Shown here one piece after another: positions 1 through 64,000 of a DNA stretch of 64,000 bases. Below the pieces are notes generated by a model that was given only the letters and a program-made list of their open reading frames with translations, was not told where the DNA came from and did not search any database. Position 1 is the first letter of the stretch. The number at the start of each line of letters is the position of its first letter. Origin of the DNA: Haplodiscus bocki (lineage: Eukaryota); NCBI GenBank assembly GCA_965655095.1, contig OZ296648.1, positions 6,076,001 through 6,140,000 on the forward strand, written 5' to 3'. A program made the position numbers and the translations under genes.

Positions 1-140
1 GGTGATAAATTGCAAAAACAAAACGATGTTTTGTAGTTTTGGTCGTAATTCAAACTTGGTGGTAAAATTTTCTCCCAAAAACTGTTTCGTCATTTGATTG
101 TATCAGATAAGGTGATAAATTGCAATAACAGATACGAAAC
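1..140. repeat. ~110-bp satellite, partial array at window edge
   Basis: Same unit (ttctcccaaaaactgtttcgtc...ccagataaggtgataaattgc) as 5727-6020. Confidence 0.85.
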
Positions 141-335
141 AAAATTAATCGCGCTTTTTACTTTGAAAATTAGCCACATTCTTTTATCGAGAACTGGTTG
201 GTAGGAAAAGATTTGCGTCGTACAGTGGTCAGTTTTTTCCCAGTGGCAAAGTCTATGAACGTAATTTTATTCTTTTCTATTCTAACTGAAAGTGGAGCCC
301 AGTTCAATTTGAAATTCAAATTTTCTCATTTAATT

Positions 336-3205
336 TTTATTATTATTATTATTATTATTGATTTGAAAATGGGAGTGATCCCATTGAATGCTTAGGTCAA
401 TAACCAAAATTGTTTAAGATTCAGCTTGCATGACACACAACCACAGTTGGGGTACCACTTGCAAGTGTTGTTGATATCACAATGGTCGTTGGAAAATTTC
501 CAAAAACATTTTAAGAGTCTGCCTTTCATCCCTCGAGTGTCCGTGAAATTCATATGTTTGTCCACTCTGTTTACTATTTTGCACAGTCTGTAAAAGAAGT
601 CGCTTCGCTGGGACTGTTCAGCGATAGTGTGCGGATGGAATGAGGTACTTCTAGTATTTGAAGTGGATGTTGACTGATTTAATTTGCAGTTCCTTTGCCA
701 GTTTAGTATATCCCTTCATCTTTCCTCCCGCTATTGTGAAGTTACAATTTTTTCTTGTGTTTTCGAATAATTGCATTTGACTGATCGCGTATTCAAGATC
801 TATCTGTGATATCCATGGCGGCTTGTTCTGATTTTCTGTTATTTCTGTACTTCTGATTTTTAATTCAGTAAGTCTTCCATAGTCGGCATATGTGTCTCTT
901 TATTATGCAGCTAATATTTAATTTTCTTGGTCCCAATGCAACATTTGCTGATTTGTCCTTTTTCACGGTTATCATCACCGGTGATTTGAAACAATCCTCA
1001 TCTAATTTTTGTATTTTCTGCAGATATTTGGATTGAACTCAGTTGGTTATTTCTTTCAACATATTTTTGTCAGTGGTTTGGCATAGGTCTAGGTTTTTGC
1101 TTTGCAAAAATTAGTAATAGTACAATTATAGTAAGGCATATACTAGGGTGGAGGTAAGACGTTTAATACAAACATTGCGGGCTGGTAATCGTGGGATGGC
1201 AGAATCCATGTCATTATCCTTTGATGGAACTTTCCCAGTTCGGCAACTCTGGTTTTTGATGCACACCAGCATTGGTTGGCATAGCAAACAATAGGTAGTA
1301 TAGATGTTTTAAAAACATATAGTTTGCTCCTGGGTGGCAGAGATGGTGAGAAAATTCGTCGAAAAAATTGATATGTTCTGTTTGCTTTTGTAATGGAATG
1401 TTTTATGTGAGTTGCCCAGTTAAGGTTCGATTCAATTTTTAGGCTGAGATCGTTTACTAAGCGAGAAGGAGTTACAGTTATGGCATCCAGTACAATTGGT
1501 TCATGACGCGAAGATAAAAGCGGGAGGAACTGACATTTGGATAGGTTTAATTGCATTTGGTTTGTCGAAATCCATTCCATAATTGCATCGAAGTCCTGAT
1601 TAAGATCTAGTCTGTCTGATTCACTTGTCGAAATATTGCGTTTTGAGTCATTCGCGAAGAGGTATGCAGACGAAAAGAAGATTGAATCAGGTTAATCGTT
1701 GATAAAAATAAGAAAAAGTAGGGGTCCAAGAAGTGACCCTTGAGGAACACCACTGAGAACGTGCGACCACGAGGAAATTTGATCATTGATTCTGACGGCC
1801 TGGCCTCGATGTTGTAGATGGTCTGTGATAACTGCTGACATAGACTCTTGCACTCCAAGTGATGATAGCTTGGTCACAAGAATTTTGTGGTTTACTTTAT
1901 CAAATGTCAAATGCTTTGGCAAAATCAGAGAATATTAGGCCTTTTTTGCTGTTGTCGTTATCAAAGTGGATATGATGGAGGCAGGTTAAAAGTTGATTAA
2001 TGGTTGATTTACGGGACTGAAACCCAAATTGCTGTGATGACACAAACTTTATGAATTGAAAGTGGAACGTATATACATCTCTCATGGACTTTGCCCGCAA
2101 TATCTAGCAATGTTACAGGTCGGTAAAGTTCTACCTTTGATTTGCTGCCTTTTTTATATATGGGAGTAACAATTCCAATTTTCCGTTTCGTTGAGTACTT
2201 GCCAAGGCACTTGATGGGTTTGAAGATATTGTGTAAAGAAGAAGCTATTGCCTCCGCTGTACCTTTATAAATAATTGGAGACACATTATCGGGTCCTTGA
2301 ATTTTTCTAGTGTTGAGATCTTTGCAAATTTTGGCAATCGTAGTTTTCGCGATGCAGTAGTCGCTGCTAGTACATGTCTATGAGGGGATTGTAATTGTAT
2401 GGTTTGAGTCGGTACCATTTGGACACAGATACAAAGTATTCATTTAGGAGGTCAGCTTTCTTTCTATCGGTGACAGCGGTTTTTCCATTGTTTGAAAGTG
2501 TAAGAAGAGCTCATCTGTCAGATTTATTAAAGTTGATGTATTTGAATATTGTAGCAAGATTTCGACTATCAGAGGGCGATATTTCGCATTCTTTTTTGCC
2601 GTTGGTTGCTGTTTCTTCTGACTGTTGTGAAAGATTTTGTACTTTGAGTATTAAATCTGATGAGAGACGGAGGTACAATTCGGTTTCTTTACTGCAGTAT
2701 CTTTTCATAAAATTGGATGTTGAAGGACTAATCCAAGGTTGTAGGGACTGTCGGTGCTTTTTTCTGATTGGGACGTTTTTTTGAAGTACATCAAGTAACC
2801 GGGAATACCATTCGTCAACCATTACGTCTGTGTTACTGTAAGAATTCGGGGGTGAAGGTGGTTCCAGTCATGAGGTCTCGTAGAAGAGAAGAATCACCAC
2901 GACAGAAACTGAACACTTTTCTTATGCTGGTTTTTGATGCACACTCATTTTTGCAACTTACGTCAATCATGATTGGAATGTGGTCACTTAAGTAACGGTC
3001 GTCAGTTGATACAAATTGGTTCTTGAAAGCTTCTGAATTTTGCAGAGAGATTACTGATTCGGGTGAGTGCGTCATGACGACGTCTAACGTATTCTTTCCC
3101 ACAGTAGGAAGGTCAATTAGTTGTGTCCAATTTAAAATTGAAAAAATCTGAGCAATTTTGTCTTTGTATTCGTCTGGGCTACTAAGAGATTCACAGTCCA
3201 TGTTC
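336..3205 (-). mobile_element. CR1/L2-type non-LTR retrotransposon, copy 1 (5' part lost by deletion, decayed)
   Basis: Frameshifted RT fragments (YRPVTLL, QFGFQ, DFAKAFD, GVPQGSLLGPLLFLIFIND), APE C-terminus (LDVV...SDH), Cys-rich end (CKWYPNCGCVSC) and (AAT)n tail at ~336-359. Confidence 0.9.
706..1115 (-). mobile_element. Ty3/gypsy reverse-transcriptase fragment embedded in the LINE (copy 1)
   Basis: Same sequence as 6585-6994. Confidence 0.7.
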
Positions 3206-3329
3206 TTATTTTTCTGATTGCGACCACAGTTACATTTGTGTTCATTTGCACGTTAAAAAAATTTTGTTGCCTATTTGCAATTGATTGAAATTTGATAAGA
3301 AGTTATTTGTAGAAAAACTTCAAGGATAA

Positions 3330-5680
3330 ATGATTCACTTGAACGTTTGCGCCAGAGAGGCTGTCAGTAGTAGGGACGTGAGTAGATGTGTTGAGCGGGG
3401 GTTAGAAGACCTTCTGTTCGAAAATAGATTCCAGCGAGCTGACTGGAGTCGAGAGCTCAGAGGCGTCTTCCAACTTAGCCGGTAACCTAGTACTCTACAA
3501 GTCTCTGGGTCACGGAATACTTGAACGTGATTGCCTCTTGAAGTTTTAGAGTTTTTTGTGCTCGATCCTGATAGAATGCTGACAACTTCTTGCTAAAGTT
3601 GATTGTTCCAGGCAATGCATTAAGAAAGCACAACAATGTGAAAATATAAGGTTAACGTCGGCAGTGTTTTAAGATGAGGTTCACTTGGGCCAGGTTTCAC
3701 TCTAAAGAGATCTCTATTCAAAAAAAAATACAAAAAAAGGAAAAGCTGTAAGGTCTCAAGGAATGGCACAATTTGGCACTGTATCAAGATAGTGTTTAGA
3801 TCTGCCAAGTAATGAGACAGGGTTATACTGCTTAATTCTATCGAGATGTGCTATACTTCCTGAGGTAATAAATTAGGACTATAATTTGTAAAAAAAAAGA
3901 TATCCTTCGTCATTTCGCAAACACTAGGTATGGTTCAGCAGGTTTTTTAAAAATACCAAATACTCAACAATGATTTTTTGTGGGGTATACTTTGGCGCGG
4001 TACTAAGATGGGAATTACTTCAGCGCTGATCTGAGATAGGACTACAATATCATAAGCTTGAGTTTGTTCCGACAATGAATAAAGATAGACATGCTCTGAT
4101 AAAATGTTAAGATAGTGTTCACTTCGACAATGTGAAGCTTGAGGGGATATTTGACGCTTCTTTTCTTTCCCATGCAGAGTGTCATCTCATCAGTTGAATT
4201 TGTTTCATCTGGTTGATTTGTTCCGGGAAGTTGTTGCGCTTTCATGAGATTTTTTGTTGCAATTGTCAGCCTTCTTTAGTCAACATGTCCCCAGTAGAAA
4301 TGATATAAGCATCGGTATTTAATTTCTTCTCGAAACCAAAGAACCGCTGTAAGGAAAAGAATGTTTGACAGTTCGTTCACTGGTTATGTTAACCAGTCCT
4401 CCCTCGTAATGTCCTTCCATTTCTAGTAAAGAATAAATTGTAACACCATCTACATTTCCTCCGTCAATGTTTTTATGCTTTGCTACTTTGCTACAATCAA
4501 GTTGCAAGACCCTCTAGCTTTCCTTCAAACTTTTTTGTTAAACGTTTTTCACTGATATGTCGTTCGTCAATCACAAAAAAAATTTTGACTTGTGGAGACT
4601 GTGGTACATAAAAAACAGAAGGAACAAGAAGCAGTGTGAGTTACAAAAAACATGCTCAGTATAAACATTGTGTTCTAGTGTTCAACTTCTTATCAAACTC
4701 TTCGAAGGACTCCTTACCTCTATAGTTTTCTCATATTACCTTTGATTTTTGATTTTGCTTTTTTGGACAAGTGTTAATCAATTTTGAACCAGTAACTCTT
4801 CTCAAAATGGGAATCAGTTTTTACGCAAATTAAAGCCAAGTTTCGTCCCTATTGTCCTAATAATCTGTGAATTTATGTTCCGTCCCTGAACGCTTGTAGC
4901 TTGATCTTTTGGAACACCTATTGGAGTATATTGAAGTTATGTGATGCTTGTCTACACTTCTAGTAGTATAGTTTGAGAATTGGCAGTTTTTTTCTGCGAG
5001 AAAGAGAACTTGGTTCAATTCAACTAGTGATCAGGTCGAATCTGAAAGAAAGTTTACTTTTTGGAAACAAAATTAACAGTTCTATGTTTTTGTGCATAAC
5101 CATTTATACCTAAGCGTTTCTCATTATGTGAGGCTGATTTTTGCCGACAACCAGAAAAACGGAAGACGACTCCTTACTTATGAAACATTGAGTACTGGTG
5201 AGGGTTTCGCTTTCCTCCCATATACGAAATCGTTTCTTTTCTGCCTGAATGTCAAATTCTTCAAATAAGAATCGTCGATGTTTTCGTTTTACAAACTTCT
5301 TGCTGTATGTTGATAATTCTAGCTGCAAACCATTTTTGGATATGAATCCCGAATTAGGTACAGAAAAACATTCGCATTTTGAGTGGTTACGAAAACTTCC
5401 CGACTCTTGGTGCAGTTTTTTAGTTTGTGCTCATATTTGAAAGTAGAAGTAACAATGTGTTAGCCTGTACTGCATCCAGGAAGCTTGTTTCTGAAGTTTT
5501 TTGAGTAGCAATCATGGTACATTGATGCTATAATTCAAACTAAACCCATTTACTAACAACTTTTTCAAAAGTCTCGTTGCTCATTTCCGCAAATCATGTT
5601 TAAAAAATTCTAGTTACTGAGCGCAATTGTGTTGGAATTCACAATCAAAACAATTGTTGCTCCTCTGCTTCCATTACCTG
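3330..5680 (-). pseudogene. Decayed multi-exon gene of unknown function (copy in duplicated block)
   Basis: Short GT-AG introns with pyrimidine tracts on the minus strand at ~3880-4018, ~4600-4717 and ~5042-5109 separate coding-like segments that contain stops and frameshifts. No recognisable domain. Confidence 0.45.
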
Positions 5681-5726
5681 AACAAACTAAATTTTGAACG
5701 ACCTTAACAAAAGTATATGGAAGAAA

Positions 5727-6020
5727 TTTCTCCCAAAAACTGTTTCGTCATTTTATTATACCAGATAAGGTGATAATTTGCAAAAACAGATATGAAGTTT
5801 TGTAGTTTTGGTCGTAACTCATTTTTGATCGTAGAATGTTCTCCCAAAAACTGTTTCGTCTGTTTGTTATACCAGATAAGGTGATAAATTGCAAAAACAA
5901 AACGATGTTTTGTAGTTTTGGTCGTAATTCAAACTTGGTGGTAAAATTTTCTCCCAAAAACTGTTTCGTCATTTGATTGTATCAGATAAGGTGATAAATT
6001 GCAATAACAGATACGAAACA
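5727..6020. repeat. ~110-bp satellite (~2.7 units)
   Basis: Unit restarts (ttctcccaaaaactgtttcgtc) near 5727, 5839 and 5949. Confidence 0.9.
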
Positions 6021-6584
6021 AAATTAATCGCGCTTTTTACTTTGAAAATTAGCCACATTCTTTTATCGAGAACTGGTTGGTAGGAAAAGATTTGCGTCGT
6101 ACAGTGGTCAGTTTTTTCCCAGTGGCAAAGTCTATGAACGTAATTTTATTCTTTTCTATTCTAACTGAAAGTGGAGCCCAGTTCAATTTGAAATTCAAAT
6201 TTTCTCATTTAATTTTTATTATTATTATTATTATTATTGATTTGAAAATGGGAGTGATCCCATTGAATGCTTAGGTCAATAACCAAAATTGTTTAAGATT
6301 CAGCTTGCATGACACACAACCACAGTTGGGGTACCACTTGCAAGTGTTGTTGATATCACAATGGTCGTTGGAAAATTTCCAAAAACATTTTAAGAGTCTG
6401 CCTTTCATCCCTCGAGTGTCCGTGAAATTCATATGTTTGTCCACTCTGTTTACTATTTTGCACAGTCTGTAAAAGAAGTCGCTTCGCTGGGACTGTTCAG
6501 CGATAGTGTGCGGATGGAATGAGGTACTTCTAGTATTTGAAGTGGATGTTGACTGATTTAATTTGCAGTTCCTTTGCCAGTTTA

Positions 6585-6994
6585 GTATATCCCTTCATCT
6601 TTCCTCCCGCTATTGTGAAGTTACAATTTTTTCTTGTGTTTTCGAATAATTGCATTTGACTGATCGCGTATTCAAGATCTATCTGTGATATCCATGGCGG
6701 CTTGTTCTGACTTTCTGTTATTTCTGTACTTCTGATTTTTACTTCAGTAAGTCTTCCATAGTCGGCATATGTGTCTCTTTTTTATGCAGCTAATATTTAA
6801 TTTTCTTAGTCCCAATGCAACATTGGCTGATTTGTCTTTTTGCACGGTTATCGTCACCGGTGATTTGAAACAATCCTCATCTAATTTTTGTATTTTCTGC
6901 AGATATTTGGATTGAACTCAGTTGGTTATTTCTTTCAACATATTTGTGTCAGTGGTTTGGCATAGGTCTAGGTTTTTGCTTTGGAAAAATTAGT
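6585..6994 (-). mobile_element. Ty3/gypsy reverse-transcriptase fragment embedded in the LINE (copy 2)
   Basis: Manual translation across frameshifts: QKPRPMP...DCFKSPVTITVQKDKSANVALGLRKLN...HMPTMEDLL...WISQIDLEYAISQM...CNFTIAGG, which matches gypsy RT motifs SPxxxVxKxD..D.RxLN, PxxxxL and SxxDLxxAYxQ. Confidence 0.75.
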
Positions 6995-8701
6995 AATAGT
7001 ACATTTATAGTAAGGCATATAGTAAGGTGGAGGTAAGACGTTTAAAACAAACATTGCGGGCTGGTAATCGTGGGATGGCAGAATCCATGTCATTATCCTT
7101 TGATGGAACTTTCCCAGTTCGGCAACTCTGGTTTTTGATGCACACCAGCATTGGTTGGCATAGCAAACAATAGGTAGTATAGATGTTTTAAAAACATATA
7201 GTTTGCTCCTGGGTGGCAGAGATGGTGAGAAAATTCGTCGAAAAAATTGATATGTTCTGTTTGCTTTTGTAATGGAATGTTTTATGTGAGTTGCCCAGTT
7301 AAGGTTCGATTCAATTTTTAGGCTGAGATCGTTTACTAAGCGAGAAGGAGTTACAGTTATGGCATCCAGTACAATTGGTTCATGACGCGAAGATAAAAGC
7401 GGGAGGAACTGACATTTGGATAGGTTTAATTGCATTTGGTTTGTCGAAATCCATTCCATAATTGCATCGAAGTCCTGATTAAGATCTAGTCTGTCTGATT
7501 CACTTGTCGAAATATTGCGTTTTGAGTCATTCGCGAAGAGGTATGCAGACGAAAAGAAGATTGAATCAGGTTAATCGTTGATAAAAATAAGAAAAAGTAG
7601 GGGTCCAAGAAGTGACCCTTGAGGAACACCACTGAGAACGTGCGACCACGAGGAAATTTGATCATTGATTCTGACGGCCTGGCCTCGATGTTGTAGATGG
7701 TCTGTGATAACTGCTGACATAGACTCTTGCACTCCAAGTGATGATAGTTTGGTCACAAGAATTTTGTGGTTTACTTTATCAAATGTCAAATGCTTTGGCA
7801 AAATCAGAGAATATTAGGCCTTTTTTGCTGTTGTCGTTATCAAAGTGGATATGATGGAGGCAGGTTAAAAGTTGATTAATGGTTGATTTACGGGACTGAA
7901 ACCCAAATTGCTGTGATGACACAAACTTTATGAATTGAAAGTGGAACGTATATACATCTCTCATGGACTTTGCCCGCAATATCTAGCAATGTTACAGGTC
8001 GGTAAAGTTCTACCTTTGATTTGCTGCCTTTTTTATATATGGGAGTAACAATTCCATTTTTCCGTTTCGTTGAGTACTTGCCATGGCACTTGATGGGTTT
8101 GAAGATATTGTGTAAAGAAGAAGCTATTGCCTCCGCTGTACCTTTATAAATAATTGGAGACACATTATCGGGTCCTTGAATTTTTCTAGTGTTGAGATCT
8201 TTGCAAATTTTGGCAATCGTAGTTTTCGCGATGCAGTAGTCGCTGCTAGTACATGTCTATGAGGGGATTGTAATTGTATGGTTTGAGTCGGTACCATTTG
8301 GACACAGATACAAAGTATTCATTTAGGAGGTCAGCTTTCTTTCTATCGGTGACAGCGGTTTTTCCATTGTTTGAAAGTGTAAGAAGAGCTCATCTGTCAG
8401 ATTTATTAAAGTTGATGTATTTGAATATTGTAGCAAGATTTCGACTATCAGAGGGCGATATTTCGTATTCTTTTTTGCCGTTGGTTGCTGTTTCTTCTGA
8501 CTGTTGTGAAAGATTTTGTACTTTGAGTATTAAATCTGATGAGAGACGGAGGTACAATTCGGTTTCTTTACTGCAGTATCTTTTCATAAAATTGGATGTT
8601 GAAGGACTAATCCAAGGTTGTAGGGACTGTCGGTGCTTTTTTCTGATTGGGACGTCTTTTTGAAGTACATCAAGTAACCGGGAATACCATTCGTCAACCA
8701 T
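6995..8701 (-). pseudogene. LINE ORF2 reverse transcriptase domain (frameshifted)
   Basis: ORF pieces 8390-8701, 7888-8163, 7779-7979, 7571-7801 and 6968-7459 carry successive non-LTR RT motifs. The catalytic FADD has decayed to FAND. Confidence 0.9.
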
Positions 8702-8746
8702 TACGTCTGTGTTACTGTAAGAGTTCGGGGGTGAAGGTGGTTCCAG

Positions 8747-9535
8747 TCATGAGGTCTCGTAGAAGAGAAGAATCACCACGACAGAAACTGAACACTTTTT
8801 TATGCTGGTTTTTGATGCACACTCATTTTTGCAACTTACGTCAATCATGATTGGAATATGGTCGCTTAAGTAACGGTCGTCAGTTGATACAAATTGGTTC
8901 TTGAAAGCTTCTGAATTTTGCAGAGAGATTACTGATTCGGGTGAGTTCGTCATGACGACGTCTAACGTATTCTTTCCCACAGTAGGAAGGTCAATTAGTT
9001 GTGTCCAATTTAAAACTGAAAAAGTCTGAGCAATTTTGTCTTTGTACTCGTCTGGGCTACTAAGAGATTCCCAGTCCATGTTCAAGAGGTTGAGATCTCC
9101 AACAATATAACAAAGTTGATGGGGTTTTGTATTGCTAAAATGCTGAAAAAGGTCATTAAGTTCGTTCTGAGGGATACGGTACTTGCTATTGGCTGGGGTG
9201 TTGTAAAGACAACAGATGTTAAATTCAATATCTCGAATTGTTATGGAGACCCAAAGGAAAGATTCGCTAAATGTCGACGGAAACTGAGACAAGTCTTGCA
9301 CTGTAAAATTGAATTCAGATGATTTTTCGATGAGGACACCTCCGTGTCTTGACGAAGAATTATTAACAGTACGTTCTGCTCGTATTATTGTATACCGAGG
9401 AAGGGAAATTTCGAATGAAAAGAATTTGCTGGTGAGCCAAGTTATATCAGTCACACAGAAATTTTTTGTGATTAGAAATAAGGATGGCATTGGCAAAAAC
9501 TTGACGTCGTTAAAGTTGTAGTAAGCTTCTGGCAT
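8747..9535 (-). pseudogene. LINE ORF2 APE-type endonuclease domain
   Basis: Motifs R...HGGVLI, YNTP, IVGDLN, PTVGKNTLDVV and SDH. Confidence 0.9.
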
Positions 9536-9579
9536 TTAGTAGCAGAATGTTTATTGAAGTTAGTCATACGGAAACTTAT

Positions 9580-10390
9580 TCTGTGTCCTCTTCCAGAGGC
9601 GCTTCTTTTGAATCTAGGAAGAGTTTAAAAGATCAGATCTTTACCTTGCTTTGCTCTACACTTTTTTCTATAAGCTCACGTCGTTAACGGAGGATTTTGT
9701 TGTTTTTGTTTATTTCGTCTTCCGTCAGTCCCCGGGTTAAATTGATAGTTCTGCCAGCGTAGTCTTTCAATTTATTTGTTCTGGATAAAATTTTGTGAGC
9801 GTCCCAATTGGACTTCAGAGTGAGAAGCAGTGTACGGGGTCAAGCGTTTTCATCAGGTCGTCTTTTTCCAAATCTTCGTAGCGGTGCGATGGGTGGGGTT
9901 TCATCAAAGAATTTCAGACCCTCGTTTAATTATTTTTCCTCGAGTTGGTCAATTTCTGCACGTTTGTTCGATTTTGATTCAGGTATACCATCTACGCGTA
10001 CCTGGTACATAGGTTGGTTATTGACAGTTTTGTTTTGGATGGGGGCAGTTGGGGCAGCAGTTTGCTGTGACGGTGCACTTGTCATAACAGAACGTACAGT
10101 ATCTTGAAATGTTTTGACAGAGTTTTTATTGAGTTCCTGAACTTGTTTCGTCAAGGCATTCATCTCAATCTCTGATTTTAGCAAATTTTTGTTCATTTTT
10201 TAGATTCGCGAAACTGTCATAGCATTCAACGGAAAAGACACAGGACGGAATATTTGTTCATCTTGTTTGAACGTTTTTTCACGGCTTCATCGTCATTCGC
10301 CAGGATTTCAGCGACCGTGGTGAAGTAGTCTTCGGACTGGGGCTCTAGTCGTTGTCGGGGTAAATCTGTTGGGTCGATGTTCAACAAATT
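9580..10390 (-). pseudogene. LINE ORF1 remnant (coiled coil plus RRM-like region)
   Basis: Coiled-coil segment followed by QVRVDGIPE; downstream RRFGK...PRTLL in another frame; lies upstream of the APE domain. Confidence 0.65.
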
Positions 10391-10964
10391 GGAAAAGATT
10401 CAGATGATAAAATTATGAGACTGCAATCTCCAGTTGTACCTAAGAAGGCACTGGGGAGAAAGAGAAGAACAACTTTACTTTGACACTTATAACACAAATA
10501 AGTAATCCAATTCACCACCAAAATGATTTAGCTGATTATAAATGCCGCCGATAATACTACGGCAATATCGATAGTACTACGGCAATACCGATAATTATGC
10601 AACTGCGAGATCAACAAAGAACTCTAAGAAGTCACTGGGAAACAAACACTAGGCAATTTAGTGAGTAAATAAATAAAGGTAAATGAAGAATTGAGAATAA
10701 TAAGTGGCAGACGCATACGTCCAAACTACCACTAGTAAATATTGCGTGATGAATACACGAACTGGAGTGTCAACTGCCACCCCCGCATTAATTCACTTAA
10801 AAAGATCTGTTTAGTAAGTTTGTAATTGAGTAATGTAAAAAGTAATAAGTAAGTACTTGAAAAAAGTAAATTTATTTAATAAGTAATGGAGAATATTGTA
10901 CATGATACATGAGTGCCAAAAACCGCCCCAACCCTACACACACATGCAAACACTAAAGCCACAA

Positions 10965-11515
10965 GGGTACTAGTTTTCTGTAAACAAAACTCTGCATTTC
11001 TCGAATCTTGTGATAACTGAAGCGCTGATTTTGTCTAACAAATTTTTGCTTTGTAATCGTGAAACCGTTGAATGTAAAATGTTTTCCAAGAAAAATGCAA
11101 GAAAAACATTCAGAGGAGCCCAAATCTGATTAATATATTCTTTTTGGGCTTTTCTAAGATTTAGTTCCGAACTCCTACAAAGAACTGTTGATAAAAATGT
11201 TATAAATCCAACACCTTCACATTTGATAAACTTTTTCCTTTTGTACTTAAAGACGAAATTAATCATTCAAAGTACTTTAATTGAATTCAAGTTTCAACTG
11301 TTATCTCAATAAAAAAAAATTTTCTGACGGTGCTCTGCATATTGCCTTACCTATCAGACTTTCAGGCCAAAAACTTGAGTTTCTTTTTTCATCTGTAGTT
11401 AAAGCAAGTACTGGAACATCATCAACCGGAAAAATTGAAAACCAGTGAAAAATGAAATGATGCAAAATCGGAACAATATCCACGCATTGGACTGGGGAAA
11501 AAATCTACGTCCAAG
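10965..11515 (-). pseudogene. Probable 5' exon(s) of the unknown duplicated gene
   Basis: ORFs 10970-11266 and 11301-11483 (repeated at 21972-22515) are on the same strand as the exon-like block. Function is unrecognised. Confidence 0.3.
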
Positions 11516-11804
11516 CACTGTTATTTTTCAAATTTTTGCTGGTATCGGTGTTTTGCTTCTGATTTTTTTCTAGAGCACTTGATGTCAAGTTACACTTGAA
11601 GTCTTAGATTTCATGTACTTGTGGTAGTCGGAGCGTATATTAAAACAATATTCAAATACTTAGATCCAAATATTCTCAAATTTGTCACATTAATTCGTAT
11701 CTTATTTTCCACTTTTTCAAAGCGGCGACCATTCATCGCATGTAACGTGTTGATTCCCAAAGTGTCAGAAAATTGCAAATTATTCAAAGTGTCGAAACTG
11801 GCTT

Positions 11805-13040
11805 TGTATTTACCTTAGTATCGGCCTCTACTGTGATTTTTCCGGTGAAATTAACATCATTTTCATTAACGTCCTGACTTTTTTTTCGTTACCAGTGACA
11901 TCATTTTGTCTTTTATTATTTCTTTGTCCTGTGGTGTTTTTGTGATTGGTTATCTTGTATCGACGGTGAATTCTTTTTAGTTACCGTCACTTTTTGTTTT
12001 CATGGTTTTATGTTTTCCTCGGTTGGTTAGGTCTCTTATTTCGGTCAATATAATTATTGACTAGTCGGAGTCGCTTTCTTCGGTCTCACCGGGTTACGTA
12101 ATTTCTTTGCTTTCTTGTCGTTTTCAGTGTTCGAATTTACGAGATTTCTGGAAGTTTTCTGCTCTGGCTAAGTGTCCTCTAGTTTTACTTTTTTGACATG
12201 ATGATTCTCGTGGTGGACATTGGTGGTTCGGGTTCCAATTTGGTGCGTAGGAATATCTGGAGTTTCGATTTTTTGATTTCCCCTTCGGTCTCGTTCCGTT
12301 TTGTCCCGTATATGTTTCTCTGTTTATGGACTATTCCTTGACGTTTTTTTCCGGTGACATTTTGGAGCATTTGGTTTGGTTTTTTTCTTGTTCCTTCGGT
12401 CGTAGCTGTTTTGTTATATCTGTTCGACAACTTTCCTTCGAAAAAAATTTCTCCTTGGGATATCTTTTCATTTCTTTTCGGTAGGTAATATCTGTTACTT
12501 AATTTGTTTAGTTTTTCAGTTTTCAATTTGTTCGCATCGGTTTGGTATTCAGATTGTGTTTTTTGATGTGTTGCTTTGAGTCCCAGGTCCCAAAGGAATT
12601 TTTGTCGTATCTTATCTTCTTTAGTGTTCCATTCGTTTCGGGTCATTGTTTCTTCCGTGATTAGTGGTCCGATATCAATCTCAATTTTTCATTTTATGTA
12701 TTGTTTAAGCCGATCGAGCCATTGTCGGTAGGTATATATTCGTGTACCGTCAAGTCCATTGTGGTCTAATTACTGTATTTTTAACCGGTCTTCGGTCATT
12801 CGTTCTCGGTGTGATTAAACTTTTAGTAATTTTTTGAAGAAAGTTGTGGTGGTGAATTAGGCTGACTGCGCCATGTTCTTTTCTGATAAACTAGACAAAG
12901 AACAATATGCACAAACATCTAACTATACTCTATATCTTTAATTTGGTATAATGAATTTAAAATTGGTATATTGAAATGAATATTTAATTTGGTCACTTGA
13001 TATGAAGTAACGTAAAAATTACTTCAAACAAAATAATTAC
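11805..13040 (-). mobile_element. Ty3/gypsy LTR-retrotransposon 5' remnant (LTR end, PBS, decayed gag)
   Basis: On the minus strand an LTR-like end ...AGAACA is followed at once by TGGCGCAGTCAG (12873-12862), then a gag-like ORF 12185-12646 (FLW..G.....YYLPKRN....G.FF). Confidence 0.65.
12862..12873 (-). promoter_or_regulatory. Primer-binding site, tRNA-Ser type
   Basis: TGGCGCAGTC is complementary to a tRNA-Ser 3' end (GACUGCG-CCA) and sits directly after a ...CA LTR terminus. Confidence 0.65.
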
Positions 13041-13044
13041 TTCT

Positions 13045-13857
13045 AACAAATTATCATTCAATGCCAAAAAGACACAGCTCATTTCATTCGATTTTCGGTC
13101 TCAAAACTACATCACAGATATTCAAGTTCTTATCGTGGATGACCATGAGATATTTCTTCAAAAAAGCGTGGTTGATCTCGGTCTATCTTTTTCAAGCAAC
13201 TTAGCTTGGTCAAAACACTTATCTGATCGTCTAAAAGCATGTTACATTAGAATTATATCCTTAAGAAGATGTCTACCGCCACATTTACATAGCCAAATCA
13301 AAATCAAATTGTATAAGACCTATATTTTGCCAAAATTACTTTACGGGTCACAAGTTTGGTCCCCGAACCAGAAAGACCTATCTAAATTAGAACAGTTCCA
13401 GAAAAACGTCTCAAAGTGGATATGCAAGGGTGCTACATACAAGACTAGATTAATCGCGTCTGGTTTACTTCCAATAAATCTTCTCCTGAAAATAAACGAT
13501 CTGCTATTTCTCAACCGAATCCTAAATGGCATGTACGATTTTGATTTTCATAACTTTTTATCGATCATATACCCCTGTGACAGTTTTTACTACAACACCA
13601 GTTCTACCCTGAAGCCCATTCTCAAGGTTAAATCAACTCGTACAAAGCAGGCCGACAATCACTTTTTCCAGCGAATTGTTCCCCTGTCAAACTGGTTGAT
13701 GAAGGAGCACAATCTCGACTCTTTCGATGAGCCTAATATCTTCAAACCTCGAGTGAAACAGCTGTTCAAACGCTTATTTGCATTAGATGAAAATGTTTTA
13801 TAATTTTCAGTTTGCCATATTGTTTAATTTTTAGTCATTACGAAAAGTAATAAAGTC

Positions 13858-13888
<31 letters not shown>

Positions 13889-13901
13889 CATACATACATA
13901 C
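13045..13901 (+). mobile_element. 5'-truncated LINE of a second CR1/L2-like family with (TACA)n tail
   Basis: ORF 13135-13803 is an RT C-terminus (DLGLSFSSNLAWSKH, LYKTYILPKLLYGSQVWSP, KLEQFQK, FFQRIVPL.N), followed by AATAAA near 13849 and a tetranucleotide tail. Confidence 0.85.
13859..13901. repeat. (TACA)n microsatellite (LINE tail)
   Basis: About 10 perfect TACA units. Confidence 0.95.
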
Positions 13902-14223
13902 TAACGAGCATAAACAACTCTCTACTTATGGTTTGATTCAACATCGCTACATAACCGATTGTACAAGTACCAAAGTCACAATGAAGCTGTCACCAGTAGT
14001 TACCTTTAAAACTCAGAAGGCAGCTGCATTCATGGCCACATAAAAAACTTGACTCCACAAAAAATAGGCGGGAGAATTTTTCGGTATCTCTTTAGATTGA
14101 TATTTTTCTGATTGTGACCACAGTTACATTTGTGTTCATTTGCACGTTAAAGAAATTTTGTTGCCTATTTGCAATTGATTGAAATTTGATAAGAAGTTAT
14201 TTGTAGAAAAACTTCAAGGATAA

Positions 14224-16573
14224 ATGATTCACTTGAACGTTTGCGCCAGAGAGGCTGTCAGTAGTAGGGACGTGAGTAGATGTGTTGAGCGGGGGTTAGA
14301 AGACCTTCTGTTCGAAAATAGATTCCAGCGAGCTGACTGGAGTCGAGAGCTCAGAGGCGTCTTCCAACTTAGCCGGTAACCTAGTACTCTACAAGTCTCT
14401 GGGTCACGGAATACTTGAACGTGATTGCCTCTTGAAGTTTTAGAGTTTTTTGTGCTCGATCCTGATAGAATGCTGACAACTTCTTGCTAAAGTTGATTGT
14501 TCCAGGCAATGCATTAAGAAAGCACAACAATGTGAAAATATAAGGTTAACGTCGGCAGTGTTTTAAGATGAGGTTCACTTGGGCCAGGTTTCACTCTAAA
14601 GAGATCTCTATTCAAAAAAAAATACAAAAAAAGGAAAAGCTGTAAGGTCTCAAGGAATGGCACAATTTGGCACTGTATCAAGATAGTGTTTAGATCTGCC
14701 AAGTAATGAGACAGGGTTATACTGCTTAATTCTATCGAGATGTGCTATACTTCCTGAGGTAATAAATTAGGACTATAATTTGTAAAAAAAAGATATCCTT
14801 CGTCATTTCGCAAACACTAGGTATGGTTCAGCAGGTTTTTTAAAAATACCAAATACTCAACAATGATTTTTTGTGGGGTATACTTTGGCGCGGTACTAAG
14901 ATGGGAATTACTTCAGCGCTGATCTGAGATAGGACTACAATATCATAAGCTTGGGTTTGTTCCGACAATGAATAAAGATAGACATGCTTTGATAAAATGT
15001 TAAGATAGTGTTCACTTCGACAATGTGAAGCTTGAGGGGATATTTGACGCTTCTTTTCTTTCCCATGCAGAGTGTCATCTCATCAGTTGAATTTGTTTCA
15101 TCTGATTGATTTGTTCCGGGAAGTTGTTGCGCTTTCATGAGATTTTTTGTTGCAATTATTAGCCTTCTTTAGTCAACATGTCCCCAGTAGAAATGATATA
15201 AGCATCGGTATTTAATTTCTTCTCGAAACCAAAGAACCGCTGTAAGGAAAAGAATGTTTGACAGTTCGTTCACTGGTTATGTTAACCAGTCCTCCCTCGT
15301 AATGTCCTTCCATTTCTAGTAAAGAATCAAATGTAACACCATCTACATTTCCTCCGTCAATGTTTTTATGCTTTGCTACTTTGCTACAATCAAGTTGCAA
15401 GACCCTCTAGCTTTCCTTCAAACTTTTTTGTTAAACGTTTTTCACTGATATGTCGTTCGTCAATCACAAAAAAAATTTTGACTTGTGGAGACTGTGGTAC
15501 ATAAAAAACAGAAGGAACAAGAAGCAGTGTGAGTTACAAAAAACATGCTCAGTATAAACATTGTGTTCTAGTGTTCAACTTCTTATCAAACTCTTCGAAG
15601 GACTCCTTACCTCTATAGTTTTCTCATATTACCTTTGATTTTTGATTTTGCTTTTTTGGACAAGTGTTAATCAATTTTGAACCAGTAACTCTTCTCAAAA
15701 TGGGAATCAGTTTTTACGCAAATTAAAGTCAAGTTTCGTCCCTATTGTCCTTATAATCTGTGAATTTATGTTCCGTCCCTGAACGCTTGTAGCTTGATCT
15801 TTTGGAACACCTATTGGAGTATATTGAAGTTATGTGATGCTTGTCTAGACTTCTAGTAGTATAGTTTGAGTATTGGCAGTTTTTTTCTGCGAGAAAGAGA
15901 ACTTGGTTCAATTCAACTAGTGATCAGGTCGAATCTGAAAGAAAGTTTACTTTTTGGAAACAAAATTAACAGTTCTGTGTTTTTGTGCATAACCATTTAT
16001 ACCTAAGCGTTTCTCATTATGTGAGGCTGATTTTTGCCGACAACCAGAAAAACGGAAGACGACTCCTTACTTATGAAACATTGAGTACTGGTGAGGGTTT
16101 CGCTTTCCTCCCATATACGAAATCGTTTCTTTTCTGCCTGAATGTCAAATTCTTCAAATAAGAATCGTCGATGTTTTCGTTTTACAAACTTCTTGCTGTA
16201 TGTTGATAATTCTAGCTGCAAACCATTTTTGGATATGAATCCCGAATTAGGTACAGAAAAACATTCGCATTTTGAGTGGTTACGAAAACTTCCCGACTCT
16301 TGGTGCAGTTTTTTAGTTTGTGCTCATATTTGAAAGTAGAAGTAACAATGTGTTAGCCTGTACTGCATCCAGGAAGCTTGTTTCTGAAGTTTTTTGAGTA
16401 GCAATCATGGTACATTGATGCTATAATTCAAACTAAACCCATTTACTAACAACTTTTTCAAAAGTCTCGTTGCTCATTTCCGCAAATCATGTTTAAAAAA
16501 TTCTAGTTACTGAGCGCAATTGTGTTGGAATTCACAATCAAAACAATTGTTGCTCCTCTGCTTCCATTACCTG
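14224..16573 (-). pseudogene. Decayed multi-exon gene of unknown function (second copy)
   Basis: Near-identical to 3330-5680 at an offset of ~10894. Confidence 0.45.
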
Positions 16574-16620
16574 AACAAACTAAATTTTGAACGACCTTAA
16601 CAAAAGTATCTGGAAGAAAT

Positions 16621-17023
16621 TTCTCCCAAAAAATGTTTCGTCATTTTATTATACCAGATAAAGTGATAAATTGCAAAAACAGATACGAAGTTTTGTAGTT
16701 TTCGTCGCAACTCATTTTTGATCGTAGAATTTTCTCCCAAAACTGTTTCGTCATTTTGTTATACCAGATAAGGTGATAAATTGCAAAAACAGATACGAAG
16801 TTTTGTAGTTTTGGTCGTAACTCATTTTTGATCGTAGAATGTTCTCCCAAAAACTGTTTCGTCTGTTTGTTATACCAGATAAGGTGATAAATTGCAAAAA
16901 CAAAACGATGTTTTGTAGTTTTGGTCGTAATTCAAACTTGGTGGTAAAATTTTCTCCCAAAAACTGTTTCGTCATTTGATTGTATCAGATAAGGTGATAA
17001 ATTGCAATAACAGATACGAAACA
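16621..17023. repeat. ~110-bp satellite (~3.7 units)
   Basis: One more unit than 5727-6020. The offset between copies shifts from ~10894 to 11003 across the array. Confidence 0.9.
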
Positions 17024-17217
17024 AAATTAATCGCGCTTTTTACTTTGAAAATTAGCCACATTCTTTTATCGAGAACTGGTTGGTAGGAAAAGATTTGCGT
17101 CGTACAGTGTTCAGTTTTTTCCCAGTGGCAAAGTCTATGAACGTAATTTTATTCTTTTCTATTCTAACTGAAAGTGGAGCCCAGTTCAATTTGAAATTCA
17201 AATTTTCTCATTTAATT

Positions 17218-20200
17218 TTTATTATTATTATTATTATTATTGATTTGAAAATGGGAGTGATCCCATTGAATGCTTAGGTCAATAACCAAAATTGTTTAAG
17301 ATTCAGCTTGCATGACACACAACCACAGTTGGGGTACCACTTGCAAGTGTTGTTGATATCACAATGGTCGTTGGAAAATTTCCAAAAACATTTTAAGAGT
17401 CTGCCTTTCATCCCTCGAGTGTCCGTGAAATTCATATGTTTGTCCACTCTGTTTACTATTTTGCACAGTCTGTAAAAGAAGTCGCTTCGCTGGGACTGTT
17501 CAGCGATAGTGTGCGGATGGAATGAGGTACTTCTAGTATTTGAAGTGGATGTTGACTGATTTAATTTGCAGTTCCTTTGCCAGTTTAGTATATCCCTTCA
17601 TCTTTCCTCCCGCTATTGTGAAGTTACAATTTTTTCTTGTGTTTTCGAATAATTGCATTTGACTGATCGCGTATTCAAGATCTATCTGTGATATCCATGG
17701 CGGCTTGTTCTGACTTTCTGTTATTTCTGTACTTCTGATTTTTACTTCAGTAAGTCTTCCATAGTCGGCATATGTGTCTCTTTTTTATGCAGCTAATATT
17801 TAATTTTCTTGGTCCCAATGCAACATTGGCTGATTTGTCTTTTTTCACGGTTATCATCACCGGTGATTTGAAACAATCCTCATCTAATTTTTGTATTTTC
17901 TGCAGATATTTGGATTGAACTCAGTTGGTTATTTCTTTCAACATATTTTTGTCAGTGGTTTGGCATAGGTCTAGGTTTTTGCTTTGGAAAAATTAGTAAT
18001 AGTACAATTATAGTAAGGCATATAGTAAGGTGGAGGTAAGACGTTTAAAACAAACATTGCGGGCTGGTAATCGTGGGATGGCAGAATCCATGTCATTATC
18101 CTTTGATGGAACTTTCCCAGTTCGGCAACTCTGGTTTTTGATGCACACCAGCATTGGTTGGCATAGCAAACAATAGGTAGTATAGATGTTTTAAAAACAT
18201 ATAGTTTGCTCCTGGGTGGCAGAGATGGTGAGAAAATTCGTCGAAAAAATTGATATGTTCTGTTTGCTTTTGTAATGGAATGTTTTATGTGAGTTGCCCA
18301 GTTAAGGTTCGATTCAATTTTTAGGCTGAGATCGTTTACTAAGCGAGAAGGAGTTACAGTTATGGCATCCAGTACAATTGGTTCATGACGCGAAGATAAA
18401 AGCGGGAGGAACTGACATTTGGATAGGTTTAATTGCATTTGGTTTGTCGAAATCCATTCCATAATTGCATCGAAGTCCTGATTAAGATCTAGTCTGTCTG
18501 ATTCACTTGTCGAAATATTGCGTTTTGAGTCATTCGCGAAGAGGTATGCAGACGAAAAGAAGATTGAATCAGGTTAATCGTTGATAAAAATAAGAAAAAG
18601 TAGGGGTCCAAGAAGTGACCCTTGAGGAACACCACTGAGAACGTGCGACCACGAGGAAATTTGATCATTGATTCTGACGGCCTGGCCTCGATGTTGTAGA
18701 TGGTCTGTGATAACTGCTGACATAGACTCTTGCACTCCAAGTGATGATAGTTTGGTCACAAGAATTTTGTGGTTTACTTTATCAAATGTCAAATGCTTTG
18801 GCAAAATCAGAGAATATTAGGCCTTTTTTGCTGTTGTCGTTATCAAAGTGGATATGATGGAGGCAGGTTAAAAGTTGATTAATGATTGATTTACGGGACT
18901 GAAACCCAAATTGCTGTGATGACACAAACTTTATGAATTGAAAGTGGAACGTATATACATCTCTCATGGACTTTGCCCGCAATATCTAGCAATGTTACAG
19001 GTCGGTAAAGTTCTACCTTTGATTTGCTGCCTTTTTTATATATGGGAGTAACAATTCCATTTTTCCGTTTCGTTGAGTACTTGCCATGGCACTTGATGGG
19101 TTTGAAGATATTGTGTAAAGAAGAAGCTATTGCCTCCGCTGTACCTTTATAAATAATTGGAGACACATTATCGGGTCCTTGAATTTTTCTAGTGTTGAGA
19201 TCTTTGCAAATTTTGGCAATCGTAGTTTTCTCGATGCAGTAGTCGCTGCTAGTACATGTCTATGAGGGGATTGTAATTGTATGGTTTGAGTCGGTACCAT
19301 TTGGACACAGATACAAAGTATTCATTTAGGAGGTCAGCTTTCTTTCTGTCGGTGAAAGCGCTTCTCCATTGTTTGAAAGTGTAAGAAGAGCTCATCTGTC
19401 AGATTTATTAAAGTTGATGTATTTGAATATTGTAGCTAGATTTCGACTATCAGAGAGCTATATTTCGTATTCTTTTTTGCCGTTGGTTGTTGTTTCTTCT
19501 GAATGTTGTGAAAGATTTTGTACTTTGATTATTAAATCTGATGAGAACGGAGGTACAATTCAGTTTTTTTATTGCAGTTTCTTTTCATAAAATTGGATGT
19601 TGAAGGACTAATCCAAGGTTGTAGTGACTGTCGGTGCTTTTTTCTGATTGGGACGTTTTTTTGAAGTACATCAAGTAACCGGGAATACCATTCGTCAACC
19701 ATTACGTCTGTGTTACTGTAAGAATTCGGGGGTGAAGGTGGTTCCAGTCATGAGGTCTCGTAGAAGAGAAGAATCACCACGACAGAAACTGAACACTTTT
19801 TTTATGCTGGTTTTTGATGCACACTCATTTTTGCAACTTACGTCAATCATGATTGGAATGTGGTCACTTAAGTAACGGTCGTCAGTTGATACAAATTGGT
19901 TCTTGAAAGCTTCTGAATTTTGCAGAGAGATTACTGATTCGGGTGAGTTCGTCATGACGACGTCTAAGGTATTCTTTCCCACAGTAGGAATGTCAGTTAG
20001 TTGCGTCCAATTTAAAACTGAAAAAGTCTGAGCAATTTTGTCTTTGTATTCGTCTGGGCTACTAAGAGATTCCCAGTCCATGTTCAAGAGGTTGAGATCT
20101 CCAACAATATAACAAAGTTGATGGGGTTTTGTATTGCTAATATGCTGAAAAAGGTCATTAAGTTCGTTCTGAGGGATACGGTACTTGCTATTGGCTGGGG

Positions 20201-21788
20201 TGTTGTAAAGACAACAGATGTTAAATTCAATATCTCGAATTGTTATGGAGACCCAAAGGAAAGATTCGCTAAATGTCGACGGAAACTGAGACAAGTCTTG
20301 CACTGTAAAATTGAATTCAGATGATTTTTCGATGAGGACACCTCCGTGTCTTGACGAAGAATTATTAACAGTACGTTCTGCTCGTATTATTGTATACCGA
20401 GGAAGGGAAATTTCGAATGAAAAGAATTTGCTGGTGAGCCAAGTTATATCAGTCACACAGAAATTTTTTGTGATTAGAAATAAGGATGGCATTGGCAAAA
20501 ACTTGACGTCGTTAAAGTTGTAGTAAGCTTCTGGCATTTAGTAGCAGAATGTTTATTGAAGTTAGTCATACGGAAACTTGTTCTGTGTCCTCTTCCAGAG
20601 GCGCTTCTTTTGAATCTAGGAAGAATTTAAAAGATCAGATCTTTACCTTGCTTTGCTCTACACTTTTTTCTATAAGCTCACGTCGTTAACGGAGGATTTT
20701 GTTGTTTTTGTTTATTTCGTCTTCCGTCAGTCCCAGGGTTAAATTGATAGTTCTGCCAGCGTAGTCTTTCAATTTATTTGTTCTGGATAAAATTTTGTGA
20801 GCGTCCCAATTGGACTTCAGAGTGAGAAGCAGTGTACGGGGTCAAGCGTTTTCATCAGGTCGTCTTTTTCCAAATCTTCGTAGCGATGCGATGGGTGGGG
20901 TTTCATCAAAGAATTTCAGACCCTCGTTTAATTATTTTTCCTCGAGTTGGTCAATTTCTGCACGTTTGTTCGATTTTGATTCAGGTATACCATCTATGCG
21001 TACCTGGTACAGAGGTTGGTTATTGACAGTTTTGTTTTGGATGGGGGCAGTTGGGGCAGCAGTTTGCTGTGACGGTGCACTTGTCATAACAGAATGTACA
21101 GTATCTTGAAATGTTTTGACAGAGTTTTTATTGAGTTCCTGAACTTGTTTGGTCAAGGCATTCATCTCCTTCTCTGATTTTAGCAAATTTTTGTTCATTT
21201 TTCAGATTCGCGAAACTGTCATAGCATTCAACCGAAAAGACACAGGACGGATTATTTGTTCATCTTGTTTGAACGTTTTTTCACGGCTTCATCGTCATTC
21301 GCCAGGATTTCAGCGACCGTGGTGAAGTAGTCTTCGGACTGGGGCTCTAGTCGTTGTCGGGGTAAATCTGTTGGGTCGATGTTCAACAAATTGGAAAAGA
21401 TTCAGATGATAAAATTATGAGACAGCAATCTCCAGTTGTACCTAAGAAGGCACTGGGGAGAAAGAGAAGAACAACTTTACTTTGACACTTATAACACAAA
21501 TAAGTAATCCAATTCACCACCAAAATGATTTAGCTGATTATAAATGCCGCCGATAATACTACGGCAATATCGATAGTACTACGGCAATACCGATAATTAT
21601 GCAACTGCGAGATCAACAAAGAACTCTAAGAAGTCACTGGGAAACAAACACTAGGCAATTTAGTGAGTAAATAAATAAAGGTAAATGAAGAATTGAGAAT
21701 AATAAGTGGCAGACGCATACGTCCAAACTACCACTAGTAAATATTGCGTGATGAATACACGAACTGGAGTGTCAACTGCCACCCCCGC
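17218..21788 (-). mobile_element. Full-length but decayed CR1/L2-type LINE, copy 3
   Basis: Near-identical to 6215-10786: APE ORF 19713-20537, RT pieces 17971-19166, (AAT)n tail. Confidence 0.9.
17588..17997 (-). mobile_element. Ty3/gypsy RT fragment embedded in the LINE (copy 3)
   Basis: Same sequence as 6585-6994. Confidence 0.7.
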
Positions 21789-23209
21789 ATTAATTCACTT
21801 AAAAAGATCTGTTTAGTAAGTTTGTAATTGAGTAATGTAAAAAGTAATAAGTAAGTACTTGAAAAAAGTAAATTTATTTAATAAGTAATGGAGAATATTG
21901 TACATGATACATGAGTGCCAAAAACCGCCCCAACCCTACACACACATGCAAACACTAAAGCCACAAGGGTACTAGTTTTCTGTAAACAAAACTCTGCATT
22001 TCTCGAATCTTGTGATAACTGAAGCGCTGATTTTGTCTAACAAATTTTTGCTTTGTAATCGTGAAACCGTTGAATGTAAAATGTTTTCCAAGAAAAATGC
22101 AAGAAAAACATTCAGAGGAGCCCAAATCTGATTAATATATTCTTTTTGGGCTTTTCTAAGATTTAGTTCCGAACTCCTACAAAGAACTGTTGATAAAAAT
22201 GTTATAAATCCAACACCTTCACATTTGATAAACTTTTTCCTTTTGTACTTAAAGACGAAATTAATCATTCAAAGTACTTTAATTGAATTCAAGTTTCAAC
22301 TGTTATCTCAATAAAAAAAAATTTTCTGACGGTGCTCTGCATATTGCCTTACCTATCAGACTTTCAGGCCAAAAACTTGAGTTTCTTTTTTCATCTGTAG
22401 TTAAAGCAAGTACTGGAACATCATCAACCGGAAAAATTGAAAACCAGTGAAAAATGAAATGATGCAAAATCGGAACAATATCCACGCATTGGACTGGGGA
22501 AAAATCTACGTCCAAGCGCTGTTATTTTTCAAATTTTTGCTGGTATCGGTGTTTTGCTTCTGATTTTTTTCTAGAGCACTTGATGTCAAGTTACACTTGA
22601 AGTCTAAGATTTCATGTACTTGTGGTAGTCGGAGCGTATATTAAAACAATATTCAAGTACTTAGATCCAAATATTCTCAAATTTGTCACATTAATTCGTA
22701 TCTTATTTTCCGCTTTTTCAAAGCGGCGACCATTCATCGCATGTAACATGTTGATTCCCAAAGTGTCGAAAAATTGCGAACTATTCAAAGTGTCGAAACT
22801 GGCTGGTAGACCATTGCATGCTCCGATTTTTTTCCGAAGTCTTGATCAGTCTGCAGTTTTTCGACGTGATGGGAATTTTTGATAAATTCTAATGCTGTTA
22901 GTATTCTAGAATTCTTAGCGCTTAATGCCTTGAACTCTTGGTGCCTATGCTTTTCACTTAAAAAAATGCGGAATAATTGTGACGAAAGCATCCATTATAA
23001 ACAAATCTATATTGAAAATTTGAAAAAGAAAATGTATAGGGATGGAGGATAAAAACGTGAGAAAATGTCCCGTCTATTAGATTTTGGGAGCTTTCAATTT
23101 TAGTACTCTTCGAACCTAATCTTCGTACAGGTAAAATTCGGTACGAGAAACGACTCCTTGCAACGGTTAGGTCTTTTTCAGTCTGAAATGCATTGATTTG
23201 TTGTAAGAG

Positions 23210-23529
23210 ATGCTCGCACGATACCAGCACGTGGTAGCCTTACTATGGTTTCACCTTTTGAACCATATAAGACGCATTGTTGCCACTTACATCTTCCCCA
23301 TTATCATTATCGGACTGGGAGCCCTGCTTTTGTTGCTGTACAGTCAAAATAAGACAAATGTGAAGGATACACTGGACGATGGAGTTTACGATTCAGATTT
23401 TTCTATCGCATACAATCGCGGTGATGTTTGTCCTGGTTTTTCAGTGAAACTGGAAAATTTCTCGGAAAAGAATGTGAATGGAACGTTGCAAGTTGGAATC
23501 ACGGATAGATATGGAGACTTTTCTGTAGA
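23210..23529 (+). CDS. ABCA-family transporter, probable exon 1
   Basis: MLARYQHVVALLWFHLLNHIRR...FPIIIIGLGALLLLL resembles the ABCA N-terminus and TM1. The phase-2 donor GA|GTTAGC at 23530 joins in frame to the acceptor at 41090. Confidence 0.65.
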
Positions 23530-24465
23530 GTTAGCAAAATGTTTCTTTTTCCCCTGCGTGGTCATCTCAATCAAAATGTCCAATGCATTTTATGTTACTT
23601 TACATTCGCCACATTTTAAAATCCAAATTAACTTCGGAAGTCGCCCATTTAAAACCCGAGGTTTCTTTCTTATTGAGTGTCGTAAGAGTCCTGACAAAAC
23701 TTTAATTCGCATATCGAATTATTTTTTTTCATGAGTAACTATCATCTGTCATGGGCGGATTGAATCATACCTCTTTTCATGATCGCTAGTTTACGGTATT
23801 TGTTGGGTAAGCGAAAAACGTTTTCAATATTTGCTGTAAATGCATTTCAACGCCGAATGCAAGGTGTGAAAATCGTTTGGAAATAGAATAAATACTCAGC
23901 CCCGGTTTCTCCAATGAATAACGGTTTTTAGAAAATACGGAAATGGCTGACGCTTTTGCTTGTATCACCTAACGTGCTGTCTTGTGTACTGCCGCTGACG
24001 GAATGCATCATTTTCAGGTAGCAATAATTATGAAGGTAGGTCAAATTGCTCCGTTTTTAGTTTCTTTCAGTTTGCCTTGAAAAATCATTAAATAACGGAA
24101 GCAAATTTTTGATTTTTTTTGATATATAGAAGCAAGAAGTAGAGCGGTATATAGAAGTATATAGGTTTTGATATTCCTTCGTTTTTAAATTCATGCTTTT
24201 GTCGCTAGACAACGTGGAATTACAGTTTTAACCGTTAGATTTTTATTCAGCATTCAAAATTGGAACCAGAAAATAGCGGTAAAAATGACACTCACGTTCT
24301 TGACAGAAAAGATGCGCCCAATAAATGTGTAGTCTTTCAAATTCGAGGAGTTTGTGAGAAATTTTGGGAGTATTAATGGGCACATGATTAGTTTTGCACT
24401 GTTGCTTGAAGATAATGTTCGCAATTGATGATTTTGCTCCAAAAGTGGCAAAAAGAAGATCTATT

Positions 24466-24632
24466 AGTAGTAAGGAAGGGGGGGGGGTTAAATGCAATTT
24501 TTGACTCCCAAGCCGAAAATTTTCTAAGTCAAAGAGTTCAAAGTACAAATTCAACCGAAACTGTATTTTGTTGACTAAGTACACAGTAAGTAAACCAACT
24601 GTCAAAATTCGTTGACAGTGTAACTTTTCTAA
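24466..24632 (+). repeat. Left TIR of Polinton 1
   Basis: Reverse complement of ~38566-38734. The first ~80 bp are near-perfect, then imperfect. Confidence 0.92.
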
Positions 24633-25120
24633 ATCAAATTGTGAAAGTGGTTCTACGACACATGAAATCTTCAAACTTTGGAGACTTTTCGCTTTCTAGA
24701 GTAGAAATAATGCACCGAGCCCCCTGCTTATCAGGAGTTAACAATGCAAAACTCACCTTTCGAGGAATGAAGCAGCAACATTGTAAAATAAATTTCACTA
24801 GAGTTTCTGGTAATTGTCAAATTCAGTCCCAACTCGAGATGGAAAACTTAGGAAAAACGTTACCAGCAGTATCTAGTTCAAAAACATTACAGTTTGCTAG
24901 CACACCTGGCGCACTCACGTGGTTCAGCTGATTGAAGCATTGCATAAAGGATCGTGACTGTGCCAAGTCTGCTTTTCTTCCATGTTGATGGAAAATCCTA
25001 GTGACTGGACGGAAAATTCCAAACATTGAAGTGAGTTAGATAACGAAAACTCTGGGGCCGCTCATTTTCAGGCAAATTCAACCAACAATCAGTTGCTTTT
25101 AATTTTAACAGTTAAAACCA

Positions 25121-34033: not shown

Positions 34034-37000
34034 TTACTGAACCAGGAACTTACTAGATGAATGCAACGATTCAAGTGCTCGTTGCAGAAAACCACGAGGC
34101 TCCGTTGTTGAATCGTTTTCGCTAGACGAGCTAGAAGCTAAACTTGTTGATGCTATTGAGGAGGAAGATGCTGTCGTGCACGATCCACTGTCAAGCGGCA
34201 ACGAATCGTTGGTAGTCGAAAAATCTAGAACCAAAACAGAGTTCAAAACCTGTTGGGGTAGGAAAGCTAACTGTGAGATAAATTTTGTAGAACAAAAAAA
34301 TAGACCTGGATTTTGATCTGTAGCTTCGACAACAGGTGTAGAAATTTTGTAATGCCCATATGCCAAAGATGAGACTCCGTTTTCAAGCAGGAACCGTTTA
34401 TCGTCGAATGAGCTGATTGCCACTTTATCAATTTCGTTGACCTTTATTTGATGACAGTGTGAGCGCAATTGTGTCATCGTTTTGATTACTTCTTTCTTTG
34501 AGAAAAAGCAGTTCCTAAATAAGTCGTGATTCAAAGTTTTTCTGACTGACTTTTGAACGCTTTTAGCGCTCTGCTTCTTCCCACCTACATAATCAATACT
34601 GTAAGAGTTTTGACCGTAGACAAACGACTTCACGCAGAACTTTACCTTGCAACTCGTCTGTCATCGTTAATGGTACTTTCTTATTTGTTGGATCATGCAA
34701 AATGTGTTCTTGCGGGTAATCCGAAAGGTCCAGTAGATGTTTGAAGGAAGCCATATCATTGTACAGATCGGGCGTTTCAATCAAATACAGGAGCGAATCA
34801 GTGTCTTCATGCTACTTTCAATTGACTGGACGAGTAACGAGGTACCATTTCCTCAATGGAATTTGTACAGTGATAATTTTGACAAGTCGAGAATAGAAGC
34901 ACCCACGGGGGTTGGTTTAGTCCATACCACAGACGAATTTTTGAACGACACGCAGACCAAATCCTGTCTTATAATTTGGAAAGATTTGAACGTTGCTCTC
35001 TGAGCGAAGGCTTCGGCTTGTTGAGGATTTGACACAAACTTTACTTTAGATCGCTTTCTCAAATTTTCCATCGTTTTTCCAAAACAAGCATTACTCATCA
35101 ACTTTCTCAAAATCATTCGTAGCCTGCTTCCGCATAACAGTATTTTTTTCAATGTAGACGCCCAACCATTTGCTTTGCTGAAATTCGCAAACACGATGCA
35201 ATTTTTCGACTATCAACCCGTGTTTGAAATAAAACTTGAGATTTTCATAATGACACACATAATTCTTTTTATCTAAAAGGGTTTCAATCAGCTTGGGAGT
35301 TTTGTTGGGTATAATGCCAAAAGTCTGTGCAAATGGTGAAAGCCATGAGGATCTTATACGTCGCTTCTCAGGAGCAAGTGGAAGTCCATTGTGAAGGTCG
35401 TGGAGATGTTGAGGATATTTGAGGTCCACTTCGACAAAATACCCTATTTTAGAACTTTCTGGAGTTTCCAAAATTTGTTTGACAGTTGTTTCTGAGTTCC
35501 ATCTGTAGTTTCCCCGAGGCATCATTTTTTGCATTGTGCCGGCATAGAGAGATGTTACATCATAAAATGCGCCGAATGTTGTTTTCTGACTTGGATCGAA
35601 TGTGTTGAGATGGGATTGTTCGCAGTAAAATGCCGCAACTCACCAACTCCATTGATGCCACGCTCAAAAAACAAAAGCATATCAACATCTTCCAGAAGTC
35701 CCAATTTCACTCTTGTCGAGATGAGCATAGACTCCCAACTCAAATTTGGAGCAGAGTGAAAGTGAGCGGGATCGAGCTGGTAAACGTTCAAGCAGACACT
35801 TCGAAACTTCTCAAATATATCAGCCAAAAGAAGCACATCAGTTTTTAGATAGACGTCGTGGTAGTCTCCCAAACTTTTGCAACCGAATTTTTTGTAGATG
35901 TCAAGTGCATGTTGATAATCTTGTAAGGTAATATCAACTTTACCAGTGAGGCTGTTTTTCCAAGAGTCACCGAAATCTGGTAAAGGCTCTTCAAATTTTG
36001 CGAAGCTGTCGAGGAAACTGTAAGGAAAGAAACCTTTTTGTGTTAGTTTACAGAACAAATGGTCCGGAATGTTCCAAAAAAATTCCTTGAGTAATAAGAA
36101 GTCGCCGGTTTTGAGTGTCTTCGCAAGATTGTCCAAACTTTGGGATACAAACTGGTAACTATCCAGGAAGCGCACGGATTGAAAGAGCTTTACAGTTTTC
36201 CCAGATTTCTTCGTGTATGAACCCACAGGCATATTGACACTGAAGGAAATGAAAGTTTCGTCGGTTTTGGCAATTGCGGAGAGTTCTTCGGATACTTTGA
36301 GCTTTAGCTGTTTCAGAATATGATGCGCATCGTATCTTGACAGATTATGGGAAAAGACAGGTAAAAAAATTGTAGTTCTGGCTCTCAAATTGCATTTTGA
36401 ATGAGCCACCCCAAAAAGTGTTCCAGAAAGATGACAATGGTGGATGACTCTTGCTGCTCTTTCAACGTCTTTAGCACATATACAACATAAAACAGTAGAA
36501 ACGTTTCGCATTCGCTGTTGCTGGGATATTCTCAAGAGTCTAAAAGCCTGCTTTTCGTTATAGCACCATAAGACCCAATCACGCAACGTGTCCAATAACT
36601 TTGCGATACAATCTTCTCCTCTGTAAAAACTCTGCTTAGCAATTCCATTGGCTAAAACAAAAACAGGAAATGAACATGAAGAAAGTGCTTTCTCCTGTAG
36701 CTGGTAGAAACGTTTAAACGAAAGATGTATTAAACTAGTATTTCGATAAAATAACTAACTTCTAGAATCAATGAGGACTGCTCCGAAACTAGCAGTTGTG
36801 ATACTGTCGTTCAATTTCTCTTGTCCGGCTTTTCACTCTCAGAATCTGTGTCGACGCAACATTCATTGCTTCGAGATCAGCATATACAACAAAAGGACAT
36901 TTCTGCGTTTTTCCCAACTAGCAAACTCGACAGATGGCGACTCGATAGGTATTCGAATCTCGAGTGGGGCGTTGCTCTCGCAAAAAAGTGCATGTTTGTG

Positions 37001-38188
37001 AAATTTGGTTTAACTATCGGTTGAAAGCAGTTTCGGCAAAATCGTGATTTTGGCCCTTTGTTTTGCTTCGATTTCGAGCGACAGAGAAAATGAATCAAAT
37101 TTGAGATGTTTTTTATCAAATAATAGTGACTATTTTTGTTCTCCAGTAAGCGCAGAAGGTCAATTTTGTGCCGTCCTTTTCGGTTCTTACTGTGATACAC
37201 TGACACAAGCCTGGAGTTCTCCAATTGATAAACATTGATTCAGCAGCGATTCCGCTTTTCAAACATAGGAATGGCGGACAGCGGCATTGGCATTAACTTC
37301 GGGTTGAAAGATAATCGTTCAATTTTTTTTTGTGAATCTTCGGACTATGAGGTCGCCCAACGAAAGAAAAAATTGCCGCTGCAATACAATAAAGGAAGCA
37401 AAAATTATCTCTCTTATTGACTACATTCAAAATGGAAATTTTCAAGGGTTTGAGGGTTGATGGTGTTTCTATATAAGAGCCCCCAGTGACATTGCCACAA
37501 GCAGCAGTTTTTATCTCCAGCTGTTTCATTGTTTCCACGACCCAACCTGAACCACCAGTGGCGAACACAATTCAATTGTGTCATCAATGCGTCAATGTGT
37601 TGCATATATTCGTCTTCAGTGAGCTCACAGGCAGTTCTACACATTGGCGAATTGACGAAAGCCTCAACGGCTTCACCTTCCATAGGCTTTTCCAGCCTGA
37701 CAGCGATGCTCATCCCAAGTTTCAAATTCGTAGTTTCTCTCAATAACGAGTTCACAAAAGATATAATTTTTTTCCCGCACGAGAATAAGGTAGTTGAACG
37801 GCTCCAAAACACTACTGTCATCCAACTTTAGTCAATGAATTCTAAATTTTGAATTCACTGCTTCTGTTGTGAAATCTAGCAAATCGGAGAAATCAACTTT
37901 CGCAGTGGAAGAAGATATATCGTTGTGATACTGCTCCTGATGATCAGTCAATGATTTCAACGCTCCAAAGTACGTGGGACAAGAGAAACAACGATAACTA
38001 CTGCCTGACTTGTGTTGGCTCCTGAGATGGCGCAATAAATTGCAAGATTTTGTGAAGGAAACCTCGCAGTGACCACATTTGAAAATTTTCGCAGAAACAT
38101 TCTCTTGGCAATTGTGTTTCTTTCGCTTGTGATCATTCAGAGCACGTTTTGAGCTCAATAATTTGTCACATTGATCACATGGAAACAT
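34034..38188 (-). pseudogene. Polinton 1 protein-primed family B DNA polymerase with N-terminal C2H2 zinc fingers (intron-containing, many frameshifts)
   Basis: 3x C2H2, GSGW, DNFCFLY, HHCHLSG...AHSKCNL, HNLSRYDAH, YLKTDVLLLADIFE, DVTSLY, KLMSNACFGK, DTDS and DDKR. Confidence 0.93.
36652..36759 (-). other. Predicted 108-nt GT-AG intron in Polinton 1 pPolB
   Basis: GTTAGT...TGTTTTAG, phase 1. Removal gives GAVLIDSR-T-NGIAKQSFYRGEDCIAKL. Confidence 0.8.
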
Positions 38189-38565
38189 TTTAGGGAGGTC
38201 TCGGAGAAAGAACTTGAAAAAGTCGTGGTCTCACTTGGAAAAGTAACAATTTTGCAAAAAAAAAAACGAGAAACGCACAAAAAAATTCTTGTTTTTTAGT
38301 TTCACTGGACCACGACTTTTTACCCTGCTGGTTCACGTTTTTCCAATAACGTTGAGTTTTCAACAGTACAATAACGTTAATATGCCTAACAGTAGATTTT
38401 TTGAAAGTTGGCCGTTGAAACGTTTGAGAAATTAAATTTATAAAATTCTTCGTTTTCGGCGCAATAGTTAAGAAAACGGGTTATCAGAATGAAACTGTCA
38501 AAATGACAGCTAATAATCAGTTTTTGTTGTTTTTGTTCAGTTTTGGTACCCTACACTGAAACCAA

Positions 38566-38734
38566 CTTAGAAAGATTAAATGGTAGAAGAATTTTGACAG
38601 TTGGATTGCTAACTGTCAAAATAGTCAACAAAATTCAGTTGAGGTTGATCTTGTACTTTGAACTCTTTGACTTAGAAAGTTTTCGGCTTGGGAGTCAAAA
38701 ATTGCATTTAACCCCCCCCCCCTTCCTTACTACT
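38566..38734 (-). repeat. Right TIR of Polinton 1
   Basis: Ends ...ccttccttactact, followed by the TSD tctatt. Confidence 0.92.
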
Positions 38735-39361
38735 TCTATTAATTTTGCATTTTGTGATAGCCTCAGCGTTCCAGCTGCTTGCTGCCCAATTCATCGTTAC
38801 CCAATATACCGATATGTTATTAAATTAATTTATAGATTTCATTGAAAATCTGGATTGTCAATCACAAATTTGCGAAATGAGAAGATCCCAAAGTAAGCCG
38901 AGTTTAATCGGATGCGAAGTGAGGCCAGGCATCGGTAAGTAATATTAATCAAAGTGTCTAATTCAAATTGTACTTGGTTAAGCTAGTTAGTTTAGATATA
39001 AACAAGGAGAAGCTCAGCGTTTTATCACCACTTGTTCAAATATTGCACATGTGCGCCTAGGTTCATTCCCGGAAACTTAAGATATGTCAAACTTAGAGCA
39101 TTTCAGTGCCTGACCTTTGATGAAATGAAATTCGAGAGCAATTCGTCCAATTTTGATGTGGGCATTTGAGGAGCTTCTTTGCCTCTATGAAAGCAAGAGC
39201 TTAAAGACTGGCACAAATGTGATGCCCCTATTATATATACGCTATACCAAAAATTTTGCTTTCACTATTTGAAAGTAAGTAGGTTGACTACTACCGTAAT
39301 TGTTTTTTAGGATTTGGGGAAAATATTAATTTTACGAAGAACATCAATTTTACGAAGTCCT

Positions 39362-39441
39362 TATGGTGTTACTCGGTTTTCATTTTTTAAACGCTGTTTC
39401 GTACCTATGGTGTTACTCGGTTTTCATTTTTAAACGCTGTT
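39362..39441. repeat. ~45-bp direct tandem duplication
   Basis: tatggtgttactcggttttcattttt(t)aaacgctgttt occurs twice. Confidence 0.85.
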
Positions 39442-39989
39442 TGGTACGACATTTTGCGACCTCGTCCGAAATAAGGAATTCCGTGCTACATTTAAAAAAG
39501 TTATTTTTTTTTCAAAAGGCAGCAAAGCAGCGTGAGAGCACAAGAGTGACAGTACTGGTGAGAGCGCGCAAATCAAGAAAAGTTGATTTTTTTTTGTTCC
39601 AAGTCAATATACATTCAAAAGTGTAAAACCTGCGAACTTTTGAATTCATTTATCGCAATGCGCGGAAACAAGGATTATGGTCATCCCTAAATATTGCCAC
39701 AGTCTTAACTACATTAGGCGGATATGTTTTCCTTTGAGAAGACAAATATCGATTTTTTTTGTGAAAGCCCCCTCTGTTGCTTATTTTTCGCCGTATATGA
39801 AATATACAAGAAAGATTATTCATTCAGTACAGTGTACAGTGGGGTCAATTTTTTTTCCAGTGCAAAATTGCCAACTCTTTTTATTCAAAAATAAATGACA
39901 GCGGTAGTGTTAGGACAACAGCGTTCTCAAGCAGTAGGTTTGGGGTTCGAGTCTCTGTCGTGCTAAATATTTTTACGATTTATCCCTAA

Positions 39990-40580
39990 CATTTTTCGAT
40001 ACCCGAATTTATTGAATTACTAAAGGATTCACCTACGAACTTTCTCGGGAGTGTGAGACAAAAAATTTTCGACGGAATATTTTGATACTCCCCCCTTCTT
40101 ATCCAAACTTTTTCGGTACCCGAAATTAATGCAACAGTAAAGGATTCCCTACGGAGATTTTCGGCACTGTGAGACAAAAAAATTTCGACGGAAAATCTTG
40201 ATACTCCCCTCCCCCCTCTTGTCCATAAACTTTTTCGCTACCGGAAATTAATGCAACAGTAAAGGATTCCCTACGGAGATTCTCGGCACTGTGAGACAAA
40301 AAAATTTCGACGGAAAATCTTGATACTCCCCTCCCCCCTCTTGTCCATAAACTTTTTCGCTACCGGAAATTGATGCAACAGTAAAGGATTCCCCTACGGA
40401 AATTTTCGGCACTGTGAGACAAAAAAATTTCGACGGAAAATCTTGATACTCCCCTCCCCCCTCTTATCCATAAACTTTTTCGCTACCGGAAATTTTCTGA
40501 AACACAGCACAGAAGGGTTCCTCTTCGAAATTTTTCGGTATTGTGAGACAAAACAATTTGGACGGAAAATCGTGATACCC
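39990..40580. repeat. ~122-bp satellite (~4.5 units) in ABCA intron 1
   Basis: Unit aaggattccctacgga...ggcactgtgagacaaaaaatttcgacggaaaatcttgatactcccc recurs near 40023, 40140, 40262, 40385 and 40513. Confidence 0.9.
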
Positions 40581-41089
40581 TTTTGCATAAAGTACAGAAA
40601 TCAGTGGTCAAATTGATGTTTGTAAAAACTCTTTGAAAACTAATATCAAAACAGTAGTTTTGTTTTTAACCGTTTGCAAAAGTTGATCAAAATATTTGTA
40701 GTTGGGCGAAAAATATGCTGGTGCTAGCCGGCCGTCTTGTTCCATTTTTCTGAAAGCACAACCAAAAGTTTTGTAGTGCCACCTCTTTGCGCATACTAGA
40801 AAAACTGTCGGAAACGCCAACACGATAACTTCACAAATCAAAACTGTCACAAAAAGGCTCCTTACTGGGAAAATTGAACTTCACGGGCGGGCGGCGCCGA
40901 GTCGGAATTTTTTTGTTTATTCGTTCTTTCATCGTGTCGACGTGATTACTTTTTAAAGGAAAAGTGACTGAGCTTACCCTGTGTGGCTGTTTGAGGTGAT
41001 TATTTTAAAGCTGAAGTTTCGAAATCAACTCAACGGGTTGTTCCAGAATGTAGTTTTCAAACTTAAATGAGAACTGCAATTATTTACAG

Positions 41090-41641
41090 GGCAACGATTA
41101 ATTTCGAACAATCGAATTGGCTGGTCGGAGTCAATACCAAACTTTGTGATTTGTTGGACAAGGACACAAATTTGCAAGTGAAGTCGCCCATGCTCAGTTT
41201 AAGCAATAAACGGTATGTATTCTCAAAGTGGGACACTTTCAGTTTCAGCGTCTTTCTCTTCTACTGCATCGTGCTCTCAGAACTGCACCAGGACAAAATT
41301 CGCAGAACCGACGAGTTCCTCTGGTCTTTGGGAGTTTCATCTTTCGAGAAGATGGTTTCCTGGTACATTTCCATCATTCTTCAAGCCATGTTGTGGTCTG
41401 CCATTAATTTTGTGCAGTTCGCACCCCAAATTTTGGACTTCGAAACAAACATCGTGTTTTTGTGGTTTCTCTATTCCTTGGTTTTTTTCTCAACCGCAAT
41501 TTGGGCGTTTGTTACGTCCAAGTTTGTGAAAGGAACGCTGTCCTATATTCTGGCAGTCATGCATATGCTACTTTTCTGGCTGTTCGTTGTTATCTATTTC
41601 TTCATTGCCGAGCAACCATTGCCCCAATCGAAAGCTTTGAG
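41090..41641 (+). CDS. ABCA transporter exon 2 (TMD1)
   Basis: Acceptor TTTACAG| and donor AG|GTTAGC. Several TM helices with an ABCA-like E...K....E.L..LGVS......SW segment. Confidence 0.85.
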
Positions 41642-41990
41642 GTTAGCTTGTTACTGTATTGTAATAGGTTAACTTTTCAACAATTTGAAAAGTGCATTTT
41701 TAGCATAAGAAAAGAAAAAATTCATTTTTACAACAGGAAGTGTAAGGTAATCAGTATCATTAATTTAACGCAACAACGAAGGGCGTACCAGACAGAAGTG
41801 AACGCTCATTAATACACCTTTGAAGAGAGCTCTAATTCATTTTTCAGAAAATCATAGTTGTTGAGAACTTTATCTGTCAATTTCTCTAAAGCAAAATTTC
41901 TTCCATATAAAGCCTAATTCGCAGAATATTTATGCGATGTTCGTATGTATCATACGTATCACATCGTTTATAAACAACACCTTGTTTCAG

Positions 41991-44317
41991 GTACCTTCTG
42001 CTTGTGCACCCCATTCCCCAATCGGTGAACATCTTCAAATTGGCAACCGCGGCCGAGTTTTCGAAACTGGGTTTGAAGGTCTCCACTCTGACTTCCTTCT
42101 TTGGAATGCCCACTGACTGGTTTTTTGGAAACGGACTCGAAACTTTTCTTCTCATGTTCCTTTCATCGCTGGCTTGCACCATTTTGTTTCTGATTAATTT
42201 CGAATACCTGTATCAGCAATTGCTGTCTTTGGTCAAGTCAAAAGCTTTTGTTAACACCGATTTCGATTGCGCGGCAGCTGCAAAAGTTGAAGCTGTCCGA
42301 AATGAATTTGGCCCTCTTGTGGAAGTACAGAACCTTTCAAAGGTTTATCCAAACGGTTTTCAAGCTGTATCAAATGTCTCCTTTTCCATCTACCCTGGAG
42401 AAATGATTGGACTTCTTGGGAAAAACGGAGCTGGAAAATCGACGACCATGAATGTCATTGCGGGCTTCCATGAAGCGACCGCGGGAAAGGTTCTCGTTAA
42501 CGGGATCGACATCAGCACCAACAGAAACGAAGCCATTGGAACTTTGTCCTTTTGTCCTCAAGAAGACAGATTTTTCTTCAGACTCACAGTTTTGGAACAT
42601 CTGAAGTTCGTGTGTATGTTGAAAGGTACAAAGTACGACTCCAGTCGCGCCATGCAACTTCTGAAAGAATTGGGCATAGAGCAGAAGTCGGGAGCGAAAC
42701 CCAGAAACATTTCCGGAGGCCAGAAGAGACGCGTTTGCATCGCGATGGCCTACGTTGCCAACTCGCCTCTGATCATTTTGGACGAGCCCACCTCTGCCGT
42801 GGACGCTGCTACCCGCAAGACGCTTTGGTCTTTCTTTCAAAACAAACAAAAGGAGAACCCTGAACAAGCCGTCATCTTGTGCACCCATTTCATGCAGGAA
42901 GCCGACGTCCTTTCCCAGAGAATCGCTATCATTTCTGATGGAATTCTTCGCGCTTTTGGCAGCTCGGCATATCTGAAAGGTCTGTTTGGTGTAGGATACA
43001 CTGTCTCCTTCAGCTCAGAACATTACAGAGAAGTTGAAAAAATTGTTCGTGGTGCTTTGAACCAAGAAACGAAATTTCGAGAAGTTTCAGAAACAGAATC
43101 CGCGTTTCAGGTTCCGATGGAATATTCCTCTATGCTATGCTCAGTATTGGCCGAGCTTGAAAAACGAAACATCGTGTACAACTTCAACGCGTCGACTTTG
43201 GAAAACGTTTTTGTTGTGCTGTCAACTTCGCCAGATTTAGCCGACCACGGGCGTCAACAAAGAGACGATTCGGCAGATGGAGTTATAAATGGATCTTGTG
43301 ATACAGTTGAGGAAGCAAGTGAGATGATTTCACCACGTGAAAAACCGAAAGACATCTTTTTCTTGTTAGAAGCATTCTTTCTTCAATTCAAGTTCTCGAT
43401 ATTGGTTGACTTCATTCGACTATTCCGCAAAAACTGGACATTCTTCCTGGGTTACACGATAGTTTTCTTCCTGCTTCCTCAACTTGTGCTGCTGCTCTGC
43501 CAAATAGACAGTCTAATTGAAGACTCGAACCCTTTGGACGATGGAAATGTTACCATTAACATGTATTCTATAAACAAGAACCCAAAAGTTGCTGTTTTAG
43601 GAAACGTGTCTGTTGAAAAACTTGAAGAACTTCGCGCTGCTATCGGAGATCCGGCAATCCACTTTGATGCACAATACACCGAAGAGGATTTTCTAAATGC
43701 GTATTTGAACCATCCCATGAACTTCTACGACAAGTATCCTTTCATGGTTTCTTACGATAGAAACTCTGAAAAATTTAGGTGTGTTGTCAATTCTAATTTT
43801 GACAGCAGCGAATCGCTTTGCAAAATGGCGATGATCAATTTGTACAACACTGAGACAGGCAACCGTGTAAATGTTGAAATGAAATTGTTTCGAGATGAAG
43901 ATTTCTACGAATATTCATATTACTGGAACAATGATGATGATGATAAAGATAGACCCAGCAATCGAGATATTTGCAGAGGGTCTATTTACTACTATCTGGT
44001 ACCTGTAATCTATTTCTGCTTGCTGTTTCATATTCTAAGACTAGAGGCCCAACGCAACGAAATGGGTCTATCCCCGTTTTACATCGCGAACGGGGCAAAC
44101 CCAATGTATTCCCTGTTCAACCGCATCGCTGGATTGATTATAATCATTCTGGTATACCTGATTGCTTTTGTAATTTTGGGACACTTAGCTGGATATGGAT
44201 TCGCTTTTACTAACAACCATGCAATGGCACCGGCGCTCAGTGGAAAGAATATCGCATACTTTTTCTTGTTTGCAATATCGTTTGCATGTTTCGCGATACT
44301 CTTTGGAAAACTCACAG
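41991..44317 (+). CDS. ABCA transporter exon 3 (NBD1, regulatory domain, start of TMD2)
   Basis: GKNGAGKST, FCPQ, ISGGQKRR, IILDEPTSAVD, THFMQEAD, GS..YLK..FGVGY and TLENVF. Acceptor TTTCAG|, donor G|GTAAAG. Confidence 0.95.
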
Positions 44318-44642
44318 GTAAAGATGTTCTGTATGCCTTGTCGCTGATTAATTTTGAACTTAGTTCTGGGAAAGAAGTGACCTTAGTTTAGCAAATGATC
44401 GAAAAACAAAATCCGTTGTTAGATTGTCTATACTTCGAAATGTTCCCATTGATCATGCTAATTTATTTGGAGATGGAGAAAATTAATATTTTTTTCATTG
44501 AAGTAGAATTCACCTCTGATTTTTATTTTCCATTGAGCAAGTGTTACATTTTCAAAATTTTGAGCTGGGAATTGTTCAACAGCGCAAGTTGTGTTCAAGG
44601 TTTTGTGAAATTGAAAGTAATGAATTGCACTCTTTTCTACAG

Positions 44643-45542
44643 GCACTGTCGTCCTATTGCTATTGGTGACTGCAATCTCCGGAGTGTTGTACATGATTTT
44701 TTTCGGGGTGAAAACGTACAGAGTCTCGGCATTGAAAGTCTCCAAGTGGTTCTGTCTTCTGGTGTACCCCGGATACATATTACCGGTCGGCTCATTTGGA
44801 ATGCTATACTCCTATGAAACTAAAGAAAGCGACAAAGAAATTCTTGTGAGTCTATGTGTCCAAATTGCTGTTTATCTCCTTCTAATCGTGTTGACTGAGT
44901 CGCTGGCTCTACGGTTCCTCATAAATGCGATCTCAAAGCTCATAGGACGGGGAACATATCGACCAATGACGTCACCAGATGATGACGTAGCTGTTTTTGT
45001 TCACGACGTGAGCCACACTTACTTCTCGATGGAGCTGGAAATCCCATGTTGTTGCTGTTGCAAATCGAAGAACCAAAAATGTTCCGTTTTCAAATTGACA
45101 CGGGCCCTCAAAGGGATGTCAATTCAGGTTCCCAAGAATACTTGCTACGCGCTGCTGGGGGTGAACGGAGCTGGAAAAAGCACCATGTTTGAGATTCTTA
45201 CTGGCGGGAATCGTTTACAGAAAGGGCATGTGTCTATTTTAAACAATTCCCTGCTATGGAAACCTCTCACTATTCTAAAAGACATTGGATATTGTTCCCA
45301 GAAAGACAAGATTCCGGGTTACTTGACGGGTAATACAATCTTGCATTTGTTTGGCCAGTTGCGAGGGTTGAGCGATGACGTAATCGAGACTCAGAAAGAG
45401 TACATGGTGGAAGTGATGGACGTGGGCAGTCACATGGACAAGCTCATCAGTGGATGCAGCGGAGGAACTAAACGCAAAATATCAACAATGGTCGCTTTCA
45501 TCGGATTCCCCAAAATCATCATACTGGATGAAAGCACCACAG
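44643..45542 (+). CDS. ABCA transporter exon 4 (end of TMD2, NBD2)
   Basis: LLGVNGAGKST, IGYCSQ, CSGGTKRK and IIILDESTT. Acceptor TTCTACAG|, donor G|GTAAAG. Confidence 0.93.
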
Positions 45543-45786
45543 GTAAAGATTTGGTTACTTGGAAAGAAGTTTATTTTGGCAGATACTATGAAATTAAATG
45601 TATAAACGAAATTATTTAAATATACTTGTTACGTTCGCATGTAATATTCAACGCACCATCCCAACTGAGCAGCACCCGTATCGAAGCTGCATATTGTCTA
45701 ATCGAAATATATAACGGTTTCAGCAAGCCCGGTAAGATCAAGGCGGGCGCTGCCCGTAAGATTCAATGGGTAAGGAGGGTGGTACC

Positions 45787-45897
45787 AGTAGTAAGGTTAG
45801 GGTGGGGGGTGTTCGCACCGTATATGGCTCCCAATAAATTTTCTCTATCTTGACAGCTAAATATACAGAAATATCGCCTGCAAACATTCAACTAACA
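45787..45897 (+). repeat. Left TIR of Polinton 2
   Basis: Reverse complement of ~60389-60495 with a few mismatches and one indel. Confidence 0.92.
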
Positions 45898-46274
45898 TGT
45901 TTGACAGCTCATTCAACAGTATGTAAACTTTCCCTAGTTTCTACCAAAATCGACCCTACGTTCTCAAATTATCCTAAGATGAACGTTCTACTGTCTCTTC
46001 AAACTCTTTGAATGCTCTGTTCCCCAATTCAGTTTCATCATCCAAATTTGATCAGATTTCTAATACCACGGACCTCATTCCATTAATAAAGACTATACAT
46101 ATAGTGATTTTGAAACAGAAAAGGTACACAGTGCAGGGTTTCCTGGCAAAATTACTTTCATGAAAAACGAATCCACGTTTTCGATATTTGAAAAATCTTG
46201 CTGAAAAATTCCATTGAAAAGTGCGTTCAAAATGCCCACTTTCCATAGTTTTTACACCTAAATTAGATGTAATA

Positions 46275-49200
46275 ATGGTTAAGGATCAGATAGCCAGCCA
46301 GGAAACTTTGCCATCTGAGGAAATGTTGAATTGCACATTCTGTGCGAAGCTCTTCACGAACAAAAAGCTTTTAAATTGGCACATTCGACGTGTGCATAAA
46401 ACAGAACCAAATGAGTCTATTCGGTCATTCAGCTGTGGTCACTGCGAAACAAAATTCACGCAAGTGAAGAACGTACTTCGCCATTTGAGGCAGCAGCACA
46501 ATTACTCGCAAAACTATCGCTGTCAGGAATGTGCACGTGTATTTGGTACGAACGCTTCGCTTCAAGAACATTCAACGGAAAATCATGCAACCTTTTCATC
46601 ACAACAATCAGCAACAAATCCCGGCGATTGGGGAATTCCCGCGCTAGTGACCACCAGTTCTGCAATAAATTCATATTTCAACGTTCATCGTTTCGACTTC
46701 ACTTCCCAAACAGTGGACCCATTTGCCTTTCTAATTGGACCTATCGGAGAGCTAATTTCTTTCATCAACGATAAACTATCTAATGTACACATGACTCGCG
46801 TCGGGCTGTGCATGCAAGTGAAAATGGTGAAACCATTAACAGGAGAGACTACCGAGCCTTTCTTTAACACAGTCCTTTTATCTTTGGCTCAAGTTGTTAC
46901 GGAGGACGACGTCTACAATCTCATTGATCAAATAATTAGTCAGCTCAATATATTTAGCACTGGTGGTTCGGGTTGGATTGTGGAGAAACTATTACAATTT
47001 GATATCAAAACAAGCAAAACTCCTCGACTTGGTGGAAGTTCCTATATACCAACACCGCCAGATCTCTGTGCCCGGATTTCACGGCACTGCCTTTTAAACA
47101 TTCGTAATTTGTATGACAACTATTGCTTTTTATACTCAGTAGCAGCTGCACTGTTTCCAGCTGAAAAAAATCGTCAGCGACCCAGGAACTATATTGACAA
47201 ATTCCAGCAATTCATTTTCGACCCGGCCGCAATGCCAATGAAACTTGTGAATATGCCGAAGTTTGAACGCGACAACAATTTGTCAATAAATGTGTACAGT
47301 TACGAAGATGGTTCTCTATCTTGTTGTTATCTGACGAAAAACAAGACTGCCGCTGGCAAAATTAAACTGCTGCTGTTAACAGAGGAAAACAACTCCCATT
47401 ACTGCTTAATCACTAATTTTCAAACATTCATCCATCGGGTGTGTCGCTCGAAAAAGAAGGCAGAAAAAGGGCCAAAAACAAAATTTTGCAGCAACTGCAT
47501 GCACTTTGTGATCAAATCTGAATACAGTAGGCACGTAAAGTTTTGCAAAACTAACAGACCGCTGGATATTTCAATGCCCTCAAATGGTTCTAAAATTCAA
47601 TTCTCAAATTGGCAAAAAACACAAAAATGCTTGTTCGTGGTATACGCAGACTTGGAGGCAATTAATGTTGCTGTAAACGAACCTCAAACTTCGAAGAACA
47701 CCAAAAACATTGAGCGGCAGTATCGAGCAAGTTATGGAGCTGTGTTGGTAAATTCGAAAAGTAAGTTCCACTTGAATACCATTTTTTGGTTTCTCAAAAG
47801 CCCATCTTACATTTCTAATTTTTTTTAGCCAATAAATTTCAGTTCGAGTCGTTTTACCTTGGGCAGGACTGTATCGAAAAGCTGATTAGTTGCCTTCGAA
47901 AATGGTTGGGGTGGAGTGAAAGTCAGCAACAAAATTATCGAAAGCTTTCATCAGTCATGTCCTGGAGTGAACGGCAGCAGCTTTTGTCAACAGAAAACCC
48001 AATTTGCTGTTTGTGCCAGGAACACGTTAGCCACAAAAAAGAAATGGTTATTCATCATTGTCACTATTCTGGTCAAGTTTACGGGATCGCGCATTCTAGA
48101 TGTAACCTAAAGGCCCGTCGCTCTAATTTTCTGCCCGTATTCTTTCACAACCTTGCACGTTACGACGCGCACCACATCTTCAAAAATTTGCAACTCGCAG
48201 CCAATGAAAAGCTCTCTGCCATTTCAATCCAGAACTGATGAAACGTTTACTTCCTTCAGTATATCGGTAAAATTTGGTGAATACAAAAATAAATTCAACG
48301 TGAAAGTGCCTCTTTACAGCCACATTCGTTTTCTCGACAGTTTTCAATTCATGTCACAGGGTTTGGACAACTTGGCGAAAACCCTGCATCATGAAAACTT
48401 CAAACTCTCACGAGAAGCATTCGGCAACTTGAATGATGACGATTTCATCAGTGTCACTCGAAAAGGCTTCTTTCCATATAATTATCTGGACAGTTTTCAA
48501 AAATTTAGTGCACCGTTTCCAGCTTTTGGCCCCGATTGGAAAAACACGCTGTCGGGGAAAATTGAAATTAGTGAAAAAAACTACACGCAAGCTTTAGCAA
48601 TGTATAATTTGTTTGCTTGTAAAGACTTTGGAGATTACCACGATCTGTATTTACGAATCGACGTCTTCATACTAGCTGATGTATTTGAAACGTTCAGGAA
48701 CGTATGTCTTAAGGTTTACAATTTGGATCCTGCTCATTTCTTCTCAGCACCGAATCTCAGCTGGGATGCAATGTTGATTACAACTAGGGCAGAGATTGGG
48801 TTATTGACAGACATTGAAATGTTGCTCTTTTGTGAAAGGGCAATTAGGGGTGGTGTCAATGGCATCGGAGCTTTGCGACACTTCAAAGCCAACAATCCCG
48901 ACAATGATTACAATGCAAATGAACCTACAGTGTATGGAGCATTTTTCGATGTCACCTCGTTGTATGCCGGAACTATGCAACAGTCTTTGCCACTGGGAGC
49001 CTACACCTGGAGAGCAGATTTGACCATTGATGATATTCTGAACGCTGACCCAATGGGTGAATTTGGTTTCTTTGTAGAAGTGGACTTAATTTATCCGAAA
49101 GAGCTCCATCACTCTCACAATGATCTTCCCCTTGCGCCGGAAAAATTGGCAATTCAACCAGAATGGTTATCACTATATGCCAAGTCATTCAACATTCCAC

Positions 49201-50216
49201 CTTCTGCTGTAGAAAAATTGGTAGAAACGCTATTTGACAAAAGACTCTATGTGTGTCATTTCCGTAATTTGCAATTCTACCATCAGCAGGGACTCAAGGT
49301 TGATAAACTGCATAGGGTCCTACAATTCAAGCAGAGCAATTGGCTAGGCACGTACATAAACAAAAACACTGTGATGCGAACACAAGCAACAAATGAATTT
49401 GAGAAAAACTTTTACAAATTGATGTCCAATGCTTGTTTTGGCAAAACTATGGAGAATCTTCGAAACCGAAGACTCATCAACTTTGTGCAAAATGAAACAC
49501 AGGCCAACAGTCTCAGTTTTAAGCCAAACTTCAAGTCGTTCAACATTATTAATGCGAATTTGGTATCGGTCGTAATGAACAACACCAAAATTTTGTGGAA
49601 TAAGCCAACACCTGTAGGTGCGGCCATATTGGCCCTCTCCAAGTTGACACTGTATGGATTCCATTATAAGGAGATGAAACCTCGATATGGAAATTCAATC
49701 ACCGTTGTTTATAAAGATACAGACTCCCTCCTATATCGCGTGGAAACAAACAACCTCTATTCTGATATGGGCAACTTAAAGCACCTTTTTGATCTGTCTG
49801 ATTATCCAACCAGTCATCCCTTGTTCGATGCTTCTAATAAGAAGGTGCCCCTTACCATGACTGATGAATTGCAGGGAAAAGTGTTAGAAGTGGTGTGCTT
49901 GCGATCGAAACTTTACAGCATAAAGTTCAACGGTGGAGTCAAACAAAGTGCCAGGGGCGTTCAGAAAAGTGTAAAGAAGTCTCTTCATCATGAAGCCTAC
50001 CGTGAATGCTTGTTCAATAAAACAACAATGCAGAAAGAAATGACCCAATTGCGTTCTGAAAATCATCAGATTATCGTCAATAGACTGAGCAAAGTTGCCC
50101 TCAACGCGTTTGACGGCACACGATATCTCTTGGGGGATGGAATCCAATCTGCTGCATATGGCCATGTGCAGCTAATTCAATTTCGTGGTATATTTCAACT
50201 CCTTTCTAAGCGTTAA
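46275..50216 (+). pseudogene. Polinton 2 protein-primed DNA polymerase B with 3x C2H2 fingers (one intron, one frameshift near 48230)
   Basis: GSGW, DNYCFLY, VYADLEA, HHCHYSG...AHSRCNL, FHNLARYD, DVTSLY, KLMSNACFGK and YKDTDS. Confidence 0.95.
47761..47828 (+). other. Predicted 68-nt GT-AG intron in Polinton 2 pPolB
   Basis: GTAAGT...CTAAT TTTTTTTAG, phase 1. Removal gives GAVLVNSK-T-NKFQFESFYLGQDCIEKL, in frame with ORF 47906-48238. Confidence 0.85.
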
Positions 50217-50565
50217 AGCTTGTTTTTCTCATAGTCACCATTTAATAAAAAGTTGTTTTTTTTGTAGAGGTGCCGTCGTTCGAAAATGATAGTGGTGACG
50301 ATGATAACAGCACCATTACATCTAACTGTAACGTTGTTGATAAAGAATCTACCGCCTCTTGTTCTTCCTCCAATTCTGAATACTGATGACGAAGATAAGT
50401 TTTCATCTACATGTACTGCTACGTTTTCATTATCTGCTGATGATCACGCACCTAATAATGGTCAACAGCCTACTACTTCGACGGCAATTTGGTTGCCCAC
50501 CACCACCTCCATTCGTTCTGTATTTAGTTGGTAACGTTTTATCATGTTAAGAGTCCATGTAATAT

Positions 50566-50808
50566 TTGGGATGGTTATTTGAATGTTTCGCTGCTGGTCC
50601 AATTGATCCCGGGTTCATCTCCCGATCTGACAATGAATGTTCTACTGCTGATATTGTTGATTGGGACAACTTGATCGATGATAATATGGAGACCGAAATC
50701 GAAAAAGCGTCCTATAGGAAAACGCGTTGTCCCTTTATAGATGACAAAGCTGTCGAGAGTGAGGGTGGCGGTGGCGATGATGATGATGATAATGAAAACT
50801 TTCAATGA
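50566..50808 (+). CDS. Polinton 2 acidic ORF or terminal exon downstream of pPolB
   Basis: DPGF...DIVDWDNL...PFIDDKAVES, homologous to 33669-33944. Confidence 0.55.
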   Translation: MGWLFECFAAGPIDPGFISRSDNECSTADIVDWDNLIDDNMETEIEKASYRKTRCPFIDDKAVESEGGGGDDDDDNENFQ

Positions 50809-50953
50809 TTTTGACCACAACCAACCTGCGTTTCGCCTACCAACAATCAATTAAGCTTCTCTAGTTATGCTCAGAATAGAGAAATAAAAAATAGCCAGCC
50901 TGATGATTTCATTTTTTTAATTCATTCTAAGTTGTCAAAATACCATATAGTAT

Positions 50954-51646
50954 TTAAATGAGTTTATACTTCAGTTCCAATTTACAGTGAGTATTAAAAA
51001 AGCGCACTACATCAATTTCATGTATTTGCCTCAAGGGCTGCAAAAGAGTATTCAGAGTAAGGTAATCAATCTCTTCCTTCTCCTCAACTGAAATGCACTG
51101 GTGGCTGGAGGATGTGAAGCTAATAAAATGTTGCAGAACATTCTTTTCAATTAAATAATGGGCCATATAGAGACAATGCAAACCGCACAAGTTTGAGGTG
51201 GGAGTTTGAATGGGTAAGCCAATTTGATAAAGCTCCAGCATTTGTGTCGAATGCAAAAAAAACTTCAAGCGTTTAAAAAAGTGCGTATATTGTCTGATAG
51301 GCATACCCATGCAATCCCACACAAGCACCACGCTCTTGTGTTCAATTTATTTATAGCCTTGTTTTAATCCTTGTTGTTGTGGGTACTGATCATTATTTTT
51401 AGTAGTCTTCATGGGCACTGCTGCAACAATCAATAAAATCCAGTGCCGCCCCACGTCATTCGACCGGGCACTGTTTACAATTTGAAATTGGAAAATCATA
51501 CTGTCACATAGGTTAGGATGATTATTGTGGTGGCCAGCACTACTGGTCCCGAGATGAAAGTTATCTGCTGACCACACACCACCAAATTTGGTCCACAATG
51601 CCGGACAGTAGTCTCTGGCCATTGCATCCAAAGTAATGTTATCCAT
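50954..51646 (-). pseudogene. Polinton 2 adenain-like cysteine protease (disrupted)
   Basis: FGGVWSADNF, IVNS...GRHW, VWDCMG and IQ...SNLCGLHC in two ORF pieces. Confidence 0.88.
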
Positions 51647-53001
51647 TTATAATTGAGTTTTTCGAAATGTTGCGATGCGAATCAATGTAAATTTGACTGA
51701 ATCGTTCGCCAATGAGAAATAATTCGACTGCCGTAGTCAAAGCTGCGTCAAATGCAAGTTTGAGTGTGATTCCGGCTCCAGTCAATTCAGGAAAAAGTGT
51801 AAAAGACTTGCTGGCCTCCCGCGTAGAAGTTAGATCAAACACAAGTATGAAGCGATCGTCTTCAAAATCTTGCATCAAAATTCCATTGCCACTCCTGTTG
51901 AAGCCCAATGCTGATATTGTGTTGTAATATAAACGTGTACCGTTGCCGGTATCTATTGGTGTACCGGCAATGGGAACACCGTTGCCGCGTTGAATTTCAA
52001 CCTTTTGTAGGCCAAATTTGCCGTACGAAAGGGCGTTGAGGCTATCGTAGTTCCGCGAAAATGACTATTTCTCACCATACACATTGTCAAGCGGCGAATA
52101 GGCTCGGTGCCGAAAATGTTTTCCTTGACGAAGCAATTTTGCCCAGCTTGAATGATAAAACTCTTGTTTAGGTTTTCAATATACGGGTACACAGCTGGGC
52201 TCTTTGACAACGCTCGCTTAATGCTCATTTTCACGGAGTCGGAAAGCACAACCTTGTTCACAACGAGGCCTTTTCAATAACAACACTATAGGGTGTCTGG
52301 TCTGCAGCCTTAATAGCATCTGCGTCCAGGGTCCCAACTGCTTCAAGCGAACAATTGCTCGGTGCTCTGTAGAGACGCAAGTGAAGTGTCACACCTGGCA
52401 GCAGGAATCGCTCACATTCGAAAAAATCCACGTGCGGCGCACCGTACAAACTAATATTGTAGTTGCCTCTCTTCGTGAAGGCATCTATGATTTTGTCTTT
52501 TTGTTCCGCATACTGCTTGGCGTCACCCCTGTACCTGTAGCCTTGACACTGGGCCCAAGTCTGTTTGCCTTCAGTGTCTGAGGTCAATTCAGTTTCTACA
52601 AACGCTGCATGGTGGTAGTTGTTGTTGCTGCTCGAAATTAGTTTGCCATTCAAAAATAGCTCGACATGCGAAAATAGTGAATGTAATAGATTGTTGCCAT
52701 AAATGAGTACTGGATCGGTTCCGGGCTTGACTAGTGTTTTACCATCGGGTGTGTACAATGAAACGTCCAAAGCAAGACAAATTCTATTAAGATCAATGCA
52801 GTTTTTATTCTCGGCAGTCACAAAAAAGTCCAACTGAGGTCCCCTACAGCCAACATGTGGAAAGACTTCTTGATCGTAAGCACCTTCATAATTAATTAGA
52901 ACGTGTGGTCGTTCAAAACAATCTAGCGCACTGTGGGTCACTGGGTTTGCAATTTCGGTTGATTTACTGTACATTGTTGTCGTCGGTGCTGTTGACGCCA
53001 T
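51639..53001 (-). pseudogene. Polinton 2 major capsid protein (two frameshifts)
   Basis: ORFs 52258-53001, 51953-52261 and 51639-51908 align end to end with the element-1 MCP (NNLLHSLFSHVELFLNG, VFDLTS, IDSHRNI). Confidence 0.9.
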
Positions 53002-53113
53002 TAGGTAGTCTTGTGTTTGTTAGTATGTTTGTGTTTGTGAATGTGTGTGTGTGTGTGCCTGTGTTTAGATTATGCTCCCCTCTGTATTTCCTCTTCTTTT
53101 TCACCTTCCTTTG

Positions 53114-53694
53114 TCAATTGTCAAAGTTTACTGTGGATAAAATGTCGGACCGACTTCTTTTGGCGGTGTTTCGCCTCGAAATGACCACATCATTAGCAGC
53201 CACTGGTGATTTTGCTTGCCCTCCTCCTACTCGTCCTCGCCGTCCAACACCACTACCCTTGGCATGTACCTGCGCGGCTTGCAACCCTGTCGTCCGCCCG
53301 CCGCCGCGCGCCCGCCCTCCGCCGTGCGAGCGTCCCGTCCGTTCGCTGCGACCGGTCCGTCGGCCGCCCGCGGCCGGCGACGCGGTCATGTTAGTCAGTG
53401 TTTTATTTACAGACTTTTTGAAGGACTCTTTAAGGCTGTTCTTGGTCGCTTGCGACTGGCCGACGTCGACGACACTAGTTCGGGTACAATGGATGTGAAC
53501 TTTTTACCAAGCTCTTTGGCCACAGGCACAACGTACTTTTTCACGACTGGCATGGCAACTCGACCCATTCGCATGGCAAATGCTCCAATTCCCCCGCCCG
53601 ATCCAAACTGTCGTGCCGGTCCTCCATAAACTCTTGCTCCTCCTCCTCGCATTGAAGACTGTTCAAGAATTTGATTGTCATAATGCGAATCCAT
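53114..53694 (-). pseudogene. Polinton 2 Arg/Gly-rich core protein (frameshifted)
   Basis: GPARQFGSGGGIGAFAMRMGRVAMP, RG-rich tract and C-terminal SDILS shared with element 1. Confidence 0.65.
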
Positions 53695-53889
53695 CTCACT
53701 GCCTTACTCGCTCCCTCTCAAGTTTGTTCAAGAATTGATAATTTTTCTTTCTTTCTCTCACCACCGCCACCACCTTGGCTCCAAGTGTGCACAACTGATT
53801 TTCAAAATGCTTTTTAAATAATGCTGACAAAACCTTTGTACGAAAGAAAGAGAGAGAGAAAATTGGCAGACAACCATTTCAGTGGCGCA

Positions 53890-54900
53890 TCATGCCAGTC
53901 GTTTTAGAAATTGTAAGGTGACGTTTGTCCTACCACGGCTCAAAAATGGTACTAGTTGGCCAATTTCGTTTCGTAGCGAGATTGAAATTGACTATACCGT
54001 AGTCTTGACGATGCGTTTCCACTGTAGATTGGTAAACGTTTGATAATGTAGGCTAGTGAAAACTGCCGGCTGATGATTAACACTGACCCTTGTTGACGAC
54101 GATTTACCATCGTATGGTTGATTTTGACGGTGAAAAGTTGGTAGTGGAATGGCCCTCAGCAATGCAGTTTGGCAGTCGCCCAAAATCTCATTTTGCACCA
54201 GGTCGCAATAGATCAGTATTGTGTGACATCCAGCATTCAATTCTGTGGGATACTGACCAGCACTTTTTGTTTGGAAAGCATCATGTCCACCGCCACCATT
54301 GCCATTTTCACTACGGTCTTTCACATTTGATAGGCTGCTGCTGCTGCAATCGACTAGCGTTGTCATACCCAAAATGTTTTGCAAATCGGCCGACTGCGAT
54401 TTGAGGATTAGGCGGTCATCGTTACTTCCACTAAATTTGACTCGTAGTGTTTGTGTTTGAGCATCAATTTTCCAAGAGATTGGGAATTGCTTGCTGCTGC
54501 TGGCCAACTTGTTGCGAAATACTTGCTTGCATATTGAATCCATTATAAGATCAATGCTCGAGTAGATTCCGTGTTTTATATTTTCTAAAGCTGGCGGCGC
54601 AAATGTTTCGCCCGAGTACTTATTCGACGTGTACATTGTAACCATTCCGGGACGGCGATGCCGTGGTGGTGGCCGTGCATCTTCTTCTTGGCAATTTATA
54701 AATTGGTAGGAAAAGTTTCCTTGAAGAACATTTTGTACAAGGCTCGGCCAAGACATTTCCACAATTGCCACCTCCCAATCGCCCATCAGTTGTGTTGGAT
54801 GTGGCAGCAGAGTGGTAAAGTTCGCGAGAGTGTTGTCGGGAAACGTGGACATGGACGCGTTTGAAACTAAATTTATAGTAAATTGCTCCTGTTGAGACAT
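53890..54900 (-). pseudogene. Polinton 2 minor capsid protein (frameshift near C-terminus)
   Basis: FTINLVSNASMSTFPDN...WEVAIVEMSWP and IYCDLVQNEILGD..TALLRAIP. The final ISISLRNE.GQLVPF..GRT is in another frame. Confidence 0.87.
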
Positions 54901-54902
54901 TT

Positions 54903-54919
54903 GTGGGTGTGTGTGTGTT

Positions 54920-54957
<38 letters not shown>
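54903..54957. repeat. (TG)n microsatellite inside Polinton 2
   Basis: Interrupted TG run directly upstream of the penton ATG. Confidence 0.95.
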
Positions 54958-54960
<3 letters not shown>

Positions 54961-54987
54961 TTGCAAATCTATTGAAGACGACAGCGA

Positions 54988-56223
54988 CTAGTGTTGTGGG
55001 GATTCACAGTTGTTGTTGTTGTTAATGTGCTTAAAGTGAACCAATTCGGGTTCGTAAAATTTGCCTTTGATAACTTGTTTGTTGCAATCGCTTATAGAAT
55101 ACGTTGGAGGGTTGAGTGTCTGGATGGCCGCAATGGTGAAAACTTCTTCGGTAAATTGTATGCGATAGCCACGATGAAAAGTGTCAATTTTTCGTCTGAT
55201 TCTGACCTTTTGGCCAATTTTAAATTTTGGTTCTTGTACCTTGTTAGTTGCTTGTAGTGATATCAAGAATAGTACGTCTTTAAGATCCACATTTTTGGGA
55301 GCAATATGTGTAACACGATTTATTCTACCATTGATTATGCTGACAAAGTTTGGTAGTTGATCCAAGTAAATGTCGGTATTGTTTTCATGAAGGTACTTGA
55401 ATACTAATGCCTTAAGCGAACGGATATTGCGCTCTGCGAAGACCGACTTTGTTTCACTGCAAGTTGAATAGATTGTCATGGAGCGTTCTCGGCAATAATC
55501 GGCAAACTCCCCAGCGAATTCTCAACCCTTATCTACCCAAATCTTTTCCGGTTTAGTGGGTACTTTTTCCTTCCCGCGACAAAATTTGGGTTGCATCTGC
55601 TGCCTGCCAGCTTGGCAACATGTAATAATTGAGTTTAGAGCATCAGCGCACGACTTTGCACTTTTGCCTTTGATCGGATATACGCAGAGAAACCTACTCA
55701 ACGTGTCTACGGCCACAAAGAGGTATCTAACACCATCATTCGCGCGTGACAATTTTTGCATATCCGCCAAATCAACAGACCAAATTTCATTCAATCGAAA
55801 GCTTTGCACCTTGAGTCTAATGAAACGCCTTCTCGTTTGTTTAAATTTGGTATATGTTTCGCTACTGGCTAACTACTTGTCAACGTCACTGTAGCTGCAG
55901 CGCGATACTGTTTTCAACGATTGGCGACTACCAAAGGCCGCGGGGTTGTCACAATTTGTGTATATGCTATGTAGTTTGCTAAATGTTACCGTGTCTTTGT
56001 TTGCAGGCACAAGTCTTCTCGTGTGTGAACATTTGGTACATAAAAAGTCTTTTCTCGTACGATAATCGACAACATTTACCAAGCCGCTGCAAGAAAAATG
56101 TACCCAACCACAAACATGACACCAAGTAGATGGTTTTGTTCGAGAACCCTTCCCCAAGTCTTTCAAACAGCTACCGCATGTGTAGGTTGGTTTTTTATTT
56201 GGTGGTGCCTTCTTTTTGCGCAT
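54988..56223 (-). pseudogene. Polinton 2 integrase with N-terminal PHD finger (disrupted)
   Basis: CGSC...WCHVCGWVHFSCSGL...FLCTKC reads in frame into IYTN.DNPAAFGS, then WSVDLADM, IWVDKG, AERNIRSLK and GKFYEPEL. Confidence 0.92.
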
Positions 56224-56334
56224 ACTAGTGTCAATGGGATGTGTGTTGTTGTGCAGACTGAACAACTAGCTAGTGGCTTGTGTCTTATGAAAATGAATTG
56301 GAGTGTCTTGTTTGAGCGGATACTACACAATAAC

Positions 56335-57060
56335 CTAGTACATCTTGAACCATTTGTACTGGTCTGTAGTAGTGTCGTCGGGTGCACTACGTTTCATGTC
56401 GTTTGCAACTTGCTTTGCATTGGTGTTTGTCATTAGGTATTCGGGTAACCTCAACTGACGAACAAGGTCGAGACAACCTTCACTTAGCCTCTTAGTTGGT
56501 ACTTGCAAGTCGGACAGGAATGCAAAAATTGTCAAACCAGTGTCTCTGTCATAGAGGTGCAGCCTTCCTGAATTTGAGTCAATGGTTACTGAATCACTGA
56601 CTTGTATTTTGCGAAGTATTTGACGAGCTCGTTCCACTTTTCCAGCACTCAATCCACAAGCTAAAAGTTCTAAGATCACGTCTGCTGAATTGTTGCGACC
56701 CCGATCAGCACCGTCATTATGTTCATTGGAAGACGAGAAGGAAAATGGTGGCATGTCTTTCAATTCTGCCCTTTTTTTGTTTGCCTCAAATCTTGTCTGA
56801 AGGTTCAGGTGAGTCACCGCCGCAGATGTACCCGCAGCAATATTCTCGTTTGTTTTCAAGTCAAAATCTAGGATTGAGCCATTTTGAGATGATGTCAAGT
56901 GTGTTGGTGAGGACTGCTGTTGTTGTACTAAACTGGTGCACTGATTGTGTGGCGATGCTGTAAGGACGATGTTATGGATGTGTTGTTTAGTTACCAATAG
57001 TGATGTGTATTCATCTCGAGTTATCAACACAAATTCTTTCACGCTACTGCTTGAGCTCAT
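56335..57060 (-). CDS. Polinton 2 conserved hypothetical protein (241 aa)
   Basis: Intact ORF, syntenic and homologous to 27864-28566. Confidence 0.78.
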   Translation of the reverse strand: MSSSSSVKEFVLITRDEYTSLLVTKQHIHNIVLTASPHNQCTSLVQQQQSSPTHLTSSQNGSILDFDLKTNENIAAGTSAAVTHLNLQTRFEANKKRAELKDMPPFSFSSSNEHNDGADRGRNNSADVILELLACGLSAGKVERARQILRKIQVSDSVTIDSNSGRLHLYDRDTGLTIFAFLSDLQVPTKRLSEGCLDLVRQLRLPEYLMTNTNAKQVANDMKRSAPDDTTTDQYKWFKMY

Positions 57061-57345
57061 GGCGCTTCTTTAAATATTTGAAATTGACGGTTGGATTAAT
57101 ACCAAAAGCTTCAAGCCTTCATCTGACAAAAGTAGCCGACGTTTGAGGGCTATTTTTATACCCCTTCGGTACAAGCGCTCTATTAGCCTTTTATTTCGAT
57201 CAAGTTTTCTTTGTAACGCTACTGTCCATTTTTACATGACCGTGTACTACGTTGAAAATGCAATCACAGAAAAATTTAATGTCATTGTTTGGACAATATG
57301 AAAGGAAGCTCTTCTTTACAATTGGTTTGAATGAATGGAACAAAT
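57060..57345 (-). pseudogene. Polinton 2 small basic protein (frameshifted)
   Basis: Manual translation PIVKKSFLSYCPNNDIKFFCDCIFNVVHGHV...LKRRLLLSDEGLKLL matches 27572-27880. Confidence 0.65.
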
Positions 57346-57369
57346 CAAGCTTATAATAGTCTCGTAGAC

Positions 57370-58044
57370 TCATTTTGTAGTTTCTGACGTTTTGCTGGTT
57401 GCTATGAAAAAGGATGATGGTCCTGCGCCAGAACAGTTGGTTGAAAATTTTAGTTTTGGGTCTGCTCGCGAATCCAAGTCAATCAACAATTGACCATAAG
57501 GTTTGAGTGTGGCTTTTTTATATGTCTCCAGCAAAAGCTTTCTTTGACCCATTTGCCTACCGAGAGTCGATATTTGCTCAACATCCCTCGGACTGTTGAA
57601 GAGAATCAGCTGACTAATCTTTAAATCAATTGTTTTAGAGTTTTTGGTTTGGTGATAGAGATTGTGCTTCATTGTAATCAAATGAACATTTCGATGGCGT
57701 CCCGAAACTACCAACTCGAGAAATTTTTCGTCTTGACTGGCCTGTTGATAAAGGTCATCGATGACAACCATTGTCCGTAGCTTTTGGGCTTCACACTTGT
57801 CAATAGCTGACCAGTTTATTCCCTGGTAAAACTCAATTGAATTCTTTTCGCCCATCATTCTAATATTCAGGGACTCATATTTCGGTTGAAAATGGTTATA
57901 AAAGTACAAAAATTTATCGAATGGCGGTTTGAAAACATTCCTTTGATTGACCAACATCTCTGCAACCAGTTGCGTTTTGCCACAGCCAGTCGGCCCCACA
58001 ATGGAGATGAAACAGTGTGGTTCGGTATCAATGCGTTTGTTCAT
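57370..58044 (-). CDS. Polinton 2 packaging ATPase
   Basis: GPTGCGKT, VVIDD, GRHRN and FNSPRD. Confidence 0.93.
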   Translation of the reverse strand: MNKRIDTEPHCFISIVGPTGCGKTQLVAEMLVNQRNVFKPPFDKFLYFYNHFQPKYESLNIRMMGEKNSIEFYQGINWSAIDKCEAQKLRTMVVIDDLYQQASQDEKFLELVVSGRHRNVHLITMKHNLYHQTKNSKTIDLKISQLILFNSPRDVEQISTLGRQMGQRKLLLETYKKATLKPYGQLLIDLDSRADPKLKFSTNCSGAGPSSFFIATSKTSETTK

Positions 58045-58319
58045 TGCCTAGTTGATGGGGGAGGAATAATGTAGCCGACGCTCGCTGAAAGAATAGCAAG
58101 TACACCTGACGATGTACTTGTGTTTGCCGGAGCAAGAATCAAGTAACCGATGCAAAACAGAATTACAGCGAAAATGGTTGAATAATGTAAGAGTAGGAAA
58201 GTAAACGCTCTATCACACAGTAATTGTTTTGTGGAACAACCACAACCGAGAACAAATGGCGGTTTCTCATTATTAGTGTCATCAAATATCAGTTCTCTGA
58301 CATTGGGGCCATCAGCCAA
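58041..58319 (-). CDS. Polinton 2 small two-TM protein
   Basis: LIFD...PPF...FC...LAILSASVGYIIPPP, homologous to 26516-26872. Confidence 0.75.
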   Translation of the reverse strand: MADGPNVRELIFDDTNNEKPPFVLGCGCSTKQLLCDRAFTFLLLHYSTIFAVILFCIGYLILAPANTSTSSGVLAILSASVGYIIPPPSTRQ

Positions 58320-58534
58320 ATCTAACGTAGTTTCTCGAATAGTTGATTCGGAAACGATAGAGGAATCACCATCATTTGTAATTGCAACTTTGGTAAATGT
58401 TTATTGTATGCAAATAAGTATTTAGGAAATGAATAACTTGATGGAAACCAAAGGTATATGTTGAAAGTGGAATCGCGACTCTAATTTGGGCAGAGCGTGC
58501 GACTGACATTGAGATTGATTTTTAAAGAAAATGG

Positions 58535-58999
58535 TTAGAAGCTATACTTCCGATACTCTTTGTTTGAAAAAAGTCTCAATGGAAACCAATACACCAGCCC
58601 AGTCAAATGACCCAGTAGCATGCTGTTAACAAAGATGGGCTTTTGTGACAACGCATAGACATAACCGGGCCCAATGTCATAATTGCTTTTCATAAAACCA
58701 AATGCGTCGTGAAATATGGCATGCAAACGCAACAATATAAAACGGTTCAAAAATTTGTCTAAACGGCTGTTGCCCGGTCCAATAAGACCACCATATATTG
58801 CCAATTCATTAATTTCGTGAAGACTGATGTCTTTGTTTAGACTATAGCACACTGCTAAGAATGCATTTTTTCGTCGTGTGTTTTTCGGAAAAGTATAGTT
58901 GACATGGTTGAAATTATTCTCCACAGCTTCACTACTTAGAAGGTGATGATGATGCATTCTATCTGTGTCTCTCGCAAGGAAAAACCAACTGATTATCAA
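58535..58999 (-). CDS. Polinton 2 phospholipase A2-like protein
   Basis: YGGLIGPGNSRL...HAIFHDAF, plus FPKNT..KNAFLAVC and GPGYVY shared with element 1. Confidence 0.6.
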   Translation of the reverse strand: MIISWFFLARDTDRMHHHHLLSSEAVENNFNHVNYTFPKNTRRKNAFLAVCYSLNKDISLHEINELAIYGGLIGPGNSRLDKFLNRFILLRLHAIFHDAFGFMKSNYDIGPGYVYALSQKPIFVNSMLLGHLTGLVYWFPLRLFSNKEYRKYSF

Positions 59000-59009
59000 G
59001 AAAAAGTCT

Positions 59010-59887
59010 ATTCAGATGGCTGGATAAATTGAGCATTTTCATCAATATATGAAAACAAATTTGTCTGATAATTGTTCATTGTGTTTCCTTAATTTGGCAA
59101 ATCGAGGCATTCAAAGCACTGGCACTGATCGTTGGAGTAGCCCAAGTCGATTGACAGCGTGTTATTATGATGTGATGCGTTGATGTTGCCAAAACCACGC
59201 TTCAACAGGTCAATGAAGTCAATCACGGAATCTTTGAAGGGTGCATCAGAGCGTTGCAGCTCCACCAGCTTTTTGCTAAGATAGCTCAGTTTTTCCAGAT
59301 CAACATCATCGTCAAACTCTGTAACTGGTACGATGGAACTCCCATGTTAGATTGAATTTACATTCCAGTCCGTTAGTTGTTGCGGCATTCATCATTTCCT
59401 TGACCTTTTCACCATGAATGAAAGAGGTTGTTTGTTGACAATGTAACTTCAGTTTTGAAGCAAATCTCGGGGTAAGTGATTGCATAGAGCTTAGCTACGC
59501 AGTTTTTGATTTTGAATATTTTGTCTTTTTCGGTGAGAATATCCCCAATTGTTTCTTTGATGAACTTTTCTGCTCCGACAAAAGACTTTAGATGTAGCAG
59601 AATGTGATAGTGATCGTTTTGTATTTGAGAGCATCGTCTTATGTTCCACCAATCTTGCTGACTGTGTGTTTTCTCACCGTATATTCACGACTTGTCGCCC
59701 TAAGCAGTTGTTTCAAAAAGCTCCATAGACTTTTGGGGAATATATTTTCGCTCTGATCTTGACATTTTTTCTTCGATACTCTAGGAGCAGGTGGCTGAGA
59801 AACATCATCAGCTGCGACTATCTCTTCGTGTGTGTAGAAGACAAGGTATTGAAAGTGAGAAGGAACTTCACGGAAGACGCTTGTCAT
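59010..59887 (-). pseudogene. Polinton 2 orphan protein (disrupted homologue of 25121-25972)
   Basis: MTSVFREVPSHF at the N-terminus; LVELQRSDAPFKDSVIDFIDLL and CQCFECL further downstream. Confidence 0.72.
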
Positions 59888-60388
59888 GGCGAAGGTTAGA
59901 CATATTATGACCAACGTCTAAAGCGAGATATCTTTATCTTATCGTTGTTACGTGAGTAGAATTTTCCTTAATTACGTGTTCGGACGTTTCCGTTGTTATG
60001 GTTTTTCCACTGTAAATGTACTTCTAGCACAGACCGTCCGTTGAAAAGTCGCGAGGTGGCTTCGAGTTGCAACTGTTGCGTTCGTATACGATGTTCGGAC
60101 GGTTTGTGCCAGAAGGACATTGGAGCGAAGTCAGAATTAGACTCTTTGTTTTATTCTAACTTATAAAGAATGCCATTCTTCGTGTTTTACAAACTGTTAC
60201 CTCCTTATGACTTTACTTGGTTACTCTACCTTCTTATTATGGCCAACATATTGATGGAAATGGAAATAAAGGTTAGACGTATCAAATTGAATTTTTGAAA
60301 AAAAATTGATTTTTTTTTCATTTTTGGAATACATGGAAGCCCTATCTATACACTGAGGTCTTCATGTGTGGTAAAGGGTGAAGCAACG

Positions 60389-60495
60389 TGTTAGTTGAAC
60401 GTTTGCAGGCGATATTTCTGTTTATTTAACTGTCAAGATAGAGAAAATTTATTGGGAGCCATCTACGGTGCGAACACCCCCCTATCCTTACTACT
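60389..60495 (-). repeat. Right TIR of Polinton 2
   Basis: Ends ...cctatccttactact, followed by the TSD ggtacc. Confidence 0.92.
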
Positions 60496-61552
60496 GGTAC
60501 CACAAAAAGATTGGGACAAAAGTTTTATCGGAAAACCTTTGTGATGGTGTGATGGCAACAAAATGGGGGCTTAGTTTTTCAAAGTGTTCGAGAGTACTGA
60601 GACAACTTCGTCTCAAAATTTTGGGTTGTACGGCGTCTCGAATCCGTACTATGGCTTTCAAAACCTTTTGTCCTATCCTCTAGACCACAAGAAGACCAAT
60701 TTGCATCGTGGGAAATGCACCGGATGTCAAATTCGAATTTCAACGAGTCTGGAGATGCTTCTCCTTTCCCGCCCGGATTTTTTTCGACTGGAAGTTACTA
60801 GGAACAGCAAATTCTTCCCGCGTCTTTTTTTGTGACTAACTGAGAGAAGCCATGAAAGCTCAAGTCGGCTATGACTTTAAGGTGGATTATAGGCGAGTTA
60901 TCATTTTTTTTGTCTCTTTCCAAAAACTTGGTTTTTGGTAAATGCAAATTCGATCGTCGTATTTTTTGCATCTAATCAGATGCGGCATAAACAGATGTTG
61001 TAAAGTGAGTCTGCGAGTGGTTCCTATGAATGCCAATTCAATCAATTAGTTTTATGGCACAATTAAATATCGGTCAATTTTATATCATTGGAAATTTCCA
61101 CAGCGATCGGGAAAAGTAATTTCTTCCCAGCCATTGTCACAACAGGTGACACTGAAATTAGTGGTGGCCGCTTTATTTTAAGGTTCCGCCCCAAAATACC
61201 CAAAGCCAGCATACCCAAGATTTAAACAACCATACCAATTGAATAGTTGAAAGCTTCTCAAGATTACTTAAATGTTGCTTAATTACGTAGTTGATTTTGT
61301 AATTTTGATGATGAATATTATTTCTCCTTACAGAAAAATTCTACACGCCATTTTGAATACACTGCACAAAATATGTGCCACATCTAGCATCTACTTTGCA
61401 GAAACTCTTTATTTTGGAATTTAGTTTTTTGAAAACTCGAAGTTATGATCTAAAATTATGGCAAAAACGAAAAAGGCAGATAAATGTGAAAGGCAAAAAA
61501 GGTAATCAAGGCTCAAATCCGCGATTTTCACTGTTCTGCAAAAAATGGAGGT

Positions 61553-61640
61553 ATCACAATTTTGTCTCACAGTGCCAAAAATTTTGCGGGGAGTCACAAT
61601 TTTTGTCTCACAGTGCCGAAAATTTTGTGGGTGACCCTTT
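61553..61640 (-). repeat. Short remnant of the 122-bp satellite family, reverse orientation
   Basis: ttgtctcacagtgcc occurs twice, 41 bp apart, and is the reverse complement of the ggcactgtgagacaa core at 40.0-40.5 kb. Confidence 0.7.
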
Positions 61641-62780
61641 AGTGTTTTCAAAGAATTGTTGAAATTACTTTTCGTGTTTTTGGAAAACGTCAAAGTTTGA
61701 AAACTTTGGGTGGCCATTACCAAAAAAATAATAATGAAAAGTATTAATTCTAAAGTCTTGAAAACATTTTGAGAAAATTATTTAGTGTGAAAATTTTCCG
61801 ACAAGAAATACTAAATTTTGGAAATGCAAGTTTTCGTTTTTAACAGAAACTAGTTAAAATTTTTCAAAAATGTTTTTTTTGTTCAAGATAATTTTCTGGA
61901 AGTATTTTGACTTGTGGTATTTTAATCTGAGACCACCAATATTTTGAAACATCATTAACTTTAACGTAATTAGTAGCGTCTTGAAACTTTTAGCGTTAAG
62001 ACGCTGTTAAATATTTAATTATTATAGTCATTTCAATCTTGTGTATTTTGGCCTGCCACCCTTTAGTAATACACAACTGATATTCTGCGGTTTTTATCAA
62101 GAAGCGGGGTTATATTTAGGGGAGTACAATGGAAAGTTGCTGATGCTGAGGGGAGGTTGTAGAAAGGAGGGAGAGGGGGTCCTAAAAATTTATATGCTTT
62201 AATCAGTCCCAAATTTGGATTTACTAATGTTTCCACAACAGTTATATCAGTTCAGGTCTGGAAAGCGTACAATTTGGGAGTCGCATACTATTGAAAGTGC
62301 AGTCATGTGCAGGAAAAATATTGTAACAATTTCAACAAATTACAAGATATATTCCAAGGTTCGAAAGTAGAAAGGTTTGCCAATTTTGAGTCTTGGCCAG
62401 TACGAGAGGGGTGATGACTCTTAATAGGAACGTAGGAACCGCGGAGTTCATTAATATTCTTTTGCACTGCTGAAAGGTTAAAGTTCGAGGAAATGACAAA
62501 ACCAAAGTATGTCCTGGAAGTCTAGGGTTACAGGTTCGAGACATCACTAATCCCAAAATTTTTACACTCAGAATTTTTGAACACCTTGAAAAACAGTTCA
62601 TGATACCACTTACTTTTTTTCTCATACCAAGTTTTTCGATACGAGAACTTATTTTGAGGACAATTGTCCAAATTAAATTTTGTGATACATATTTTGAACT
62701 TTACGGGTAGCGACTACGTGATCGTTCCGGGCTCGTTCTCTTCAATATTTTGGTATGCTTTCTGAAAGCTTCTTTTTTAG

Positions 62781-62876
62781 GCGTTGATCCCATTACAAGA
62801 ATGAATTTTGGCAAACTAATCAGAACAGCGAAGAGAAATGGATCCACTATCATCATAAGCTCACACACTATGGAAG
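62781..62876 (+). CDS. ABCA transporter exon 5
   Basis: TTTTTTAG|GC GTT GAT CCC completes LDESTTG-VDP; contains the H-loop SSHTME. Confidence 0.9.
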
Positions 62877-63207
62877 GTTATATCTTATTTTACCCAGTTC
62901 CACAGCCCTTTTACTGTTTGATCACATACTTATGCTATTGGACGCATTGACTGAAGATTTCTAGGAGCCAGCATTTCATCATTCTGTCCTGAGATATCCA
63001 ACATTGCTGTATTTTTTTGAAATTAAACGTTAATGTTCGCAATTCGAGAAGCGATCATAAGTTTTTTTGCCTTAAATTTGTTGATAAGCTTCAGATAAAA
63101 TTGAATCTTTGGAAAGTTCTCCGATATTTTTCCTGTTTCATCGATGCCGAAATCTATTGCTAGTTCTTTTTGTTGCTAGTTTTTTGGATGGTTTTTGTTG
63201 TTTGTAG

Positions 63208-63806
63208 AATGTGAAAGTGCAGCTGATTCTATTTGCATAATGACGCGAGGCAGAAAACATTGCGAAGGCACGGCCGAAGAGCTGAAAAGCCAGTACGGCA
63301 AGTTCTACACTGTCACCATCAAGGTGCATGAACAGGCTCGAACGGCGGAAGGGCAGAAAGTGCTGAGTTATGATAGCCGCGCAACGGACGCCCCGAACAA
63401 GCTGCAAGTGAATCTGACCGGAGAAGACCGACCTGATGCCCCACCATCCTCTTCCTCTCAAGAATATCCCCCCGTCTATTCTACTCCAGGGTCATCCTTC
63501 GCCCCTCCCCCTTACGTGGCTCCACCCAGCACAGAGAATCTGAGTAGCTTGTTGATGCAGCAGTTTGAGGGTGCAGAGTTACAGTACAGCTTCACTGCGG
63601 GTCTGTTCCGACACCTGTTTTTCAACATCCCCAAACAGAACACCTCTCTCAGCGCGCTTTTCTCTCGACTGGACGCCATGAAAAGACAAAACTTGTTCGC
63701 AGAGTGCATCGTCAGCACAGCCTCTCTCGAACACATATTTATGCAAATTGCAATGGAGGACGAATATGCAAAAAATAATCCCACTGCAGCTACTGGAAAT
63801 CATTGA
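63208..63806 (+). CDS. ABCA transporter exon 6 (terminal)
   Basis: Joins as SHTMEECESAADSICIM..G...C.GT..ELK..YG; SLSALF and SLEHIF motifs. The six exons total 4794 nt, an open frame of 1597 aa plus stop. Confidence 0.92.
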
Positions 63807-64000
63807 GATCTCATACTTTGACGGTGATTTTGGCACATTTAATTGTTTGGACATTGTGTATATATAGTACGCATTTAAAAAGGTGTTTCTGCGACATCCC
63901 ATAATTAGCGTTGAAAAATGCTAGAATATTTAATGGTAATTAGCCGACATACTCTAACTTGTCCATTTGAAAACTTATTTGTTTTGCACAATTTTTTTGG

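Follow-up and report, generated by a model that had tools for sequence, protein, structure and literature searches.

Two whole Polinton/Maverick elements, A and B, lie in the window analyzed here, a 64,000-nucleotide stretch of Haplodiscus bocki DNA, and both are decayed. Each carries genes for a protein-primed DNA polymerase (pPolB, PF03175), a packaging ATPase (PF04665) and an RVE integrase (PF00665, below the cut-off, E 5e-6), and also encodes look-alikes of a double jelly-roll capsid protein and a Ulp1/C48 protease (look-alike scores 0.95-0.97, leads without alignment). The elements share with animal Polintons/Mavericks of the adintovirus type a length of 14-16 kb, AGT-type terminal inverted repeats (TIRs) and a 6-bp target duplication, as well as the gene set of pPolB, RVE integrase, packaging ATPase, double jelly-roll capsid and Ulp1-like protease. 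The features discussed below are the following.

24466..38734, no strand assigned: Polinton/Maverick element A, terminal inverted repeats starting with AGTAGT, 6-bp target duplication TCTATT
34034..36651, minus strand: pPolB exon 2 of element A, rest of the exonuclease with an HNH-like insert, and polymerase (PF03175, PF02945), frame-broken
36652..36759, minus strand: predicted intron of element A pPolB (family I3), 108 nt, phase-1 GT-AG, GTTAGT...TTTTAG
36760..38188, minus strand: pPolB exon 1 of element A, frame-broken
36870..36887, minus strand: VYADLE, the Exo I motif in exon 1 of element A, read from the sequence upstream of the intron
45787..60495, no strand assigned: Polinton/Maverick element B, terminal inverted repeats starting with AGTAGT, 6-bp target duplication GGTACC
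46323..47760, plus strand: pPolB exon 1 of element B, open frame
47640..47657, plus strand: VYADLE, the Exo I motif in exon 1 of element B, read from the sequence upstream of the intron
47761..47828, plus strand: predicted intron of element B pPolB (family I1), 68 nt, phase-1 GT-AG, GTAAGT...TTTTAG
47829..50216, plus strand: pPolB exon 2 of element B, with a single change of frame near 48228

Other parts of the window are repetitive or belong to the host. In positions 1-23000 a unit of 5.9-11 kb is present three times in near-identical form and includes a fragmentary frame for an endonuclease-reverse transcriptase (PF14529); this is either a recent tandem duplication or a LINE array. Five degenerate tandem repeats of ~122 nt (39980-40578) separate element A from a host ABCA transporter gene, and a unit related to them occurs at 61560-61631. 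The ABCA gene (41142-45544 and 63207-63752, plus strand) spans element B, which apparently sits inside one of its introns. Two GT-AG introns of this gene lie at about 41643-41990 and 44318-44642. At both places a relative, P0227 (73% across the stretch queried), is uninterrupted, pointing to gain or loss of introns in a host gene as well.

In both elements, as the preliminary description had reported, pPolB is interrupted after GAVL(I/V)xS(R/K) by a phase-1 GT-AG segment, and the exons join as A|CC. Element A reads GAVLIDSR and a further A before the intron, and CC followed by NGIAKQSFYRGEDCIAKL after it; the corresponding parts of element B are GAVLVNSK and A, and CC followed by NKFQFESFYLGQDCIEKL. 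The two introns, which represent two families, differ in length and are unrelated in sequence (interior alignment p=0.057), also as first described. The FYxGxDC stretch restored at the junction had been called an exonuclease-region motif; this does not hold, as it is not an Exo motif, and Exo I (VYADLE) is found upstream, in exon 1. Exon 1 encodes C2H2 fingers, a terminal-protein-like (TP-like) part, a viral OTU-like (vOTU-like) part, a Zn finger and the first two exonuclease strands, in a domain order taken from the model of an intronless relative. The C2H2 fingers are N-terminal and precede the terminal-protein part. An HNH/endonuclease VII-like zinc module (PF02945) is present in all families inside the exonuclease, ~50 residues downstream of the intron (47970-48120, plus strand, and 36380-36520, minus strand).

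The pPolB gene of element A has at least four frame changes, one of them at about 36794-36800, just upstream of the donor. Since both window copies are frame-broken, neither would give a whole polymerase even when spliced. No intron was seen in the other core genes, which are collinear with those of an intronless element (four outside and two window elements compared), and in the gap between frames upstream of the ATPase small genes were seen and no further intron. Contigs from four sequence sets of one study, none on record as RNA, were compared with 33900-38700; among 15 of their 121 joints there is none at 36651/36760, but these contigs look like DNA and have no bearing on splicing.

The preliminary description had proposed a survey of related Polintons for the same intron, and we searched the 1.5-Gb host genome with the exon-2 piece of element B. 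The best 150 of 6,924 candidates were listed, and 130 of these were fetched, leaving aside partial matches, near duplicates, the row of element A itself and the nine lowest ranked. The scored set comprised 131 copies, with A and B of the window included, and its counts should not be read as copy numbers. Of the 131 copies, 96 have a phase-1 insert at this very codon, 34 have none and one (L017) was unscorable. Although these are decaying copies, 89 of the 96 inserts start with GT, 87 end with AG and 82 have both. Insert lengths range from 62 to 125 nt, typically 69-125 nt, and the inserts fall into seven families:

I0: 111/112 nt, n=27
I1 (holds element B): modal 69 nt, n=18
I2: 117/118 nt, n=16
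I3 (holds element A): 108 nt, n=12
I4: 102 nt, n=11
I5: 108/111 nt, n=6
I6: 125 nt, n=6

Many of the modal lengths can be divided by three (69, 102, 108 and 108/111), with 111/112 and 117/118 tied and 125 not. Five I3 intron-region copies occur 3-5 kb apart within 18 kb (C7:39976446-39994453), forming a tandem array of a Polinton piece.

The copies without an insert form three families, N1-N3, which are continuous and collinear with the spliced reading. The spliced spacing is matched to the base in 31 of these 34 copies (the other three are off by -2, +3 and +8), and it also equals that of P0002-P0004, P0007, P0052 and P0068. The exact agreement in 31 copies fixes the intron boundaries without RNA. 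An I5 copy with the same 111-nt intron was found on an independent metagenome contig, L303; this outside contig and the 96 intron-bearing copies rule out an assembly artefact. A group I or group II self-splicing intron is ruled out by the length of 62-125 nt and by Rfam, which gave no match in seven loci, one per family. An introner origin is likewise rejected on the matches examined. The intron of A has at least 40 genome matches, of which all 30 fetched lie between the same exon ends, and that of B at least 27, with 27 of 27 in this position; as none of the 57 matches examined falls outside pPolB, these sequences do not constitute an introner family.

The splice signals are conserved across all seven families. 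Donors share +1G, +2T, +5G and +6T, in the pattern GT(A/T)(A/G)GT, and acceptors share a T-tract (-12T, -10T, -9T, -5T, -4T) and YAG. With the one pattern used, YTRAY, a branch-point-like sequence was seen near the acceptor in most copies of I1, I2, I5 and I6, and in none or almost none of I0, I3 and I4. Twelve host introns read by eye (two in the ABCA gene and ten in CCT genes) have the same type of signals, with GTTAG in 4 of 12. Between the signals the interiors are unrelated: only one of 21 family pairs scored p<0.05 against shuffles, which is the chance level, and even I5 and I6, with 82% protein identity, do not match. Identity at fourfold sites is 41-48% in the closest pairs and 23-36% in most others. 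Neutral sequence has thus been replaced, and the near-saturation of synonymous sites accounts for the unalignable interiors. Within families, indels are about tenfold denser in the intron (66 per 9,807 sites) than in the flanking exon (18 per 27,367), with homopolymer slippage contributing. Taken together, the DNA evidence points to a U2-type spliceosomal intron that is old and whose splice signals have been preserved by selection. The earlier view of an ancestral, selected intron stands in part: the intron is old, with splice signals kept in all seven families, but it is not ancestral to pPolB, as continuous outgroups show.

Substitution patterns indicate that purifying selection acts on both exons. 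Nonsynonymous change (pN) is far below synonymous change (pS) in exon 1, in its 43-codon exonuclease stub and in exon 2, as it is in an intronless pair; for I5-I6 the respective pS values are 0.59, 0.47 and 0.62 and the pN values 0.12, 0.16 and 0.08. The Asp and Glu of Exo I are the commonest letters in all seven intron families. Exon 2 has no shared start codon, its first ATG falling between -11 and +46 codons depending on the family.

Intron-bearing and intronless elements have both been mobile recently, as judged from two I5 copies at different sites that are 99.5% alike over 14.9 kb and from two N1 elements 99.4% alike over 16.2 kb. In the mobile intron-bearing family, I5, the unspliced frame stops three codons in. 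Comparison of an N1 element (C9:7095196-7111424) with an I5 element (C9:34873922-34888837) revealed 59-89% protein identity (75-78% DNA) on the capsid, ATPase and integrase side, whereas pPolB is only 49% identical, suggesting that polymerase and capsid modules have different histories. From the pPolB start to the terminal repeat, N1 has 2.2 kb with an opposite-strand 146-aa frame (C9:7095196-7097400 region), and I1 and I5 have 0.5-1 kb.

The position of the intron in the protein was examined in an AlphaFold model (pLDDT 89) that covers residues 95-800 of a natural copy without the intron. From model residue 339 onward it matches the phi29 polymerase exonuclease (Z 15.9, rmsd 2.9, 199 aligned); the TP-like part matches the Pol IV little finger (Z 7.8), and the OTU-like part gave a weak match to OTUD1 (E 0.066). 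The junction falls at residue 382, past the Exo I strand, where a turn links strand 366-379 to strand 384-392. The intron thus lies 43 residues inside the exonuclease, in the turn between its strands 2 and 3, and not at the TP/vOTU boundary. At the two positions assigned by motif to the putative vOTU site, Cys and His predominate in each of the ten families.

The trees built downstream and upstream of the junction agree with each other. I1 groups with N1-N3 (96/97; 98), and this group is sister to I0 and I2-I6 (100/99; 97); outside them lie the continuous P0003/P0004 group (alpha-clade) and then continuous distant pPolBs. The grouping of N1, N2 and N3 has support of just 85/82 and 88, and these LG+G4 trees, built without a mixture model, include long outgroup branches. 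A single clade of all intron bearers is not rejected by the AU test (p=0.138; tree of 30 rows, with 31 others left aside for speed or long branches), so a gain without loss is also compatible with the data. On these trees the intron was likely gained once, before the two sister groups of this acoel-associated clade diverged, and then lost exactly, a single time, in N1-N3. The nearest named relatives come from the acoel Convolutriloba macropyga, and in another acoel Mavericks make up 4.5% of the genome according to the part of that report considered here (PMC6451197).

Intact relatives that encode this segment as continuous protein, which the preliminary description had named as counter-evidence, were found in N1-N3 (for example the 1283-aa frame P0001) and in all distant pPolBs spanning the site; they count in part against the earlier interpretation. 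The P0003, P0004, P0012, P0052 and P0068 clusters span the site and are continuous. In the clusters of P0005, P0008, P0009 and P0010, from other assemblies, no listed member spans the junction, and the members reaching it start there, some within the 3' end of the intron. The P0010 cluster has a best host-genome match of just 73% and is likely to come from another host genome. P0002/P0122, a continuous pPolB on 4,944-nt Logan contigs, is nested inside the intron clade, as either a contig of spliced transcript or a second exact loss. Scans of IMG/VR gave one 20-residue match and then none, and this weak search found no free-virus relative.

We consider it unlikely, on balance, that the intron was gained two or more times at one hotspot or was passed between families by recombination. 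The best trees do place I1 apart from the other intron families, but base position and phase are identical in all seven, and most families have no AG|GT proto-splice site. The interiors cannot be aligned, which saturation explains, and all 57 intron matches examined are in pPolB, which gives no sign of an introner family. Elements do swap modules, as the N1/I5 comparison illustrates (59-89% for capsid and integrase, 49% for pPolB); sliding identity, however, detected no rise in the similarity of I1 to other intron families at the junction, and recombination there was accordingly set aside as a candidate. Less probable still is that the segment is not an intron, the gene being split into two proteins or carrying a coding insert that decay has disrupted. 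A coral Polinton is known to have its TP gene split (in the portion of bioRxiv 2024.03.18.585575 considered here), and several modal lengths (69, 102, 108, 111, 117) are divisible by three, but GT and AG stand at the exact collinear bases, exon 2 has no conserved start and the cut falls inside one beta-sheet. Moreover, 77 of 78 copies of six families, young near-identical ones included, have in-frame stops in the intron. Only in I1 do 5 of 18 copies read through in frame (6 of 20 in a second parse, of 27 matches), and retention in these stop-free copies would insert 22-23 residues in an exonuclease hairpin; a coding insert is therefore rejected except as a by-product in I1. The claim that unspliced RNA stops at the intron applies to both window copies, where in element A the in-frame TAG is the first full codon of the intron, and to those 77 copies of the six families, and fails for the open I1 copies.

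In the Drosophila P element, retention of the third intron truncates a key enzyme, is tissue-regulated and yields a repressor. Regulated retention of this style, with an extra zinc-finger/TP/vOTU protein made from unspliced RNA or with splicing limited to the germline, appears improbable for pPolB. The likeness is that retention would truncate a key enzyme; the difference is that there is no sign of regulation here and that intronless sisters are active. A product ending at nearly one place would be expected from stops within five codons of the donor, which occur in 75 of 78 copies of the six families, but the donor sequence (A|GT TAG) and AT richness account for such stops, and the five open I1 copies lack them. 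The intron has outlasted synonymous saturation in seven families, and comparison of whole elements showed no other in their core genes, yet no conserved interior is available for a regulator to bind, and intronless families thrive. We give a similarly small probability to a host-splicing gate, in which retention would supply a zinc-finger/TP/vOTU primer pool or a dominant repressor, splicing would license replication in the germline or stem cells, and the intronless sisters would be escapers.

The protein context also speaks against retention as a source of primer, which the preliminary description had suggested in the form of an N-terminal half. With the intron in the strand 2/3 turn, 43 residues inside the exonuclease fold and away from the TP/vOTU boundary, unspliced RNA would yield fingers, TP and vOTU with an orphan two-strand stub of 43 residues, and no clean primer protein. 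The vOTU domain has been proposed to cut TP from the polyprotein in Polintons (Krupovic et al., bioRxiv 2024.03.18.585575, in the part considered), and as its Cys and His are kept here, this published route to free TP is available. The suggested switch between retention and splicing is not supported, and an intronless family transposed no less recently than one with the intron. The elements do not need the intron, nor does it disable them, and selection is on its correct removal and not on its presence.

The explanation that we consider probable is routine removal, by the host spliceosome, of a U2 intron that was gained once and has been inherited at one site since. The ancestor of these Polinton families would have gained it while integrated in a host that was probably an acoel. 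Host RNA polymerase II would transcribe pPolB in the nucleus, and the spliceosome would join the exons to encode a single TP-vOTU-Exo-Pol polyprotein, from which the vOTU domain may release TP in the way suggested for other Polintons. RNA left unspliced would for the most part be a dead end. In the N1-N3 branch the intron was likely removed cleanly, for example via a spliced cDNA, and mobility was retained. Polymerase made by intronless families might in principle serve intron-bearing copies, but selection on both exons argues against this.

The TP-vOTU-Exo-Pol order is that described by Krupovic et al. (bioRxiv 2024.03.18.585575), in the part of that work used here. Core genes of animal Polintons are described as intronless in the portions of the literature covered, whereas seven of the ten families here have an intron fixed in pPolB. 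Such descriptions concern intact vertebrate Mavericks and nematode Maverick core genes (PMC8097293; bioRxiv 2022.07.12.499685, both as excerpted), and include the 'no introns' of Kapitonov and Jurka 2006 as quoted in PMC8097293. Dinoflagellate introner-containing Maverick/Polinton-like elements (Gozashti and Corbett-Detig, bioRxiv 2025.03.18.643946) resemble the present case in having spliceosomal introns in integrated elements; from the sections considered, those introners are young copies of intron-generating transposons of the host, many per element and mostly post-integration, whereas here one old site is inherited by replicating families. Group I introns are reported in cryptophyte PLVs (excerpt of PMC12220804). 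In the adenovirus E2 unit, as outlined in the excerpt of PMC7851563, pTP and polymerase come from spliced RNAs, and adenovirus is a related nuclear DNA virus with pPolB that depends on host splicing. Adenovirus differs in having a separate TP gene and an inactive vOTU, whereas here TP is fused, the vOTU retains its Cys and His and it is the exonuclease core that the intron interrupts.

In the portions of the literature covered, no inherited spliceosomal intron is described in an animal Polinton pPolB, although Pritham 2007 and Repbase may mention intron-bearing Polintons. What appears new, and is well supported by the sequence comparisons, is an old intron at a single fixed site that coexists with intronless sisters in a known element type. 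Gene callers return only the exon-2 piece of intron-bearing pPolB, and 7 of the 10 families here would score as broken in searches for intron-free Polinton frames. If an intron has been kept this long, the polymerase transcript would have to enter the host nucleus and meet the spliceosome in each cycle. This is relevant to the question of whether these elements replicate in the manner of nuclear elements or parasitize cytoplasmic viruses. Sisters with and without the intron, recently mobile in one host, offer a natural test of the cost and benefit of an intron, and the families provide a dated case in which a gene of a DNA virus gained an intron and likely lost it exactly.
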